Assembly: GCA_002482845.1 (NCBI GenBank)
Contig: DLGT01000084.1
Coordinates: 13,157 to 77,156, forward strand
DNA length: 64,000 nt
Reading direction: 5' to 3'
DNA from: Saprospiraceae bacterium UBA7687
GTDB lineage: Bacteria; Bacteroidota; Bacteroidia; Chitinophagales; Saprospiraceae
The notes beneath the pieces were generated by a model. The model saw only the letters and a list, made by a program, of their open reading frames with translations, searched no databases and was not told where the DNA came from. Shown here piece by piece: positions 1 through 64,000 of this stretch. Position 1 is the stretch's first letter. The number at the start of each line of letters is the position of its first letter. The translations under genes and the position numbers were made by a program.

Positions 1-1
1 T

Positions 2-1888
2 TTTGAAGCTTCTTTTATTGATAGTACCCTATTTTTTAGTAATTGTAACGAAGAGAAAGTGATAGATTTTGGTCTTCAGATAAACTGTATTGCTTCGACT
101 TCGTCACTTGAGTTACAATTTTGCGAAGGTGATTCTATCCAATATCTAAATCAAATGTATTTTACGCAAGTTCGAGATACTGTTACCGTAAAAAACATAG
201 CAGGCTGTGACTCTATTATTTATCTTAACATTAAGACATTGCCCAATCCGAATGTAGCACTTAAAACAGAAGCTACTTGCAATGACCATGCATCTGGTCA
301 ATTGACCATCCAAAACTTCTCGAATCAATTTCAATACTTCTTAAATGATTCCATTTTAATAAATGATTCGATTTTAACCAATATTTCATTGGGAACTTAC
401 AAATTGAAAGTGGTTAATAATGAAGGTTGTTCTACTAACCTACCCTTTTTCATAGATGGTTTACCGCCTATTTCATATGATGTTGACGCCCAAAACACAT
501 GCAAAAACAGCAATAATGGTTCTATCGACATTATAAGCCCAAATGGTTCTTTAATGTACAAATTCCAAGACGGTGCTACATATTCTTCCGTCCATAATTG
601 GTCTAATCTTGCAGCGGGGAACTACAATATATTTATGGTGGACGAACATGGTTGTTTAGATACAACATCTATCAACATTGACACTTTCTCATCACCATCT
701 TACTCCATTGAAGCTAAACCTTCATGTTTTGACAATGGCACTGGTACGATCCTATTAGATCTAAACAATGTAGTAAATTCTATCATTTGGAAAGAAGCAT
801 CTACAGGAAATGTCATAAACGAATTGGATAGTTTGTCTTATGGTAGGTATTTGATGACTATGGAAGATGCTTTTGGATGCATCACAGAAGATGATATATT
901 TATTGATAGTTTGACGCGTCCTTCTTTTAATTTCGCCATTATTCCGTCTTGTGAAAACAATGCATTTGGAACATTAATCATTCAAGATAGCGATCCATTA
1001 TTTTATTACCAAATTGACAACTTACCACCCTTCCAAGGAAATCAATCCTTTAAAAACTTATCTACAGGGCAACACCGTGTCATGGTAACAGATACTTTTG
1101 GTTGTACTTTGACGCAGACATTTGTGATAGAGATAGCACCATCTATTTTGCCTGACTTAATTTTTGCGACTACGAGTTCATGCATTGACAAACCATCAGG
1201 GAGTGTGATTATAAATAGTAATAGGGAAGCTTATTTTGAATTTAACGGATTAAGTTTTTCAAATGACACCATTATCAATAACCTAGCTTTTGGAAATTAT
1301 ATTTTTACAATTACGGATAGTTTAGGTTGCGAATATACGAAAGAAGTTAGTGTGGATACCCTTCCTGAAATCGCGGTCACATTCCCCACATTTGATGAAG
1401 ATTGTTATTTTAACCAAATAGAAATCATTCCTATGGTCACAAATCATGCTGGAAATATCTCTTACGAATGGAGTAGTGGAGACCAAAGTGCTAAAATCGT
1501 AGCCACGCAATCTGGCAATTATTCTGTTACAATTTCAGACCAATGTGAAAGCAGAAGTCAACAATGGAATTTAGATATTCAAGAAGAAAATATCCAAGAC
1601 TTAATTTATACACCGAATATTTTTTCAAGGCATAGCAAGGGAATTAATAATTGTTTCAAACCTACCTTCCATAAAGACATAGAAGTTTTAACTATTTATG
1701 TGAGAATCTTTGATAGGTGGGGAAATAAAGTATTTGAAACTAAGGAATTAAGTGGTTGTTGGGATGGATATTTCCAATCAAAACCTGCTGAAACAGGTGT
1801 TTATGTATTTATAATAGACTATAGCTACTTGCTTTGTAACGAATTAAAGACTGAAAGCAAGCATGGTGATGTTACTATTATTGAATAA
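2..1888 (+). CDS. Cell-surface repeat protein with T9SS type-B (gliding-motility-associated) C-terminal sorting domain; 5' end cut by the window
   Basis: The frame is open from nt 2, with no stop upstream of the GTG at 59. It has repeated ~75-aa Cys/Gly modules (CKNSNNGSIDI.., CENNAFGTLII.., CIDKPSGSVII..). The C-terminus 'YTPNIFS..NNCFKP..FDRWGNKVFE..WDG..GVYVF' is typical of type-B CTDs. Confidence 0.7.
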   Translation, partial: FEASFIDSTLFFSNCNEEKVIDFGLQINCIASTSSLELQFCEGDSIQYLNQMYFTQVRDTVTVKNIAGCDSIIYLNIKTLPNPNVALKTEATCNDHASGQLTIQNFSNQFQYFLNDSILINDSILTNISLGTYKLKVVNNEGCSTNLPFFIDGLPPISYDVDAQNTCKNSNNGSIDIISPNGSLMYKFQDGATYSSVHNWSNLAAGNYNIFMVDEHGCLDTTSINIDTFSSPSYSIEAKPSCFDNGTGTILLDLNNVVNSIIWKEASTGNVINELDSLSYGRYLMTMEDAFGCITEDDIFIDSLTRPSFNFAIIPSCENNAFGTLIIQDSDPLFYYQIDNLPPFQGNQSFKNLSTGQHRVMVTDTFGCTLTQTFVIEIAPSILPDLIFATTSSCIDKPSGSVIINSNREAYFEFNGLSFSNDTIINNLAFGNYIFTITDSLGCEYTKEVSVDTLPEIAVTFPTFDEDCYFNQIEIIPMVTNHAGNISYEWSSGDQSAKIVATQSGNYSVTISDQCESRSQQWNLDIQEENIQDLIYTPNIFSRHSKGINNCFKPTFHKDIEVLTIYVRIFDRWGNKVFETKELSGCWDGYFQSKPAETGVYVFIIDYSYLLCNELKTESKHGDVTIIE

Positions 1889-2258
1889 ACCTGGTGTATC
1901 TCAAATTTAAAATTCCTTATGTTTTACCTTGTCCTAAAGGTGACAAAATGAATTTCAAATTAGTATCTGTTCAAAAATGGAATACGCCCACCAAACCCAA
2001 GAATCAAATAATTACACATAAGACATATTTTCTTAATGTGTAAATCTTTTTTACTCCTGAAATTAACCGTACCTTTGCGATTCGGTCTAAAAAACAACAT
2101 ATTTTGTTGTTATAAAACACTTTATTAGGTATAGATAAGTCTATGTCAATGTAAAACAATAAAGCCCTTAATTAGCATAATGCGTTTTCAAACTTTTTTT
2201 TTTTGCAAAGCCATTATTTCAAACACATGCACACTAAATTTTAATTTTAAAAACAGAT

Positions 2259-3311
2259 ATGAAGTCTTTTTTACTAGTATTTACCACCGTTTTGAGTATC
2301 TTTTTAATAGGATGTAAAGAAAAAGAACAAACTTACTACAAGCTGACTGGACCTACAATGGGTACTACCTACCACATCACCATTCAGACGGACCAACCTG
2401 AGGCCATGAAAAATTCGATCGACTCTATATTGGCGGATTTTAATTATTCCATGTCGGCATATATTGATAGCAGTACTTTGACTTATTTTAATCAGGCAGA
2501 CAGCTTATTTTGCTTCGATCCGAAAAAAGATCCATATTTCGAACCAATATTTGTTAAGTCAAAAGAGATTTATGAAAAAACGAATGGTGCATTTGATCCA
2601 TCTATCGCGCCACTTGTGAATTATTATGGATTTGGATACAAAGAAAAAAAGATGTTGGAAAAATTAGATACTGTCGAAGTTAGAAGATTACTATCGCTGA
2701 TGGTATTTGATACATTGCAATTAACCAAAGACGAAATAGGAAATATATGCATTCAGAAACCGAATAAAAATGTAATGTTAGATTTCAACTCCCTATCTCC
2801 TGGATACGCTGTTGATGTTATAGCAGATTTTTTCAATAAAAAGGGGCTTCGAAACTATATGATCAATCTTGGTGGTGAAATCACAGCTTTAGGTGTCAAT
2901 GATAAAAAGGAAGAATGGGTCATAGGTATTAATAAGCCTGCAGAAGGTGCTGCTGAATCAGAAATAGAATTACCACTATTGATTTCGAATAAATCATTGG
3001 CCACAAGTGGAAATTATAGAAATGCCTATGAATCCAAAGGACAGAAATTCGCACATATAATTAATCCATTTACAGGAATGAGCCAACCTACAGACATTCT
3101 TAGCGCTACTGTCATTGCTGACGATTGTATTTCGGCTGATGCATACGCAACTGCTTTTATGGTACTAGGCTTAGAAAAATCTTTGGAACTTGTAGAACAA
3201 TTAAAAGGGATAGAAGCTTGTTTTATATATGATAACGAAGGTGACGGCGTATTCGAATTTAAAATAAGTGAAGGTTTTTCTAAATACTACCTTCATAACG
3301 AACAACAATAA
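2259..3311 (+). CDS. apbE: ApbE-family FAD:protein FMN transferase, lipoprotein
   Basis: Lipobox LIGC. ApbE-like motifs are present: GPTMGTTYHI, FDPSIAPLVNYYGFG, SPGYAVD, LATSGNYRN, HIINPFTG. Confidence 0.8.
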   Translation: MKSFLLVFTTVLSIFLIGCKEKEQTYYKLTGPTMGTTYHITIQTDQPEAMKNSIDSILADFNYSMSAYIDSSTLTYFNQADSLFCFDPKKDPYFEPIFVKSKEIYEKTNGAFDPSIAPLVNYYGFGYKEKKMLEKLDTVEVRRLLSLMVFDTLQLTKDEIGNICIQKPNKNVMLDFNSLSPGYAVDVIADFFNKKGLRNYMINLGGEITALGVNDKKEEWVIGINKPAEGAAESEIELPLLISNKSLATSGNYRNAYESKGQKFAHIINPFTGMSQPTDILSATVIADDCISADAYATAFMVLGLEKSLELVEQLKGIEACFIYDNEGDGVFEFKISEGFSKYYLHNEQQ

Positions 3312-3327
3312 TAACAAGCAAAACAAA

Positions 3328-4149
3328 ATGGATATAAAATTAAACCTAGATCGAGACATCGTTTTTTTTGATATAGAATCTACAGGACTTAATGTCATCA
3401 AAGACAGAATATTACAAATTGCTCTTATAAAATACTCTAAGGACAAAGATGAGCCTGAAGAACTATTTATGCTTATCAATCCAGGTGTGCCGATTTCTGA
3501 AGAAGCTTTTGCAGTACATGGGATCAGTAACGATATGATCAGAAATAAACCAACGTTCGCACAGGTAGGTAAACAAATTTATGATTTCATTGGAAATGCA
3601 GATCTTGGTGGTTACAATTCTGATAGGTTTGATATCCCTATGATAATGGAAGAATTTCATCGTATAGGTTTGGATTTTGATATCAGTAAGAGAAGGTTGA
3701 TCGACGCTCAAAAGATTTTTTACAAAATGGAGCCACGTACACTCAAGGCAGCTTACAAGCTGTATTGTAATGGCAATCTCGATGATGCACATGACGCTCT
3801 TGCAGACGCACGTGCTACCGTGGAAGTTTTTAAAGGACAACTCTTGAGATATCAAGATGTGGACTATACGGATCCTGATGGAAATGTACAAGCAGCACCT
3901 ATCAAAAATGACATTGGCGCTATTGCTGATTTTATTTATGATCCATCAATGCTAGATGCTACCCAACGACTTAAGACCAATGCTAAAGGAGAAGTTGTCT
4001 TTAATTTCGGAAAGTATAATAGCCAATTAGTTTCTCATGTATTCAAGATAGAACCAAATTATTACCATTGGATCATGGAAAAAGATTTTTCAGCACAAGT
4101 GAAAATGATCGTTAAAAAGATCTATGACGAAATGAGAAAACCAAGCTAA
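3328..4149 (+). CDS. DEDDh (DnaQ-like) 3'-5' exonuclease domain protein with C-terminal extension
   Basis: Exo I FFDIESTGL, Exo II AFAVHGIS/YNSDRFDIPM, Exo III HDALADARAT. The ATG at 3328 is chosen over the track start 3268, which overlaps apbE. Confidence 0.75.
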   Translation: MDIKLNLDRDIVFFDIESTGLNVIKDRILQIALIKYSKDKDEPEELFMLINPGVPISEEAFAVHGISNDMIRNKPTFAQVGKQIYDFIGNADLGGYNSDRFDIPMIMEEFHRIGLDFDISKRRLIDAQKIFYKMEPRTLKAAYKLYCNGNLDDAHDALADARATVEVFKGQLLRYQDVDYTDPDGNVQAAPIKNDIGAIADFIYDPSMLDATQRLKTNAKGEVVFNFGKYNSQLVSHVFKIEPNYYHWIMEKDFSAQVKMIVKKIYDEMRKPS

Positions 4150-4160
4150 ATTAAAACAAA

Positions 4161-4955
4161 ATGGGTAATATTGCCATAAAGATATCTATCGTAGTTTTGA
4201 TATCATTTTTGATGTCTTGTTACACACGCAAAGAAGCATGTTTGGATGTTTTGGCTTCCAATTATGATGTTTCCGCTGATGATGCTTGTCCAGACTGCTG
4301 CACATTTCCCAAGTTAAAATTAGAAATTCAACATTTTGTAAAAGACTCGGTTTATAAATCTGATTCTTTTTACGTAAATGAGCTAAATCAAGCTTTCAAA
4401 ATTCTAGATGTAAGATATTATCTCCATTCCTTTGAGTTATTCAATAATGAAACTGGCAAAAAAGTGGTCCTTGAGACTATCAAAAATCAAGACAGTACAC
4501 TGATCATTCCCGATGATATAAAAATTTATAGGTCTGTGGACGCTTCTATAGAAATAGGTAGTTTAAGAGATAATGGTACCTATGATTCGCTCACTTTTTA
4601 CCTTGGCCTCAAGGATGAGATATTGACAAATGATTTTATAAATCTACCGAGTACACATGTCTTGTTACCTAACAATAGATTAAAGAATTTAGAAGGAGAT
4701 TATGCCCATTTTACAGTCAGAATAGAACCATTAAATACACTCATAGGAATTAGAAACTTTCAGGTTACTGGATTAGGCATTTCAGAACCATACACCATCA
4801 AAACGCCAATAACAACTACCAAAGGTGTGGCGCCTAGCTTCAAATTAAAAGCTAACTATGATGAATTGTTTAAAAACATCGATATAACAGATAGCACAAA
4901 TGTCATAGAAAATGCTTTAAAACAAAACATTAAAAAGGTTTTGATCGTTAATTAA
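4161..4955 (+). CDS. Hypothetical lipoprotein, tightly coupled to the downstream di-haem peroxidase
   Basis: Lipobox FLMSC. There is a 14-nt gap to the next gene. No catalytic motif was recognised. The protein contains no Trp. Confidence 0.55.
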   Translation: MGNIAIKISIVVLISFLMSCYTRKEACLDVLASNYDVSADDACPDCCTFPKLKLEIQHFVKDSVYKSDSFYVNELNQAFKILDVRYYLHSFELFNNETGKKVVLETIKNQDSTLIIPDDIKIYRSVDASIEIGSLRDNGTYDSLTFYLGLKDEILTNDFINLPSTHVLLPNNRLKNLEGDYAHFTVRIEPLNTLIGIRNFQVTGLGISEPYTIKTPITTTKGVAPSFKLKANYDELFKNIDITDSTNVIENALKQNIKKVLIVN

Positions 4956-4969
4956 TAAAAGACATCATT

Positions 4970-6079
4970 ATGAAGGCATTCAAGGTATTTTCGCTTCTAA
5001 TTGTTCTTACATTTATCGTTATATCTTGTAATGATGATTGCCCTGAAGATCAAGGTGATGATTTAATATCCTTCCCATATAATCCTGAAAGTTATACATT
5101 GGATTTGCCCCCACATTATCCACAAATGTTTATTCCTAATGACAATCCATTTACTAAACAAGGCATCACGCTAGGACGTCATCTATTTTACGACCCTATT
5201 TTATCCGCAGATAGCTCTATGTCATGTGCGTCTTGCCATTTACCATCATTAGCATTTGCAGATGGTAAGTCAGTGAGCCGTGGCATTGATGGTATTGCAG
5301 GCACTAGGAGTTCTATGAGCTTAATTAATGTAGGATTTGTGCAATCTGGACTTTTCTGGGATGGTAGGGCAAAAACATTAGAAGAACAAGCGCTTTTACC
5401 TGTGGAAGATCCAATAGAATTACACCATACCTGGCCGCAAGTAGTAGAAAAATTAAAAAAACACCCAAGTTATCCACGTATGTTTAGAGAAGCATTCGGT
5501 ATAACAAATAGAGATCAAATCACCAAAGAATTAGCTGCCAAAGCGATTGCGCAATTCGAAAGAATCATTATATCAAAAGACTCAAAATTTGATAGAGTCG
5601 AACAGAACAATGACATATACTCAGATCAAGAGTTGATGGGTTATGGTATCTTTTTTGACATTGATCCTGATCTTCCTGATGGCGAGTGTGCGCACTGTCA
5701 TAATACGCCATTGGCAACATCAGACGCATTTTTTAATAATGGACTGAATGAATCTACCACCTTAGATGGTTTTCCTGATTTAGGTCGTGGGAAGATCAGC
5801 GGTTCTAAAGCTGACAATGGAAAGTTTAGGGCGACTACACTTCGTAATATCAGATATTCAGCGCCCTACATGCACGATGGTAGATTCAGTACTTTTGATC
5901 AGGTACTTGAACATTATCTTTCTGGTGGTAAATCTTCTCCTAACAAGGATGCTCTAATTGGCGATATAAATAAAAACAAGCTAAAACCTGTCCATATAGA
6001 AGCTTTAAAAGCTTTTATCAATACATTTGAAGATACGCTTTTCTTCAGTAATCCTGAACTTCAGAATCCTTTTAACTAA
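4970..6079 (+). CDS. Di-haem cytochrome c peroxidase (CCP/MauG/MbnH family)
   Basis: Two CxxCH haem sites (CASCH, CAHCH), a lipoprotein-type signal (ISC), and PYMHDGRF near the C-terminus. Confidence 0.85.
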   Translation: MKAFKVFSLLIVLTFIVISCNDDCPEDQGDDLISFPYNPESYTLDLPPHYPQMFIPNDNPFTKQGITLGRHLFYDPILSADSSMSCASCHLPSLAFADGKSVSRGIDGIAGTRSSMSLINVGFVQSGLFWDGRAKTLEEQALLPVEDPIELHHTWPQVVEKLKKHPSYPRMFREAFGITNRDQITKELAAKAIAQFERIIISKDSKFDRVEQNNDIYSDQELMGYGIFFDIDPDLPDGECAHCHNTPLATSDAFFNNGLNESTTLDGFPDLGRGKISGSKADNGKFRATTLRNIRYSAPYMHDGRFSTFDQVLEHYLSGGKSSPNKDALIGDINKNKLKPVHIEALKAFINTFEDTLFFSNPELQNPFN

Positions 6080-6288
6080 TAAATTATTGGCGTTGTGGTT
6101 TATTATACCTGACATTAAGCTTGAGATAAAAAGTTTTGGGAATATAATATTTACACAGTCTTCACATAAATTTAGGGAAATGATATCCTACTGTTTCTGA
6201 AGCAGTTTGTAGATACCATCTTTACGAAAATACAAGTATAGTTTAACAAATTTCAGTGCTAAAATATTTTTATCACCAAAAAATGAAA

Positions 6289-6296
6289 TATATTTG
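6289..6296 (+). promoter_or_regulatory. Candidate Bacteroidota -7 promoter box (TATATTTG) upstream of gap
   Basis: Exact match to the TAnnTTTG consensus, 144 nt upstream of the gap ATG. A second near match, TATCTTTA, lies at 6404-6411. Confidence 0.25.
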
Positions 6297-6439
6297 CACC
6301 GAAATTTAGTTTTGTTTATATTGCTTAAACTTATTGAATTAAAAAGTAGTTTATACTAATATCAAGCAAAAGCAAAATTTTGTTCTCAAAACATTATTAT
6401 TGTTATCTTTACACTAAGTAATTAAAAATCAAAATTATC

Positions 6440-7450
6440 ATGGCAAAAAAAAGAATCGCTATCAATGGTTTCGGAAGAATCGGAAAGCTAGTATTCAGAC
6501 AGATTTACAACATGGAAGGCATAGATGTTGTTGCTATCAATGACTTAACCAGTCCAGAAGTGTTGGCTCACCTTTTAAAGTACGATACGGCTCAAGGTAG
6601 ATTTACAGAAGATGTAAAAGCTGGTCCAGATAGTATTTTTGTAAATGGCGAAGAAATCAAAGTTTATGCTCAAAGAGATCCTTCTCAAATTCCTTGGGCA
6701 GCACATGATGTAGATGTGGTTCTAGAGTGTACAGGATTCTTTACAGATAAAGCAAAGGCAGAAGCGCACATCACAGCAGGTGCTAAAAAAGTAGTTATTT
6801 CTGCTCCAGCTACAGGTGATCTAAAAACTGTTGTTTATAATGTAAACCATGAGATATTAGATGGTACAGAGACAGTCATTAGTTGTGCTAGTTGTACAAC
6901 CAATTGTCTTGCACCTATGGCTCAAGTTTTAGAAGAAAAATATGGTATCGTGAGCGGTTTGATGACCACTATCCATGCTTATACCAATGATCAAAATACG
7001 CAGGACTCACCACACGCTAAAGGGGATCTAAGAAGAGCAAGAGCAGCTGCACAAAACATTGTACCTAATAGTACAGGTGCTGCAAAAGCAATTGGTTTAG
7101 TTTTACCAAGCTTAAAAGGTAAATTAGATGGTGGCGCACAAAGAGTTCCTACATTGACTGGTTCATTGACAGAGTTATTCACCATTCTTAATGCTAAAGT
7201 AACTGTTGACGAAGTAAATGCCGCTATGAAAGCTGCTGCAAATGAAAGTTTTGGATACAATGAAGACGAAATTGTAAGCAGCGACATCATAGGTACAACT
7301 TATGGTAGTTTATTTGATGCAACTCAAACAAAAGTAATCGCTAATGGTGATGCACAGCTTGTAAAAACAGTAAGCTGGTATGACAATGAGATGAGTTATG
7401 TATCTCAATTGGTACGTACCTTAAATCATTTTGCAGGATTAATAAAATAA
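6440..7450 (+). CDS. gap: Type I glyceraldehyde-3-phosphate dehydrogenase
   Basis: INGFGRIGK Rossmann motif, active-site SCTTNCLAP, and WYDNE near the C-terminus. Confidence 0.95.
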
Positions 7451-7464
7451 CATTACAGATATCA

Positions 7465-7501
7465 AAGGGTGATTGGATTTTTCTAGTCACCCTTTTTTTT
7501 T
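7465..7501 (+). terminator. Rho-independent terminator after gap
   Basis: Stem AAGGGTGA (7465-7472) / TCACCCTT (7487-7494) followed by a T-run. Confidence 0.75.
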
Positions 7502-7583
7502 GCTTTTAAAATACTTGTTTATATTGGAGAGTTAATCAAAACATACCAATAAAATTCTTCACAACATTTAAATAATAAAGGAT

Positions 7584-8780
7584 ATGATTTCTTTTCAAGA
7601 TACCAATTTCAAAGACAAAAAAGTGGTCATGCGTGTGGACTTTAATGTTCCACTAGATGGTGAATTTCAAGTGACGGATGACACTAGAATTGCTGGCGCA
7701 GAAGCAACTATTAAAAAAATATTACATGATGGCGGTAGTGTTGTACTAATGAGTCACTTAGGGAGACCCAAAGGTGGCCCAGAAGAAAAATACTCACTAA
7801 AACACATCATCCCTACCCTTTCTAAATATTTTGAAGGAGTAACTATTCATTTTGCTGACGATTGTATTTCAGAAGATGCATTTAGTAAATCAGCTGGTCT
7901 GAAACCAGGAGAACTGTTATTGCTCGAAAACCTAAGATTTTATCCAGAAGAAGAAAAAGGTAACGCTGAGTTTGCAGAAAAGCTAAGCAAACATGGTGAC
8001 ATATATATCAATGATGCATTCGGGACAGCACATAGAGAGCACGCTTCGACAGCGACTATTGCTAGATACTTTGATACAAACCATAAAGGCTTTGGTTACT
8101 TGATGGCTGAGGAAGTGGAGAATGCCACAAAACTGCTCCATGGATCAGAAAAACCAGTTACAGCAATAATAGGTGGAGCAAAAGTTTCAGATAAAATCCA
8201 GCTTTTAGAAAGATTGATAGATAGTATGGATAACATCTTGATTGGTGGTGGCATGGCTTATACTTTTCTTTCTGCTTTAGGTGGTAAGATAGGTACATCA
8301 CTATTCGAGCCAGATTATGTGGAACTTGCACTAAAAATTATGGATAAGGCCAAAGCTAGTAATACAGCCATCTATCTGCCTACGGACAATATCGCAGCAG
8401 ATAGATTTGCGCCAGATGCAGACAGTAAAGAAGTAGATAGTTACCATATCCCTGATGGATGGATGGGACTCGATATAGGGCCAAAGACGATAGCTGAATT
8501 TTCAGGCATTATAAAGACTTCTAAGACCATACTTTGGAATGGACCAATGGGTGTTTTCGAATTTGAGAAATTTGCAACTGGTACTTTTTCTGTAGCAAAA
8601 GCTTTAGCAGAAGCTACAGATGGTGGCGCATTTTCATTAATAGGTGGTGGAGATAGCGCATCAGCTATAAATAAATCAGGTCTAGAAGACAGGGTAAGTT
8701 TTGTATCTACAGGAGGTGGAGCAATGCTAGAATTCCTTGAAGGCAAAGAATTGCCAGGTATTAAAGCAATGGAAGATTAA
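7584..8780 (+). CDS. pgk: Phosphoglycerate kinase
   Basis: RVDFNVP, SHLGRP and GGGDS motifs; full-length 398 aa. Confidence 0.95.
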   Translation: MISFQDTNFKDKKVVMRVDFNVPLDGEFQVTDDTRIAGAEATIKKILHDGGSVVLMSHLGRPKGGPEEKYSLKHIIPTLSKYFEGVTIHFADDCISEDAFSKSAGLKPGELLLLENLRFYPEEEKGNAEFAEKLSKHGDIYINDAFGTAHREHASTATIARYFDTNHKGFGYLMAEEVENATKLLHGSEKPVTAIIGGAKVSDKIQLLERLIDSMDNILIGGGMAYTFLSALGGKIGTSLFEPDYVELALKIMDKAKASNTAIYLPTDNIAADRFAPDADSKEVDSYHIPDGWMGLDIGPKTIAEFSGIIKTSKTILWNGPMGVFEFEKFATGTFSVAKALAEATDGGAFSLIGGGDSASAINKSGLEDRVSFVSTGGGAMLEFLEGKELPGIKAMED

Positions 8781-8808
8781 TTGAATTAATTTTTTTAGTA
8801 TATAAATT

Positions 8809-8848
8809 AAAGAGCCATATTCAGCTTACGTTAAATATGGCTCTTTAA
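8809..8848. terminator. Hairpin between convergent pgk and the PEGA lipoprotein gene (possible bidirectional terminator)
   Basis: 12-bp perfect stem AAAGAGCCATAT / ATATGGCTCTTT. The flanking T/A runs are only modest. Confidence 0.5.
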
Positions 8849-8869
8849 AATTAATTTCTTTAGAAAAGA

Positions 8870-9394
8870 TTATTCTACACCATCCAAAATTTTCTTTTTT
8901 TCTTTTTCAAACTCTTCTTGTGTAATTATTTTTTCATCCAATAATTGTTTTAATTCTCTAAGCTTTTCTGCTTTAGTTTGATTTTTTTGACTAGATTTAA
9001 TCTTAGTATCAGTCACAACTTCTATATTTTCAGATACGCCACTATCCGATTTTGAAACAAGTTCATAAAAATGAACAGGTTCATATTTCATAGTCCACAA
9101 AAATGGAACAAGCACAAAAAGACCACCAATGATTGCTCCAACATCTGCAGCTTCATCTCTTGAAAATGATGTATTTAAAGTTTCATAGCCTTCAAGCTCT
9201 AATTTAACACTTGTAGAACTACCAACTATTTTAGTATCAGAGTGTCTATATGGTGTTTTCCCTACAGACATACCATTCAAATACACTTTAGCTCCCGGTG
9301 GCTTTGATTCTATCATAGTGGTGCTTGAGCAACTACTTAGAAAAATAGTTAAAGCTGTAAATAAGCCTATAAATTTATAACATTTACTTTTCAT
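8870..9394 (-). CDS. PEGA-domain lipoprotein with C-terminal SHOCT-like domain
   Basis: Lipobox LSSC, the PEGA-like motif PPGAKVYLNGMSVGKTPY, a TM segment, and a C-terminal 'LRELKQLLDEKIITQEEFEKEKKKIL'. Confidence 0.6.
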   Translation of the reverse strand: MKSKCYKFIGLFTALTIFLSSCSSTTMIESKPPGAKVYLNGMSVGKTPYRHSDTKIVGSSTSVKLELEGYETLNTSFSRDEAADVGAIIGGLFVLVPFLWTMKYEPVHFYELVSKSDSGVSENIEVVTDTKIKSSQKNQTKAEKLRELKQLLDEKIITQEEFEKEKKKILDGVE

Positions 9395-9549
9395 ATTGAT
9401 ATATTATTTTTATAAAAATGAAATTACAAACATAAAAATACCATGAATATTCTGATTTAGTCTTAGATTTCCTCTTGTGTATTTCCCACAAAACTAATTA
9501 AACATTTTAAAGCAAGGTCAAAATTTGAAAATATTTTTTAATACTTATT

Positions 9550-10056
9550 TCATTTCTTCTTTACCTTACTCAGTATCTTGGCTACAGTTTCTTCAGGACT
9601 GCTATTATTTACAATTTTCACTTTGGCAACTTTGTAAAATGCCTCTCTTTGTTGAAGAATTTCCTTTAGTTTTTTTTCTCTTTCTTTTTGTAATAAGTCT
9701 TTGATAAGCGGTCTTTGTGTATCGTCTTTCAACCGATCTGCCAAAACAGCAGGTTTGGTATTTAAGTACACTGTTTTACCTTTAACGTTCATGATGTCCA
9801 TAACGCCTTCTATACATGGAAGACCTCCTCCTGTCGCAACGATACAGTTTGTCATCTTCCAAGTTGAAATTAATTCTTTCTCCAATGCTCTAAAATATGC
9901 TTCACCTTGATGATCGAATATTTCTTGAACGGATTTGCCTTCTATACTTGTGATAATTTCGTCTGTATCATAAAAAGGTAGCTGCCATTCGTAAGAAAGC
10001 ATTTTACCGATGGTGGTTTTGCCACTTCCCATCATCCCTACTAGAAATACAAGCAT
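9550..10056 (-). CDS. aroK: Shikimate kinase
   Basis: P-loop GMMGSGKTTIGK, FYDTD and ATGGG motifs; 168 aa. Confidence 0.9.
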   Translation of the reverse strand: MLVFLVGMMGSGKTTIGKMLSYEWQLPFYDTDEIITSIEGKSVQEIFDHQGEAYFRALEKELISTWKMTNCIVATGGGLPCIEGVMDIMNVKGKTVYLNTKPAVLADRLKDDTQRPLIKDLLQKEREKKLKEILQQREAFYKVAKVKIVNNSSPEETVAKILSKVKKK

Positions 10057-10141
10057 AAAGTTTTGTTTTATATTTTGTAAAAAAGAAAAGCGATACAGTT
10101 AAGATTAACTGTACCGCCTTCGTTTTGTTTAGATATATTGG

Positions 10142-12355
10142 TTAATTATATCCTGGATTTTGTTGTAGATTAGGGTTAACATTCATTTCCTGAACTGGAA
10201 TAGGGAATACATTCCTATATGATGGTACCTTAAGTTTATCTTTCACCGCACCAGTCATTTTCAAATCAACACCTTTCCACTCCCATACATAATCCCCATC
10301 TGAAAACTGTCCAAATCTTATGAGATCGGTCCTTCTGTGGCATTCCCAGTAAAGTTCCCTTGCTCGCTCATCTAAAATTGCTGGAAGGGTCAAATCAGAT
10401 TGATCAAAATTACCAGTTGTACCGTTGTAAGCCCTTTCTCTAACTTTATTGAAATATTCAGCAGCTTTAACTTTATTTCCACCATCTGCACCTCTAAGTA
10501 TAGCCTCTGCTGCCATAAGATAAACATCTGCCAATCTGAACATAGGGAAATCTGTATCTGGAAATTCTGTATCAGACCCTCTGGACCCCGATGAAGTAAT
10601 ATTTTTAAATTTCAGGACAGCATACCCGTTAGTAAAATCAGAGATGCTATTGATTTCTAATGTTTGCCCACTTGTATGAAAAATTCCTCTCCTATCAAAC
10701 CCTGTAGATTTCAATTGGTAGGTATAATCAGGCCTTGCAAGGTCTACAATCAAGTCATGACCTCCTGATTTTACTATATTGATAGCACCTGCACCATCAT
10801 TCAAAATACCGTCTAATTGTGGATCACCTAATGTCAACATATCATTTCCATTAGCTCTTAACACAAAGCTACCTATATTTAACTCAGATTTTATTCTAAG
10901 CATTTTTAAATCTGTATCCCAAACTAAAGGCGCTACACCGTTAGGTACAGCAGAACCCACAATACTCCAATCTCTTTTCTCTAATACGTAGGTATTATTG
11001 ACCAAGTTGGCTTTTATAAAATATAAACCTTGAGTAGATACTTTTATGTTTGCACCATTACTTTCTAAAGATCCGTCAGCGCCATTATCACCGAATTTAC
11101 CAGAACTCGGGAACCTAAATAACACGAACTCGTCATTGGCATTAAAATATTTATACCCTTCGAATATCCCATTTTGTCCAGGTCTCGATGTTAAGATATT
11201 ACTTGCATCACTACCATTAAAGCTATTTGAAGTACTAGCTACATAAATTTTTGACAGATTTGCTCCTGGATTAAAGTTTACAATTTCACCTGTTAAATCA
11301 GCTGGAAATTTGGAGACAAACTCAGGTGTAACTCTTGTTCCACCCCAACCACTTGCTACCCCTGACTTAACAGGATCGATATTACCACCTATACCTGCTC
11401 TAATGATAAATGTCATACCTCCAAAAGTTTTGGTCTGGATACCATCAAAATTAACAGGAAAGATTATCTCATTTGAGTTATGATTGTCAGCCAAAAAAAG
11501 ATTTGCATAATTTGGCTCTAAACTGTAGGAATTTGAGTTTATTACTTTTTCTGAATAAGTAAGAGATTTTTGATAATTATTTACTCCAATGTATACTTCA
11601 GAGTTTAGATATAATTTTGACAAAAGTGTCCATGCTGCGGCTTTGTTTGCTCGGCCGTAGGTACTTTTACCTTCATCAAATGCTTTAGGATCTAATAAAT
11701 CACTTTCTATCGCCAATAATTCACTTTCAATATAGGCGAAAAGTTCATTTGCATTGGTCTGTCGCGCTATATAAGTCCCTACAGGATCAGCTTCTGTTCC
11801 AAAAGGTACATTTCTAAATAAATCAAGCCCATGCCAATAACTAAGTGCTCTAATAAATCTTGCTTCTGCTCTGTAAGTTTTAATCTTTGCACGCAAATCA
11901 GCAGAAACACCACGCTCTTCAAGTTTAGCGTCTGAAGTTTGTCTTAAATATTCATTTGCTACTGCTACTTGATAAAAAATCCTACTAAAAAAAGAATACA
12001 CAAAACCATCTGCTGGTGTCCAAGATTGCCCATGAAAATCTGCAATAGTCTGATCATTCCATGCTATAACAGCTTCATCAGTTGTAAGTTCTTGGTGATA
12101 CCAATAACCTCTTATGTAATGGCTAAATCCTTCATCAATACCAGAAATATCGGGTTTACCAGCTGGCCCTTCTTGACCAGTTGTTGCAAATCCTGCATAT
12201 AACTTTGCAAGACCTTTATAGTAAGCTTCTGGAGAATCATATACAATGTCTGCACTTGTTATTGAAGGGTCTAAAGGAATAGTATCTAAATCATTAAAAC
12301 AGCTATTGAATGTTACTAATAGCACAATCGAAAGCATTATTTTTATATTTCTCAT
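10142..12355 (-). CDS. SusD/RagB-family nutrient-binding outer-membrane lipoprotein, unusually long (737 aa), with an internal insertion
   Basis: It lies immediately downstream of SusC and has the lipobox NSC. SusD-type helices are recognisable (RAEARFIRALSYWHGLDLF, FPMFRLADVYLMAAEA). The C-terminus reads QNPGYN. Confidence 0.85.
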   Translation of the reverse strand: MRNIKIMLSIVLLVTFNSCFNDLDTIPLDPSITSADIVYDSPEAYYKGLAKLYAGFATTGQEGPAGKPDISGIDEGFSHYIRGYWYHQELTTDEAVIAWNDQTIADFHGQSWTPADGFVYSFFSRIFYQVAVANEYLRQTSDAKLEERGVSADLRAKIKTYRAEARFIRALSYWHGLDLFRNVPFGTEADPVGTYIARQTNANELFAYIESELLAIESDLLDPKAFDEGKSTYGRANKAAAWTLLSKLYLNSEVYIGVNNYQKSLTYSEKVINSNSYSLEPNYANLFLADNHNSNEIIFPVNFDGIQTKTFGGMTFIIRAGIGGNIDPVKSGVASGWGGTRVTPEFVSKFPADLTGEIVNFNPGANLSKIYVASTSNSFNGSDASNILTSRPGQNGIFEGYKYFNANDEFVLFRFPSSGKFGDNGADGSLESNGANIKVSTQGLYFIKANLVNNTYVLEKRDWSIVGSAVPNGVAPLVWDTDLKMLRIKSELNIGSFVLRANGNDMLTLGDPQLDGILNDGAGAINIVKSGGHDLIVDLARPDYTYQLKSTGFDRRGIFHTSGQTLEINSISDFTNGYAVLKFKNITSSGSRGSDTEFPDTDFPMFRLADVYLMAAEAILRGADGGNKVKAAEYFNKVRERAYNGTTGNFDQSDLTLPAILDERARELYWECHRRTDLIRFGQFSDGDYVWEWKGVDLKMTGAVKDKLKVPSYRNVFPIPVQEMNVNPNLQQNPGYN

Positions 12356-12373
12356 TTTTTTGTATTTTAAATT

Positions 12374-15310
12374 TTAAAAACTTACACTTAATCCAAAAAC
12401 ATAAGTCCTTGGTCTAGGGTATGTATTATTATCTATACCATCGAATTCTTCAGGATCAAGGCCGTCATATTTTGTAATTACAAATGGATTCTGAACAGTA
12501 GTAAAAAGCCTTAAGGACTTACCTATTAAGTTGTCAAAATTATACCCAAATGTAATATGATCTATTCTAAAGAAAGATGCATTTTTTACAAAATGGTCTG
12601 AAAATGTTAAAGAAGATTGTTGCTCTACATTTAAATCCACAGCAGAAGAAGGCACGTTTGCCAAGTAGCCGGAAGATTGATACAGTCGTCCCAAATAACC
12701 TCCATCAGACTGAATGTTATTATACACATAATTACCTAAGTAAGATCGTCCAGCAAATGAAAGATCCATTTTTTTGTATCTAAAATTACTTGTTATCCCC
12801 ATACTCACTCTAGGTGCCCTTGATTGGTAAACATATTTATCCTTATCTGATACTACCCCATCTCCATTCAAATCTTCAAACTGGCCTTCTAAAATTTTTC
12901 CTGATTCATCATATAATTGTTTATATACATAAAAGGAATATGGCTGATTACCTGAAGATAATATTTGTATATTACTGCCTACCCCTCCAGATATTCCACC
13001 TAAAAATACATCAGTCGGAAAATCTGTAACTTCTGCTTTGTTGTATCCAATATTGTAAGCTATATCCCATGATATTTTTTCATTCAGAATAGGTGTAGCA
13101 TTTAGTGACAATTCAACACCTCTACTTTCCATATTACCCAAATTGATATTACCAAAATTCGATAAATTTTGTAAAGCTGGCAAATTAACATAAGCTAATG
13201 CATCTTTTGCATAACGTTGATATCCTTCAATCGTACCTGAAAGTCTGTTTTTGATAATACTGAAGTCAAATGCCAAATTGTAAGTTGTATTTTCTTCCCA
13301 TTTTATTAATTCATTGTAAGCTTCAGGCCTTAAAGATGCAATATAATCATCTCCTAATTGATAGTATGCAGTATTTTGGGCTCCGAGATAAGTACCAAGA
13401 TGCACATAATAGTTCCCAATATCTTGTTGACCAGTAAGACCATAACCTAATCTTACTTTTAGTTTATCAAAATATTTATTGTTGTTATCTAAAAGTCTAT
13501 AAGCGACAGCTGCAGCAGGGAAATAACCAGACCTAGCATCTTGGCTAAAACGGGAAGTATGATCATTTCTTAATGAAAAAGTAAATAAAAAATTATCTCC
13601 ATAAGAATAATTTATTCTTGTAAATAGAGCCAATAAATATAATTCACCTTTAGCGTCTGGTTTATCCAGATTTTTTGTTCCAGAAGAATTATTATTCTTA
13701 CTTTCATTTAAATAATAAAATCTTTGCCAAGAGTACCCTCCCATTACATCTAACCCATGTATCCCGATTTTCTTATTATAATTTAAGAAAAACTCAAGCA
13801 GTTTATTGTTTTTTGTATTTCGATAACTATTATTTACTCCACCTCCTAATATATCATCAAAAGCGAATGAAGCAAAATTAGGTATAACCACAGTACCACT
13901 TCCTTTTGAAAAATCAAGACCCAAATTTAAATTGGCTCTTAGATCTTTAAGGAAAGGTAAACGATAATCAGCGGCAATATTACCAATGAATTGATTAACT
14001 GTGGAATTATCATCCCTAAGGTTTAATAATGCTAATGGGTTAGTGGGAGCAAGACCATTTGGATTACCGTTGTCAATCGTCCATGTTGTGTATCCACCAT
14101 AGGGACTATTTTGGTCGTAAACAGGCTTTGTTGGGTCAAAAGAAATAGCATTACCTATAGCCCCTTGATCTGCAAAATGATTTTGGGACTGCATAGCTTT
14201 GGCTTGGACTTTAACTTGCAAAGTATTATCAAAAAAACCTGGAGTAAGGTTTAAGCCAAGTGTTTTTCTATTAAAATTGTCTGTTTTAAGAAGACCATTT
14301 TTATCTGTATAGCCTAATGATAATCTATAAGGTACAATACCAACACCACCTGCAAAAGTAAGATTATGGTCATGACCAACTGCTTTCTGATAAATTTCAT
14401 TTTGCCAATCAGTATTCTCATTTCCTAAAAGACCTAATGCACTTTCAGGTATTTTTTGATCAATGACCCTTTGTGTTATCTGATTTCTAAATTCTTCTGC
14501 TGATAGAATGTCTAGTCTATTTCTAGTTTCACTCACTGAAACATTTCCAGAGTAGGTTATGCCAAGTTTTCCGCCCAGCGTTCCCTTTTTTGTTGTAATC
14601 AGAATAACGCCTCCGGAAGCACGATTTCCATAAATAGCTGCTGCTGATGCATCCTTTAATACAGTAAACGTTTCAATGTCATTCGGATTTATAATGTTCA
14701 AAACATTTCTATTGCCTCCAACAGCAGAATTATCAATAGGAACGCCATCTATCACAATTAATGGGTCATTTGTTGCCGAAATGGAAGATTCTCCACGAAT
14801 TCTAATAGCTGACCCACCACCAGGACTACCATCAGTTGAAATTGTAACTCCCGCAACTTTACCTGCAAGTAGTTCTTGAGGCCCCGTAATGGCACCTCGA
14901 TTAAAATTAGATGCATTTACAGTTTGAACAGATCCTGTAGCGTCTTCTTTTTTGACAGTACCATAACCTATCACTACTATATCTTGTAGGATCTGGCCAG
15001 CAGATAAAGATACATTAATAGTATTACGACCTTCGATTAACTCTTCTTGAGAATTGTAACCTGTGTAGCTGAATACCAATGTTTTGGTTCCAGGAGCTAC
15101 TTCATACGTAAAAGAACCATCTAAGTCTGTTATTGTACCAGACGTGGAAACTTCTTTACTTACAATGTTGGCTCCTATGAGTGGCTCACCCGTTTGGGCA
15201 TCGGTGACAACTCCACTTATTACCTGTTGCGCAGATATGATGTGCGTAAAGGCAAAGAAAATCACTATAAAACCTAATGATTTCACAACTTTTGTAAAAA
15301 TGCTTTGCAT
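12374..15310 (-). CDS. SusC/RagA-family TonB-linked outer-membrane transporter
   Basis: N-terminal carboxypeptidase-regulatory-like domain (VISGVVTDAQTGEPLIGANI), a plug (AAAIYGNRASGGVILITTKKG), and a C-terminal beta-barrel ending in F. Confidence 0.9.
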   Translation of the reverse strand: MQSIFTKVVKSLGFIVIFFAFTHIISAQQVISGVVTDAQTGEPLIGANIVSKEVSTSGTITDLDGSFTYEVAPGTKTLVFSYTGYNSQEELIEGRNTINVSLSAGQILQDIVVIGYGTVKKEDATGSVQTVNASNFNRGAITGPQELLAGKVAGVTISTDGSPGGGSAIRIRGESSISATNDPLIVIDGVPIDNSAVGGNRNVLNIINPNDIETFTVLKDASAAAIYGNRASGGVILITTKKGTLGGKLGITYSGNVSVSETRNRLDILSAEEFRNQITQRVIDQKIPESALGLLGNENTDWQNEIYQKAVGHDHNLTFAGGVGIVPYRLSLGYTDKNGLLKTDNFNRKTLGLNLTPGFFDNTLQVKVQAKAMQSQNHFADQGAIGNAISFDPTKPVYDQNSPYGGYTTWTIDNGNPNGLAPTNPLALLNLRDDNSTVNQFIGNIAADYRLPFLKDLRANLNLGLDFSKGSGTVVIPNFASFAFDDILGGGVNNSYRNTKNNKLLEFFLNYNKKIGIHGLDVMGGYSWQRFYYLNESKNNNSSGTKNLDKPDAKGELYLLALFTRINYSYGDNFLFTFSLRNDHTSRFSQDARSGYFPAAAVAYRLLDNNNKYFDKLKVRLGYGLTGQQDIGNYYVHLGTYLGAQNTAYYQLGDDYIASLRPEAYNELIKWEENTTYNLAFDFSIIKNRLSGTIEGYQRYAKDALAYVNLPALQNLSNFGNINLGNMESRGVELSLNATPILNEKISWDIAYNIGYNKAEVTDFPTDVFLGGISGGVGSNIQILSSGNQPYSFYVYKQLYDESGKILEGQFEDLNGDGVVSDKDKYVYQSRAPRVSMGITSNFRYKKMDLSFAGRSYLGNYVYNNIQSDGGYLGRLYQSSGYLANVPSSAVDLNVEQQSSLTFSDHFVKNASFFRIDHITFGYNFDNLIGKSLRLFTTVQNPFVITKYDGLDPEEFDGIDNNTYPRPRTYVFGLSVSF

Positions 15311-15508
15311 GTGGCTATTCTTTTAATGAAAATAAAGGTAAAATTAATAATTGTTTTTACTTTGTGTCTATTTAACATTAACTTTTTTTAGGTTAATTAT
15401 AATTATTCAATTCATACATGATAAATTAGTATTTACCTTTTGTTGATTCAGGCTTCTAGGCCTATTAAAAGTCTTGCTTCAACCTAAAAGTATAGAAGGT
15501 TTTACAAC

Positions 15509-15618
15509 TGAGTTCCTATGGAGTAAGTATGGAGTTCCATCGGAGTTCATACGGAGTTCCTATTTAGTTCCATCGGGTCAACGTCGAGAGAAGGTCGGGG
15601 GAAGGTCGGGAGAAGCGT
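15509..15618. repeat. Degenerate 11-nt tandem repeat, 10 units, GC-enriched
   Basis: The units are tgagttcctat, ggagtaagtat, ggagttccatc, ggagttcatac, ggagttcctat, ttagttccatc, gggtcaacgtc, gagagaaggtc, gggggaaggtc, gggagaagcgt. The register is a strict 11 nt and the array is followed by T6. Confidence 0.8.
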
Positions 15619-15862
15619 TTTTTCTTAGTAGCACTTGGCAAGTACAAAATAGCTAATTTATTGCATTTTAACCAATCTGTCAGACGTTATAGAGAATCAT
15701 CCAACTTAAAGCTTTTTGATTGAAATTTAAGATCAAATTTAGATATAAAATATGAGATAAAAGACCATTAGTCACTTATTTCTTTTATTAAAATTGGCTA
15801 GAAAATATTTCCATTTAAATGTATACTGAAGTAATGTTGTAAAGAATATAATCTTGACAAAT

Positions 15863-15894
15863 AAAAAAGGCCACCCATATTGCTATGGATGACC
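15863..15894 (-). terminator. Rho-independent terminator of the 1460-aa T9SS gene
   Basis: The minus strand reads GGTCATCCATA-gcaa-TATGGGTGGCC followed by T6. Confidence 0.7.
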
Positions 15895-15924
15895 CAACTT
15901 TAGCGGTAAATCGTGTTGTCTAAT

Positions 15925-18900
15925 TTATCTTACAATCACTTTTTCAAGATGATTATTGTTTTTTGTGATGATGCTGATGACATACATTCCTGGTATAAGA
16001 CTGTAAATGGAGATATTTCGTTGGTCAGCATCATTACTGTATTGGTAATTTTGTATTTGTTTACCCATATTATCGCGAATCAAAACATTTAGTATGGCTT
16101 CTTGACTTGAAATGGTAAACTCACCTTGGTTTGGATTAGGGAAAATTCTAATGTTGTTTACCAAGATTTGTGATGTAGATGATGTAATGAAGGTCACACA
16201 TTCCGTGACCGTCTTACAGAAATCTCCCGTAATCACAGCATAATAGCTTCCTGTCAGTTCTGGTAGAAAAGAAGGCACAGATGTGGTCGCTATTAAGGCA
16301 TTGGAACCACAATCAAACCATTCATAGACTGTACCTTCAGCATTAACTTGGATAGTTTGGTCTTGGATCCAAATAGCTTCAAGTGGGCAAGGTAGTGCAT
16401 CGACGATGGTATTTCTAACTTGATTGGTAATAATTGGTGGATTTTGATCAAAAATAATTTCACCTATATTTAATATGACGGAACCTTGTTCAATATCGGG
16501 TAAACTAGAAAATGAAAATGACACAAATCCTTGACTTTCTATTAAATTGGAAGCAGTATCAGGTAAAATAATATCATTATGTTCAAAGATTAAGGTATCT
16601 CCCGAAATGTAGGTGTCGACTTCGTGACTAGATGCATTTAAGATTAGACTTTTTTTATCAAGACCTGGGTCAAGTACATCTATGATTTTGACATAAAATG
16701 CAGTGTCATTTCCATTGTTTTGGAACCTGATGGTATAATCTATTCTTTCAGATCTTAGGGTATAGTTATCTTCCCCTATCCTATCCGGCCAACTACGTTT
16801 GTCATTCGGGTCATAGCTACATCTGATGATGTCTGTATATTTGAATTGCGAAATTGTATCTCCTTTTAATGATATCAAATAACCTAAGAAAGTCAATGTA
16901 TCAAATTCAAAAGAAGGACCAGGAATATCTACTTCCATAAAGGTTTTAAATTGTTCCCCTGGATTTAAATCTTGGAAAGACCACTCAAATCTATTGTTCC
17001 CCTGGATGTTAGGCATTGGCGAAGCAAAATTTGAACTTGTTTTGTCATCAATCACAACCACAAATCTACCTGAGCTTTTGGCACTACCCGTATTCTTTAT
17101 ATATGCGTGTAATCGTGTTGTCAAATTGCATCTTAGCCAAGTCGGGTTTATTATCGCCTTACCCATTATAATGGATGTATCAGGTATTAAACCTACAGTA
17201 TCAATTTCCACAGCTTGATTTAATTGGATATTTTTAATGACAGGAGCGTTTAACCATTGGCCAAATGGCATCTGATATCTCAGTTCATAGGCTCCAGTAT
17301 CAAGTCTTACGACAAGATTTCCCAAGCTATTTGTTATGCCATTAAAATTCTCACCAGTGACAGAGACATTACAATTTGGTAATCTGCTATCTTCATTTGC
17401 ATCATACATCCCGTTTCCATTATTGTCTACAAAGCTAAATATATAAAGATCACTTCTAATAGCCGCAGGATCGCAATCCGTATTTTTAACTGTAACTGTA
17501 ATAGGTTTTGTTGCACAGTTTTGTCCTTGTTGTATTAATGTGGATGTTCCTACGCTTAATCCTGTAACAAGTCCTGAATTGGTGATTGTAGCAACTGAAG
17601 GGTTTGAGCTTGACCAAAAACCTCCTGTAGTAGGTATAACTGTGGTAGTTTCACCGATACATATCTCAGAAGGCCCTGTGAAAAATGCTGGTATTCTATC
17701 ACGCACCGTAATTTTTTCTGTGGCTAAAGATGTACAACCTGTAGATGTACTTGTAAAGACGAAATTAACAGTGCCAGGGTTTATTCCAGTCACAAGCCCA
17801 GCATTAGATACTGAACCAACAGATGGATTACTTCCTGACCAAGTACCGCCTGAACTTGGCGATAACATGGTGGTATATCCTGTACAAATTTCATCACTAC
17901 CCGTAATAGATACAACAGGAAGTTCTACTTCAGTAATGATTTGAGTAGTTGCAGCTGTACATCCATTTGCATCAGTGACCGTCACACCTGCTTGAGTTGG
18001 TACATTGATTCTTACTTGTGGAGTTGTTTCGGTATTAGTCCACACATAAGCAACACCACCAGTTGCTGTCAGCAATGCAGATCCACCTGAACAAGAAGAT
18101 GTGTCGCCTACTATTTTTGCGATTGGATTTGCGAATACATTTTTCTCATCAGTTGTGTTCAAACAAGAAGTACCTGCAAAATTATAACTAAAAGTTACAA
18201 TACCTGGTTGTATCGCCGTGATTCGACCAGCAGACGTCACAATCGCAATAGTCGGATCACTGCTGATCCAGTTGGTAGCATTTGGGTTCGTATTATTAAA
18301 TGTTTGATCTACACAGAAAGAAAAAGGCAAGGGCACATTTAGTTTTGGATAAACTGTCACATTAAACGTGTCTCGATAAAACTTACAATCTACTTTGTTT
18401 ACAACCGATGTCGCTACATATTTTTGTACTTGGACAACATTGGATAAATTCACCAATGTATCATCAATGATTCCTTGGTTATTGATAAAATAATGACTTT
18501 TAGTTCCTGAAATCAATGGATTAGGAATAGCTACTGCATCTATATTAAAAGAATCTGGCAAATCAACAAACAACTCCAAATTCATGGCAGTATTGGAGCA
18601 AACTTCACTATTGACATCACCCATCACATTGGGAGTATTGGTATCTTCACAAATAATTTTCCATTTTGGTCCTTTCTGTGCAAAGTCGATTTTACATTCA
18701 GCAACAGGATCGTTCCAGCAACCTGTGACACCAGCAGAAGTGGTCTGAAAGTTAACATGCAAATCTGAATAAGCTTCAAAATTATCTACTGGGAAGGATT
18801 CTTTGACTTTCATATTAAAACAAAAATGTATGTCTGCAACGACTGAACTCAATCCATAATGTTTTGACGGCAAACAACTTTCCATGTCATCTGGATTTAC

Positions 18901-20307
18901 ATCTCTATTCCAAAACCAACCTCCTGGCAAGATAGCTCCACGTTTTATAGGTGCAGAACAAGGGCAATTATCTGTGAAGGTGTTACAAATCTTTAGTGTT
19001 TGGGATAAAGAATCAAAGTAAGTACACAAAATTGGCAATTGTTCAGTAGCATAAGCAGCACACAGAGAGTCGGTTGGAGCGTGCCAAGTCACAGAATCGG
19101 GTGTAAGCGTCACCGCCATTGGATCAAAAGCATCCAAATCCCATCCTAAACCGAAATCAGGGATGATGCCGTGAAGTCCGTCTGATCCTGATTCAGATGC
19201 ATCATATTCAAAATCAAGACAAATAGTAACTGACTCCCCTATTTCAAAAAGGGGATCGTCTAGAGATCGATTTGAGCTTCGTTGAGATATACTAAATTCT
19301 GTTACTGTTGGTGATTGAGCATCATCTCCAATGCATCGAACACAACCTGAAGCTTGATTTATACTTAAATTGAAATAAGGATCATCAATTATTCCTTCAC
19401 CACTTACTGCAATGTAATATCTAGTAATCCCTTTCTCAACTGCAATTCCATGACCACCATTTGAGTCAGAATTCGCGCATGGCGTAGGAAACCAAGGTGG
19501 ACCACTATCAACCACCGTCAAATTATCGCATGTTCCTTTATAAATTGCTAAATTCGGTTTCCAACTTCCATTTGTTGTTATATAAGTGAAAAGCTGTGTT
19601 GCGTAGGTATCCACTTCGACTTCAAACCAAATAGTAGGATTTACATCGGCACCACAAGTATTTATAATCGTTTCTGGACATCCAAAAGCTAAGCAGCCTG
19701 CAACCTCAGTTGTAGATGCAGGTCCACAGTTTATATCAACAGGAGCAAATGTAATAATACTAGATACATCCACACAATCATCATCTGCTGCACAATTGCC
19801 TTGATAAGAAGGAGTCAATGAAATACTAAAATTATTACAAAAGCCGTCTTTATTGGAAACTTTAAACCAAATAGTTTCTCCTGGCGAATAGCAACCTAAG
19901 TTGAGTGGTCTATAATTGTCCCCACAATTGTAAGAACCCGAGTTAAACAAATTTGATGAAGGTGTTGTGTTTGTTCCCGAATAAATCTCCAAAGACATAT
20001 TTTCATCAAATTCATTTCCACCTAAAACAAACATATTGGCAGCAATCCAATCTTCTTGACCAGTCACATACCTAAACCAAACACTATTATGTTGAAATTC
20101 AGATCCACATTCGGTATTAGGAAGGTCTGATGCATTATCATCATTATACCCTGATGCACAACAAGTAGTCGCTACGATTCCATTATTATTTATCGTTAGC
20201 AAAAAAGCATCAGAATAATGGTCATTATCAGGTGGAGGACATTGAGCTTTTAATATAAAAGCCTGAAGCACACTTAAACATAACAGAAGTAGATGTCTTA
20301 ATTTCAT
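15925..20307 (-). CDS. Giant Cys-rich secreted protein with Big_2-like Ig repeats and a T9SS type-A C-terminal domain
   Basis: Signal peptide MKLRHLLLLCLSVLQAFILKAQ, four Ig-like repeats (..SSDPTIAIVTSAGRITA.., ..SNPSVGSVSNAGLVTG.., ..SNPSVATITNSGLVTG..), a DUF11-like module (DYTIRFQNNGNDTAFYV), and the CTD 'IFPNPNQGEFTI..'. Confidence 0.8.
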   Translation of the reverse strand: MKLRHLLLLCLSVLQAFILKAQCPPPDNDHYSDAFLLTINNNGIVATTCCASGYNDDNASDLPNTECGSEFQHNSVWFRYVTGQEDWIAANMFVLGGNEFDENMSLEIYSGTNTTPSSNLFNSGSYNCGDNYRPLNLGCYSPGETIWFKVSNKDGFCNNFSISLTPSYQGNCAADDDCVDVSSIITFAPVDINCGPASTTEVAGCLAFGCPETIINTCGADVNPTIWFEVEVDTYATQLFTYITTNGSWKPNLAIYKGTCDNLTVVDSGPPWFPTPCANSDSNGGHGIAVEKGITRYYIAVSGEGIIDDPYFNLSINQASGCVRCIGDDAQSPTVTEFSISQRSSNRSLDDPLFEIGESVTICLDFEYDASESGSDGLHGIIPDFGLGWDLDAFDPMAVTLTPDSVTWHAPTDSLCAAYATEQLPILCTYFDSLSQTLKICNTFTDNCPCSAPIKRGAILPGGWFWNRDVNPDDMESCLPSKHYGLSSVVADIHFCFNMKVKESFPVDNFEAYSDLHVNFQTTSAGVTGCWNDPVAECKIDFAQKGPKWKIICEDTNTPNVMGDVNSEVCSNTAMNLELFVDLPDSFNIDAVAIPNPLISGTKSHYFINNQGIIDDTLVNLSNVVQVQKYVATSVVNKVDCKFYRDTFNVTVYPKLNVPLPFSFCVDQTFNNTNPNATNWISSDPTIAIVTSAGRITAIQPGIVTFSYNFAGTSCLNTTDEKNVFANPIAKIVGDTSSCSGGSALLTATGGVAYVWTNTETTPQVRINVPTQAGVTVTDANGCTAATTQIITEVELPVVSITGSDEICTGYTTMLSPSSGGTWSGSNPSVGSVSNAGLVTGINPGTVNFVFTSTSTGCTSLATEKITVRDRIPAFFTGPSEICIGETTTVIPTTGGFWSSSNPSVATITNSGLVTGLSVGTSTLIQQGQNCATKPITVTVKNTDCDPAAIRSDLYIFSFVDNNGNGMYDANEDSRLPNCNVSVTGENFNGITNSLGNLVVRLDTGAYELRYQMPFGQWLNAPVIKNIQLNQAVEIDTVGLIPDTSIIMGKAIINPTWLRCNLTTRLHAYIKNTGSAKSSGRFVVVIDDKTSSNFASPMPNIQGNNRFEWSFQDLNPGEQFKTFMEVDIPGPSFEFDTLTFLGYLISLKGDTISQFKYTDIIRCSYDPNDKRSWPDRIGEDNYTLRSERIDYTIRFQNNGNDTAFYVKIIDVLDPGLDKKSLILNASSHEVDTYISGDTLIFEHNDIILPDTASNLIESQGFVSFSFSSLPDIEQGSVILNIGEIIFDQNPPIITNQVRNTIVDALPCPLEAIWIQDQTIQVNAEGTVYEWFDCGSNALIATTSVPSFLPELTGSYYAVITGDFCKTVTECVTFITSSTSQILVNNIRIFPNPNQGEFTISSQEAILNVLIRDNMGKQIQNYQYSNDADQRNISIYSLIPGMYVISIITKNNNHLEKVIVR

Positions 20308-20349
20308 TTTTTAATATTTTGGAGTTTATAAAAAGGTAATAAAGTCTTA

Positions 20350-23205
20350 CTATTTTAATACAATTTTTGCAATATAAATTTCACCACCCATCCAAACTTT
20401 GACTAAGAAAAAACCTGGAGAGAGATGTGTAATATCTATTTGGTGATTGGTTGTATTTGACGTAAAGGATTTATCAAAATATACATTTCCCCCTGCAATG
20501 TCAACAACCATAATTTTATCCAAATTTTGACTAGCGCTCACTGTAAAAATCCCATTGTTCGGATTTGGGAAAATAATCACGGATGATTTTTTCACTTCGG
20601 CCGTTGATGAGATTATATAAGTTACACATTCCGTGACCGTCTTACAGAAATCTCCTGTAATCACAGCATAATAGCTTCCTGTCAGTGCTGGTACAAAAGA
20701 AGGCACAGACGTGGTCGCTATTAAGGCATTGGTACCACAATCATACCATTCATAGACCGTACCATCAGCATTTACTTGGATGGTTTGGTCTTGGAGCCAG
20801 ATAGCTTCTAGCGGACAAGGTAGTTCATCGACGATGGTATTTCTAACTTGATTGGTAATAATTGGTGGATTTTGATCAAAAATGATATCTCCTTTATTTA
20901 ATATAACAGTACCTTGAGCTACATCAGATAAACTAGCAAAAGAAAAAGAAACAAACCCATGACTTTCTAGAAAATTAGAAGCTGTGTCAGGTAAGATGAT
21001 TTCATTAAACTCAAAAAACAAAGTGTCACCTAATATGTAAGTATTGACATCATGGCTTGAACCATTAACAATCAAACTTTTTTTATCGAGAGATGAATCG
21101 AGTACATCAACTATTTTCACGTAGAAAGCTGTATCATTTCCATTATTCTGAAATCTAATGGTGTAGTCTATTCTCTCGGACCTCAGTGTATAATTATCTT
21201 CACCTTTTCTATCTGGCCAACTGCCTTTATCATTCGGATTATAGCTACATTTGATGACCTCTGAAAAATTATCACTAGATAATGTATCTCCTTCATTTGA
21301 TATTAAATAAGAATAAAAATGTAAGGAATCCATATCGGACATATCGTCAGGAATATTCACAAAAATATGAGCATTAAAATAGTGACTTGGCTTAAGACCA
21401 TTGATCACCCATTCAAATCTATTTGATTCTTGAACAACTGGTATAGGCGTGGCATTACTAGCATTTGTAAGATTGTCAAGCAATACAACTAATTTTGCAT
21501 CCATATTTCCAGAAGATGTATTTCGCACACTATTGTATAAATTAATGGTACTTGAACATCTTAGCCACGCTGTAGGAATGGTTGTTATTCCAGTCAACCT
21601 AGGCACCTGTGGAATAAAACCAACGGTATCCATATGACATAGTTCCTCAATGTTTATGTAAGAAACAATTTGATCATCTATCCAATCGCCCGTAGTCTGC
21701 TCATAAATTATTTCAAACAAACCTGTGTCCAACACAATTTCTGCATTACCTAATGCATTGGTATAATGGTAACTATTATTTCTTGGTAAATAAACACTAG
21801 TATTAGGCAATTCATTATCATTTATTGGGTTATAAATCCCATTGCCATCATTGTCAGTAAACGTAAAGACTTTTAATAAATAAGTTGGCGGCAAAATAGT
21901 GACTGTTTTTACATCTGATGTACATTTAGAAATTGGTTCAACAAGCGAAATCTCAATAATACCTTCGTTTAGTCCAGTAAGCAAACCATTGTTTACATTA
22001 GCTATAGAAGGATCACTGATTATCCAATTGCCATCAAAATTACTTGTAAGTTCTATAGGATGATTAATATAAACTATTTCGTCTACCAAAAAAGTTATAT
22101 CTGGGTAAATGATCACCTTAAAAGTATCCTGAATGATTGGACACCAATCGTTATCAGAAAATGATGCTATTGTATATATAACTTCTTGTATAGAATCAGT
22201 TGTATTGACCAATGTGTCATTAATTACACCATTTCCATTGTGGAAATAATGGTCACGATTTCCAAGCACCTTATTGTTTAAAACAGTCTTAACAATAATT
22301 GCAGTGGAGTCTAATGGATTTTCATTAAAAATTAATAGTTGTGGGCTAGTTTCATTACAGATTGTTGTGTCCTTGATATCAATTATTGATGAAGAAGGCC
22401 TACAAGCTATAGACCAGTTAGGCCCAAACTGTTTAGATTTGATTGGTTGTCGAAGTGTAGGAATCCAACAGCCCGTTTGATCATCAGAAGTGATTTGAAA
22501 ATTAATATGTAAGTCTGAATTATTGCTTAATTCTTCAATTGTGAGAAATGTTCTCACTTTCATGTCAAAACATATAGAAATATTAGCAACACCATTTCCC
22601 ATTCCAAACCTAGTGTTTGGTTTACAAGTATTAGAACAACCTTGAAGTCCATCATATGACCAAAACCAACCTGAAGGTAATCTTGTATTTCTAGGAAGTG
22701 GACCACTGCATGGACAAAATTCGCAAGAAGTATTGCATAAAGTCAATCTACCTGTGATGGTGTCTAAATAAGTACAAATCCCGTTAAGTGTATAATTTGG
22801 ACTTGTTGATGGATAACAAAAAATATCACTGAAGTCATGCCATTTGCCACGGTTTGGCATTGGGCTGATGGTCGCACTATCAGGCTGAAATTCATTGATG
22901 TCCCACCCTGCTCCAAAATCAGGAATCAATCCATGTATCCAAGCAGTGGCAGGATTACTAAAGTCCGCCAAATAATCTATACATATTCTCACTTCTTCAC
23001 CTTGATCAAAAAAAGGATCTTCAAGAGAACGACTACTGCTCCTTTCTGTAACAGAAAATGTAGCTGTTGTGAGACAATCATTACGACCAGATTTTTTCTC
23101 TTCAGTCTCTTTTATAGTCTTTATTTCAGAAGACCTTAACCTTTCTTGTGTTATACCATAGGGCATCCATGATAAAAAAAGTAAACAAAAAAAACAATAT
23201 TTCAT
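20350..23205 (-). CDS. Paralogue of the 1460-aa T9SS protein (Cys-rich module + DUF11-like module + type-A CTD)
   Basis: It shares N- and C-terminal modules with the downstream gene. The CTD is 'IFPNPNNGIFTV..'. The start is set at MKYCFFCLLFLSWMPYG (23205) rather than the track start 23271. The gap to the next gene is 42 nt. Confidence 0.8.
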   Translation of the reverse strand: MKYCFFCLLFLSWMPYGITQERLRSSEIKTIKETEEKKSGRNDCLTTATFSVTERSSSRSLEDPFFDQGEEVRICIDYLADFSNPATAWIHGLIPDFGAGWDINEFQPDSATISPMPNRGKWHDFSDIFCYPSTSPNYTLNGICTYLDTITGRLTLCNTSCEFCPCSGPLPRNTRLPSGWFWSYDGLQGCSNTCKPNTRFGMGNGVANISICFDMKVRTFLTIEELSNNSDLHINFQITSDDQTGCWIPTLRQPIKSKQFGPNWSIACRPSSSIIDIKDTTICNETSPQLLIFNENPLDSTAIIVKTVLNNKVLGNRDHYFHNGNGVINDTLVNTTDSIQEVIYTIASFSDNDWCPIIQDTFKVIIYPDITFLVDEIVYINHPIELTSNFDGNWIISDPSIANVNNGLLTGLNEGIIEISLVEPISKCTSDVKTVTILPPTYLLKVFTFTDNDGNGIYNPINDNELPNTSVYLPRNNSYHYTNALGNAEIVLDTGLFEIIYEQTTGDWIDDQIVSYINIEELCHMDTVGFIPQVPRLTGITTIPTAWLRCSSTINLYNSVRNTSSGNMDAKLVVLLDNLTNASNATPIPVVQESNRFEWVINGLKPSHYFNAHIFVNIPDDMSDMDSLHFYSYLISNEGDTLSSDNFSEVIKCSYNPNDKGSWPDRKGEDNYTLRSERIDYTIRFQNNGNDTAFYVKIVDVLDSSLDKKSLIVNGSSHDVNTYILGDTLFFEFNEIILPDTASNFLESHGFVSFSFASLSDVAQGTVILNKGDIIFDQNPPIITNQVRNTIVDELPCPLEAIWLQDQTIQVNADGTVYEWYDCGTNALIATTSVPSFVPALTGSYYAVITGDFCKTVTECVTYIISSTAEVKKSSVIIFPNPNNGIFTVSASQNLDKIMVVDIAGGNVYFDKSFTSNTTNHQIDITHLSPGFFLVKVWMGGEIYIAKIVLK

Positions 23206-23558
23206 AAAATTCAATTCATTCAAAAGCAATAAAATATAATAACACACCTTTAAGAATTTGTCCAAAGACAAAAACTAAAGATGATAGAAGTAACAAAATA
23301 CAAGTGTATAAAAACGGGAACTTGCAGTGTAAATAAACGAAGAATTGGTGAGTTTTAAATTGATTTATCTTCAATGCAACACAAAGTTAGATAAAATCTT
23401 TAAAAGACAAAATAATTTTAGTGAAAAATTTGGTGATACATCTCATTTTGAATAAAAAATTTAAATAAGATAAAATTTTCACGAAATCTCTGATTGTTGT
23501 AGAACTAAAAATTAATAATAAATTTATTTTTAAAAGATGTAGAATAAATAGAATTCAA

Positions 23559-23566
23559 TATATTTG
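23559..23566 (+). promoter_or_regulatory. Candidate -7 promoter box (TATATTTG)
   Basis: Exact TAnnTTTG match 34 nt upstream of the ATG at 23600. Confidence 0.4.
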
Positions 23567-23599
23567 CATCTTTAATAATTAAAACTTAATCCAATTAAA

Positions 23600-24817
23600 A
23601 TGAAAAACATTTTTTTTACTATTATGATTACAATCATGATCTCTTCTAGTATTTCTGCTCAAAAAGTGGATATTGATAATTTTAGAATTTATATCAGTAA
23701 CACGAAGCTTCCTACTAATTATATACCTATTGAAAATAGAACCTTCAATGTAAAGGTTACTGGAGATTGGAATAGGTCTGACATTGAAGGGGCAATATAC
23801 ATACCTGGTTGGGAGATGGTGAAAACAGACCCTACCATTGAAGTAGTGGTGCAATTACAGCCTATGTCAAAAGGAGGTGTCAACATAAACTCATCTGTAG
23901 AAGAGAAAAAAGATAAAAACGGAAAAGTATTAAGTTCAACAACTTATTATACTGCAACTTCTACCAATTCAGGCTCAGGGACTTTAAAAATTCTAGGTGT
24001 GAAAAATGAGATGCCAAGGCAATTGAGTAAAAAAGAACTGGAAAAACAGGCAAAAAAAGACAAAGAAGCACAAGAAAAAAAAGAAAGTAATCCTTTTTTA
24101 GCTAATGTGGATACAAAAGAGGTAGAAGAAGTATCTTTAGATGCACAATCAAAAAAAGAGCTAGCCTATACTGACTGGGTTACGCAATCTTACAGTTATT
24201 CGACAAATAAATTAACATCTCGTTATAGTGCATCAAGTGAGTGGGAATCTAATAATTATACAGAATTTTCCAATCACAAAAACCAATATAAACAGTACGT
24301 AATAAACCAAGTAAATTATAAGTTAAGAAATTATTACGGGTATGAACCATATCAACATTGGGTTAAATTTAAAGAACTTGATTCAGAAAAACATCCTGAG
24401 TACACCATGTATTCTAATGCTACTAGTGCATTAAAGACTATTTTTGGAAAAATGAGATATAATAAACCTGTAGAAGAAGTTGAGCAAAATCTAATTCCAA
24501 TTATTAAATATTTTGATGATGTTGTAAGCAAATATACGAAAGATGATAAGCACGAAAAAAGACTTCGGGCTGCGACTCTCTTTAATCTTGGTGTTATCTT
24601 TATTTATTTAGATAGACACGATAGAGCGATAGAAATTGGAAATAAAATGATTGAATTAGACTTAGAGGCAGACGATGCACAAGACATTATTGACGCTGCA
24701 ACAAGTATAAAAAAACAACTTGTTTTCCATAATATGACTAGTAGACATATTGTACCTAGAAATGATGCTGAAAGAGAAGACAAACAAGGTGAAGCACAAG
24801 CTCAATCTGAAGATTAA
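23600..24817 (+). CDS. Hypothetical secreted protein (Lys/Glu-rich linker, helical C-terminal half)
   Basis: The signal peptide ends at ISAQ. No motif was recognised. Confidence 0.5.
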   Translation: MKNIFFTIMITIMISSSISAQKVDIDNFRIYISNTKLPTNYIPIENRTFNVKVTGDWNRSDIEGAIYIPGWEMVKTDPTIEVVVQLQPMSKGGVNINSSVEEKKDKNGKVLSSTTYYTATSTNSGSGTLKILGVKNEMPRQLSKKELEKQAKKDKEAQEKKESNPFLANVDTKEVEEVSLDAQSKKELAYTDWVTQSYSYSTNKLTSRYSASSEWESNNYTEFSNHKNQYKQYVINQVNYKLRNYYGYEPYQHWVKFKELDSEKHPEYTMYSNATSALKTIFGKMRYNKPVEEVEQNLIPIIKYFDDVVSKYTKDDKHEKRLRAATLFNLGVIFIYLDRHDRAIEIGNKMIELDLEADDAQDIIDAATSIKKQLVFHNMTSRHIVPRNDAEREDKQGEAQAQSED

Positions 24818-24864
24818 AAACAAATAATTGCTTTAAATAAAACTTTGCAAAGTAATTTATTAAA

Positions 24865-24910
24865 AAGATGAGTGGAAAACCATTGGGATTCCATTCATCT
24901 TTTATTTTTT
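24865..24910 (+). terminator. Rho-independent terminator
   Basis: 13-bp stem AAGATGAGTGGAA / TTCCATTCATCTT (one G-T pair) followed by TTATTTTTT. Confidence 0.8.
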
Positions 24911-25108
24911 ATAGGACTGCGATAAATTAGCAAATCTAACTTTTCCTAATTGTTTTATGCTATCATTTTGACTTAAGGACAGAAATAAATCTTTTAAAAC
25001 AAATCTACCAAAAAACTAGTTACCTTAATGGCGATGTGTGACAAAAAAACAAGTTTTGTCTATTTTCAGATTATTGATTTTTATACTGTATTTTCAATTT
25101 CTAGGTAC

Positions 25109-26674
25109 ATGAAATATTTTTTTATGAGGTTATTTTCACTGTTCTTCCTTATTTTAATTACTAATATTCTTAATGCGCAACTTGCAACTAATCCTCATGA
25201 TGTCGTTTATAATCATCTCAAAAACTTAGAAGTTGAACATAAAAATTCCAGCCTTGCTGCTATGTCTTTTCATCCAGATATCCCATTGGAGCAAAGGATA
25301 GACCTTGCAGAAAACCTAAAACAAATCCTTGATGCAAAAGGAATTCTGATAGTCGTCTCAAGTATCCCAAATGATCCCGAATATCGAGACAGTTTATCAG
25401 GCAATCAAACATACGTGGTCACCCGAGAACTTCCAACCTTAACTGTAGAGAAATATAATAATAATTGGTTTTACTCTAAACGAACGAGTACTGAGATACC
25501 TGTTTTATTTAAGAAAACATTTCCTGCTTGGTCGCACGGCATTATTAACAACATTCCTGATGCGCTCAAAAAACACATTTTAAGCATTGAAATTTGGAAA
25601 TTCTTAGGTCTTATTATTATTTTATTAGTTAGTTTTTTATTTTTTAAAATATTTGAAAAGGGCATTGACAAATTGATGCAAATTTCTATCTGGGACAGAC
25701 TTCATATTGAAGACAGACACTTACCGAAGCTACATAGATTGGCTAGATATTTTGGAATTATATTTTTCATAGGTTTAATAAGATATTTTTTACCCATTCT
25801 AGTTTTTAACATTAACATATCAAGACCAATTTTTCAACTTATAAATATCGTATTTACTTTTGTGGCAATGTTGACAGTACTCAAAATCACAGACATTGTA
25901 GGCGTCTATTTACGAAAACTTACAGCTGCAACGGCGTCAAAAATAGATGATCAACTTATGCCCATAGCCGTAAAAGGAGCCAAAGTAGCTGTAATAATCA
26001 TGGGTATATTCAGAATGCTATATTTATTGGATGTTAATATTACTGCGCTTATTGCTGGACTTTCTATAGGTGGATTAGCATTGGCACTTGCAGCTCAAGA
26101 CACGGTAAAGAATCTAATTGGCTCTGTGATGATCTTTTTTGATAGACCATTCCATATAGGAGATTATATTATGGCTATGGATTTTGAAGGTACCGTGGAA
26201 GAAGTGGGTTTCAGATCTTCGAGAATTAGAAAAGTAGATAATTCACTGATAACAGTTCCCAATGGTAATCTTACGAATGCAACCATGATCAATTATGGCA
26301 TTAGGAAGTTTAGATTATTTGAAACAAATTTAGGATTCACTTATGACTCAGATCCTAAAAATATTAGTGCTTTCATAGAAGATTTAAAAGGTTTTTTCAA
26401 TCAATATACCCACATTCAAGAAGAGAATCACTTTGTGTATTTGCGTTATTTGTCTGCATCATCTATAGACGTTTTTGTCCGTGCTTACATTGATGCGCCT
26501 ACTTTCAAAGATGAATTAGTATACAGACAAGAACTTATATTTACGATTATGGAAAAGGTAAAATCAAATAGTTTATCTTTTGCCTATCCTAGTCAATCTT
26601 TATATATTGCAGCTATGCCAAAGCAAGATGATCAACAAAAAAATGTCACATCAAGTGAGAATCATATCCAATAG
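25109..26674 (+). CDS. MscS-family mechanosensitive ion channel
   Basis: MscS core 'GSVMIFFDRPFHIGDYI...GTVEEVGFRSSRIRKVDNSLITVPN' preceded by TM helices. The start is set at MKYFFMRLF (signal-like) instead of 25028. Confidence 0.8.
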   Translation: MKYFFMRLFSLFFLILITNILNAQLATNPHDVVYNHLKNLEVEHKNSSLAAMSFHPDIPLEQRIDLAENLKQILDAKGILIVVSSIPNDPEYRDSLSGNQTYVVTRELPTLTVEKYNNNWFYSKRTSTEIPVLFKKTFPAWSHGIINNIPDALKKHILSIEIWKFLGLIIILLVSFLFFKIFEKGIDKLMQISIWDRLHIEDRHLPKLHRLARYFGIIFFIGLIRYFLPILVFNINISRPIFQLINIVFTFVAMLTVLKITDIVGVYLRKLTAATASKIDDQLMPIAVKGAKVAVIIMGIFRMLYLLDVNITALIAGLSIGGLALALAAQDTVKNLIGSVMIFFDRPFHIGDYIMAMDFEGTVEEVGFRSSRIRKVDNSLITVPNGNLTNATMINYGIRKFRLFETNLGFTYDSDPKNISAFIEDLKGFFNQYTHIQEENHFVYLRYLSASSIDVFVRAYIDAPTFKDELVYRQELIFTIMEKVKSNSLSFAYPSQSLYIAAMPKQDDQQKNVTSSENHIQ

Positions 26675-26780
26675 TAGATTGATACATTTGAAGATTGAAT
26701 ATGCTATTGATCTCTAGTTATTTTATTTTTACAAATTGATCTCCTAAGAATCTTGTTATAAATTTAAAAGTATTTTAAGA

Positions 26781-26815
26781 AAAAAAAAGCCCAATTTCAC
26801 AATCGGGCCTTTTCT
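26781..26815. terminator. Bidirectional terminator-like hairpin between convergent genes
   Basis: A9-GCCCAATTTCACAATCGGGC-CTTTTC, an imperfect stem flanked by an A-run and a T-run. Confidence 0.5.
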
Positions 26816-26833
26816 CTATTATATCCTTCTGAA

Positions 26834-27175
26834 TTAAGCAGTATAGATAGATTCTTTTTTGAAATGTTTTACCAATAAGTAATAAAACATAGCTCTGTAT
26901 TTGTTACTATTTGAGCTGCCAAGAATATCAATAACAGCTTTTATGCCTGCATCTAAAGCAGCATTGTCAGGAAGCCCTAATTTTTTCATTAGGAAATTTT
27001 CTTTCACTCTGTCTAATTCAGCTTTATCTGAAGAAGAAACTTTGGAAGCATCTGGTAAATAAATTACAGGACCACAACCTTTAGTTACTGCTCTCAATAA
27101 CACTTCGTCAACACTGACTTTTAACTTTGTAAATTCTTCTTGATACAAAGCTACTTTTTCATCAAATTTGCTCAT
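26834..27175 (-). CDS. Small conserved protein, DUF2853-like
   Basis: 113 aa. The pattern 'GCGPVIYLPDASKVSSSDKAELDRVKENFLMKKLGL' matches my memory of that family. This was not verified. Confidence 0.4.
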   Translation of the reverse strand: MSKFDEKVALYQEEFTKLKVSVDEVLLRAVTKGCGPVIYLPDASKVSSSDKAELDRVKENFLMKKLGLPDNAALDAGIKAVIDILGSSNSNKYRAMFYYLLVKHFKKESIYTA

Positions 27176-27476
27176 TTTTTTGGTGTTTTGTTTTTAAAAA
27201 TTTAGTTATTCGACATTAAATATCGAATGAAATTGTTTTATCACCCGTTGTGACGTTTAAAATTTCATAAGTCACATTTTTTTTGAAAAAATATTTTGAA
27301 AATAAAAAATTACTACAAAATGAATCAAAGTTGATCTATTACGATATCAGTTACATTAAATATCCTTGTATTCATTAATTCATAAAAAAGCAGAAAATAT
27401 TATTAAAAATAAAAGTATCGTCAACAAGTGGTCTTTATTTTAGTTTTAATTTTTATAAATATTCAAAACAGAATAC

Positions 27477-28265
27477 ATGGCCATTCAATCTATTGTGAAA
27501 AACAAGGCATTTTTGCTTTTTGTGGTGTTAGCAGGATTTTTTATTGCAAATACGATCGTTGCAGAATTTGTAGGATTAAAAATATTCTCTCTAGAAAAAC
27601 TATTTGGTGCTGAACCCTTAAATATAAGTCTTTTTGGTGTAGAAGGTCTTGGTCTCAATCTTACTGCTGGTGCCATATTGTGGCCAGTGGTATTTATAAT
27701 GACAGATATTATCAATGAATATTATGGCGTAAAAGCTGTAAAATTGCTTTCATACTTAGCCGTTGGAATAGTTTTTTATGCTTTTTTTATGGTGTATGGT
27801 TCCATCGGACTTCCAGCAAATGACTGGTGGCAGTTTGAAAGTGGGATTACTTCTGATCCATCTACAAATATTAGTGATATGAATTTGGCCTTTAACAAAG
27901 TTATGGGACAAGGATTGTGGATTATTGTTGGGTCAATGATTGCATTTTTGATAGGGCAAATCCTAGACGTAGCCGTTTTTCATAAAATAAAATCTTACAC
28001 CGGAGAAGAAAAAGTCTGGTTACGTGCCACAGGAAGTACACTGATATCTCAATTAGTAGATAGTTATGTGGTACTACTAGTAGCTTTTTGGATTGGTGCA
28101 GATTGGGATTTAACAAGAATACTAGCTATTGGAACAGTTAATTATTTCTACAAATTTGGAATGGCTATTTTGCTTACACCACTCATCTATCTTGGACATT
28201 TCTTGATTGAAAACTATCTGGGAAAAGAAGTTGCTGACCAAATGAAAAAAGAAGCATCAATGTAA
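27477..28265 (+). CDS. yhhQ: Queuosine-precursor transporter (YhhQ/DUF165 family)
   Basis: Multi-TM protein with 'ATGSTLISQLVDSYVVLLVAF' and 'PVVFIMTDIINEYYG', characteristic of YhhQ. Confidence 0.7.
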   Translation: MAIQSIVKNKAFLLFVVLAGFFIANTIVAEFVGLKIFSLEKLFGAEPLNISLFGVEGLGLNLTAGAILWPVVFIMTDIINEYYGVKAVKLLSYLAVGIVFYAFFMVYGSIGLPANDWWQFESGITSDPSTNISDMNLAFNKVMGQGLWIIVGSMIAFLIGQILDVAVFHKIKSYTGEEKVWLRATGSTLISQLVDSYVVLLVAFWIGADWDLTRILAIGTVNYFYKFGMAILLTPLIYLGHFLIENYLGKEVADQMKKEASM

Positions 28266-28462
28266 ATCCGTTAATAGATTACAATTTTGAGTCTACCCCG
28301 AAAATACAAATTGGTTGATAATCAACCGTTTTTCATCCTACCTCTAAAGGGAAACGATTGATTATCAAAGCAAAAGAAAACATAAATTTTCATTTATTTG
28401 AACATAGGACTTTTCGGAGTGAACTCAATTTTAATTCCTTAAAATGTTCTTTGCTAAAGCCA

Positions 28463-30079
28463 TTAATTGATTAAAAGTGGTCGTTGGTATATTTTACCAC
28501 CTACTTTCATTCTGTACTGGTATTCACCAGGTCTTAAAACATAATTTTTGGTATTAATCTCTAAGGTGTGTGATCCTTTATTTCGGAATTCGTTTATAAG
28601 TGGTCTCAATACTTGACCACTTTTATCAAGGACTTCTATAATTACTGGACCTTCTTGTAATAGAGAAAAGTGAATTTGTAATACATCCGGATTTTTGTCA
28701 GAAATTTTATGTCCCAATAAAGCGCCAAATTCTTCTGATCCTATCGGCGGATTTTTTGTAGGCACAAGTCCATCTATTGGCAACCTATCTTTCCCAATCA
28801 CAAAATCTGAAACGTCTTTTGGCATTCCAAACCAGTTCTGAAGCACAGAAGCATAAATATCTCTAAAGTCCGTACCATAAGCAGGATCACCATAAATATC
28901 GGTATTCAAAAGATCTGGTGGTGTACCTACGATGCCTTTTCCTATACCTTTGGCAAACATTAGTACAGGCGCGCCAGTACCATGATCAGTTCCTGCCGAC
29001 CCATTCTCATAAATAGTTCTACCAAACTCAGAAAACGTCATTCCAAGAACTTTGTCCCCCATGTTTTGAGCTTCGAGATCTTGATAAAACGCGCTCACTG
29101 CTGTAGAGATTCTATTCAATAAATTAAGGTGATTGTCATATTGATCCGCATGAGTATCGAAACCATCGATATAAACCATATAAACCTTGGTGCCCAATCG
29201 ACCTTTAATCAGCCTTGAAACAATTGCTAATTGCTGTGCCAAATTTGAGTTGGGATAATTGACTTCATTTCTACCTTTATTGTAAGCATTACTTATGGAC
29301 TGACTGTATCTAAATGCGCTATTGGCCACTTGTCTTACATAAAACAACTCTTGGTCTCTAGGTGCATTTGTCAAAGTAGAAAGATCATACAATTGTCCAG
29401 AAACTGCTAGTTTATAAAATTCTTGCGGACTGCTCACTGCCAAAGCTAAGTTAACTCTTGGGCCTTGGAAAATGAGATCTGTTTGAACACCGATCTGAAG
29501 TGCCGGCGGAATAGTAGGCTGAGCATCTAGGAAAGCTGGCATATCTTGATCAATATATCTACCGATCCATCCTGTGTTTAAATATTCTTCTGTGTCAGAT
29601 GCTGTCGCCCATATATCAGATGATCTAAAATGAGAATAATTTGGTTCAGGATAGCCGACATTATGTATCACTTTCATCTTATCTTCTTCCCACATCGGGC
29701 GAAGACTGTTCATACTATTGGGCATCCCATTTTTGTCATTTAATGCCCAAAGGTTGGATTCTGTAATGGCAATATTGGGTCTAATATTATAATACTCACT
29801 ATTAAACCTATCGACAACCATATTTAGACCATCGTTGCCGCCTCTGAGTTGAATGAGGACTAAAGTCCTATCCGTTTCTAGATTATTGAGTGGTGCTAGC
29901 AGGTTGGATGTACCTAAAGCATAAAGCGGTACACCATGAAGTGATGCTGCCATACCCGCGGTAAATAAACCTGCAGTTTGTAAGAAATCACGTCTTTTCC
30001 ATTTAGAATGATCTATCTGATGTTCTTCAGTATTGTCAATTGATTTGCCTACTTTGATTTTATTTTGATCTTTACACAT
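28463..30079 (-). CDS. DUF1501 (sulfatase-fold) protein with Tat signal and a C-terminal beta-sandwich extension resembling a T9SS CTD
   Basis: Twin-arginine motif KRRDFLQTAG, DUF1501 motifs (RGGNDGLN, IDGFDTHADQ, GTDHGTG), and an extra ~80 aa at the C-terminus. Confidence 0.75.
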   Translation of the reverse strand: MCKDQNKIKVGKSIDNTEEHQIDHSKWKRRDFLQTAGLFTAGMAASLHGVPLYALGTSNLLAPLNNLETDRTLVLIQLRGGNDGLNMVVDRFNSEYYNIRPNIAITESNLWALNDKNGMPNSMNSLRPMWEEDKMKVIHNVGYPEPNYSHFRSSDIWATASDTEEYLNTGWIGRYIDQDMPAFLDAQPTIPPALQIGVQTDLIFQGPRVNLALAVSSPQEFYKLAVSGQLYDLSTLTNAPRDQELFYVRQVANSAFRYSQSISNAYNKGRNEVNYPNSNLAQQLAIVSRLIKGRLGTKVYMVYIDGFDTHADQYDNHLNLLNRISTAVSAFYQDLEAQNMGDKVLGMTFSEFGRTIYENGSAGTDHGTGAPVLMFAKGIGKGIVGTPPDLLNTDIYGDPAYGTDFRDIYASVLQNWFGMPKDVSDFVIGKDRLPIDGLVPTKNPPIGSEEFGALLGHKISDKNPDVLQIHFSLLQEGPVIIEVLDKSGQVLRPLINEFRNKGSHTLEINTKNYVLRPGEYQYRMKVGGKIYQRPLLIN

Positions 30080-30094
30080 GGTCGTTTCGGTTTT

Positions 30095-31528
30095 TTAAGA
30101 CAATTGAAATTCAGGAAGTTTGACTAAAAATCCTAATAAATTAGCAATTTGGAAAGGCGCTTCATTCCAATCAAGATTCCAAGATTGGTCTTCAAAATAA
30201 TTCTCAGGAATATCACCTTTGAAATATAAAACGGCTGCTGCATGAAGATCATCATCCAAAGCTCTTCCAAGATAATGATACGTCAACTCTCGCGTGATAA
30301 GGTCAGGATCATTTATCGTTGTACCTACTAAATTTTTGGCTAGTGTTCTTAAGGTCTCGCGATTGGTTTCATTTGCCATGGTATTAATAAGTTCTCTAGA
30401 ATAACTCCATCTCTGAGTCAATGTATTTTCATTAATCCATTCATGATGACCAGGCCAACCAGCTACATTTATTGGGTTAAAAATATTCATACCGAGATTT
30501 TCTGATCCATACCACATTGTTCCAAATCTACTGGTAACTGCCTGCGAATTAAACCCACTCAATCTGACTAAATCCACAAAACATTCTATTGGACTCTTTA
30601 TGATGGCACCCACAAATTCTTCATTATAAAAATGGTCGCTTCTGAATAATGCCTTAAATACTGGTAATAACTCCCAATTGCTAGCTATAAATAGGTCCGC
30701 CAATGCATTCACAAATTCTTGATCAGGGACTTTATGTATAAAATGAGCGTACAACTTTCCACAAATATATCGAGCTACCTGAACCTTTCTTTCTGTAAAG
30801 ATCAAATTATGCACTTCGTTGTAACCCCATTTTCCAGTTTTGCCAAAGATGGTTTTATTATTATTATCAAAACGACTATTGACAAAAGTCACATCATTAC
30901 ATTCATACATATTACATCGCCATCCTGTCAAAGCACGAGCTACTTCTACTACATCAAACTGTGTATAACCATTATTTTCTCCCATGGTGAATAATTCCAT
31001 CAACTCACGAGCGTAGTTTTCATTAGGATTACCGACAGCATTTAAATTACCATTTAGGTAACTAAGCATAGCGGGTGACTTTCCTATAGCTTCCACAAAT
31101 GTTTTAAAATTTCCTAAACAATATTGATTCAACAACCAATAATAATTCCAAAGGTATTTATTACAATCGTAGACATTAAGTTCAGTTACGAAGTGATTAT
31201 GCCAGAAAAGCACAATTTTACTACGCAAACCATCATCTATCATATCTGTCAAATAACGATAATAATGTTCTTCCCTATGTTCAAATTTCAGATTATCGGT
31301 ATTCTCATAATCCGCTGCTGTAAAATTTGACCAAGATGGCCCTGTAGGCAAAGCCCTAGATTTTATACCATCCAAAAGACTGCCTATCAACACCTGTGGA
31401 TTAGCTGCCAAAGCGTTTGTTATTTGAGTCGGAGTAGGACCAAATCCCAATCTCCTATATAGATGGATGACTCGTTGTTTGTTCCAAGGTTTGTCAGATG
31501 TTGGTTGAAAGGGTTGAATGCCTGCCAT
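30095..31528 (-). CDS. DUF1800 family protein (partner of DUF1501)
   Basis: The 'VLFWHNHFVT' motif and the conserved DUF1800-DUF1501 gene order. The start may instead be 31579, as in the ORF track. Confidence 0.7.
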   Translation of the reverse strand: MAGIQPFQPTSDKPWNKQRVIHLYRRLGFGPTPTQITNALAANPQVLIGSLLDGIKSRALPTGPSWSNFTAADYENTDNLKFEHREEHYYRYLTDMIDDGLRSKIVLFWHNHFVTELNVYDCNKYLWNYYWLLNQYCLGNFKTFVEAIGKSPAMLSYLNGNLNAVGNPNENYARELMELFTMGENNGYTQFDVVEVARALTGWRCNMYECNDVTFVNSRFDNNNKTIFGKTGKWGYNEVHNLIFTERKVQVARYICGKLYAHFIHKVPDQEFVNALADLFIASNWELLPVFKALFRSDHFYNEEFVGAIIKSPIECFVDLVRLSGFNSQAVTSRFGTMWYGSENLGMNIFNPINVAGWPGHHEWINENTLTQRWSYSRELINTMANETNRETLRTLAKNLVGTTINDPDLITRELTYHYLGRALDDDLHAAAVLYFKGDIPENYFEDQSWNLDWNEAPFQIANLLGFLVKLPEFQLS

Positions 31529-31629
31529 ATTTATTGCTATATCAGAAAATTTCACGCAATTTATTACATTTTTTAACAAAATAGAAAAAACTTATATATT
31601 TTTACGATGCCGAACAAAAAATCGCTGTT

Positions 31630-34600
31630 ATGTGTAAGAATATTCTTTTTTATTTGACATTTTCCCTAACTGTACATTCATTATATGGTCAGCAAATACT
31701 ATTTTTTGAAGACTTTAATCAATGTGCATTGTCTGATCAGTGGACAGTAAAAATAGATGGAAATCAAAACGCAGCTTGGTCTGTAGGTATACCAGAAAAT
31801 CCAAAAGCAGATACGCTTTCTATCAATGGTTCGTGCATGTTGGTTATAGATGACGATCTTACCGGAGACAAAACAGATTCATTTAATATTAAGTTTACTT
31901 CAGCATATTTTGATGGCCGTGATTTTTCTGATATAGACTTTAAAGCTCAGGTACATTTCAGGAGAGACAAACAAGAATATTTGCGCATTTGGATTGATAA
32001 TGGCAAAAAAGAATATCTTATCAGGGAATTTAAAAATAGAAACTACTCAGGAGATAAATTTACTGATTATGTGGATATTTCTGCTGACCTTAGTTTTATT
32101 GCATCAGACAGTATGAGAATCATTATAGAATATGACGATGCTAATGCTTGGGGATGGTGGGCAGGCATTGACAATATAAGTGTCACAGGAAGTAAAGATG
32201 GTCAAATCGTTTTGGGCGAAAACTTTAATGATTGTAAATTGCCAGAAGGGTGGACCACTGAAATACTAAATGGCGTAGATGATTGGAATTTTGGCATATT
32301 TAACGATGGGAGAACGATAGATGGCAGTTGTTTTGTCTATTTTAACGATGACATCTTGGGTGAAACCGCTCCATTATCTAAAATCAGAATTTATGGTCCT
32401 ACATTTAATGCAACAGAGTTTTCTAATTACAAGTTGACTTATGACCTAATATATAGGACTTATGAAGCCAATGAATACTTACAATTATATGTGGATAATG
32501 GCAAAGAATGGATTCCTGTCAAAATCTACACATCAGATTTTGGTGGTCCTGAAGTGGACAAATCACAACAGGATTCCATAGATTTATCTCCATTCAGAGG
32601 AGAGCAGATAAGATTAATATGGGAGCACAATGATGGAGGTTGGGCTTGGTGGGTAGGTTTTGACAATGTAAAAGTAACTGGAAAAGGTAGTATCAATGAT
32701 AGATGTAATAAAGCTACACCATTAGTTATGGATGGTGATTGTCTCGTTTTTGATAATACAAATGCATTAAATACGGATGATCTAGATCCTACAAATTCTG
32801 ACCCTGCCATTGGTTATTTATATTATACATGGAAGTCTTCATCTAATGCAGATTTCAAAATCTTAACCCAAAGTAGTTTTAATGATCAAATTGAAATATT
32901 CGAAGGTAGTTGTGCGCAACCATCGAAAATAAAAAGTGTAAATAGAGATGAATATGGTTTTGAAGGAGAAGAAATTATTCTTAAAGCAGATGCAGAAAAA
33001 GATTATATCATACGCTTGTCTGGTAAAGCTGCAGAATTTGGATTAGAAAAAGGAAATGGATGTATTTCTTTGGTATCCAATCCTGCTATAATAGCTCAAC
33101 CCGACAACGACTTATGTTTGGAAGCCATGCCGATTTTAAAAAATCAACCTTGTGTGAATGCTCAAAATAAACTTGCTGACTTCGATGGCCCTATTCCGAC
33201 CAAAAACATAAGGTCAAGAGCGGATATCTGGTATGCATTCACACCACAAGATACGAATGCTTTCGAATTTAAAAGTAATGCAGATTTTGCAGATGCCTTG
33301 GGGGTGTATAAAGGAAGTTGCGATCAATTGGTAGAAGTAGCATCAGAATATTCTGGACAAAAAATATCGATCAAAGAAGTTGAGATTGGTCAAAATTACT
33401 ATTTCCAAGTCAGTGGATATTTCTCCATTCTCGAAGGAAATGTTTGTGGTCAGATTATTGAGCAGCAATCGCCTATTATCGCAAATGATGATTGTGTGGC
33501 TTCACTTCCTATTATACACAACAGTCAATGTACCGCTTCCATAAATACAGGTGCTAGTTACTCAGGTGTGCGACCATCTTGCGACTACACGGTTATGTCT
33601 GATGTGTGGTTTTCTTTTATAGCGCCAAGTTCAAATAATGTGTTCATCAGGGCAAACGTAGATTTTGAGCACATACTTTCTGTTTATGAAGGAACTTGTA
33701 ATGACTTATCTTCTATTTATTGTAATAAAAATCCACACTTTTGTAATGGTTTCATACATTTGGACAATGTAGAATCAGGCAAAACATACTATATCCAAGT
33801 CGGATCTAAAATTATTCAGTCAGGTGCTCAGACAGGCAATATATGTATCGAAATTTTGGATCAAGATCCTATGTGGAAACCGATTACATTTGATGTAAAT
33901 CAAGAGTGTATCAGTAAAGGTGCCGTATTATTGACACCCATTAATTTAGACACACTAGTACATATAACTTTTGATGGTATTGGCATGGATCAGCCGGTAC
34001 TCGGTGGTCAAAGATATGTAATTGAAGGCAAAGATGATGATGGTTGTATAGTCACCAAAGTAATCAATACGCAATCTTGTAATGATTTTGGTTGTACCAT
34101 CGCGGCTACTTTGGAACAGACCAATGCAACTTGCTATGGTCAAAATAACGGTATGGCATCTTTTGAAATAGAAGGTGGACTTGAGCCATATGAGATCCGA
34201 TGGTCGCATGGCGTAATAGGTAGTGAAGTCACATCATTGGCTGCAGGAAGCTATCAAGTAACTATTTCTGATGGTTCAGCGTGTGAACTTATACAACAAG
34301 TTGTCATTAATCAACCCGCTGAGATATTGACCAACCCTAGCTTTACACAGCCTTTATGTTTCGGAGACGAAACAGGTAGTATTAATCTTACTGTAATCGG
34401 AGGGATAAGTCCTTATCAATATCAATGGTCCAATGGGAATACTACATCATTGATAAATAATGTTTCTGGTGGCAACTACATTATTACCATCACTGACAGT
34501 AATAATTGTACATCTTCCCAAACTTTCCAATTGTCGCAACCAGAACAAATCATCATTACTGAAAACATCACGAATAATCCTTGTCCTGGTGACTCACTTG

Positions 34601-35280
34601 GTGAAATATCTGTATTCATAAAAGGAGGAACTGGAAGTTACGACATAAAGTGGTTAGGAAACGAAGGTAGTGCAAAACTCACCAACCTATTAGCGGGAAT
34701 TTATACGGTAGAAGTTACGGATGATAATAATTGTATTGCACAAGATACCTTTGAAGTTTTGAGTCCTGCACCATTAAATTTGATAGTAGACTCGTTATCG
34801 CTTGAAATTATTGATGCTAATCCAGGATATATTTCCATTACAATGAATGGAGGTACAGCACCATACGTGTATGAGTGGCAATTAAATGGTGAAAGTATAG
34901 GTCAGAATACCAATATGATTACTGTTTCTGATGCTGGAAGCTATGAAGTATTGGTGTCAGATGCGAATGGTTGTATATGGAACAGTCAAGTCTGGGAAAC
35001 ATCCATCATAAACAATACAAAAAAATTTGAAGAAGTTGTTCAAATAAAATTACTTCCTAATCCAGTTATCGAAAATTTACAAATTGAGTTTTCCAATATT
35101 GGGAATATCGAAAACTGGCAGATTATTGATTTATTAGGAAGAACGGTATTAACGAATAAAGATACCCAATTGAATGAGCATAAATTAAACATCAACGTTG
35201 GACAATTGACAGCAGGAACTTATTTCTATAATTGTCAAAAAGATGGAAAACGTTTTATCTCTAAATTTATTAAAATATAA
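31630..35280 (+). CDS. Large secreted multidomain protein: 2 MAM/jelly-roll-like modules, 3 Cys-framed beta modules, SprB-type repeats, T9SS type-A CTD
   Basis: Signal peptide. The repeated motifs 'WGWWAGIDNISVTG' and 'WAWWVGFDNVKVTG'. SprB-like repeats (CYGQNNGMASFEIEGGLEPYEIRW, CFGDETGSINLTVIGGISPYQYQW, ...). The CTD is 'LLPNPVIENLQIEF..'. Confidence 0.8.
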   Translation: MCKNILFYLTFSLTVHSLYGQQILFFEDFNQCALSDQWTVKIDGNQNAAWSVGIPENPKADTLSINGSCMLVIDDDLTGDKTDSFNIKFTSAYFDGRDFSDIDFKAQVHFRRDKQEYLRIWIDNGKKEYLIREFKNRNYSGDKFTDYVDISADLSFIASDSMRIIIEYDDANAWGWWAGIDNISVTGSKDGQIVLGENFNDCKLPEGWTTEILNGVDDWNFGIFNDGRTIDGSCFVYFNDDILGETAPLSKIRIYGPTFNATEFSNYKLTYDLIYRTYEANEYLQLYVDNGKEWIPVKIYTSDFGGPEVDKSQQDSIDLSPFRGEQIRLIWEHNDGGWAWWVGFDNVKVTGKGSINDRCNKATPLVMDGDCLVFDNTNALNTDDLDPTNSDPAIGYLYYTWKSSSNADFKILTQSSFNDQIEIFEGSCAQPSKIKSVNRDEYGFEGEEIILKADAEKDYIIRLSGKAAEFGLEKGNGCISLVSNPAIIAQPDNDLCLEAMPILKNQPCVNAQNKLADFDGPIPTKNIRSRADIWYAFTPQDTNAFEFKSNADFADALGVYKGSCDQLVEVASEYSGQKISIKEVEIGQNYYFQVSGYFSILEGNVCGQIIEQQSPIIANDDCVASLPIIHNSQCTASINTGASYSGVRPSCDYTVMSDVWFSFIAPSSNNVFIRANVDFEHILSVYEGTCNDLSSIYCNKNPHFCNGFIHLDNVESGKTYYIQVGSKIIQSGAQTGNICIEILDQDPMWKPITFDVNQECISKGAVLLTPINLDTLVHITFDGIGMDQPVLGGQRYVIEGKDDDGCIVTKVINTQSCNDFGCTIAATLEQTNATCYGQNNGMASFEIEGGLEPYEIRWSHGVIGSEVTSLAAGSYQVTISDGSACELIQQVVINQPAEILTNPSFTQPLCFGDETGSINLTVIGGISPYQYQWSNGNTTSLINNVSGGNYIITITDSNNCTSSQTFQLSQPEQIIITENITNNPCPGDSLGEISVFIKGGTGSYDIKWLGNEGSAKLTNLLAGIYTVEVTDDNNCIAQDTFEVLSPAPLNLIVDSLSLEIIDANPGYISITMNGGTAPYVYEWQLNGESIGQNTNMITVSDAGSYEVLVSDANGCIWNSQVWETSIINNTKKFEEVVQIKLLPNPVIENLQIEFSNIGNIENWQIIDLLGRTVLTNKDTQLNEHKLNINVGQLTAGTYFYNCQKDGKRFISKFIKI

Positions 35281-35340
35281 GTTTTGTAATTAGCGTATTA
35301 GAAAGATAATTTTTTATTCTGAAAAGTAAATTTGTCGACA

Positions 35341-35961
35341 TCAAGACAAATCCATATCCAATAAAACGGACAATTCGTCTTTACACTGATCAGAATTCTG
35401 AAAATGAATCGACTTTATACCTAGTTTAGTTGCCGCAGTATAATTATTTGGGTTGTCATCTATAAATATAGCTTTAGATCTATCAATATAATATCTATCA
35501 AGAAGTAATTCAAAAATTGCGGGGTCAGGTTTTTTGAGATTTTCACTACCTGAAACTAAAATTCCATCAAACCAATGCAAAAATTCATACATCCCAAGTG
35601 CAATAGGAAATGATTCTGCCGACCAATTAGTCAACGCTACTATTTTAAATTTACCACTTGCTTTGAGTTTTGCAAACATCTCTACGGTAGGTTGAATTGG
35701 ACCGCCAAGCATCTCTACCCATTTACCATAATAAGCTTCTATTTCTTTAGTATAATGGGGGTATTGGTCTATCAACTCCTTTGTCGCATCAGCAAAAAGT
35801 CTGCCAGCATCCTGTTGTTCATTCCAATGAGAAGTACATATTTCGGACAGAAAATACTCCATTGCATCTTCCGTAACAAACATATTTTTGTACACATATC
35901 TTGGATTCCAATCTATGAGAACTGCACCAAGATCAAAAATGATCGTATCGTATAAATTCAT
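35341..35961 (-). CDS. HAD-superfamily hydrolase
   Basis: Motif I 'IIFDLGAVLIDW', motif II LTNW, and motif III/IV K..//FIDDN. Confidence 0.7.
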   Translation of the reverse strand: MNLYDTIIFDLGAVLIDWNPRYVYKNMFVTEDAMEYFLSEICTSHWNEQQDAGRLFADATKELIDQYPHYTKEIEAYYGKWVEMLGGPIQPTVEMFAKLKASGKFKIVALTNWSAESFPIALGMYEFLHWFDGILVSGSENLKKPDPAIFELLLDRYYIDRSKAIFIDDNPNNYTAATKLGIKSIHFQNSDQCKDELSVLLDMDLS

Positions 35962-35971
35962 TAAGTTTAAA

Positions 35972-36709
35972 TTAAAGTCTTCTTACCCAAATATTTCTAA
36001 AACTGACTAAATCACCATGATCTTGCAAAATAAATGGTGCTCCACCGTGGACAGGATTTTTTGGGAAGCCAATATATTCCGTCGTACCCAAGATTTCAGC
36101 ATTATTTTGAGTCACTACACCATTATGAATTACCGTAACACGAGCAGATGCTAATTTATTACCGAATGCATCAAATTTAGGTGCAGAATATATAATGTCG
36201 TAAGTATTCCACTCACCTGTTTTACTGCATACATTATTTAAAGGTGGTCTTTGTTTGTAAATTGAACTAGCCTGACCGTTATAATATGTTTCGTTATTAT
36301 AATTGTCCAAAATCTGGATTTCGTACCTTGACTGCATGAAGATACCACTATTACCTCTACCCTGCCCTTCACCTTTAACTACCAGCGGGCTTCTCCATTC
36401 AAGATGTAAATGACAATCCCCAAATGAAGCTTTGGTCATGATATCACCGCCACCTGGTTTTACAGTCAGTACACCATTATCGAGTGTCCATTCTACTTTT
36501 GCCCCATCTAACTTTGTCCATTGGTCTACATTATTGTCTAGCAAAACTATGGCATCCGATGGAATATCCCATTTTAGTGGTTTGCCAGCTAGTACAGACG
36601 GTTTTCTTGTCCAATCTTCAGTATGTTTTGGATCTTTGGGCTCGACAACTTGACTAAATGATAATATTGAATAAGTTATAAAAAACAAACAAAGAAGATT
36701 ACGTAACAT
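35972..36709 (-). CDS. DUF1080 (3-keto-disaccharide hydrolase-like, concanavalin fold) secreted protein
   Basis: Signal peptide, plus 'WTLDNGVLTV', 'GNSGIFMQSRYEIQILD' and 'LQDHGDLVSFRNIWVR', typical of DUF1080. Confidence 0.7.
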   Translation of the reverse strand: MLRNLLCLFFITYSILSFSQVVEPKDPKHTEDWTRKPSVLAGKPLKWDIPSDAIVLLDNNVDQWTKLDGAKVEWTLDNGVLTVKPGGGDIMTKASFGDCHLHLEWRSPLVVKGEGQGRGNSGIFMQSRYEIQILDNYNNETYYNGQASSIYKQRPPLNNVCSKTGEWNTYDIIYSAPKFDAFGNKLASARVTVIHNGVVTQNNAEILGTTEYIGFPKNPVHGGAPFILQDHGDLVSFRNIWVRRL

Positions 36710-36920
36710 GGCTTTAAAATTTTATGGTAAATGAATAATGGTCAATAAATTAAGTTAGGCCCCATTTTTATCAATGAAAACACTATCTTGATACAATTTA
36801 AAATCTAAAAGTCGACTTTGCTAAAACACTTTAAATTTAAGTGCGAAACTAAGGTTAAAATCTTTGAAAAAAAAATTAAATTTGCGTCGCATTATTTTAC
36901 TTTTCAAAATATATTAAATC

Positions 36921-37427
36921 ATGAAAATATTTTCTTTTGTCTTTTTATTGTTAATTTCGTTTGCTTCATGCAAAAATGCCAATACAGAATCAAGTCCTGA
37001 AGGCGAAAAAAGTGAAACCTATGAAGGAGAAAAACCAGAAACTCCTGTAGTAAGAATTGATTTAAATGAAATAGCTCAACATGTAGGTAAACTTCCTAAA
37101 GAAGTCGATTTATTTACGAAATATAGCTTAGATGCAAGGATTGAAAAAATAATGGGTACAGATTACGCAGAATTTAAACAAGACTGGAATGAAGAGACGC
37201 CGCTTAAAAAAGATGGTGAAGTCATGTATACAACTGGTTGCAAAGCAGGAGATTGCAAAGCAAACAGATACCTTTTGGTTTTAGATCTATTGCAAAATGG
37301 AGTGAATGTGTATAATTTCAGACAGACTAAAAATAGAACTTATGAAGAAGATAATATTATAATAGGTTTGCCAAATCAGGCTCAAGCCGACTTCGAAAAG
37401 ATACTCAACGAACAAAAAGGAATGTAA
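36921..37427 (+). CDS. Hypothetical lipoprotein
   Basis: Lipobox FASC. No motif was recognised. Confidence 0.5.
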   Translation: MKIFSFVFLLLISFASCKNANTESSPEGEKSETYEGEKPETPVVRIDLNEIAQHVGKLPKEVDLFTKYSLDARIEKIMGTDYAEFKQDWNEETPLKKDGEVMYTTGCKAGDCKANRYLLVLDLLQNGVNVYNFRQTKNRTYEEDNIIIGLPNQAQADFEKILNEQKGM

Positions 37428-37436
37428 TAAGAAGTG

Positions 37437-37486
37437 AATCGCTCAGCTAAATTCATTACAAGAGATTGGCTGAGCGATTTTATTTT
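37437..37486 (+). terminator. Rho-independent terminator
   Basis: Perfect 11-bp stem AATCGCTCAGC / GCTGAGCGATT followed by TTATTTT. Confidence 0.8.
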
Positions 37487-37492
37487 ACTTGT

Positions 37493-38434
37493 TTAGACAG
37501 TAACAACTTCCTTAAAGTATGCATAAGTTTTTATTAGTCCTTCTTCCCTTTGCACCTTAGGTTCCCAACCTAGTAAATTTTGTGCCAATGTGATGTCGGG
37601 TCTTCTTTGTTTAGGATCATCTACTGGCAATGGATTATAAATAATGTGTGCCTTAGGGTTTTGAACAAGTTTTAATATTTCGTCTGCAAACTGCATGATG
37701 GTTATCTCTGATGGATTGCCAATATTAACAGGTCCGGAATAATCGCTCAAAAGCAAACGATAAATACCTTCTACCAAGTCATCTACATAACAGAATGATC
37801 TAGTTTGGTTTCCTTCACCAAAAACAGTCAATCCTTCTCCGCGTATTGCCTGCGAAAAGAAGGCCGGCAAAACCCTGCCATCTTCCACTCTCATTCTCGG
37901 CCCATAAGTGTTAAAGATTCTTACAATTCTCGTTTCTAGACCATGAAAAGTGTGGTAAGCCATGGTAATTGCTTCTTGAAACCTTTTGGCTTCATCATAG
38001 ACACCACGTGGACCTATTGGATTGACATTTCCCCAATAATCTTCTTTTTGTGGATGCACCAATGGGTCTCCATATACCTCAGAAGTTGATGCAATAAGAA
38101 TTCGAGCATTTTTTGACTTGGCCAAACCTAATAAATTGTGTGTTCCTAAAGAACCAACTTTTAAGGTTTGAATTGGCATCTTCAAGTAATCAATAGGACT
38201 CGCCGGTGATGCAAAATGCAAAATATAATCTAATTGTCCTGGCACATGAACAAATTTAGATACATCATGGTGGTAATACTCAAAGTTTTTGAGTGGAAAA
38301 AGATGTTCAATGTTTTTTATATTTCCAGTGATAAGGTTATCCATTCCTATGACATGATATCCTTCTTTTACATATCTATCACATAGATGGGAACCAATAA
38401 AGCCTGCTGCTCCCGTGATTAAAATTCGTTTCAT
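37493..38434 (-). CDS. UDP-glucuronate decarboxylase (UDP-xylose synthase), extended SDR
   Basis: [27 protein letters not shown] and [10 protein letters not shown], typical of UXS. Confidence 0.8.
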
Positions 38435-38792
38435 TTAAAATAATATTATACTTGTCCTAAATTAAATAATTTCCAAAACTGAAAGATCGTGAATACGCAA
38501 AATAAATTGGATTTAAAATCAAAAAATAATACATTCATTTTGAATACCCTGCTGGCAAAGGTAGTTTTAATTTTATTATTCCACCCAAGACTGCTGTTGA
38601 TAAATTCAGTTTGTTACATTTTGTATAAAGTTTTATGCCTGAATAAAAGACAAAACTAACTTAAAGTATAGATTTTTTGAAAAAACAAATACATCTCGAT
38701 AATTAATCTTATTTATTTTTCTGATATTTGCGTTTTATTTAGACGTTAAAGTCCAAAATATATATTTACACCAATATTAAAGTATAATAAGA

Positions 38793-40016
38793 ATGTCTCC
38801 TTTCAAACAAAAAATGACCGGCTACACTTTACCACAGCAGATTCAAGCTATGGGTTTGTATCCTTTTTTTAGAACTATAGAATCTGAACAAGATACTGTA
38901 GTAAAGATCGATGGTAAGGATGTCTTGATGTTCGGATCGAATAGTTATTTGGGTCTAACTAATCACCCAAAACTAAAGGAAGCGTCTATCAAGGCTATAG
39001 AAAAATACGGATCAGGTTGTGCTGGGTCTAGATTTTTGAACGGAACATTGGATATACATCTCGAGTTAGAAGAAAAATTGGCAAGATATGTTGGAAAACC
39101 AGGTGCTTTAGTATTTAGCACAGGCTACCAAGTAAATTTGGGCGTTATTTCTTCTATTCCAGGAAGACATGATTATATCATTATGGACGATTTAGATCAT
39201 GCTTGTATTATAGATGGAGCTAGACTTTCATTTGCAAAAGTCATGAAATATAGCCATAATGATATGGAGTCACTGGAGAAAGCACTAAGCAGATGTGAGT
39301 TAGATAAAATAAAACTAATTGCAATAGATGGCGTATTCAGTATGGAAGGAGATATAGCAAAACTTCCAGAAATCGTCCAATTAGCTGAAAAATATAATGC
39401 TACCATAATGGTTGATGATGCTCATGGATTAGGTGTACTCGGTAAGAATGGTAGTGGTACTTCTGATCATTTCGGTCTTACCGACAAAGTAGACCTAATA
39501 ATGGGTACTTTCAGTAAATCACTTGCAAGTATCGGTGGATTTATTGCAGCTGATATGGATACTATCAATTACCTAAAGCATAATGCTCGGTCATTAATAT
39601 TTAGTGCAAGTATTGCGCCTGCAAATGCAGCAAGTGTTATTGCAGCTGTAGATTTAATACAGGAAGAACCAGAAAGAATAACAGCACTTTGGGATAATAC
39701 ACATTATGCTATGGCTGCACTCAAAAAAGCTGGATTTGATACTGGGCATTCTGTCACGCCTATTATTCCAATATTAATCAGAGATGATTATAAAACTTTC
39801 CAATTGACAAAAATTGCTCTGGAAAGAGGTGTATTTGTTAATCCTGTAGTGTCTCCTGCAGTACCTAGTACATCATCACTTATTAGATATTCGTTGATGG
39901 CAACACATACCAAAGCTCAAATAGACGAGTCAGTATCTATATTAAAACAAATAGCTGATGAAATAGGTGTGTTTGAAGTTAACCCAGAAATGTCAGTGAA
40001 TTTTATCGACATGTAA
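38793..40016 (+). CDS. spt: Alpha-oxoamine synthase: serine palmitoyltransferase-like (or cysteate acyltransferase CapB-like)
   Basis: PLP-lysine motif 'GTFSKSLASIGGF' (the SPT-type GTFSKS), and 'DDAHGLGVLG'. 407 aa. Confidence 0.7.
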   Translation: MSPFKQKMTGYTLPQQIQAMGLYPFFRTIESEQDTVVKIDGKDVLMFGSNSYLGLTNHPKLKEASIKAIEKYGSGCAGSRFLNGTLDIHLELEEKLARYVGKPGALVFSTGYQVNLGVISSIPGRHDYIIMDDLDHACIIDGARLSFAKVMKYSHNDMESLEKALSRCELDKIKLIAIDGVFSMEGDIAKLPEIVQLAEKYNATIMVDDAHGLGVLGKNGSGTSDHFGLTDKVDLIMGTFSKSLASIGGFIAADMDTINYLKHNARSLIFSASIAPANAASVIAAVDLIQEEPERITALWDNTHYAMAALKKAGFDTGHSVTPIIPILIRDDYKTFQLTKIALERGVFVNPVVSPAVPSTSSLIRYSLMATHTKAQIDESVSILKQIADEIGVFEVNPEMSVNFIDM

Positions 40017-40074
40017 ATGTATAGGAGTACGTAAGAGATGTCAAACATTTTTAATCGTACTTATGAAAATATTT

Positions 40075-40119
40075 GCCATAAAGACCTCTTAAGAAGTGGT
40101 TTTTATGGCATTTTTTTTT
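40075..40119 (+). terminator. Rho-independent terminator after the spt-like gene
   Basis: Stem GCCATAAA / TTTATGGC followed by T9. Confidence 0.75.
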
Positions 40120-40200
40120 ACTATCATTCAAATTTAACTTAAGATTTAGAATAAAGTCAAAAACAATTACGCATTTGGCAATATTCATTTGAATAAATCT

Positions 40201-40208
40201 TACTTTTG
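40201..40208 (+). promoter_or_regulatory. Candidate -7 promoter box (TACTTTTG)
   Basis: Exact TAnnTTTG match 106 nt upstream of the ATG at 40314. Confidence 0.3.
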
Positions 40209-40313
40209 GGGACAATTGTAACTAAGACATTTTTATATCTTGGATAATGATTCGTAATTTATGTCATTTTGACATCAACTTTAATTTAACAAATCGAGTA
40301 TAAATCATTAATT

Positions 40314-41438
40314 ATGAGCACAATAATAAAAGAAGTCACATTCAAAGATGGTATCTCAGAATTTATAAATTTTCCACATGATCTCTATAAGGATGACCCT
40401 ATTTATGTGCCTGAAATATTTATTGGTCAAAAAGACATGATGAATCCTGACAAGTACCCTTTTCATAAATATGGCAAGGTGAAATATTTCTTAGCTCAAA
40501 GGAATGGTAAAACGGTAGGTAGAATTGCTGCCATTAACAATACGAACTACAATCGGCACCATAAAAGCAATGTTGGTTTCTTTGGATTTTTTGATTTTAT
40601 TGAAGATCAAGAAGTTTGTAATCTTCTATTGGATCAAGCTGTTGCCTATGCCAAAGAAAATGGTCAAGATTTCTTAATGGGACCTACAAATTTTACTACA
40701 AATGAGACAGCAGGTACTTTAGTTGATGGATTTAACGATTCGCCTAAGCTAATGATGACTTATAATAAACCATATTATGGTAAGCTCATGGAAAAATATG
40801 GTTTGCATAAAGAAATGGATTTGTTTGCATTTATGATATACAGTGACAAAGCTTCTGAAAAGTCACTTAGAATTGCAGATGCCGTCGAAAACAGGCTAAA
40901 AGCAAAAGGAATATCAATTAGAAACATAAATCTCAAAGATATAGACAACGAAGCTAAAAGAATACAAAAGATATATAATGACGCTTGGGAAGAAAACTGG
41001 GGATTTGTACCATTCACAGATGCAGAATTTGAATATCTCAAAAATGATCTAAAAATGTTGCTCGACCCTAAATTTGCCTACATAGCCGAAAAAGATGGAG
41101 AAGCAATAGGTTTTGGTCTTACACTACCCAATATTAATGAAGTCCTTATTAAAAATAAACGTGGTAAACTATTCCCATTTGGTATTTTTAGACTGCTTTG
41201 GGGTAAAAACAAAACTAAATATGTGAGAATTTTAGCGCTAGGCGTATTAGAAGAGTATAGGAAAATGGGGATTGAAGCTATATTTTTTGCCAAAAACATA
41301 CAGGAAGCACGCAGACGAGGTATCATTGGTGGTGAAGCATCTTGGGTATTAGAAAGTAATGAAGCAATGGTAGCTGCCGCTGAACATTTAAATGGTGAAA
41401 AATATAAAACCTATAGACTTTATAAAAAACCAATCTAA
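40314..41438 (+). CDS. GNAT-fold N-acyltransferase-like protein; candidate bacterial ceramide synthase by context
   Basis: C-terminal GNAT motif-A-like 'LGVLEEYRKMGIEAIFF'. It lies 3 nt upstream of the SDR gene, in a cluster with the spt-like gene. Confidence 0.45.
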   Translation: MSTIIKEVTFKDGISEFINFPHDLYKDDPIYVPEIFIGQKDMMNPDKYPFHKYGKVKYFLAQRNGKTVGRIAAINNTNYNRHHKSNVGFFGFFDFIEDQEVCNLLLDQAVAYAKENGQDFLMGPTNFTTNETAGTLVDGFNDSPKLMMTYNKPYYGKLMEKYGLHKEMDLFAFMIYSDKASEKSLRIADAVENRLKAKGISIRNINLKDIDNEAKRIQKIYNDAWEENWGFVPFTDAEFEYLKNDLKMLLDPKFAYIAEKDGEAIGFGLTLPNINEVLIKNKRGKLFPFGIFRLLWGKNKTKYVRILALGVLEEYRKMGIEAIFFAKNIQEARRRGIIGGEASWVLESNEAMVAAAEHLNGEKYKTYRLYKKPI

Positions 41439-41441
41439 AAC

Positions 41442-42437
41442 ATGTCGAAAGAAAAAATATTAATTACTGGTGCAAATGGTTTTATCGGTTCTTTTCTTGT
41501 CAAAGAAGCTCTTGCAAAAGATTTGGAAGTATATGCAGGTGTAAGAAAAAACAGTAATACCGGGTCACTTAAAGAATTGGATACTAAGATAGTAGAGTTA
41601 AATTATGAATCAATAGATCAAATGGCTGAGGTATTGAAAACCTATCAGTTTGAATATGTAATTCATAATGCAGGCCTAACGAAAACGCCCAATGCACAAG
41701 AATATATAAAAGTTAATAAAGATTATCTAATAAACGTCATAGATGCCATAAGGAAATCAGGCATTCATCTCAAAAAATTCCTTTATGTCAGTAGTCTTGC
41801 TGCCACTGGACCAGCTGATTTTCAAAAAAATGGAATGCTCACTCAAGAAGCGATCTATAATCCAGTAACCAATTACGGTATTAGCAAACATCTAGCTGAG
41901 ACCTATCTTACAGAGCAAAAAGATATACCATATCTTATAATAAGACCAACGGCCGTTTATGGTCCTGGTGAAAAAGACTTGTTAAATGTCTTTCAGATGA
42001 TCAATAAACGAATAGACTTACAAGCTGGTCTTTTGCCACAGAAACTGACTTTTATTTACGTCAAAGATCTGGCGAAACTGATGATAACTGCTACCTTGAG
42101 CAAATATTCTCACAAAGCTTATTTTGCCACAGATGGTAAGATTTACACGGGAACAGCTTTTAGTGGATTTATAAAGGAAAGTATAAATAAATCGACACTT
42201 CACATTAAACTTCCTATTTCTGTGATTAAACTCGTAGCGTTTGTCAGCGAGAAAGTTTCAGGATTATGGGGTAGCTATCCACCACTCAATGCAGATAAAT
42301 TTCATGAAATTAAAGCTAGGAACTGGTCTTGTGATGTTCGTGACTTAGAGTCTGAACTAGGATTTAAATCAGCATATGACCTATCTACTGGCATCCCTGA
42401 GACGGTCCAATGGTATAAAGAACAAAAATGGCTATGA
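41442..42437 (+). CDS. NAD(P)-dependent epimerase/dehydratase-family reductase; candidate ceramide/ketosphinganine reductase by context
   Basis: Rossmann motif 'ITGANGFIGSFL' and the catalytic 'YGISKHLAE' (YxxxK). Confidence 0.55.
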   Translation: MSKEKILITGANGFIGSFLVKEALAKDLEVYAGVRKNSNTGSLKELDTKIVELNYESIDQMAEVLKTYQFEYVIHNAGLTKTPNAQEYIKVNKDYLINVIDAIRKSGIHLKKFLYVSSLAATGPADFQKNGMLTQEAIYNPVTNYGISKHLAETYLTEQKDIPYLIIRPTAVYGPGEKDLLNVFQMINKRIDLQAGLLPQKLTFIYVKDLAKLMITATLSKYSHKAYFATDGKIYTGTAFSGFIKESINKSTLHIKLPISVIKLVAFVSEKVSGLWGSYPPLNADKFHEIKARNWSCDVRDLESELGFKSAYDLSTGIPETVQWYKEQKWL

Positions 42438-42477
42438 CATTTCTACCAAAGGTTTAGTCAATTAAAGGCAATATGTG

Positions 42478-42485
42478 TACTTTTG
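42478..42485 (+). promoter_or_regulatory. Candidate -7 promoter box (TACTTTTG)
   Basis: Exact TAnnTTTG match 65 nt upstream of the ATG at 42550. Confidence 0.3.
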
Positions 42486-42549
42486 CGTTTCGCTAAGTAA
42501 GCTTGTGTTGATGTAATTATCAATACAAAACACATTCTATTCCTAATCA

Positions 42550-43452
42550 ATGAACATGTCAACCATCGTTAAGAAGAAAATAAGATTTATCACAAACCCA
42601 TTTTCTGGCACAAAATCCAAGTCAAAACTTAAGGAAACAATAGAAGAAAACCTAAATTTAACAGATTTTGACTTCGAAATATCTTTTACTGAATATCCAA
42701 GACATGCCACACAATTAAGTGCAGAAGCACGAGATTTAGGATATTATGCAGTAATCGCAGTAGGTGGAGATGGTACAATCAATGAAGTAGCATCTGCGCT
42801 AAAAGGATCAGAAACTGCCTTGGGAATAGTCCCTTTTGGATCAGGAAATGGATTTTCTTATCACCTTGGAACTCGTCGAAATGTAGATGAAGCCATAAAA
42901 ATCATAAATGACCACCATACTATTCTAATCGACACGGGAGCTGCAAATGGTCGTTTTTTTATAAATGTGGCTGGTTTGGGTTTAGATGCGACGGTTGCTT
43001 TCAAAACAAAACTGAATAAAAGACGTGGATTTATACCCTATTTTATCAATACATTAAAAGAAAGTATTGGTTTTAAATTTATGAAACTTAGGATTACTTC
43101 TGATGATAATGTTCAGGAAGGTGATTATGCTATGGCTGTGATCGCCAATGGGTCTATTTATGGCTATGACTTTGCTGTGGCACCGGCTGCCAAATTAGAT
43201 GATGGGTTATTTGATGTGATCTTGGTGAGAAAAACGCAGATATTCAGATATTTTTTATTGGTTCCAAGGATGTTGAACAAAACTTTTCATAAAAGTCCGC
43301 TAGTTCACTATTTCAAGACCAGAAAAATCACCATCGAAAGTACAGATGGTACACCTTATTTCCATGTGGATGGTGAAGGATTTGAAGCTGATAACAGTAT
43401 CACCTTTGAAATCATTCCAGACTCGCTAAAATTAATTACCAAACAATCATAA
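42550..43452 (+). CDS. Diacylglycerol-kinase-family lipid kinase (YegS/BmrU type)
   Basis: DAGK catalytic motif 'AVGGDGTINEV' and 'GIVPFGSGNGF'. Confidence 0.8.
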   Translation: MNMSTIVKKKIRFITNPFSGTKSKSKLKETIEENLNLTDFDFEISFTEYPRHATQLSAEARDLGYYAVIAVGGDGTINEVASALKGSETALGIVPFGSGNGFSYHLGTRRNVDEAIKIINDHHTILIDTGAANGRFFINVAGLGLDATVAFKTKLNKRRGFIPYFINTLKESIGFKFMKLRITSDDNVQEGDYAMAVIANGSIYGYDFAVAPAAKLDDGLFDVILVRKTQIFRYFLLVPRMLNKTFHKSPLVHYFKTRKITIESTDGTPYFHVDGEGFEADNSITFEIIPDSLKLITKQS

Positions 43453-43456
43453 GACT

Positions 43457-44332
43457 ATGTGGATACTTGTAGCATGTATTGTACTCAATGCACTTATCGG
43501 TGTGATATTCAAGCTATTCGAAAAATATCAGATAGATAATCTGCAAGCGATTGTGGTTAATTATTTTGTATGTGTTTTGACTGCTGCTGTAGTGGTAGGC
43601 GGCAACCCAATTCCGTCTGACTTAACTGGTCAACCATGGTTTTGGTATGCTTTGGGGCTTGGTAGTATATTTATTATTGTATTTAATCTTATGGCATTGA
43701 CAGTCCAGAATTTTGGAGTAGTTATTGCCACTATTTTTCAAAAAATGTCATTGTTGGCACCTACATTGATCGCGATTTTGTTTTATGGAGAAACTTCCAA
43801 TTTTATAAAATGGACAGGCATTTTATCGTCTGTGGCAGGAATATTTCTACTAAGTTATCAAAAAAAAGACCAAAATGGGCAAGAAAGTCATCATTCCGGA
43901 TTGATATGGATGCTTCCAATACTGACATTTTTAGGATCTTGCCTTATAGACAGTGCTTTATATTTGGTAGAAAAACAAAATTTAGCTCAAAATGGCGATA
44001 TCGGATTTGTAGCTTCCTTGTTTCTTTCGGCAGCTATCAATGGTTTTCTTATACTTAGCATCCAAGTGTTAAGAAAAAAAGAAGACCTTAAGTTCAAGAA
44101 CTTAGTAGGTGGTATTGGTTTAGGTATCCCCAATTTTTTCTCAATCTACTTACTATTATTAGCCTTGCAGCAAGGTTGGGGCGGATCTGTTGTTTTTCCA
44201 GTGAACAATGTAGGCGTACTGGTCATGGCAGCATTTTTTGGCATCGTTTTGTTCAAAGAAAGGTTAGTTCCATTGAGAATTGTTGGTTTTATTTTGGCAA
44301 TTTTGGCAATAATTCTCATAACTTTAGCTTGA
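43457..44332 (+). CDS. Polytopic membrane protein, DMT/EamA-like transporter
   Basis: About 10 hydrophobic segments with a two-half organisation. It lies 4 nt after the kinase gene. Confidence 0.5.
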   Translation: MWILVACIVLNALIGVIFKLFEKYQIDNLQAIVVNYFVCVLTAAVVVGGNPIPSDLTGQPWFWYALGLGSIFIIVFNLMALTVQNFGVVIATIFQKMSLLAPTLIAILFYGETSNFIKWTGILSSVAGIFLLSYQKKDQNGQESHHSGLIWMLPILTFLGSCLIDSALYLVEKQNLAQNGDIGFVASLFLSAAINGFLILSIQVLRKKEDLKFKNLVGGIGLGIPNFFSIYLLLLALQQGWGGSVVFPVNNVGVLVMAAFFGIVLFKERLVPLRIVGFILAILAIILITLA

Positions 44333-44374
44333 TTTTTTAGTTTCAAAACATAATACCTAACCTAAGTTCCATCC

Positions 44375-45031
44375 ATGATAATTGATTCATATATAACATT
44401 GGCAGAAGCGTGTGTAGGTGAATACAAGGAGAAAGGCAGTAAATTCATTGCCTATGGATACCCATTTGACGATGAATCTGAATTAGAAGTCATTTTAGGA
44501 GAATTAAAGGCAATTCATCCTAAGGCTAGACATTATTGTTTTGCCTATAAAATTGGTGTAGATAATAATAGATACAGAACCAATGATGACGGAGAGCCAT
44601 CAGGAACAGCTGGAAAACCTATATATGGCCAAATATTAAGTAATGGGCTGACGAACATAGCTATTGTAGTCATTCGTTATTTCGGAGGTACAAAATTGGG
44701 AGCATCGGGTCTTATACACGCTTACAAAGAAGCATCAAAAGAAGCATTGGAATCAGCAACTACCATTGAAAAATATATTACCAAATCCTATGAATTGACG
44801 TTTGGCTACGACCACATGGGCCAGATATTAAATGTATTAAAAGAACTTGACATAGCGATCACGGATAAGACATTTGAGTCGTCATGCAAAGTAATTGTTC
44901 AACTGAGACTATCTGAAGAACTGCTAGTATTACACAAATTCAAAGCAAAAGTCTTACAAAAAAGTATGGAAGAGATTCATGAAAAGACAGAAATTCCCTT
45001 TTGTGAAATAACGATCTTAGAGCCTTTTTAA
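44375..45031 (+). CDS. yigZ: IMPACT/YigZ family protein
   Basis: 'KGSKFIAY', 'ARHYCFAY', 'DDGEPSGTAGKPI' and 'VVIRYFGGTKLG'. Confidence 0.8.
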   Translation: MIIDSYITLAEACVGEYKEKGSKFIAYGYPFDDESELEVILGELKAIHPKARHYCFAYKIGVDNNRYRTNDDGEPSGTAGKPIYGQILSNGLTNIAIVVIRYFGGTKLGASGLIHAYKEASKEALESATTIEKYITKSYELTFGYDHMGQILNVLKELDIAITDKTFESSCKVIVQLRLSEELLVLHKFKAKVLQKSMEEIHEKTEIPFCEITILEPF

Positions 45032-45205
45032 AGGTTTAAGAATATTTAATTCATTTTACTTATTACATTTTGTCCTTCTTAAAAACATCAAAGTAAGTCT
45101 TAACTAATCTTTTAACAAATGGCATTTACTCAATCCGAATGAACAATATCCTTCCATATAGAGTTTGTATCGAGTAATCAATTTAACAATACAAATACAA
45201 TTTAT

Positions 45206-46048
45206 ATGACGCTCCACAAAATACTCATTTTCTGTACTATACTTTTAGTATCATATTCAATATCGGCTCAAACACCTTCATGCTGTAGTGCTAGTTCTGT
45301 GACAGAATTTGCAAACCTAGGAAAAGATTTAAGTTTTGTTTTAACACATGAAGAGCCTTTACCTTTTATTTTGCAAAATCCTTCTGGAGTCACTACCACA
45401 TTTCCGATAGCTGGCGAAACTGAGGGACAGGGATATTACATCAAAGGTTCAAAATCTTCAACAAAATGGATTTTTGTCATTCAAGAATGGTGGGGACTAA
45501 ATGATTATATCCGAAATGAAGCCGAAAAATTACATAAAGAATTTCCTGATGCACATATTTTTGCGTTGGATATGTACGATGGAAAAACAGCTACAAAAAG
45601 AGAAGAAGCTGCAGCCTTAATGCAAGCAGCTAAACCTGAAAGATTAGAGAAAATCATAACAAATGCAGCCATTTTTGCAGGAAAAGATGCAAAGATTGCG
45701 ACTATAGGATGGTGCTTTGGTGGTGCTTGGTCGAATATAGCAGCTGTTTTACTTGGAGACAAAGTAGTGGCGAGCGTCATGTATTATGGGATGCCTGTTA
45801 ATGATTCGAGCCAATTGATCCAGATAAAAGCACCCGTTTTAGGAATATTTGCTGAAATGGATGGTTGGATTACACCAAAAGTTGTAGAAGATTTCAAGTC
45901 AAATATGGAAAAGGTAAATAAATCAATAGAAATTCACTCATATGCTGCGGATCATGCTTTTGCAAATCCTAGTAATCCAAAATTCAACAAAGAATTTGCA
46001 GATGACGCTTGGAGTAAATCGATAGCTTTCTTTAAAAAACATTTGTAA
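45206..46048 (+). CDS. Dienelactone hydrolase family protein (secreted)
   Basis: Signal peptide, nucleophile motif 'GWCFGGAW', and 'ADHAFANP'. Confidence 0.75.
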   Translation: MTLHKILIFCTILLVSYSISAQTPSCCSASSVTEFANLGKDLSFVLTHEEPLPFILQNPSGVTTTFPIAGETEGQGYYIKGSKSSTKWIFVIQEWWGLNDYIRNEAEKLHKEFPDAHIFALDMYDGKTATKREEAAALMQAAKPERLEKIITNAAIFAGKDAKIATIGWCFGGAWSNIAAVLLGDKVVASVMYYGMPVNDSSQLIQIKAPVLGIFAEMDGWITPKVVEDFKSNMEKVNKSIEIHSYAADHAFANPSNPKFNKEFADDAWSKSIAFFKKHL

Positions 46049-46084
46049 GCTCCACGTTTTCATATCTAAAATCAACACCGTTTT

Positions 46085-47674
46085 ATGCGTATTTCAAAAA
46101 TTGGGTTTGAAAAAATAAGTGCATTTGCTCACAAAGATGTTTTCTACCAGTTACAAAATCAAAAATTAACAGATTTTATTACTTACTCACCTGATGATCA
46201 TGGCTTAAAACAAGCAATACTTGATCGATCGGAATATAAAGTTGACCGTTCATTGATTCATGGTGTGGTTTCGGATCAGTATCAAATAAAGGGTGCATCT
46301 GCTAAACAGCTTTCAAATATAAAATCTCTTCTTTCAGAAGAAACATATACTGTAATAACTGCTCATCAACCAATTATACTAGGTGGACCTGCTTATTATT
46401 TTTATAAAATATGCTCTACAATAAATCTTTGCCTTCATTTGACGGAGCAACATCCTGGCAAAACCTTTATCCCAGTTTTTATAAATGGCTCGGAAGACCA
46501 TGATTTTGATGAAGTAAATAGACTTCAGCTTTTTGGAAAATCTTTATCATGGGAAACTGAGCAGCACGGACCAGTAGGAAAGTTCAATACAAGCAATCTT
46601 GCTCAACTTATCCAAAATGTTTCTGACATTCTAGGCGACAATGAAAGCAGTAAAGAAATGACCCAATCATTCAATAAAGCTTTAGTTGACGCACATGAAT
46701 ATAACGATTTCGTTTTTAATTGGTTAAATGATATATTCGCAGAACACGGACTACTTGTAATTAATATGGATGACGTCAGATTAAAACGAAATTTCATACC
46801 CATTTTAAAAAAAGAACTTCTAGAAAGGAAAAGTGAAAGTATCGTACATGACACCCAAAACGAATTACACAAATTCAACTTTAAGCCACAAGCTTTTGCA
46901 AGGGACATCAATCTATTTTATATGTCTGCGCAATCTAGAGAGCGTATTACATTTGAAGACAATGTGTACAAAGTTCATAATACTACGTTAACATTTACCG
47001 AATCCGCTATGATGGAAGAAGTAGATAAGCATCCTGAACGATTTAGCCCGAATGTAGTACTCAGACCTATTTATCAAGAGTACACCTTCCCAAATATAGC
47101 ATACATAGGTGGTGGTGGAGAAATAGCTTATTGGTTAGAACGAAAATCACAATTTAAATATTTTGGTGTATTTTATCCAACCTTGATTCGTAGAAATTCT
47201 GCCATGTTAATATCCAAGGCTATTCAAAAATCGATGGCAAAACTCGGTATGACAGAAGAAGAGTTGTTATTGGACGAAGACGCTGCTGTCTCTCAATATT
47301 TAAAAAAGACAACAACTACAGATTTTGAGTTAGATAAAGAAACAGCCAAAATAACTGAAATTTATTATGAAATTGCCGAAAAAGCTAAGTCTATAGATCC
47401 TACTTTAGAGCATTTTGTCATTGGCGAAGCCACCAAAATCATAAAAGCAACTGAAGCTATAGAATCAAGGTTAAAAAGATCATTAAAACAAAAAGAAGAA
47501 GTTTCTGTCAATCAAATCAAAAATATCAAATCAAAACTTTTCCCCGACCATGGGTTGCAAGAAAGAAAAGAAAGTTTACTTCAATATTTGGTTAGTGAAG
47601 AAAAAGATTTTTTACAGAAACTAATTGACAACCTAAATCCTTTGCAAAAAGATTTTTTATTCGTTTACCTCTGA
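46085..47674 (+). CDS. bshC: Bacillithiol biosynthesis cysteine-adding enzyme
   Basis: About 530 aa, 'TAHQPIILGGPAYYFYK' and 'GGGGEIAYW', typical of BshC. Confidence 0.7.
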   Translation: MRISKIGFEKISAFAHKDVFYQLQNQKLTDFITYSPDDHGLKQAILDRSEYKVDRSLIHGVVSDQYQIKGASAKQLSNIKSLLSEETYTVITAHQPIILGGPAYYFYKICSTINLCLHLTEQHPGKTFIPVFINGSEDHDFDEVNRLQLFGKSLSWETEQHGPVGKFNTSNLAQLIQNVSDILGDNESSKEMTQSFNKALVDAHEYNDFVFNWLNDIFAEHGLLVINMDDVRLKRNFIPILKKELLERKSESIVHDTQNELHKFNFKPQAFARDINLFYMSAQSRERITFEDNVYKVHNTTLTFTESAMMEEVDKHPERFSPNVVLRPIYQEYTFPNIAYIGGGGEIAYWLERKSQFKYFGVFYPTLIRRNSAMLISKAIQKSMAKLGMTEEELLLDEDAAVSQYLKKTTTTDFELDKETAKITEIYYEIAEKAKSIDPTLEHFVIGEATKIIKATEAIESRLKRSLKQKEEVSVNQIKNIKSKLFPDHGLQERKESLLQYLVSEEKDFLQKLIDNLNPLQKDFLFVYL

Positions 47675-48535
47675 TCCTTCTAAATCTGGCTTTTTAACAT
47701 CAAAACAAGATAAAAGATCCGTTAACTTGGCTTTAAGGTCTCTTCTATGTACTATAAAGTCTAGGAAGCCGTGCTCTAATAGATACTCAGAAGTTTGAAA
47801 GCCTTCAGGAAGATCCACTTTTATTGTTTCTTTGATTACTCTTGGTCCTGCAAAACCAATAAGCGCTTCTGGTTCAGCAAAATTAATGTCACCTAACATT
47901 GCAAATGATGCGGTCACACCTCCAGTAGTAGGATCCGTCATAAATGAAAAGTACGGGATACCTTTTTTGGCGAGTAGTGTCAGTTTTGCAGATGTCTTAG
48001 CCATTTGCATTAAAGAAAAAGCAGATTCCATCATCCTTGCACCACCAGATTTCGATATAATCATAAATGGCATCCTATTTTCTAAGCAATAATCTATGGC
48101 TCTAGAAATCTTCTCTCCTACCACTGAACCCATTGAACCACCAATAAAACCAAAATCCATACAAGCTACTACAAGTGGGTATTTATTCACTTTCCCAGCT
48201 GCAACAGACATAGAGTCTTTTAGATTTGTTTTTTTATAAGCATCTGTCAACCTATCTTCATAAGTTTTTACATCTTTGAACTGTAGCATATCGACAGAAA
48301 CGATTTCATCAAAAAGACGTGTATATTTTCCATCAAAAATGACTTCAAAATAATCAGTTGAATTAATCCTTGTGTGGTAATCACATTTAGGACAAATGTA
48401 AAGATTGGCTTTTAAATCTTTGACAGTGGTCATTTCTTGACAACGAGTACATTTGTGCCAAAGCCCATCAGGTGTTTCCTTCTTATTTTTAGTGGCTGTT
48501 TGTATTCCTTCTTTCAGTCTTTTGAACCAACTCAT
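47657..48535 (-). CDS. accD: Acetyl-CoA carboxylase carboxyltransferase beta subunit
   Basis: N-terminal Zn ribbon CTRCQ..CPKCDYH and 'GGSMGSVVGEK'. Confidence 0.9.
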   Translation of the reverse strand: MSWFKRLKEGIQTATKNKKETPDGLWHKCTRCQEMTTVKDLKANLYICPKCDYHTRINSTDYFEVIFDGKYTRLFDEIVSVDMLQFKDVKTYEDRLTDAYKKTNLKDSMSVAAGKVNKYPLVVACMDFGFIGGSMGSVVGEKISRAIDYCLENRMPFMIISKSGGARMMESAFSLMQMAKTSAKLTLLAKKGIPYFSFMTDPTTGGVTASFAMLGDINFAEPEALIGFAGPRVIKETIKVDLPEGFQTSEYLLEHGFLDFIVHRRDLKAKLTDLLSCFDVKKPDLEGSEVNE

Positions 48536-48942
48536 AATACTATACTTTAGGGCTACCTGTAAGTGTTAACAAATTATAATAATTGCGCAAAAATATAAAT
48601 AAGCGTCGACCTTTTACCCATCATTTGATACTTTTTATTATATAAATAATTAACACATCTGTATATAACTAGATATCAATATATTAAAATACAAATTAAA
48701 GTTTCTTATGCCACTACATTGTAATATCCATCCACCAATAATTTTATTTAGATTAATAAGTCAATTTCCATCATAATTTAGATTACTTGCTAGTTTTTAA
48801 AATCTTTGACGACAAAAGTGCAAAATAATTTCAGAATGTATTTAAATTTTAGACATTTGCATTGATTTATACTAAAGTAGGTAATTACCGTATATTTGAT
48901 TTTATTCATTATTAGTATTTTATTCATTATTAAATATCAGAA

Positions 48943-49761
48943 ATGTCTGTAGCTAAAAGAGATATCAAAAGAATTACGACACATGTTCTGCACGCAATGA
49001 AGGAACAAGGAGAAAAAATATCCATGTTGACCGCGTATGATTATTCGATGGCACGGATACTTGATGCTGCTGGAATAGATATATTATTGGTTGGGGATTC
49101 TGCGTCAAATGTTATGGCGGGCCACGAAACAACCCTTCCCATTACACTTGAGCAAATGATTTATCATGCACAATCAGTCATTCGGGCAGTGGAAAGAGCT
49201 TTTGTTGTTGTCGATCTGCCATTTGGGTCTTACCAAGGAAATAGTACAAAAGCACTTAACTCAGCGATAGCTATCATGAAAGAGTCAGGGGCACACGCCG
49301 TAAAACTGGAAGGTGGATCGGAAATAGAAGAGTCTGTAAGAAGAATTTTATCAGCAGGTGTACCTGTTATGGGACATTTAGGATTAACACCACAAAGTAT
49401 TTATAAATTCGGAACTTATTCTGTTAGAGCAAAAGAAGAAGCAGAAGCCCAGAAATTAATTAGTGATGCGAAATTACTTCAAGAAGCTGGTTGTTTTGCC
49501 TTAGTATTAGAAAAAATCCCTGCAAGTTTAGGCAAGCTTGTATCAGAAGCATTGCACATACCCGTAATAGGCATAGGAGCAGGTAACGGTACAGACGGAC
49601 AGGTTTTAGTCGTTCATGACGTCCTTGGACTTACAAAAGACTTTAACCCTAGATTCCTAAGAAGGTATTTGAACTTATATGATACTATCAAAGTCGCAGT
49701 GGAGCAATACATAGACGATGTTAAATCAGGCGATTTCCCTAATTCTGATGAACAATATTAA
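48943..49761 (+). CDS. panB: 3-methyl-2-oxobutanoate hydroxymethyltransferase
   Basis: '[13 protein letters not shown]', 'VKLEGG' and 'GHLGLTPQS'. Confidence 0.9.
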
Positions 49762-49782
49762 TACAATACGCATTTATCAAAT

Positions 49783-50814
49783 ATGTCAAAAAAAATAGTT
49801 ATAATACTTCTTGCTGTTTCAGCTTTAGTTGGTTTGGTTGGATATTTCTTTGTAGGTAGAGCTTTATGGAATGTAAATGTCAAATTACAAGACAAAACCG
49901 CTTTTATTGAAATACCTACAGATGCTTCCTTTGAAGATGTCAAAAATATATTTTTACAGAATAATTACTTAATTGATATTAATTCTTTTGATCGCGTTGC
50001 TACCATATTGGGTTATAAAAAGGATAAAGTACCTGGTGGCCGGTATAAGCTTCAAAATGGTTGGTCTAATAAAGATTTGATTACTACATTAAGATCAGGA
50101 AACCAGACACCGTCACAAGTTGTGATCAATAACATTAGAAAAATAAGTGATCTTGCAGGAAAAGCATCAAGATACTTTGAAACAGATTCATTGGGTTTTC
50201 TGACGCATTTTCTGAAACCAGAAACGCCATCTGAGTACAATCTTAATCAAGATAATTTTTTGACATTATTTATTCCAAATACATACGAAATGTTCTGGAC
50301 GACAACTCCTGAAAAATTTGTGACAAGAATGGCTAAAGAATATGAAAGATTTTGGACAGATGAAAGGGTAGAAAAATTAAAAAAATGGAACCTTTCTAAA
50401 ACTGATGCTTATATCCTAGCTTCCATTGTAGAGAAAGAAAGTAATTACGACCCAGAAAGACCAACTATTGCAGGTGTTTATCTCAATAGATTAAAAGTAG
50501 GCGAAAAACTGCAAGCCGACCCAACAGTAGTATATGCTGTAGGTGAATTCGACCTTAAAAGAGTTTTATACTCACATTTAGAATATGATTCACCTTATAA
50601 TACATACATGTATAATGGTTTACCACCTGGACCTATTTGTATGCCCTCCTTAGCAAGTCTTGAAGCCGTAATCAACGCTGAAGATCATGAGTATATGTTT
50701 TTCTGTGCCAAAGCAGATAATAGCGGTATTCATGCATTTGCAGTAACTTATGCAGATCACGTAAAGAATGCAAATGCATTTGCAGCTTGGATGAATAAAA
50801 ACAATATAAGGTAG
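49783..50814 (+). CDS. mltG: Endolytic murein transglycosylase MltG (YceG-like)
   Basis: N-terminal TM anchor, 'ASIVEKES', 'LQADPTVVYA' and 'SPYNTYMYNGLPPGPICMP'. Confidence 0.85.
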   Translation: MSKKIVIILLAVSALVGLVGYFFVGRALWNVNVKLQDKTAFIEIPTDASFEDVKNIFLQNNYLIDINSFDRVATILGYKKDKVPGGRYKLQNGWSNKDLITTLRSGNQTPSQVVINNIRKISDLAGKASRYFETDSLGFLTHFLKPETPSEYNLNQDNFLTLFIPNTYEMFWTTTPEKFVTRMAKEYERFWTDERVEKLKKWNLSKTDAYILASIVEKESNYDPERPTIAGVYLNRLKVGEKLQADPTVVYAVGEFDLKRVLYSHLEYDSPYNTYMYNGLPPGPICMPSLASLEAVINAEDHEYMFFCAKADNSGIHAFAVTYADHVKNANAFAAWMNKNNIR

Positions 50815-50874
50815 CATTTACCGAATAGCCTAGGATTAGCGTTGCGAAGACATTAAAATATGTTCCACAATTTT

Positions 50875-50915
50875 GGTTATCTATATCATTTTGGCCCAAA
50901 ATGTTATAGATAACC
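50875..50915. repeat. Long near-perfect hairpin downstream of mltG
   Basis: GGTTATCTATATCATTTTGG-c-CCAAAATGTTATAGATAACC, a 20-bp stem with one mismatch. Confidence 0.6.
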
Positions 50916-51064
50916 AAATCCCGAAAGGATGACAAGATTACAGAAATGTAATTATAAAAACATAAACTCAACCCTAAGGGATGACATGATCTGAATCTGC
51001 GCCCTTTATTTCCTATGCGTGACGCGCTAACTAAACTGGGTACGCAAATAAAATCATTAGCTTA

Positions 51065-51316
51065 TTACAAATTACTTCCATCTTTTTGGTCTAGGTATCT
51101 TCGTGCACCTCGTTTCTTTATTATCTTTTCTATTCGCAAGGCTTCTCTTTTATCTGCATTTACTTCCATGTGCAGGATCTCCCAATCTTTTGCTTTTGAT
51201 GTAAATCCACCATGATCTTGCATGTGACGTGCTAATCTATCACTAACTGACATAGAAGTAAAACCTACATAGTATTTTGATAGTAGTTTAGAATATAGAA
51301 TATAAACTGTATACAT
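51065..51316 (-). CDS. Small GIY-YIG nuclease-family protein
   Basis: 'MYTVYILYS..KYYVGFTS....R...H' N-terminal GIY-YIG pattern. The start is set at 51316 because the longer track ORF (51358) runs into a terminator hairpin. Confidence 0.7.
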   Translation of the reverse strand: MYTVYILYSKLLSKYYVGFTSMSVSDRLARHMQDHGGFTSKAKDWEILHMEVNADKREALRIEKIIKKRGARRYLDQKDGSNL

Positions 51317-51363
51317 TTTTCTTAGACTTAGCTTTTTGTTCAAAAAAAAAGAGTCCAACCTAT
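51242..51363. repeat. Left copy of the direct repeat (att-like) flanking the integrative element
   Basis: It is identical base for base to 63879-64000. Confidence 0.9.
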
Positions 51364-51377
51364 TTAAGATTGAACTC
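51342..51377 (-). terminator. Rho-independent terminator on the minus strand, straddling the end of the visible repeat
   Basis: The minus strand reads GAGTTCAA-tcttaaatagg-TTGGACTC followed by T9. Confidence 0.65.
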
Positions 51378-51707
51378 TCTGTTGTCGGGGCGGCAGTACT
51401 TACACCCTACCCTATTTTATTTTGCAACACACTGATATACAACCTTTAATAAATACATACTTATACTATCCTAAAAACAGATACCTAAACAGATACTTGG
51501 GTTAAAGAAATAAAGAACATTTGTGGTAATTAAAACTGTGATTATAGGGCTTTTGTTCATGGTAGTTTATAGCTAAAATCTGTAGTGTGGATTCTATTAA
51601 AAATGAATATTTATAGGATTTTACTCTCATATTCTACTAACATAATGGTTATTTATTACTTTTATGGTTTAATGTATATATGAGTATCTCTATCTAAAGT
51701 GAATATT

Positions 51708-54700
51708 ATGGGTTTATACCAAAGATCTGTGCTAAAGAATTATTTGTCTGCCTTAGATGATGTTAAAGTTAATGCTGCTTATAATGAGTTTAAAACATTT
51801 TTCTTTAACCCTGTCACACAGCAGAATATTAGAAACTCTAAGGAAGAGCAATTTCAGGAAGGTTTTCTTAGAGAGTTATTTGTTAAAATAATGGGTTATA
51901 CTCTAAATCCTGATGCTAACTACAACCTTATCTCTGAACAAAAGAATGTTAGTGATGCTAAGAAAGCTGATGGTGCTATCCTTATAGATGGTAAAGTAGT
52001 AGGTGTAATAGAGTTAAAAGGTACTAATACTATTGATCTAGGTAAAATACAACAGCAAGCATTTTATTATCTTAGTTCACACCCTGAAGCTGTATATGTC
52101 ATTACATCTAACTTTGAGAAGTTAAGATTTTATATACAGAAATCTAATGATTATGAAGAGTTTAACCTGTTTACACTTACCTTGGAAGAGTTTAAGTTAT
52201 TATACTTGTGTACTTCTTTAGACAGTATTAGTCATGGATTACCACTTAAGATAAAACAAGAATCACTTGTAAAGGAAGATGTGATCACCAAGCAGCTATA
52301 TAAAGATTATAGCAGTTTTAAGAGTGATTTGTTTAGTAGTCTATGTGACAGAAATAGCCAGATAGACAAACTTACTTTATTTAAAGCTACACAAAAGCTC
52401 ATAGATAGGTTTCTATTTATCTTCTTTTGTGAAGATAATAATGGGCTACTTCCTGCAAACTTAATTAGAACCATTGTTAACCACTGGAATAAAAATAGAG
52501 AATATGATGACTATAAGCCATTATATGAAATATTTAAAAAGTATTTTAGTTACATTAATATAGGCAGTAATAAGGTAGGTAGTATTCCAGAAATCTTTGC
52601 ATATAATGGTGGTTTATTTGCTGAAGATGTACTCTTAGATAAGTTGGACATAGATGACAATGTACTTTATACCCATACCCAAAAGTTAAGTGCTTATGAT
52701 TTTATAAGTGAAGTAGATGTGAATATTCTAGGGCATATATTTGAACACTCCCTAAATGATATAGAAGAGATACAAGCTGAAATAGCTGGTAATGTAGTAG
52801 ATAAGTCTAAAACTAAGCGTAAAAAAGATGGTGTCTTTTATACTCCTAAATACATCACAGAGTACATTGTAGAGAATACAATAGGTAAGCTATGTGCAGA
52901 TAAAAAAGCAGCACTAGAGATAGATGAAGATTTATTTGTAACAGCCACAACAAAAGCAAAGAGAGAACCACTTTTAGCTAAACTTAATGCTTATAAAAGC
53001 TACTTGCTAAGCATTACCATTTGTGATCCTGCTTGTGGTAGTGGTGCATTCTTAAACCAAGCTTATGTATTCTTACAAAAAGAACATCAGTATGTAGCAG
53101 ACCTAGAGAGTAAGTTATTTGATGCTCCTATGGTTATATCTGATGTAAGTGCAGACATCTTAGAGAACAATCTCTTTGGTGTAGATATAAATGAAGAGTC
53201 TGTAGAAATAGCTAGGTTAGCATTATGGTTGCGTAGTGCTAAAAAAGGTAGAAAACTAAATAATCTATCCAATAACATAAAGTGTGGTAATTCACTTATA
53301 GATGACCCTGAAGTAGCAGGTGATAAAGCTTTTAACTGGGAGAAAGAATTTCCACAGGTGTTTGCTAATGGTGGTTTTGATGTGGTGATAGGGAATCCAC
53401 CTTATGCAACAAAAATATTTACATCAGAAGAAAAAAATTACTATAAAAATAGTTTTATAGTTGCACAATATCAATTAGATCTTTACATTCTATTTATGCA
53501 AAAAGGTACAGATATTTTAAATAATAATTCTTACATAAGTTATATAACCCCAAACTCATGGTTAAAAAATTTAATGATGTCTGATTGCAGGCAATATCTA
53601 TTAGAAAATTTAACTTTTGAAATTATTTTACCTAATTTACCCAATGTATTTGTTGATGCTTCAGTTGATTCTATGATTTTTATAGGTAAAAAGGCAAAGG
53701 AAATGAATTCTATAATCAATATTAATGAAATTGTGGACAGCATCTTTATTACTAAACATGTTGTAGATCAAAATACATTTTATAATAATGATAAATATAT
53801 ATTTAATGTTGAAGCTAATGATAAAATAATAAAAATATTACAGAAATTAAACTCCCAGTCTGAAAAATTAGAAAACTACTTTGAAATAAGTAGAGGAATA
53901 AACCCATATGATAAATACAGAGGACAATCTAAAGAAATAATAGAGTCTAAGGCTTATCATGCAAATTTTAAAAAGGATGACACATTTGTCCCTGAAATAA
54001 GGGGCAAAAATATAAATAGGTATTTCTATAATTGGGATGGGTTTAGTCACATAAGTTATGGTCCATGGCTTGCAGCTTCAAGAGATGAAAAATATTTTAA
54101 TGGGGAAAGGATAGTCTTTAGACAAGTTCTAGGGGAAAGGTTAATTTGTACTGTTATAGAAGAAGAGTTAAAAATTGATCAAAGCATTTTTATTGCTAAA
54201 CCAATAGGAAATGATATAGGATGTAAGTATGTTATTTGCTTTCTAGGATCTAAGTTGGGGGCATTATATTTTAAATATACTTGCAATGAGTTTGACGAGC
54301 TTTTTCCTAAAATAAAGTTAGGGGAATTTAAAAATTTGCCAGTAAAAGTAATAGAAATACACAAACAGGCTAAATTTGTACTAAAAGCAGAAATAATGAT
54401 AAATTTTAATAAATTATCATTTAACAAACAATCTAAATTTATTTCCCGCATAAAATCTAGCTTTAATATAGAAAACATAACAGGCAAGTTAGAGAAGTTC
54501 TATGAGTATGATTTTAAGAGCTTTGTAGGTGAGCTAAAGAAACAGAAGGTAATATTATCACTTAAGGACCAAGATGAGTGGGAAGACTACTTTAATACCT
54601 ACAAACAGGAGATTAATATCCTACAAGCAGAGATAGTTAGGACAGATAAGGAGATAGATCAAATGGTGTATGAGCTGTATGGGTTAACTGATGAGGAGAT

Positions 54701-54722
54701 TAGGGTTGTGGAAGGTAATTAA
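51708..54722 (+). CDS. Single-chain type IIG/IIL restriction-modification enzyme (PD-ExK nuclease + gamma-class N6-adenine methyltransferase + target-recognition domain)
   Basis: N-terminal 'ADGAILIDGKVVGVIELKG' (D..ExK, MmeI-like layout with 'NFEKLRFY'), SAM motif I 'CDPACGSGAFL', motif IV 'VIGNPPYA', and a ~400-aa C-terminal region. A GTG at 51699 is an alternative start. Confidence 0.8.
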   Translation: MGLYQRSVLKNYLSALDDVKVNAAYNEFKTFFFNPVTQQNIRNSKEEQFQEGFLRELFVKIMGYTLNPDANYNLISEQKNVSDAKKADGAILIDGKVVGVIELKGTNTIDLGKIQQQAFYYLSSHPEAVYVITSNFEKLRFYIQKSNDYEEFNLFTLTLEEFKLLYLCTSLDSISHGLPLKIKQESLVKEDVITKQLYKDYSSFKSDLFSSLCDRNSQIDKLTLFKATQKLIDRFLFIFFCEDNNGLLPANLIRTIVNHWNKNREYDDYKPLYEIFKKYFSYINIGSNKVGSIPEIFAYNGGLFAEDVLLDKLDIDDNVLYTHTQKLSAYDFISEVDVNILGHIFEHSLNDIEEIQAEIAGNVVDKSKTKRKKDGVFYTPKYITEYIVENTIGKLCADKKAALEIDEDLFVTATTKAKREPLLAKLNAYKSYLLSITICDPACGSGAFLNQAYVFLQKEHQYVADLESKLFDAPMVISDVSADILENNLFGVDINEESVEIARLALWLRSAKKGRKLNNLSNNIKCGNSLIDDPEVAGDKAFNWEKEFPQVFANGGFDVVIGNPPYATKIFTSEEKNYYKNSFIVAQYQLDLYILFMQKGTDILNNNSYISYITPNSWLKNLMMSDCRQYLLENLTFEIILPNLPNVFVDASVDSMIFIGKKAKEMNSIININEIVDSIFITKHVVDQNTFYNNDKYIFNVEANDKIIKILQKLNSQSEKLENYFEISRGINPYDKYRGQSKEIIESKAYHANFKKDDTFVPEIRGKNINRYFYNWDGFSHISYGPWLAASRDEKYFNGERIVFRQVLGERLICTVIEEELKIDQSIFIAKPIGNDIGCKYVICFLGSKLGALYFKYTCNEFDELFPKIKLGEFKNLPVKVIEIHKQAKFVLKAEIMINFNKLSFNKQSKFISRIKSSFNIENITGKLEKFYEYDFKSFVGELKKQKVILSLKDQDEWEDYFNTYKQEINILQAEIVRTDKEIDQMVYELYGLTDEEIRVVEGN

Positions 54723-55570
54723 TTAACTTTTTTCTTCCCTAACTTAGAGATCTCTTTAAAATATGAAATTATGGTAAATATAATTACCATTAATGTAATA
54801 CCACAGCAAAAGAGAATAAAGGCACTCCAAAGACTAAAATTCCCAAAAAACAAACTAAGATTAAATATATTTAATGATTCATTATCCATTCCAATTCTAT
54901 ATAATAGAAGTAATAAAACTATCCATACTGTATTAAATAAAATCCTTAAAAACCCCAAAAGTGTTATAAATACAGGTTTCAAAAATGCTAACTTGTAGAA
55001 AACTTTAATAAAAGGTTTGATTGTGAAATCTAAATCTGTATTATAATTTATCTTAAATTTAGTATCTTTTAAACCTTCTGCGTTTATCACAAATACTAAT
55101 TCTTGGAAATTTGGTGTAGTTTCAGAACTAGATTTAAAATCTATTAGCACTAAATCTATTGTAAATTCTTCTTCTTCATTTAAATGGTTGAAATTAAAAA
55201 TAATCTCATTATTATCTGTAACATTATAATTTATTTCCTTTTCTTCTTCTTTAGTTATGGAACATTTTTCTAGAACTAATCCTTCAGGTATTTTAAAGGT
55301 TAAAGGTTTTGTAATATTACCAATTGGAGCGTTCCCAATATTTTTTATAGTAAATATAAAATTGTATATTTGGTTGATTTGCTTATCTTTATAGCTGATT
55401 TCTATATCATTCACGATATCTTTATCAACATAAATTACATGAGATGTAAAAATTTTTTCTATTATTAGCTTTTTAAATTTTGAGTTTTTATTCCAATATC
55501 CATTATTTAAATGACCTATAATATTTCCAATAATTAAAAATATTGCTCCAATTATAACATTTTCAAGCAT
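54719..55570 (-). CDS. Hypothetical membrane protein (1 N-terminal TM, ~150-aa beta-rich central domain, 3 C-terminal TM)
   Basis: Hydrophobic segments were read from the translation. Its stop codon overlaps the stop codon of the convergent R-M gene. No family was recognised. Confidence 0.5.
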   Translation of the reverse strand: MLENVIIGAIFLIIGNIIGHLNNGYWNKNSKFKKLIIEKIFTSHVIYVDKDIVNDIEISYKDKQINQIYNFIFTIKNIGNAPIGNITKPLTFKIPEGLVLEKCSITKEEEKEINYNVTDNNEIIFNFNHLNEEEEFTIDLVLIDFKSSSETTPNFQELVFVINAEGLKDTKFKINYNTDLDFTIKPFIKVFYKLAFLKPVFITLLGFLRILFNTVWIVLLLLLYRIGMDNESLNIFNLSLFFGNFSLWSAFILFCCGITLMVIIFTIISYFKEISKLGKKKVN

Positions 55571-55623
55571 TCTAGTATAAATTAGATTGCAAAGTTATGA
55601 ATTTAATATGTGATTATACAATA

Positions 55624-55654
55624 TAAAAGGGAGTAAATCCTAAAACTTACTCCC
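55624..55654 (-). terminator. Rho-independent terminator after the polymerase-like gene
   Basis: The minus strand reads GGGAGTAA-gttttaggat-TTACTCCC followed by TTTTAT. Confidence 0.65.
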
Positions 55655-55704
55655 AAATATTACTAACATAATGGTATTTTATGTATCTCTATTCTATACT
55701 TATA

Positions 55705-57345
55705 TTATATCCACTCTTCTATCTTAATGGTAGGTTCTGCTCCTATAACTTCTTTAATTGTCTGGTACATTTCTGCTTCTAGTGGTTCTTTGTACTCTGG
55801 GTTAGTAGCAATGGCATCATGTACAGTTAGTAAAGGTATCTCAGGATATTTTTCCTTCATGTTTTTACATATTACATCTAAGATTAAATGGCTCTCTATA
55901 CTTTGTAATAAAACAGCTAAAGTATTGGTACTATAAGGTATTCTTTTCCTGATACTTTCTCTTCTAGTGTGGGTAAACAGAACATTTATATCTTCAAACA
56001 TACTCATTACCTGTGGAAAGTGTAGCCTGAATATGTCACGTGCTAAACTTTCATGACTACTAGGATTGAAAAACAATGTAAAAGTGTGGTGTTTACCATC
56101 TGCTCTATCAAATTTCTTAAAATTCCTACCACTTTCACTTTTTAGTTGATTTAACTGTATAGCTAAAAATTCATAAATTTCACCATTTTTAACTAAGTGA
56201 AGGTATTGTTTAGTAGAAGGTAAGATATTCCCTGATTTATAGTTTTTAATTCTCTTAAATATACTACTATACAGTTGTTTATTTTCAGTCTTAAGGTTAC
56301 TAAGACATTTATTAAGAATACTACTTATGTTATGGTTGATTGGTCCTTCAGTGAATAATAAGGAGGATATAAATGGCTGTGAGTTTTTAAGATCACAACT
56401 TATAATTTCCTTTCCACGCAACCTTAAAAACTTTCTACACTGTGACTTTACGCCTAAAAATGATGTATGTAACCGTTGACTAGTACTGTCTTGTGTAAAA
56501 TATAAATGTTTATGATCTAACGCATGTATACTACTAATCCAGCTATTCTGTTTTCCCATTATTTTTGGGTCTGTCATAGATTTCTTTACTTTTTCATCCC
56601 CATATTTGTACTTGGTCCAAGACTTATCTCTATTTTTCTTAAAGTCTTTTATCACAGATTCTAAAGCTACTTCTTTTAAATCATTCATAATGTATTCTTG
56701 TGCTACAGTATAATTAGCAACAGAAACACTACAAAGATCTTCATAGAGAGAATTGTATTTGTTTATTGTGTTAGATTGTTCTTTTGTGTGTTTGTTAAAA
56801 TTCTTATAAACTGCTCCGCCCTTTTTATCATCACCATTATAATCTGGTATAAAATACTCACTCAAAGGGACATACCTATAAGCTGATGTAAATCTATATC
56901 CATAAGATTTCTCATTTGGAATGTAATAATTATCAGTTTCTATTAGACCCATTTCTAACAAGTAACTTAGATAGTAATTATAACCACGAACATATTTATC
57001 TAAGATGGTAGATGAAAATGGAACGTAGTCATCTATGTCAGAACCATCCATTTGCATATTTCTTGCAACAGCTTTTACTAAAAGACTTAAAATAGTGGCT
57101 ACCTTGTCTTCTTGCTGATGAATATTGTTTACACATGAAGCTAACTCAGGTGGGTGGTTAACTAACAACTTTCTAATATCCACATTGGAAGGTATTAGAA
57201 TAGATATAGCTTTATTAGCAGCTTTTTTTAATAATGGTTTGCACCTTTTTTTATTTTCAAACTCTTTAACAATATCTGGTGTGTTGATATTATAAGGTAC
57301 TTTAGGACACACTTTTGGTCCCATAAATAGACAATCTGTTACCAT
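55705..57345 (-). CDS. Family-A (Pol I / T7 RNAP-like) polymerase-motif protein, minimal size
   Basis: Motif A 'IISCDLKNSQPFISSLL' (D318), motif B 'RADGKHHTFTLFF' (R414, K418), motif C 'LLTVHDAI' (H509-D510), and the pre-motif-A 'SQRLHTSF'. Alignment was by eye only. Confidence 0.5.
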   Translation of the reverse strand: MVTDCLFMGPKVCPKVPYNINTPDIVKEFENKKRCKPLLKKAANKAISILIPSNVDIRKLLVNHPPELASCVNNIHQQEDKVATILSLLVKAVARNMQMDGSDIDDYVPFSSTILDKYVRGYNYYLSYLLEMGLIETDNYYIPNEKSYGYRFTSAYRYVPLSEYFIPDYNGDDKKGGAVYKNFNKHTKEQSNTINKYNSLYEDLCSVSVANYTVAQEYIMNDLKEVALESVIKDFKKNRDKSWTKYKYGDEKVKKSMTDPKIMGKQNSWISSIHALDHKHLYFTQDSTSQRLHTSFLGVKSQCRKFLRLRGKEIISCDLKNSQPFISSLLFTEGPINHNISSILNKCLSNLKTENKQLYSSIFKRIKNYKSGNILPSTKQYLHLVKNGEIYEFLAIQLNQLKSESGRNFKKFDRADGKHHTFTLFFNPSSHESLARDIFRLHFPQVMSMFEDINVLFTHTRRESIRKRIPYSTNTLAVLLQSIESHLILDVICKNMKEKYPEIPLLTVHDAIATNPEYKEPLEAEMYQTIKEVIGAEPTIKIEEWI

Positions 57346-57492
57346 TGGTAATTATTTAAAATTTTAATAAATATACTATGATTGAATTAGTGATTTTGTA
57401 GCTTAACCAAATACGCTATGGTTAAAAATCTCTAAAACAGAATGCAAAGTTATGTTGCTTCATTAACTTTTAGGTGTATTCAGAAGATCAAC

Positions 57493-57513
57493 TTATCCAC
57501 AGATTGTGGATAA
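57493..57513. promoter_or_regulatory. Inverted pair of perfect DnaA boxes (candidate origin or DnaA-controlled promoter)
   Basis: TTATCCACA-gat-TGTGGATAA, a 21-bp perfect palindrome 148 nt upstream of the polymerase-like gene. Confidence 0.6.
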
Positions 57514-57574
57514 AATCATAACGTTTTGATTATTATTAATTTAGAAATGTTAGTTTTTAGCTGAAATTACAGAT

Positions 57575-58360
57575 TTAATTACAGTTGCAGTTGGAATTTG
57601 TTAAATACTCATTAAAACTTTCACCATAAGAGTCTCCAGCATTATCTACAAATTCATTCCAATCACCATAGTTAATATCACAATACACATATTTTTTACT
57701 ACTTGAAGTAAACTCCACTACTAAGTAATATAATCCTTCATATTCATACAGTGCTATGTAATCTAAGGCAGAACTATTCATGTCTGAATCATCTAAATCA
57801 GATATTAAATCTCCATCATCCACTACCGTTTCTAATATTTCTGTGCAAGACATGTCTGCAATATCTGCTGTCTCATCATCTTCATCACTATTTTCATCAC
57901 TATTTTCATAGTTACTGTAGTATGTGTTAGAATTAGATGAATTATTACTACTAGAAGTAGTGTTTTGTACCAAATAAATTATTCCAAATCCTAGACCACA
58001 TAAGAAAGAAAATGGTAGGAAAGTACTATATGCTAATGTAAAGTTGGTTTTTATTTCCGTGATGTCATTACCACACTGTGAACTTAATAAAGCTAATTCA
58101 TCTGTAATATCATCCTTATAAGCATACCATGCCCCTATAAAAATGAGGATACTAAAGAAACCAACTAATGAATATGTAACATTATCATTTGAAATATTTA
58201 TGAATTCCTTACAAAATATATAAAACAGAAATATTGCCATAAAAATGACTGTGCTATGGATAATTAGCTTGGATAAACGAAAAATAATGTTAAATAAAAT
58301 TAAAAAAGCGTATGCTGGTATTTTAAGTAGATAAAATGGAAACTGGATAATTTTTAACAT
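57575..58360 (-). CDS. Membrane protein with acidic linker and C-terminal KTSC-like domain
   Basis: About 4-5 N-terminal TM segments and an Asn/Ser/Asp/Glu-rich linker. The C-terminal 'IALYEYEGLYYLVVEFTSSSKKYVYCDINYGDWNEF..AGDSYGESFNEYL' resembles the KTSC pattern. Confidence 0.5.
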   Translation of the reverse strand: MLKIIQFPFYLLKIPAYAFLILFNIIFRLSKLIIHSTVIFMAIFLFYIFCKEFINISNDNVTYSLVGFFSILIFIGAWYAYKDDITDELALLSSQCGNDITEIKTNFTLAYSTFLPFSFLCGLGFGIIYLVQNTTSSSNNSSNSNTYYSNYENSDENSDEDDETADIADMSCTEILETVVDDGDLISDLDDSDMNSSALDYIALYEYEGLYYLVVEFTSSSKKYVYCDINYGDWNEFVDNAGDSYGESFNEYLTNSNCNCN

Positions 58361-58389
58361 TGGTAAAAGTTTTAATTTGGTTAGATTGG

Positions 58390-58752
58390 TTATCCTTTAA
58401 TATAAATACTATAAACATACATTTGGTCTGACACTTCACTTATCAACGCAATACTTTCTTTATTTATTAGGAAATACATAATATTACCTTTAGGATTAAT
58501 TGTTTTATAAGTAGTTATATTATTGTCTGTAGCATTATCTATATCTATTACTTTAAATTCCATAGGTACTAAATTGTTTCCCACGAACCATTCTACAGCA
58601 TCCTTTTTAACTGTAAACTTATTAAGTTTGTATTCCTTAGATGTACTTTCATTAAGTTTTAAGTCTCTTATAGTGCGGTAGTTTGTGAAATATGTTTGTG
58701 CTGTGCAAAGGCTTGCATAAAATAGTAATATGGATGTAATTAATAATTTCAT
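58390..58752 (-). CDS. Small secreted hypothetical protein
   Basis: Signal peptide MKLLITSILLFYASLCTAQ. No family was recognised. Confidence 0.5.
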   Translation of the reverse strand: MKLLITSILLFYASLCTAQTYFTNYRTIRDLKLNESTSKEYKLNKFTVKKDAVEWFVGNNLVPMEFKVIDIDNATDNNITTYKTINPKGNIMYFLINKESIALISEVSDQMYVYSIYIKG

Positions 58753-58773
58753 TTATTTTCTTGGTTATAGGAT

Positions 58774-59514
58774 TTAATCAATTAGATTTTCTGCAAGTAA
58801 ACTTTCATAAAGGGTTTTATAATTATTAATTGAACCAATATAGCCATAAATATCAATATTATCTTTTAAATAATTTTTTAATAAATCTGGAACATTTTCA
58901 AATTTATCCATCTTAAATTGCATAAATCTATTTGTATAGAATTTAAATTTTTCAATATCTTTTTCTTTCCCAAAATATGTAGCTGCTGATAATAAAGTCC
59001 ATGTATAATATTGATCTAGATTAAAACAGTAATTTGGTCTATCATATCTACGTAGAATAATTTCTGAATAAGCTTTTTCTGCTGATTTTATTAAAAATTC
59101 ATTACTTGAAGTATTTTTTATTATAAATGAAATTTTTAATACATGTGCAATTGCAATTAATATTCTGGGCTCATCATTTGTGTCGTCAACATAAGAATAA
59201 GCTAATGAATAAAATTCAAATGCTGTTTTCCAATCATTTTGTATCATTGTAAAATACCCTAAACTTATATACATTAGAAACTTATCTTTAATAAATTCAA
59301 CAACATCAAGAATTATCATTGTGTAAGCAGTCTTATTGTCAAAAGTGCTATTAGTATGCCTATCTTGTAGGTATTGATTTAAGCTTACTAATAATTTATC
59401 TGATAATCCTAGATTACTTTTTAAGGATTGATATGAATATTTATTTGCAATACCTTTGTTGGTTTCATCTACTGCTATTTCTAAGAATGTCTTTGTTTTG
59501 AATAAGTTGAACAT
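58774..59514 (-). CDS. Hypothetical cytoplasmic all-helical (TPR-like?) protein
   Basis: It is the first gene of the minus-strand operon and is divergent from the Xre gene. No motif was recognised. Confidence 0.45.
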   Translation of the reverse strand: MFNLFKTKTFLEIAVDETNKGIANKYSYQSLKSNLGLSDKLLVSLNQYLQDRHTNSTFDNKTAYTMIILDVVEFIKDKFLMYISLGYFTMIQNDWKTAFEFYSLAYSYVDDTNDEPRILIAIAHVLKISFIIKNTSSNEFLIKSAEKAYSEIILRRYDRPNYCFNLDQYYTWTLLSAATYFGKEKDIEKFKFYTNRFMQFKMDKFENVPDLLKNYLKDNIDIYGYIGSINNYKTLYESLLAENLID

Positions 59515-59527
59515 AAATTGTTTTTCA

Positions 59528-59535
59528 CAAATATA
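59528..59535 (-). promoter_or_regulatory. Candidate -7 promoter box (TATATTTG on minus strand) for the cargo operon
   Basis: Exact TAnnTTTG match 13 nt upstream of the ATG at 59514 and immediately downstream of the palindromic operator. Confidence 0.4.
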
Positions 59536-59540
59536 ATACA

Positions 59541-59558
59541 GTTATCAAATATGATAAC
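59541..59558. promoter_or_regulatory. Palindromic operator candidate for the Xre-family regulator
   Basis: GTTATCA-aata-TGATAAC, with perfect 7-bp arms, in the 91-bp divergent intergenic region. Confidence 0.55.
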
Positions 59559-59605
59559 CATTATGGGGTAATTATTTAAAAACTTGGCAGATAATTTACA
59601 TCTGC

Positions 59606-59818
59606 ATGGATAAAGATGATTTCTTAAAGCATTTAGGTCACAATATAAAAACGTTGCGTGAATCTAAAGGTATATCTCAGCAAAAACTTGCTGCGGATTG
59701 TAACTTTGAGAAGTCTAATATGAGTAGAATAGAAGCAGGTAATACAAATCCTACAATATATACATTGTACAAAATTGCATTAGCTATGGATGTAGAAATC
59801 CATGAGTTGCTAAAATAA
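59606..59818 (+). CDS. Xre-family helix-turn-helix transcriptional regulator
   Basis: 70 aa. 'IKTLRESKGISQQKLAADCNFEKSNMSRIEAGNTNPTIYTLYKIALAMDV' is a canonical HTH_3/Cro-CI pattern. Confidence 0.85.
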   Translation: MDKDDFLKHLGHNIKTLRESKGISQQKLAADCNFEKSNMSRIEAGNTNPTIYTLYKIALAMDVEIHELLK

Positions 59819-59852
59819 AAGGGAGGCTACAGATGTAATACTCCCTTTCTTG
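59819..59852 (+). terminator. Terminator-like hairpin after the Xre gene
   Basis: Stem AAGGGAG / CTCCCTT followed by TCTTG; the T-run is weak. Confidence 0.5.
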
Positions 59853-60057
59853 TGCTTCCTTTCAGTGGTTTGTTGATGTAGCAGTAACCTTCTCAAAAGA
59901 ACTGGTACTAAAAAATACAGCATAACTGCTTGTAGATTCTATCTTAATTTGTAACATTAATCCATATATGCTATGAACATAGACTATTTTTACCACATAG
60001 TAATGGTGTAAATTGATGTTAATTACCAAATGTGCATTTGTAACTAGATGGAGATTA

Positions 60058-61014
60058 TCAGGATATTAAATACCATGAATCATGTCCTGTATCTAGACTT
60101 CCTACAAGATGTGAGAAAAATTGCCCTACCGCTACATTATTATCAACTATAGTGTCTAGGTAAGATGACTTTAATGATGCAGTAAATAGATTGTATAAGG
60201 ACCATAAATCTATTGCCCCATGTACACTGCTAAAATTTGCATCATGATAATATTGTTTTGTGACTGTAGTGAGCTGTGAATCATTTAATCCACAGTTTAG
60301 AAGTAGTTTTTTGTGCTCTCTAGGTAGATAATTAGACATTCTACATCTACCTAATAAATGAGCAAACTGCCTTTCTGACAATGTATAATTACTCAGGTTA
60401 CTCATAAATGTCAGGTTGGGTAATGGCTCATAGGATGATATAATATTGCGTAATGTGCTAGATAATGCGTCTATAGAGTTAACTAAAATAGCATTATTTA
60501 TACCATCGGACCAAACACAAAGATTGCTGCAAACCTTAACTTGAAACCCTATAAAGAAAGTAAAATGCTGCATGGCATTACTATTTCTATTTAAGTTATC
60601 TTTATTATATGCCTTCACACCACCTATAACCAACTTAAGTTCTTGCCCATTAATCACTTTTGTGATAGAAGGTATAACATAAACAAACATCATACGCTCA
60701 TAATATAGCGTTTCTTCTTGTGGTAAAAGTTCATGTACTTTTTTAAACCTTGCAGATGGTACTCTACCGCGTACTGGATGGGAAACTCTAATATATGGTC
60801 CTAGTATGTCATTAGCATGGATTTCACTCAGCACATTTTGTGTAGCATATATAAATTCATGCTGACTTATGAGTGCATGATTATCCTTAGTAAATACAGG
60901 AATAATATGATTACGTTCCATCTCATGAAGATATACAGGTAGAGTATTTGCTTCTATAAAAGGTAATGTAACATCTTCTTGATTTAGAAATGTATTAGTG
61001 GTTTGTAATTCCAT
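60058..61014 (-). CDS. Hypothetical MGE protein (possibly DUF3871-like)
   Basis: It overlaps the upstream ATPase gene by 20 nt, which suggests translational coupling. 'FTFFIGFQVKVCSNLCVW' resembles what I recall of DUF3871; this is unverified. The start is set at MELQTT (61014). Confidence 0.4.
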   Translation of the reverse strand: MELQTTNTFLNQEDVTLPFIEANTLPVYLHEMERNHIIPVFTKDNHALISQHEFIYATQNVLSEIHANDILGPYIRVSHPVRGRVPSARFKKVHELLPQEETLYYERMMFVYVIPSITKVINGQELKLVIGGVKAYNKDNLNRNSNAMQHFTFFIGFQVKVCSNLCVWSDGINNAILVNSIDALSSTLRNIISSYEPLPNLTFMSNLSNYTLSERQFAHLLGRCRMSNYLPREHKKLLLNCGLNDSQLTTVTKQYYHDANFSSVHGAIDLWSLYNLFTASLKSSYLDTIVDNNVAVGQFFSHLVGSLDTGHDSWYLIS

Positions 61015-61852
61015 TTTGTAAATTATTATTTGGTGATAAAATAGATGATGTAAGAAGTGTCTTTTTTGCAATAAATTCTGCTTCTAAAACAGGATAATAA
61101 GCTGTGTAGGACTTGTAAATCTCTGTTAGTTGCTGCAAATTTGTGGCATTATCTATTAAAGATTTAACTCTATCCTTAGAAACCCCTGAAAGACACCATT
61201 CTAGTATTTTATTACCAGTAATAGTAGTGATTTTAAAAGGTGGTAAATCAGCAAATAAACCAGTTCTATCCTTAGATGATTTAGCAAAATGGTTTATATC
61301 TAATTCTAGTACAATGGTAAACTCATAATCTATACCATCACGCATAATAGTTTTAAGTCCTACTTTCTCAGGGCTTAGCTTACCATTTCCCTTATCTTGT
61401 AAAACATAATCTTGTTTTACTCTAATGGTAACTATAATATGTGATGTAGATGAAAGTATCTTAGTAATAAGATCATTAATCCTAGGGGTGATCTTGGACC
61501 AATTAGTGAAGGAATTACCAGCAAGACCTGCATGATAGTCTAATAAATACTCCCAACACTGTGACAAACCATCTATAATTATACAACTAACACCTTCCTT
61601 TTCTGCAAGTTCTATGGCTTGGATGTATCTCTCAGGTGTAAATGGTTTTGTAAGTGGAATTACTTTGTACTCACCAATATGAGCATATAAGTCAGCACTT
61701 CCATTTTCTGTATCAATTACACAAATATCTGAATAGACACCAACTAAACCATATGCCATTAATATAGCACTAAAAGTTTTACCAGACCCTGCTGGTCCTT
61801 GTAAAGCTAATTTTATTTTAGCTTGTTTGCGTTCTGCTTTACGTACAATCAT
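60995..61852 (-). CDS. AAA_24 / Sak4-like RecA-fold ATPase
   Basis: Walker A 'GPAGSGKTF', Walker B 'CIIIDGLS', and a late 'SSKDRTGLF' typical of phage Sak4-like ATPases. Confidence 0.75.
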   Translation of the reverse strand: MIVRKAERKQAKIKLALQGPAGSGKTFSAILMAYGLVGVYSDICVIDTENGSADLYAHIGEYKVIPLTKPFTPERYIQAIELAEKEGVSCIIIDGLSQCWEYLLDYHAGLAGNSFTNWSKITPRINDLITKILSSTSHIIVTIRVKQDYVLQDKGNGKLSPEKVGLKTIMRDGIDYEFTIVLELDINHFAKSSKDRTGLFADLPPFKITTITGNKILEWCLSGVSKDRVKSLIDNATNLQQLTEIYKSYTAYYPVLEAEFIAKKTLLTSSILSPNNNLQNGITNH

Positions 61853-61875
61853 AATAGAATAAATTATTTAAGGTT

Positions 61876-61911
61876 AAAAAAAAAGGAGTACCCCATTTCT
61901 GGAATACTCCC
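61876..61911 (-). terminator. Rho-independent terminator between the 131-aa gene and the ATPase gene
   Basis: The minus strand reads GGAGTA-ttccagaaatgggg-TACTCC followed by T9. Confidence 0.7.
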
Positions 61912-61932
61912 ATTTGTTAATAGTAACAGCTA

Positions 61933-62328
61933 TTAAGCTTCAGCAACTACATGATTGCCATTACTACTAAAAACGTTAAGATTAGGAATCAACGGTGCTA
62001 CATTTGCTGGCTTTTGTTGTACCACTGTTTGCTCCATTGGTGAATAAGTGTATCTATGAGACAAGTTTACAACTTCTCCTGTTTCAGGAATAGTGTACTC
62101 ATAAGAATCACATTGTTCCTTTACAATAGATCCTGTCATTTGTTTACCTACCATCAATGCAGCTGTATTTTCATTAAAAGTAGATGAAATACTGCATGAT
62201 CTAGTGGTTGCATAAAATTTGCCAGTTTCTTTAGACTGGACCATTTCTAAATCCCCTTGTAATACAAGAGTTACAAATGAACTACCATCTTTGGTTGTTC
62301 TTACAGAGTAATTTGCTACTGTTACCAT
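61933..62328 (-). CDS. Small hypothetical MGE protein
   Basis: The start is set at MVTVANYSV (62328). The longer track ORF begins inside a C-rich leader. No family was recognised. Confidence 0.45.
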   Translation of the reverse strand: MVTVANYSVRTTKDGSSFVTLVLQGDLEMVQSKETGKFYATTRSCSISSTFNENTAALMVGKQMTGSIVKEQCDSYEYTIPETGEVVNLSHRYTYSPMEQTVVQQKPANVAPLIPNLNVFSSNGNHVVAEA

Positions 62329-62546
62329 AACTAATAAAATTTTGTGATTAATAAAAGGGGGGGACATCTTTCCTACCCACAGGATAGCCGGGGGTGTTAT
62401 GTACCACGATTAGAAACATAGTTACATTTAAGAAACTGTAATATTAGATAGATAACATCAGATAAACAGATAAGAACTATAATACACCATTATATTAGTA
62501 GAATTTAGGAGTAGAATCAGTGTTTTTGTTAAATATGACAATTACA

Positions 62547-63743
62547 TCACTTACTAAAAATATCAAACAAACTGCCTACATGCTGATCTAATAAATCATT
62601 AGTTACTTCTGCATAATGCTTTTCTGTAATTTTAGTATTAGAATGACCTAGTAAGGTAGATGCTACTTTAAGTGGTATGTTATTGCCTAGTAGGACAGTA
62701 GTAGTAAAGGTCTTGCGTGCAAGGTGTGTTGTAAGGTGTGCATTTAAATTAATTTCTATAGCTAACTCCTTAAGATATTCATTATACTTTTGATTAGAAA
62801 GTACAGGTAGGACACCATCATACTTATTCCATATCTTTTGTGCAGGTGGTAGCATAGGTATTAGGAAATTCTTATGTGTTTTTTGACGCTTCATGGTTAT
62901 CCATGTAATACCATTTTTAACAATGATGTTATCCATAGATAATGCTGCTATTTCAGCATAAGCTAGACCACTATAGCATGAGAATATAAAGCAATCCCTT
63001 ACTTTTGTTAATTTCTCTGTTAAGTTACCTGCATTTTCTACACATGCTAACTGGTCCTTTGTAAGATAAACAATAGTTGTGGTAACATTCTTAGATTTGT
63101 GCAGCAGCCAAGGGTCTTTATCTACATATTCTCTCCCAAGCGCATACTTAATTATTTGCTTTAGAAGCTGTACAGATTTGTTTATGGTGACTTGTTTATG
63201 CTTTAATACAGATAAACAGAACTCTTCATATTCTAGTAAATGCTTTAGTCTTAGGTCACTTAAAATGATATCCTTAGTGTTATAATACTGCTTCACAAAG
63301 TCTTTAAAGCTATTGCAAACAGTAATATACTTCTGTACTGTACGTTTCTGTAACTGTTCTCCTACTGCTTTATAAGCTTGTGAGATATACAGATTGTATA
63401 CTTCTACATATCCCATAGTTTTAACCACTGTGTTATAATGTTCAGGCTTGCACAAGAGTAGGTTTGCTATTTGTTGTAAATTTACTTCATGGTCATGTGA
63501 ATATATGTCTAGTAGTTGTTTATGGAGTTTCTGCTTCCATAGTTCTAAAATGTTGCTCTTAAGGGCATCATTAACAATCTGATACTTATTACCATCCCAA
63601 TCTGATGGATTTACTTTAATACTTGTGGAGATAATTTTTAAATGGTCCCCATAAAATAGTTTGCAATAGATAGGTGCTAAGCCTTTTCTATTAGTTTTGC
63701 TTTTGTAAATAAAAAGCTGATAATTAATACTTCCAATTTTCAT
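62547..63743 (-). CDS. int: Tyrosine site-specific integrase (Bacteroidota type with N-terminal arm-binding domain)
   Basis: Catalytic region 'HLARKTFTT...LLGHSNTKITEKHY' (R..HxxR..Y), a SAM-like middle domain, and the N-terminal 'KSKTNRKGLAPIYCKL'. Confidence 0.9.
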   Translation of the reverse strand: MKIGSINYQLFIYKSKTNRKGLAPIYCKLFYGDHLKIISTSIKVNPSDWDGNKYQIVNDALKSNILELWKQKLHKQLLDIYSHDHEVNLQQIANLLLCKPEHYNTVVKTMGYVEVYNLYISQAYKAVGEQLQKRTVQKYITVCNSFKDFVKQYYNTKDIILSDLRLKHLLEYEEFCLSVLKHKQVTINKSVQLLKQIIKYALGREYVDKDPWLLHKSKNVTTTIVYLTKDQLACVENAGNLTEKLTKVRDCFIFSCYSGLAYAEIAALSMDNIIVKNGITWITMKRQKTHKNFLIPMLPPAQKIWNKYDGVLPVLSNQKYNEYLKELAIEINLNAHLTTHLARKTFTTTVLLGNNIPLKVASTLLGHSNTKITEKHYAEVTNDLLDQHVGSLFDIFSK

Positions 63744-63878
63744 GATAAAAAATTTAGAAGTATCTGTTAGGGTTCACTTTAAAGTAGAATACCTGTATGG
63801 ATACCTAAATGGATACTGAAAATGCTATAATTACTTATTTAATAGAAATTACAATCTATAAATAAAAATTATCATTTT

Positions 63879-63953
63879 ACTAACTGACATAGAAGTAAAA
63901 CCTACATAGTATTTTGATAGTAGTTTAGAATATAGAATATAAACTGTATACAT
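63879..63953 (-). pseudogene. Duplicated 5' fragment (first 25 codons) of the GIY-YIG gene inside the right repeat
   Basis: The sequence is the same as 51242-51316. Downstream of the repeat the frame diverges into island DNA. Confidence 0.6.
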
Positions 63954-64000
63954 TTTTCTTAGACTTAGCTTTTTGTTCAAAAAAAAAGAGTCCAACCTAT
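63879..64000. repeat. Right copy of the direct repeat (att-like), truncated by the window end
   Basis: It is identical to 51242-51363. Confidence 0.9.

Follow-up and report, generated by a model that had tools for sequence, protein, structure and literature searches.

A 64,000-nucleotide stretch of the genome of Saprospiraceae bacterium UBA7687 (hereafter the window; positions 13157-77156 of contig C96, G000, a metagenome bin) contains a 12,482-bp segment bounded by a long, perfect direct repeat. The segment, with one 155-bp att copy, is best read as a site-specific integrative island of a Bacteroidota family that shares an int-p144-AAA_24-DUF3871 gene block (probability about 0.8). The element itself is of an ordinary kind; its attachment repeat is unusually long and oddly placed.

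On this reading, the integrase clade targets the 3' end of tRNA-Pro genes. The island's attP carries 155 bp identical to the host: a tRNA-type 3' end, a terminator, and the start of a GIY-YIG gene (promoter and codons 1-25). With an attP of this kind, both the pseudo-tRNA at the target and the GIY-YIG gene stay intact on integration. Once excised, the circle could presumably replicate by its own module.

The repeat and the island boundaries

The following features (window coordinates) define the ends of the island.

51242-51396, unstranded: left copy of the repeat R (attR); single copy at the empty site of the relative G024
63879-64000, on to 64033 past the window, unstranded: right copy of R (attL), then the remainder of pseudo-tRNA B
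51397-63878, unstranded: island proper, 12,482 bp; missing from G024 between the same flanks
51348-51380, minus strand: intrinsic terminator hairpin and T-run, inside R (MFE -18 kcal/mol, z = -3.45)
51385-51396, minus strand: last 12 nt of a tRNA-Pro-type gene, CTGCCGCCCCGA; putative crossover segment

An earlier note on this DNA had reported a perfect direct repeat of at least 122 bp and suspected that it was longer than the window shows. Both points stand. Within the window alone, 51242-51363 equals 63879-64000 at 122 of 122 positions (offset 12,637); once the contig is read beyond nt 64000, the exact repeat R spans 155 bp (51242-51396 = 63879-64033), and its identity does not extend leftward. 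A chance origin of such a repeat is far beyond expectation. The 100% identity of the copies may in part be an assembly product, because both collapsed into one double-depth unitig.

R contains the final 12 nt of a pseudo-tRNA derived from tRNA-Pro (the segment CTGCCGCCCCGA, identical to the 3' end of the G024 tRNA-Pro(UGG)), a terminator, and the promoter and codons 1-25 of a GIY-YIG gene. The earlier note had correctly placed a minus-strand terminator and the GIY-YIG 5' end in the repeat: the terminator stem runs from 51380 to 51348 and is followed by the T-run, and the gene (51316 to 51065) is real, with exactly codons 1-25 in the right copy. The integrase (63743 to 62547) begins 135 bp from R, again as described (about 135 bp). 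A third copy of R, at 98%, lies at about 64290-64410. With one R, the island would form a circle of 12,637 bp; its GC content is 29.5%, versus 33.8-34.3% for the flanks.

A pseudo-tRNA target within a cassette array

The view that the target is not an obvious tRNA has to be revised. The terminator serves a gene beyond nt 64000 that is a pseudo-tRNA derived from tRNA-Pro (Rfam tRNA, 37.5 bits); R includes its last 12 nt, and relatives of the integrase lie directly behind tRNA-Pro genes. The target was missed from the window because the pseudo-tRNA lies just outside it and attR retains only 12 nt.

64022-64105, minus strand: pseudo-tRNA B, tRNA-Pro-derived (Rfam tRNA model positions 5-66)
50990-51060, minus strand: pseudo-tRNA C, a degenerate tRNA-Pro-like copy that ends the cassette array; chromosomal, outside the island; aligns with pseudo-tRNA B
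51065-51316, minus strand: GIY(a), an intact GIY-YIG gene, 83 aa, catalytic domain only (PF01541, E = 2.9e-12)

Pseudo-tRNA B is without the 5' acceptor strand, and its anticodon arm is remodelled. ARAGORN called neither B (in G000) nor C; the match between C and B comes from a three-unit alignment of the array. A tDNA island is expected to occupy a functional tRNA gene; the copy occupied here is pseudo-tRNA B, and the true tRNA-Pro lies one unit upstream, as in G024. That R holds only 12 nt of tRNA, and that the attB used is a pseudo-tRNA and not the functional tRNA-Pro, weighs against integration by the integrase.

Along the minus strand, the array runs from tRNA-Pro(UGG) and a terminator through GIY(b), pseudo-tRNA B, a second terminator, and GIY(a) to pseudo-tRNA C. 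The units, amplified in tandem with a period of about 411 bp, each comprise a small GIY-YIG gene behind a tRNA together with a partial, remodelled tRNA copy. The island sits in the second unit, with the chromosomal GIY(a) on its attR side. The genome holds only three GIY-YIG copies or fragments, all at this locus. Across the genus, arrays have 2-7 units; GIY-YIG genes occur in 20 of 43 genomes (10 of their loci directly behind tRNA-Pro(UGG)), whereas just 2 of the 43 have the integrase. The GIY-YIG/tRNA-Pro arrangement belongs to the chromosome. These frequencies indicate that the island took the 143 bp from a host, and not the reverse.

The integrase and its family

62547-63743, minus strand: tyrosine integrase, 398 aa (Arm-DNA-bind_5, PF17293; Phage_int_SAM_5, PF13102; Phage_integrase, PF00589)
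51477-51498, minus strand: P-arm candidate arm-type sites, AGTATCTGTTTAGGTATC; 18 of 18 identical, and at the same position, in L025
63759-63818, minus strand: P'-arm candidate arm-type sites; three 11-bp-phased RGTAYCC units plus an inverted unit

The integrase matches phrog_1 (E = 4.7e-29), and the tyrosine-recombinase catalytic set (R249, H340, R343, H367, and Y377) is invariant among three homologs. Related elements share its setting. In L025, tRNA-Pro(GGG) is followed by int (64% identical), p144, AAA24, DUF3871, HTH, p546, and restriction-modification genes, and the 3' part of the tRNA, as a perfect 59-bp repeat, marks both ends of the element. In G008, which shares the gene order, a 64%-identical integrase starts 145 bp behind tRNA-Pro(GGG); G320 has a 41%-identical integrase behind tRNA-Met, likewise with p144 and AAA24. 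The relatives behind tRNA-Pro(GGG) and the conserved arm sites identify the island as a tyrosine-integrase island of a tRNA-Pro-targeting family. A repeat that includes a tRNA 3' end, as in tDNA islands, is found in both elements: the 155-bp R, with the tRNA-type last 12 nt, and the 59-bp tRNA-Pro repeat of L025.

The family core consists of the tyrosine integrase, p144, an AAA_24 ATPase, and a DUF3871 protein, and is a Bacteroidota set. To this core, the present lineage adds a protein with the polymerase-A fold and an adjacent DnaA-box palindrome; accessory to these are the Xre regulator, a type IIG restriction-modification enzyme, and four genes of unknown function. A literature search found no published description of an int-p144-AAA_24-DUF3871 island family.

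Comparison with L025 narrows the likely site of strand exchange. The identity block extends from about tRNA position 18 to +1 in L025 and from about position 65 to +143 in this island, and the two overlap only over the last 12-14 nt of the tRNA. Strand exchange probably falls within these 12-14 nt; the other ~143 bp of R would then be host flank captured into attP, with the captured GIY promoter predicted to read towards int. The P arm lies about equally far from the tRNA end in the two elements (95 versus 108 nt). The P'-arm candidate sites are conserved in G000, L025, and G008, but they lie about 204 nt from the tRNA end here versus about 72 nt in L025, so an L025-like integrase complex would need to tolerate an insertion of ~130 nt. 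No excisionase was recognised in the island.

Other genes of the island

51699-54722, plus strand: type IIG restriction-modification enzyme, 1007 aa, cargo (PF07669, E = 1.6e-42)
54719-55570, minus strand: 283-aa protein without family match
55705-57345, minus strand: p546, a divergent family-A (Pol I/T7-like) polymerase-fold protein by predicted structure; candidate replicase
57493-57513, unstranded: two perfect DnaA boxes in inverted orientation, TTATCCACA, upstream of p546; candidate origin
57575-59514, minus strand: three genes (261, 120, and 246 aa), ORFs without family match
59606-59818, plus strand: Xre-type HTH regulator, 70 aa (PF01381, E = 5.9e-11)
60058-61014, minus strand: DUF3871 protein, 318 aa (PF12987, E = 7.8e-88)
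60995-61852, minus strand: AAA_24 ATPase, predicted Sak4-like (PF13479, E = 5.9e-17)
61933-62367, minus strand: p144, small conserved protein of the int-p144-AAA24-DUF3871 block; kept in L025, L059-L063, and L065

A replication-type module, which the earlier note had also supposed, is present; the 546-aa protein has a predicted family-A polymerase fold. The p546 sequence has no Pfam match. Its AF2 model (pLDDT 85.9) returns only family-A DNA polymerases among the top 50 Foldseek matches (E ~1e-6 to 1e-5), and structure comparison gives VIA Z values of 13-15 over 270-300 residues. The modelled palm-fingers-thumb arrangement, with acidic residues in motifs A and C, is that of the family-A fold; invariant residues include D318, K418, and H509-D510. 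The window contains four perfect DnaA boxes versus 1.0 expected, and two of these lie upstream of p546.

The type IIG protein combines TaqI_C and MmeI domains (PADLOC REase_MTase_IIG, E = 8.8e-257). The Xre-type regulator is 79% identical in L025. The DUF3871 protein has 1,468 homologs, the named ones all from Bacteroidota; a search for structural relatives found none. The AAA_24 ATPase matches phrog_1366 (E = 1.3e-72) and also phrog_124, and family searches with p144 gave no match.

No island ORF matches relaxase, Mob, or T4SS families in Pfam, PHROGs, or NCBIfam, and none matches capsid, portal, terminase, or tail genes in PHROGs or Pfam, in keeping with the earlier report of an element lacking relaxase, capsid, and terminase. 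As for a prophage, PHROGs and Pfam reveal no structural genes, and 12.5 kb with five unknown ORFs (120-283 aa) is too small for a tailed phage.

Empty site, joined ends, and alternative explanations

Related genomes do show an empty site, as the earlier note had anticipated. In G024, a relative at 95-97% identity, the same flanks are joined through a single copy of R, with tRNA-Val, tRNA-Ser, and tRNA-Pro upstream. X2, X3, and X4 each provide one contig of a relative's chromosome without the island.

Joined island ends, which that note had proposed to look for, appear in X3, an independent activated-sludge metagenome. One 1,495-bp Logan contig runs from int (window 62601-63882) through one R copy into the left end of the island (window 51250-51460), 64 nt beyond R, with a step back of 12633 in window coordinates. 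This single attP-type junction is evidence from a contig, not from raw reads, and fits an attP circle or a tandem junction. In the source run, R is one unitig at depth 20.7, versus 8.9-9.7 for flanks and island; this fits two copies, but the unitigs do not tell attL plus attR from attB plus attP. The integrated order in the source genome is taken only from the original scaffold.

These data bear on whether the element is an episome in the source organism (plasmid-like or a satellite circle) that was mis-threaded into the chromosome through the collapsed 155-bp repeat. The source-run unitigs break at both ends of R, double R depth is predicted by both states, and the scaffold has N gaps at neighbouring repeats; only the joined-ends form occurs in X3, where the element has depth 11.4 versus 6.3 for the related chromosome contig, and the element carries a polymerase-fold gene and a DnaA-box palindrome. 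Yet the element matches its flanks in depth at about 1:1 in the source (9.4-9.7 versus 8.9), the scaffold crosses both R copies without N (the N gaps elsewhere suggest read-pair scaffolding), and the relative L025 is integrated, with a whole tRNA and chromosomal DNA upstream. An episome is unlikely; if real, the element would remain one of the integrase/att type, seen in the other of its two states. Insertion by RecA-dependent homologous recombination over the 155-bp (or longer) homology would yield the same end product in sequence as the integrase route. Perfect identity over 155 bp suffices for it, R keeps no more than 12 nt of the ancestral tRNA target, the site is a pseudo-tRNA, and the P' arm has shifted by ~130 nt compared with L025. 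This route is nonetheless quite improbable, given an intact integrase with conserved catalytic residues, arm sites kept at both ends, a conserved distance from P arm to tRNA end, and the same attP configuration in a second sample. The ~411-bp units, the third copy at 98%, and the arrays of 2-7 units in the genus might suggest that R has nothing to do with the integrase and merely reflects segmental or tandem duplication within the GIY-YIG cassette array. But the right R copy stops exactly at codon 25 and abuts the integrase arm sites, and relatives at tRNA-Pro have their own repeats; the precise boundaries of the G024 empty site, the L025 tRNA-Pro repeat, and the X3 end junction refute this explanation, leaving it only a vanishing probability.

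A phage satellite of the PICI, P4, or VEIME type, packaged by a helper after excision and replication, is a reading about transfer route and is compatible with an integrative island. The size (12.6 kb), int beside att, an Xre gene divergent from the operon, replication-type genes, and defence cargo without structural genes all fit; core-block relatives occur in IMG/VR viral contigs, and L060 carries a D5-type primase-helicase with no capsid, terminase, or portal match. Against this, the analysis recognised no sign of capsid remodelling, a small terminase, cos, or pac, and there is no known helper; the presence of relatives in IMG/VR may reflect only the integrase and AAA_24, and a literature search found no description of such a satellite in Bacteroidota. 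Helper-mediated transfer is possible, if somewhat doubtful.

Comparison with known systems

The integrative island resembles several described elements. NBU1 and NBU2, mobilisable elements of Bacteroides, have IntN1-type integrases and a 13-14-bp core at the extreme tRNA 3' end, which matches the putative crossover segment here. NBU elements have an oriT and a gene for mobilisation and rely on conjugative transposons, whereas this island has no relaxase or Mob match. Haemophilus phage HP1 shows long identity (182 bp) between attP and a tRNA operon, which restores the host genes once it has integrated; it is a complete phage with its identity block over tRNA genes, whereas the block here covers the 5' end of a protein gene.

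For the island's target, as distinct from the island, the nearest published relative of the tRNA-linked GIY-YIG cassettes is T4 SegB (PMC2330249), a phage homing endonuclease that is larger than the 83-aa proteins here and has a DNA-binding part. Phage satellites with defence systems (P4-like and PICI, PMC10085698; marine VEIMEs, PMC9618062) are likewise small elements with an integrase, regulators, replication genes of their own, and defence systems as cargo, but no structural genes; p144, DUF3871, and p546 are not among their core genes, and no packaging-redirection genes are found here.

The Riemerella anatipestifer 10K genomic island (PMC6764341), a Bacteroidota island of about 10 kb, has an IntN1-like tyrosine integrase and lies behind tRNA-Arg; it was shown to form a circle on excision, and int and attP alone suffice for its integration. 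Its 53-bp repeat appears, from the printed sequence, to include a hairpin followed by a T-run. By published description it differs in its tRNA and in repeat length (53 versus 155 bp), and no polymerase-like gene is reported for it, unlike here.

Compared with Islander tDNA islands (PMC4383910), the displaced fragment here comprises just 12 nt of tRNA and the next 143 nt downstream, a pseudo-tRNA in a cassette array serves as target, and the integrase, instead of adjoining the tRNA end, is separated from it by 278 bp. The likenesses are a tyrosine integrase at the tRNA-proximal end, a regenerated target, a displaced 3' fragment that marks the far end, precise boundaries, and empty sites in relatives.

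A bounded island and its empty site

The island at window 51397..63878 lies between two copies of a direct repeat, R; the left copy is attR, the right attL. The earlier note had paired 51242-51363 with 63879-64000, 122 bp that a repeat search reproduces, and suspected a longer repeat. Read past the window end, the contig extends exact identity to 155 bp (51242-51396 = 63879-64033), which breaks off sharply at either end. A third copy, 98% identical, lies about 411 bp further along. R contains three components:

minus strand, last 12 nt of a tRNA-type sequence
minus strand, stem 51380->51348, strong intrinsic terminator with a T-run (-18 kcal/mol, z = -3.45)
minus strand, upstream region and first 25 codons of the 83-aa GIY-YIG gene at 51065..51316 (PF01541, E = 2.9e-12)

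The proposal of a mobile integrase element is supported by an empty site, a contig with joined ends, and relatives of the same layout. The empty site was the earlier note's own test. In the related genome G024, the flanks (window 48000-51396 and 63880-64435; 95-97% nucleotide identity) adjoin directly and share a single copy of R. A second relative, G011 (91-94% identity), has a single GIY-YIG unit behind a real tRNA-Pro. Strains in three other metagenome runs (X2-X4) carry a related chromosome without the island and with one unit fewer; island stretches without coverage in these runs were taken as uninformative.

The target: a pseudo-tRNA in a GIY-YIG array

The judgement that the target was not an obvious tRNA was wrong: it is of the tRNA-Pro type, a pseudo-tRNA at 64022-64105, beyond the window end, whose last 12 nt are held in R. 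In the present genome (G000) this sequence precedes the right copy of R and scores 37.5 bits against Rfam (model positions 5-66); ARAGORN makes no call for it. It is without the 5' acceptor strand, and its anticodon arm is remodelled. Past it come a second complete GIY-YIG gene, GIY(b), another terminator, and a two-N scaffold gap joined to the 5' half of tRNA-Ser(GCU).

G024 presents the locus free of gaps: tRNA-Val(GAC), tRNA-Ser(GCU), tRNA-Pro(UGG), terminator, GIY(b), pseudo-tRNA, terminator, GIY(a) (the gene at 51065..51316), a degenerate pseudo-tRNA, and mltG. The pseudo-tRNAs have D-arm, T-arm, and 3' acceptor strand in common with tRNA-Pro(UGG). Comparison with G024 places tRNA-Pro(UGG) and the 3' half of tRNA-Ser within the NN gap of G000; none of the 29 tRNAs assembled in the G000 bin is a tRNA-Pro. 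The island sits in the second array unit, at the pseudo-tRNA, not at the functional tRNA-Pro. Scaffold N gaps fall exactly at repeat boundaries past the window end: 64436-64437 (NN) and 64716-64734 (N19, inside tRNA-Val(GAC)). Directly downstream of mltG is a 23-nt inverted repeat (50872-50918; 96% complementary, 1-nt loop), conserved in G024, a possible bidirectional terminator or REP-like element.

The cassettes have a distribution of their own. Genus-wide, and independent of the island, GIY-YIG genes of about 75-85 aa stand 50-70 bp behind co-oriented tRNA genes (loci L029, L031-L047, L053, L054, and L057; window 51065-51316 and beyond 64112). These small genes occur in 20 of the 43 genomes of the genus, and directly behind tRNA-Pro(UGG) in 10 of the examined loci. 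Most follow the tRNA-Pro(UGG) that closes a Val-Ser-Pro cluster; paralogs are found behind tRNA-Asp, tRNA-Met, and tRNA-Lys. Tandem arrays often comprise 2-7 units, with 5-7 copies at a period of about 375 bp in G018 and two each in G058, G017, and G024. Only the G000/G024 lineage has a pseudo-tRNA between units. In another genome, G045 (L034; contig C21, 1986-2919), tRNA-Pro(UGG) is separated from the GIY-YIG gene by five tRNA-like sequences, which match the Rfam model over its full length at 34-47 bits; ARAGORN calls four of the five, as 'tRNA-???' with two-letter anticodons. The homing endonuclease SegB of phage T4 recognises a T-psi-C stem-loop motif of tRNA genes (PMC2330249). A literature search found no description of tRNA-linked GIY-YIG genes in Bacteroidota.

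Gene content and a candidate replicase

From the integrase end, the island contains:

62547..63743, minus strand, int, tyrosine integrase (Arm-DNA-bind_5, SAM_5, and catalytic domains)
p144
AAA_24 ATPase, Sak4-like (phrog_1366, E = 1.3e-72)
DUF3871 gene
Xre HTH gene, divergent from the next three
three unknown genes
55705..57345, minus strand, p546
gene for a 283-aa protein
51699..54722, plus strand, type IIG restriction-modification enzyme, 1007 aa (PADLOC, E = 8.8e-257)

The island has a GC content of 29.5% and its flanks about 34%. Family profile searches matched no island ORF to relaxase, capsid, portal, or terminase families. p144 and the 283-, 261-, 120-, and 246-aa proteins matched neither a family nor a PDB entry at a threshold as lax as E = 5. 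The predicted model of DUF3871 is good (pLDDT 82), and no structural relative emerged: no Foldseek match fell under 1e-3, and a VIA-wide search peaked at Z = 7.5, which is background.

By sequence, p546 matches nothing in Pfam or the PDB, and only about 30 homologs reach E < 1e-5 among 5.8 billion proteins. For its AlphaFold model (pLDDT 85.9), the best 50 Foldseek matches are all family-A polymerases, and VIA Z values of 13-15 over 270-300 residues are obtained with Pol theta, apicoplast Pol, the Taq, Bst, and T7 DNA polymerases, and mitochondrial RNA polymerase. D318, K418, and H509-D510 are invariant. The predicted fold makes p546 a candidate replicase of the polymerase-A type. Upstream of p546, at a distance of 148 nt, is an inverted pair of perfect DnaA boxes (57493-57513, a 21-bp palindrome); in the window as a whole there are four DnaA-box matches, against 1.0 expected. 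In a Rickettsiales MAG (L019, L020), distant p546 homologs (24% identity) have tRNA-Met and an integrase as neighbours.

Relatives

One relative is an element of 16.7 kb on a metagenome contig (L025), lying between perfect 59-bp repeats of the 3' part of a tRNA. Gene order is the same: tRNA-Pro(GGG), int (64% identity), p144 (67%), AAA_24 (74%), DUF3871 (66%), HTH (79%), p546 (47%), and restriction-modification enzyme (61%). In the related genome G008, a 64%-identical integrase begins 145 bp behind tRNA-Pro(GGG); in G320, tRNA-Met is followed by an integrase of 41% identity together with p144 and AAA_24. The four-gene block is also present in four IMG/VR contigs (L060-L063), of which L062 adjoins tRNA-Asn. 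In L060, a D5-type primase-helicase replaces p546, accompanied by nuclease, SbcC-like, and methylase genes; no structural genes were found on that contig. Adjoining the primase-helicase (L060 7864-8535) is a gene for a 224-aa homing endonuclease of GIY-YIG/HNH type. These loci therefore form a family of small islands that integrate at tRNAs: the core stays constant, the replication gene varies, and the cargo is of defence type.

Members of the integrase clade are rare: they turned up in two of 43 genomes in the genus, and 401 genomes of the order added only one relative, at 42% identity. An integrase search for related loci in genome contigs returned nothing, nor did an integrase alignment against IMG/VR, and the attR junction 24-mer had no match in IMG/VR. 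Elements with DUF3871 were not found described in a literature search.

Joined ends and read depth

G000 was binned from a biofilm metagenome of 2013 (source run, X1). Logan contigs of four runs were aligned on L058 (G000:C96:63600-77590; window coordinate = L058 position + 50443). In X3, an independent activated-sludge run, one Logan contig of 1,495 bp leads from int (window 62601-63882) through the repeat into the left end of the island (51250-51460), extending 64 nt beyond the repeat, with a computed jump back of 12633. This contig is in the attP configuration, as a circle or a tandem junction, and shows that R, over its full length, belongs stably to the element. Depth in X3 is 11.4 over the element pieces and 6.3 over the related chromosome contig.

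In X1, depth is 8.9 over the flanks and 9.4-9.7 over the island, and R forms a single unitig at 20.7. This fits two copies of R, and is compatible with attL plus attR and with attB plus attP: the repeat (155 bp) exceeds the word length, so the unitigs do not separate integrated from excised forms. Support for the integrated order in G000 thus comes from the original scaffold, and the perfect identity of the R copies may be an assembly product. An X1 joint at 1235->4743 was left out, one side being only 25 letters.

Attachment sites and crossover

Conservation extends to the non-coding arm sequences of elements with integrases only 64% identical. Three RGTAYCC units in 11-bp phase lie directly upstream of int in G000, L025, and G008; the far-end arm sequence, AGTATCTGTTTAGGTATC, is identical at 18 of 18 positions in G000 and L025. 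In L025 the identity block begins near tRNA position 18 and ends one or two nt beyond the tRNA; in G000 it covers the last 12 nt of the tRNA plus 143 nt downstream. The two overlap only in the last 12-14 nt of the tRNA (CTGCCGCCCCGAC versus CAGTCGTCCCGAC). Far-end arm sites stand at similar distances from the tRNA end in G000 and L025, 95 and 108 nt. Int-proximal sites stand about 204 nt away in G000 versus about 72 nt in L025; the terminator and GIY-YIG fragment make up the difference.

Exchange must fall within the identity block of each element, and with the far-end distances similar, we infer that the strands are exchanged within the terminal 12-14 nt of the tRNA. In Bacteroides elements, IntN1-type integrases likewise exchange strands at the 3' end of a tRNA. 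In the Riemerella 10K island, a 53-bp repeat adjoins tRNA-Arg (PMC6764341). Two further ideas failed against shuffled sequence: that attP keeps a decayed remnant of tRNA-Pro(GGG) immediately before the repeat (Smith-Waterman score 11; p = 0.4-0.7), and that the terminator hairpin serves as a core site by mimicking the T-arm (score 11, p = 0.6).

By this comparison, about 143 bp of host flank would have been captured into attP. GIY-YIG genes occur in 20 of 43 genomes and the integrase in two, and L025 is without the GIY-YIG fragment; the capture therefore ran from host to element. As a consequence of the capture, a copy of the GIY-YIG promoter would face int whether the element is circular or integrated. 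That this promoter drives int is speculation. The truncated copy in attL (63879-63980) is an open 34-codon frame, 25 native codons and nine from island DNA, with an intact copy of the promoter region in front; it reads toward the integrase gene.

Significance

A joint reading, given about one chance in four, is that the island belongs to a family of small Bacteroidota integrative episomes, not found described, that would replicate with p546, a previously unrecognised minimal polymerase of family-A type. The attP of the present member would have captured a piece of a selfish, tRNA-linked GIY-YIG cassette, each new cassette copy would become a landing pad, and the captured host promoter would drive the integrase. 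If so, one mobile element parasitises the spread of another selfish element, not the tRNA gene as such.

Apart from the joint reading, the island is a fully bounded example of its family (int, p144, AAA_24, DUF3871), with an empty site, candidate arm sites, and a joined-ends form. By confining the probable crossover to the final 12-14 nt of tRNA-Pro, the comparison of two relatives provides a directly testable integrase/att pair, in a phylum with few genetic tools. It appears that some 143 bp of host flank, in this case a piece of a GIY-YIG cassette, can be taken up by an attP. The island can also occupy a pseudo-tRNA, and tRNA-based island finders would miss such cases. The type IIG cargo, with other defence-type genes in relatives, fits a role of small integrative elements as defence carriers.

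As a tRNA-targeting tyrosine-integrase island, the element is of an already well-known kind. Some of its details are unusual: the core gene set, not found described; the candidate replicase with a predicted polymerase-A fold; the target, a pseudo-tRNA within a cassette array; and a 155-bp att that includes only 12 nt of tRNA.

Follow-up and report, generated by a model that had tools for sequence, protein, structure and literature searches.

A minimal, exonuclease-less family-A polymerase with a predicted winged-helix-like domain in a Bacteroidota integrative element

Introduction

The TV-Pols were put forward in 2008 as predicted primase-polymerases (prim-pols) of mobile DNA, encoded in elements of transposon or virus type along with an integrase, resolvase or transposase; those with an extra N-terminal domain go with lambda-type integrases, and the Bacteroidetes members include proteins of Cytophaga hutchinsonii, Polaribacter dokdonensis and Psychroflexus torquis (Iyer, Abhiman & Aravind, 2008, Biol Direct 3:39; PMC2579912). 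Their core consists of a thumb, an Arg beta-hairpin, a palm with two Asp residues and fingers with an RxxxK motif, and is never fused or linked to nuclease domains; the TV-PolN domain was predicted to be all-helical, and another TV-Pol subset is tied to a D5-like helicase (PMC2579912). Family-A prim-pols belong to neither the DnaG nor the AEP family of primases, and the one member with biochemical tests behind it is CCPol-MP of SCCmec. It is an A-family primase that works with dNTPs (Bebel et al., 2020, eLife; PMC7581432), in which CCPol needs a separate OB-fold partner, MP, and is followed by the helicase Cch2 (PMC7581432).

Here we describe a gene, termed POL, in a 64,000-nucleotide stretch of the genome of Saprospiraceae bacterium UBA7687 (the window, meaning the whole stretch of DNA that was analysed). 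Going by its predicted structure, POL is an exonuclease-less minimal family-A polymerase fused to a winged-helix-like domain. It belongs to the backbone of an integrative element, and the family that it represents probably corresponds to the “TV-Pol” polymerases proposed in 2008.

The POL gene and its motifs

The gene and the codons of its two predicted catalytic aspartates are placed as follows:

55705..57345, minus strand, stop codon included: POL, a minimal family-A (TV-Pol-like) polymerase ORF of 546 aa (ORF call, AF2 model, Foldseek)
56392..56394, minus strand: codon of D318, the motif A catalytic Asp (invariant in 149/149; aligned with Pol I D705)
55816..55818, minus strand: codon of D510, the motif C catalytic Asp (invariant in 149/149; aligned with Pol I D882 and T7 RNAP D812)

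An earlier reading of the DNA letters and ORF translations (hereafter the sequence-only reading) had reported four polymerase motifs in this 546-aa minus-strand ORF, and all four are found where and in the order that it claimed. SQRLHTSF begins at residue 289, IISCDLKNSQPFISSLL, which contains D318, at residue 314, RADGKHHTFTLFF, which contains R414 and K418, at residue 414, and LLTVHDAI, which contains H509 and D510, at residue 505. The distances from D318 to K418 (100 residues) and from K418 to D510 (92) agree with its figure of about 95 aa for both the A-to-B and the B-to-C spacing.

An alignment of 149 homologous sequences leaves only R291, D318, Q323, Y391, K418, E484, H509 and D510 as invariant columns, a set made up of the motif residues already pointed out together with an 'LLQSIES' element, the counterpart of Pol I Q849. 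As judged from this alignment, the predicted catalytic set, formed by Arg291, Asp318, the O-helix residues Arg414/Lys418/Phe422/Phe426, Gln481 and His509-Asp510, is complete and invariant. The signature of the family is D-[IL]-K-N-S-Q-P. At three O-helix positions the counts are lower: 126 of the 149 homologues have R at position 414 and 118 have F at position 422, while position 426 holds F in 116 of them and Y in 32.

Domain architecture and predicted fold

The AlphaFold2 (AF2) model of POL, with a pLDDT of 85.7 and a pTM of 0.82, divides the protein into four parts:

57217..57345, minus strand: residues 1-43, disordered and poorly conserved N-terminus (pLDDT <50; alignment)
56821..57216, minus strand: residues 44-175, conserved alpha/beta domain with winged-helix-like topology (separate AF2 model, pLDDT 90.5)
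56506..56820, minus strand: residues 176-280, helical, with a long final helix 251-277, at the family-A thumb position (model secondary structure)
55708..56505, minus strand: residues 281-546, palm and fingers core (AF2 secondary structure, alignments, profile comparison)

Translation may in fact begin at M8, as it does in P0006 and P0009. In the core, the model places R291 on a beta-hairpin, D318 on the motif A strand 315-319, and S322-Q323 at the start of helix 322-330; helix 414-426 is the O-helix carrying R414/K418/F422/F426, a single helix carries Q481/E484, and strands 506-508 and 511-514 form the motif C hairpin around H509-D510. This order of hairpin, strand, helix, fingers helices, long helix and hairpin is the topology of Klenow.

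A Foldseek search with the predicted structure, one of the checks that the sequence-only reading had proposed, gave 91 PDB matches with an E of 1e-3 or lower. The strongest has an E of 2e-6 and a probability of 1.0, and the best 50 of the 91 are all family-A DNA polymerases. Apicoplast apPol, the Aquifex and M. smegmatis Pol I enzymes, Bst large fragment and KlenTaq are among the best, and the alignments with Pol I span 417-496 columns, while the global TM-score between POL and the PDB family-A matches is only about 0.3. The best viral matches are short PolA-like phage proteins of about 400 aa (E 4e-22, TM 0.79), one of them named 'putative DNA polymerase I', and phage PolA enzymes and T7-like RNA polymerases follow further down, the latter at E ~1e-4 to 2e-3. 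POL is thus, as modelled, a protein with the family-A fold.

The N-terminal ~280 aa had been described as matching nothing recognisable, but this region is not featureless, comprising a disordered stretch, a winged-helix-like domain and a thumb-like region. The model of residues 44-175 gave no significant Foldseek match (best E 0.06). The non-significant Foldseek list for the domain consists mostly of winged-helix proteins (PerR/Fur, Rio2 wH, ScpB, BigR, TubR, ORC and MarR), and its residues P52, Y122 and Y141 are almost invariant. From the models, residues 44-175 would be a DNA-binding module and residues 176-280 the thumb. The absence of exonuclease motifs noted earlier is borne out: the Pfam search of POL gave neither PF01612 nor any other nuclease family, and the N-domain model resembles a winged helix and not a DEDD fold.

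Profile comparison with Pol I and T7 enzymes

Direct searches of Pfam, PHROGs, NCBIfam, PADLOC and PDB sequences with POL returned only noise (Sas6_CC, Fur/PerR, FlgM). The Pfam search held no DNA_pol_A (PF00476) match at E<=10, and a 28-sequence POL profile likewise found nothing among PDB sequences at E<=10. Against the single E. coli Pol I, T7 gp5 and T7 RNAP sequences, hhalign with the full-length POL profile gave no significant result; its match to the single Pol I sequence was rejected as spurious, and the T7 alignments did have the expected register. Compared with a small Pol I profile, the full-length POL profile reached E ~0.01 with motif A shifted, and the register was put right once both profiles were restricted to the polymerase core. 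The template profile is shallow, since a protein search started from the Klenow polymerase domain yielded nothing but Pol I of Gammaproteobacteria, of at least 70% identity.

In the restricted comparison, the C-terminal 269 aa of POL matched the small Pol I profile with an E of 0.005 and a score of 27.1, whereas the reversed control scored 12.0 and the best of 20 column shuffles 17.8. The Arg hairpin, motifs A, B and C and the Q849 element are all in register with Pol I, which pairs D318 with D705, S322-Q323 with S707-Q708, R414 with R754, K418 with K758, F422 with F762, F426 with Y766 and H509-D510 with H881-D882. POL also aligns with R518/K522/Q615 of T7 gp5 and with H811-D812 of T7 RNAP. 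The family-A assignment of the sequence-only reading is therefore supported by the structure search together with the domain-restricted profile comparison (27.1 against shuffles of at most 17.8); neither Pfam DNA_pol_A nor the PDB sequence profile search gave a match. Of its wording 'Pol I / T7-RNAP-like', the Pol I half stands, whereas the T7-RNAP half is weaker, with weaker matches to RNA polymerases and no promoter-binding domain.

Steric gate and substrate

In an ungapped register, the residue of POL at the E710 position of Pol I is Gln, and this was the earlier assignment for Q323. The register has to be corrected: the profile alignment, as well as the point where the predicted helix begins, sets S322-Q323 against Pol I S707-Q708 across a 2-residue insertion, so that Q323 pairs with Q708 and E710 comes to lie opposite F325. 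In the F325 column, 74 of the 149 homologues have Y and 52 have F, and the position of the steric-gate Glu710 is thus most likely aromatic in POL. The residue equivalent to Tyr639 of T7 RNAP is Phe in 116 of 149 homologues, and the equivalent of Pol I F762 is Phe as well. Because of these two Phe residues and the probable bulky aromatic gate (F/Y325), POL more likely uses dNTPs than NTPs.

The 12.6-kb integrative element

POL lies within an element of ~12.6 kb whose ends are perfect 122-nt direct repeats (100% identity) and which carries an integrase, so the earlier description of POL as an 'island protein' is well founded. From left to right, the element and its border hold:

51065-51358, minus strand: small GIY-YIG gene whose 5' end is overlapped by the left repeat (Pfam GIY-YIG 4.8e-12)
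51242..51363, no strand: left direct-repeat copy, 122 nt, att-like (100% identity)
51699..54722, plus strand: type IIG (MmeI/Eco57I-like) restriction-modification enzyme, defence cargo (Pfam Eco57I 1.6e-42, MmeI_Mtase, TaqI_C)
54719..55570, minus strand: 283-aa predicted membrane protein, cargo (no Pfam/PHROG match; membrane call by reading the sequence)
55647..55682, plus strand: 36-nt motif, 23 nt beyond the POL stop (second copy at 51621-51656; 0 expected by chance)
57445..57452, minus strand: TAACTTTG, a TAnnTTTG match and putative promoter ~100 nt upstream of the POL start (read from the sequence)
57496..57510, minus strand: TCCACAatcTGTGGA, a palindrome lying upstream of the putative promoter of POL (read from the sequence)
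57575..59514, minus strand: three unannotated ORFs of 246, 120 and 261 aa in a variable slot between the regulator and POL (no Pfam/PHROG match)
59606..59818, plus strand: XRE/HTH_3 regulator, divergent from the backbone genes (Pfam HTH_3 5.9e-11; PHROG transcriptional regulators)
60058..61071, minus strand: DUF3871 protein (Pfam 7.8e-88)
60995..61852, minus strand: AAA_24 / Sak4-like RecA-type ATPase (Pfam AAA_24 5.9e-17; phrog_124 Sak4-like 8.9e-9)
61933..62367, minus strand: c4, 144 aa, beta-rich, function unassigned (clustering; kept upstream of AAA_24 in related elements)
62547..63743, minus strand: tyrosine integrase with a Bacteroidota-type arm-binding domain (Pfam Phage_integrase, Phage_int_SAM_5, Arm-DNA-bind_5)
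63879..64000, no strand: right direct-repeat copy, reaching the window end, where the copy is cut

The two copies of the 36-nt motif bracket the restriction-modification gene and the 283-aa cargo gene, and the 15-mer core of the motif is present in sister elements too. TAACTTTG matches TAnnTTTG, the consensus of the Bacteroidota -7 promoter element, and its 22-nt context is found again upstream of the 283-aa gene (55578-55599); the TCCACAatcTGTGGA palindrome is a possible operator. Among the other backbone genes, DUF3871 has no PDB relative and no informative literature was found on it. The beta-rich c4 protein is a candidate for an SSB-like partner of POL, but it matched nothing in Pfam, PHROGs or PDB that would support this; no SSB partner is demonstrable in the window element. 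We found no helicase, recognisable origin or iterons next to POL and no tRNA or Rfam match in the island, and a D5-like helicase is missing from the window element and from most of the related loci.

Family size and gene neighbourhoods

The POL profile matches 9,147 clusters at 50% identity, almost all from Bacteroidota. Pfam, NCBIfam, PHROGs and PADLOC hold no model of the family, and its members are therefore annotated everywhere as 'hypothetical'. In 38 of the 67 non-redundant loci compared, an integrase lies no more than 7 kb from the POL homologue; the integrase is co-oriented and upstream in 24 of the 67 and convergent and abutting in 8, and a co-oriented HTH_17-like gene lies at most three genes upstream of POL in 26. 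The usual order in relatives is integrase, HTH_17 excisionase-like gene, then POL, the full slot reading INT, X, HTH_17, small gene, POL. No small conserved gene directly downstream of POL was found in the related loci.

The flanking cargo differs from locus to locus (restriction-modification, SIR2, OLD-like ATPase, GmrSD, RelA/SpoT, TIR). Sister elements, whose POL is 45-80% identical, keep the arrangement INT-c4-AAA_24-DUF3871-HTH_3...POL, but the genes between and after change, including those of the slot between the regulator and POL. POL is a backbone gene of the integrative element and not cargo, because its placement with the integrase and HTH_17 is kept while the flanking cargo varies.

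POL homologues also occur in phages, some without a nearby integrase, and on a 133-kb viral contig one is flanked by genes for ribonucleotide reductase on one side and for a DinG-like helicase on the other. On a Hymenobacter plasmid, a homologue adjoins a gene annotated as 'nucleotide-binding protein'; a ParA-like identity of that neighbour was ruled out, since Pfam shows a TIR-domain protein. We dropped this plasmid as evidence for a replicase because of the TIR neighbour and because the plasmid has its own Rep_3 initiator.

Proposed role and alternatives

We give somewhat better than even chances to the reading that POL is a primase-polymerase of the TV-Pol type and copies the element after its excision. 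The integrase would excise the element as a circle, and the winged-helix domain would place POL on element DNA, be it an origin or a template in single-stranded form. The polymerase core would then start and/or extend DNA strands by two-metal catalysis (D318/D510), serving as the primase-polymerase of the element, a role that parallels the TV-Pol proposal and the demonstrated activity of CCPol with MP of SCCmec. The Sak4-like ATPase, DUF3871 and c4 may assist, and the host replisome would probably finish the synthesis. Against a replicase stand the defence genes that are nearly always around POL, the lack of a helicase, recognisable origin or iterons beside it, and the lack of a D5-like helicase and a demonstrable SSB partner in the window element. 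The marginal profile match to a presumed TV-Pol and the missing Pfam DNA_pol_A and PDB sequence matches also count against this reading, and the Hymenobacter plasmid, which has a Rep_3 of its own, lends it no support.

It is unlikely, in our estimate, that POL acts by itself against phages, synthesising or modifying nucleic acid when a cell is infected, by a logic like that of the defence reverse transcriptases (DRT, AbiK) but with a family-A core. POL genes do sit nearly always amid defence genes, the neighbours in nearly every locus being type IIG or type I restriction-modification, GmrSD, RelA/SpoT, SIR2, OLD-like AAA_21 ATPase or CAP12/Pycsar TIR genes; the Hymenobacter homologue beside a TIR gene on a plasmid with its own initiator, and the absence of a helicase or origin linked to POL, point the same way. 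However, the PADLOC-DB defence models gave 0 families matching POL at E<=10, POL has no fixed partner gene, and its place in the integrase/HTH_17 backbone is constant while the defence cargo changes. Moreover, homologues occur in replication and nucleotide-metabolism neighbourhoods of large phages, which would be unexpected for host defence genes. That POL, with its family-A core and winged-helix domain, does not replicate the element but is an anti-phage polymerase encoded by one gene and so far overlooked, the family-A equivalent of defence reverse transcriptases, seems to us quite improbable; it would explain why POL is embedded between genes of restriction-modification systems and genes of the SIR2, TIR, OLD-like and GmrSD kinds, as well as its occurrence on a Rep_3 plasmid.

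POL could also be an accessory factor of excision or recombination, its main part being architectural or limited gap-filling at att sites and not element replication. The slot of POL parallels the gene order of NBU1, intN1-orf2-orf2x-orf3-prmN1, with PrmN1 an example of the primases of integrative elements. Work by Shoemaker and colleagues in 2000 reportedly found this primase-like protein to be needed for NBU1 excision, and the winged-helix domain of POL looks like a DNA-binding one. The strict invariance of the catalytic residues argues instead for real polymerisation, and homologues occur in phages without an integrase nearby, making a purely accessory part rather improbable.

It is highly improbable that POL transcribes the element genes as a DNA-dependent RNA polymerase of the single-subunit, T7-like kind. 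POL shares with the T7 RNA polymerase family the palm/fingers fold and the HD of motif C, which aligns with IHDS of T7 RNAP, T7-like enzymes appear among its viral Foldseek matches (E ~1e-4 to 2e-3), and the canonical steric-gate Glu is absent. Yet the best 50 PDB matches are all DNA polymerases, POL has 546 aa against 883 aa in T7 RNAP and lacks its N-terminal promoter-recognition domain, the discriminating Tyr639 is replaced by Phe in most members (116/149) next to a probable bulky aromatic gate, and host-type TAnnTTTG promoter boxes lie upstream of element genes. POL might also serve the host or the element in repair or translesion synthesis, for instance by filling gaps in place of Pol I. 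Some repair polymerases likewise have a family-A core without proofreading, but the confinement of POL to mobile elements, its patchy distribution and the lack of any link to repair genes make this very unlikely.

If the primase-polymerase reading is true, integrative elements of Bacteroidota, many of which bring defence genes along, commonly code for a family-A primase-polymerase of their own that has no exonuclease. POL would then be a compact test case for how a Pol I core becomes a self-priming enzyme, with a fused winged-helix domain replacing the separate SSB partner, and the aromatic residue where Pol I has its steric-gate Glu could show how sugar selection is re-solved. POL would also serve as a marker gene to find such elements.

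Comparison with known systems

The closest structural matches of POL are Klenow, KlenTaq, Bst large fragment and apPol. POL differs from Pol I in that both exonuclease domains are missing, in a core of 269 aa compared to about 400 aa in Klenow, in the 2-residue insertion after the motif A Asp and in the lack of a Glu steric gate.

With the TV-Pols, POL shares the minimal core, the lack of a nuclease domain, the presence of an extra N-terminal domain, the integrase-bearing mobile element and the occurrence in Bacteroidetes and some phages. The suggestion of the sequence-only reading that POL may belong with them thus fits the features described in PMC2579912, whereas the profile match to the presumed TV-Pol of phage Ma-LMM01 is only marginal (E 0.046). 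For the latter we used MAP_030, which we infer from its motifs and the adjacent IS605 genes to be the published TV-Pol of this phage, and collected six homologues for a clade profile. POL matched this clade at E 0.046-0.09 with a score of 19.9, as high as which one shuffle in 20 also scored; the register is right for motifs B, Q and C, the 'LLQxIE' and 'HD' elements are common to both, and the N-terminal domain of POL is collinear with the N-terminus of the clade, again at E 0.046-0.09 only. POL departs from the TV-Pol description in its alpha/beta, winged-helix-like N-terminal domain, as opposed to the all-helical prediction for TV-PolN, and it has no linked D5-like helicase, a feature that is not required for the TV-Pol subset with the N-terminal domain.

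CCPol-MP and the PolA-SSB pairs (bioRxiv 10.1101/2022.12.02.518924) resemble POL as mobile-element A-family polymerases that adjoin a site-specific recombinase in the usual primase slot. CCPol and POL both retain the F762-equivalent Phe, and a dNTP-based prim-pol activity is plausible for both. CCPol has no N-terminal domain of the TV-Pol sort and retains Glu at the E710 position, whereas POL has a fused winged-helix-like domain and a probable aromatic residue at the E710 position; CCPol belongs to Firmicutes and goes with a serine recombinase, POL to Bacteroidota with a tyrosine integrase. No MCM/Cch-type helicase or serine recombinase was found in an operon with POL in the window element or related loci, and neither an MP-like partner nor a helicase is demonstrable for POL.

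AEP-type PrimPols (PrimPol-PV1 families, PMC5862659) and the DnaG-like primases of integrative elements fill the same role slot as POL, that of a backbone gene in integrase-bearing, direct-repeat-bounded elements with highly variable cargo. Their folds are unrelated to that of POL, which would thus represent a non-homologous displacement of AEP/DnaG-like primases by a family-A enzyme.

Polymerase motifs and their conservation

The ORF at 55705-57345 (-) encodes a protein of 546 aa, here termed POL, and the four family-A polymerase motifs that had been read in it by eye lie at the residues claimed: SQRLHTSF at 289, D318, R414/K418 and H509/D510. An 'LLQSIES' element is also present 28 residues N-terminal of the His-Asp pair. 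Direct searches with POL of Pfam, PHROGs, NCBIfam, PADLOC and PDB sequences returned noise only. A word-indexed search gave 31 relatives, just one of which carries a Pfam domain (an N-terminal HTH_17), and in their alignment with POL the residues Y141, R291, D318, N321, Q323, P324, Y391, K418, Q481, E484, H509 and D510 are invariant. Across 149 aligned sequences the invariant columns are R291, D318, Q323, Y391, K418, E484, H509 and D510, and therefore the motifs picked out by the sequence-only reading are exactly the positions under selection. When 1.84 billion representative proteins were searched exhaustively with the family profile, 9,147 matched at E<=1e-3 and 3,357 at E<=1e-30; the family is very large and has no curated model.

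Predicted fold and residue register

An AlphaFold2 model of POL, with the alignment as input, reached pLDDT 85.7 and pTM 0.82, with residues 1-43 disordered, and its predicted secondary-structure elements follow one another as in the Klenow topology. We also compared the core of the POL family profile (residues 278-546) with a shallow Pol I profile, which gave E 0.005 and a score of 27.1 over 209 columns, against 12.0 for the reversed template and 11.1-17.8 for 20 column-shuffled templates.

Elements of the POL model, with the Pol I residues paired in the core profile alignment
251-277: long helix
283-285 and 292-294: beta-hairpin bearing R291; RLHT pairs with hairpin RVHT
315-319: strand with D318 at its end; D318 pairs with D705
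From S322: helix; S322-Q323 pair with S707-Q708
Block including 414-426: fingers helices; R414, K418, F422 and F426 pair with R754, K758, F762 and Y766
475-499: long helix with Q481 and E484; Q481 pairs with Q849
506-508 and 511-514: hairpin with H509-D510, paired with H881-D882
C-terminal end: helix, then last strand

R291 corresponds to R668 by strand position and resembles the R654 strand by sequence; we term it the hairpin arginine. Alignments of the POL profile with single T7 sequences, neither significant, pair R414/K418 with R518/K522 and Q481 with Q615 of gp5, and H509-D510 with H811-D812 of T7 RNAP.

Foldseek with the model gave 91 PDB matches at E<=1e-3, and the best 50 of these are all family-A DNA polymerases (best E 2e-6, probability 1.0), including apicoplast apPol, Aquifex and M. 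smegmatis Pol I, Bst large fragment and KlenTaq. Among predicted viral structures the top matches are phage proteins of ~400 aa (the first at E 4e-22, TM 0.79; the second named 'putative DNA polymerase I'), followed further down by phage PolA enzymes and, more weakly, T7-like RNA polymerases. The Foldseek matches and the core alignment bear out the family-A identity of POL; with a global TM-score of only about 0.3 to Pol I, the modelled likeness is one of fold class and active-site architecture, not of close similarity.

One detail of the register changes. Q323 had been placed at the steric-gate Glu, and the alignment instead pairs it with Gln708 and pairs Glu710 with residue 325. In the alignment a two-residue insertion, K320-N321, comes after the motif A Asp, and Q323 is therefore the conserved Gln708 of Pol I, consistent with the modelled helix start at S322. 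Residue 325 is Tyr in 74/149 and Phe in 52/149 family members.

The sequence-only reading had found nothing recognisable in the N-terminal part and no exonuclease. The latter holds by Pfam search and N-terminal Foldseek. As to the former, Foldseek with this part gave no significant match (best E 0.06), but a defined domain is predicted: residues 40-175, modelled separately with confidence (pLDDT 90.5), form a helix-helix-helix-strand-strand topology. Winged-helix proteins (PerR/Fur, Rio2 wH, ScpB, BigR, TubR, ORC, MarR) dominate the list below significance, and the domain appears winged-helix-like and would probably bind DNA.

The 12.6-kb element

Perfect 122-nt direct repeats at 51242-51363 and 63879-64000 (the right copy truncated by the window end) bracket an element of ~12.6 kb. 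The left copy and the 5' end of a small GIY-YIG gene, 51065-51358 (-), overlap, and the element therefore seems to bring a replacement 5' end for this target gene.

Gene order of the element, read in the POL direction
1: tyrosine integrase
2: 61933-62367 (-), c4, 144 aa, function unassigned
3: Sak4-like AAA_24 ATPase
4: DUF3871
5: XRE regulator, divergent
6: 57575-59514 (-), three ORFs without annotation
7: 55705-57345 (-), POL
8: predicted membrane protein, 283 aa
9: type IIG MmeI/Eco57I-like restriction-modification enzyme

No tRNA genes or Rfam families were found in the element. G+C in the POL region is 27-30%, against about 33-35% across most of the window. POL is preceded by a box of its own, TAACTTTG, which conforms to the Bacteroidota TAnnTTTG type and lies some 100 nt upstream; a palindrome sits just ahead of the box.

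A motif of ~30-36 nt, TTACTCNCANATNTTACTAACATAATGGT, brackets the cargo: one copy lies at 51621-51656, 43 nt ahead of the restriction-modification gene, and the other at 55647-55682, 23 nt beyond the POL stop. By chance no copy would be expected. The 15-mer core of the motif is similarly placed in sister elements (L001:16054-16068; L083:3791-3805 and 11680-11694), and the motif could mark a cassette boundary or serve as an operator. The three ORFs of 57575-59514 (246, 120 and 261 aa) had no relatives detected in Pfam or PHROGs; the 120-aa ORF starts with a signal-peptide-like segment, and the 261-aa ORF has hydrophobic segments and an acidic tail rich in Ser/Asn/Asp. Proteins of the c4 type (beta-rich, 110-165 aa) are conserved in the window and at nine loci with POL relatives (L001, L010, L013, L016, L017, L034, L041, L063, L083). 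They lie upstream of the Sak4-like ATPase and DUF3871 wherever those genes occur (window, L001, L013, L017, L063, L083) and directly adjoin POL in L010 and L017. No similarity of c4 to anything was detected; it is a candidate ssDNA-binding partner.

Relatives in genomes, phages and a plasmid

A genome scan found 74 POL loci, 68 of them in Bacteroidota and the others in Ignavibacteria, Balneolaceae, Gemmataceae, Spirochaetaceae and Eubacteriales. Clustering of neighbours gave a recurrent order of integrase, a 230-440-aa protein, HTH_17, sometimes a small gene, and POL, and an alternative in which a convergent integrase abuts POL. Among 67 non-redundant loci an integrase lies within 7 kb of POL in 38, upstream and co-oriented in 24 and convergent directly downstream in 8, and a co-oriented HTH_17-like gene lies at most three genes upstream in 26. 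Sister elements, with POL 45-80% identical to the window protein, retain the order integrase, c4, AAA_24, DUF3871, HTH_3 ... POL and exchange genes (a PolIII-alpha fragment, ResIII helicase, SIR2 and an MmeI-like enzyme among them) between the regulator and POL and after POL; this is how a backbone gene between two variable slots would behave. In the sister element L083 (POL 80% identical), a 428-aa ORF in the slot just upstream of POL (7981-9267) matches part of DNA_pol3_alpha only (3.6e-29) and DNA_pol3_finger (1.8e-21), a fragment-sized C-family polymerase gene.

Homologues occur in four unannotated phage genomes of 595-642 kb (LR756504, LR756511, LR745206, LR756502; 22-26% identity) and in 14 IMG/VR contigs. 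On a 133-kb contig (L096:6206-14376) a 652-aa homologue lies between genes for the large and small subunits of ribonucleotide reductase and a DinG-like helicase, a phage replication or nucleotide-metabolism neighbourhood. On a 70-kb contig (L099:8281-12619) an IS605 OrfB/TnpB gene is followed by a 371-aa POL-like ORF and a 435-aa ORF matching Pfam DNA_pol_A (2.7e-21), perhaps a family-A polymerase locus that is split or composite. The Hymenobacter qilianensis plasmid NZ_CP060788 (regions 407-4398 and 29230-30450) carries a homologue near a CAP12/Pycsar-type TIR-domain gene (RefSeq 'nucleotide-binding protein') and also has a canonical Rep_3 initiator with ParA. With its own initiator and that TIR-domain neighbour, the plasmid gives a replicase role no support.

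Possible function

POL is most likely the primase-polymerase of the excised element. Its winged-helix domain would provide a grip on template or origin, as the partner protein MP does for CCPol, the SCCmec polymerase. The strongest competing reading makes POL a defence-type polymerase: it is nearly always found amid defence cargo, and the Hymenobacter plasmid fits this reading, but its position in the backbone is fixed, it has no fixed partner gene, PADLOC gave no match, and the phage neighbourhoods of its homologues are of the replication type. As substrates of the proposed primase-polymerase dNTPs would be favoured, because Phe occupies both the T7 Tyr639-equivalent and the F762 position and the probable steric gate is aromatic; a role as RNA polymerase is less likely. 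So are an accessory role in excision, on the analogy of PrmN1, reportedly needed for NBU1 excision, and a role in repair. The feature is real and well supported, and its first interpretation stands with the steric-gate register corrected and the N-terminal domain defined.

Comparison with TV-Pol and CCPol

TV-Pols were defined as minimal polymerases of the family-A-like kind encoded by transposons and viruses: they have a thumb, a beta-hairpin whose Arg is invariant, a palm with two Asp and RxxxK fingers, and are never linked to nucleases (Iyer, Abhiman and Aravind, PMC2579912). Some are coupled to D5-like helicases; a second subset has an extra N-terminal domain and lies near resolvases, lambda-type integrases or transposases. 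The authors list members from Bacteroidetes and predicted that TV-Pols act as prim-pols (PMC2579912). POL shows every one of the descriptive features, but the sequence-level link is marginal. As a presumed TV-Pol clade we took MAP_030 of Ma-LMM01 (506 aa, adjoining IS605 tnpA/tnpB; motifs LRxYE, NYD, K-TA-LA, LLQRIE and QHDG) and its 6 homologues. Against the POL family, motifs B, Q and C are in register with a score of 19.9 (E 0.046), equalled by 1 of 20 shuffles, and the N-terminal halves align weakly but collinearly (E 0.09). The TV-Pol membership proposed from the motifs is therefore rated likely only.

The concept has been known since 2008, but the POL family is huge and has so far attracted neither annotation nor biochemical study. 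The sole characterised relative is CCPol, which requires the OB-fold partner MP for priming and uses dNTPs (PMC7581432; bioRxiv 10.1101/2022.12.02.518924). CCPol retains the equivalents of both E710 and F762 (PMC7581432; bioRxiv 10.1101/2022.12.02.518924), whereas POL has Phe at the latter and probably an aromatic residue at the former. POL is best classed among the minimal family-A polymerases of TV-Pol type that mobile elements carry, a little-studied group.
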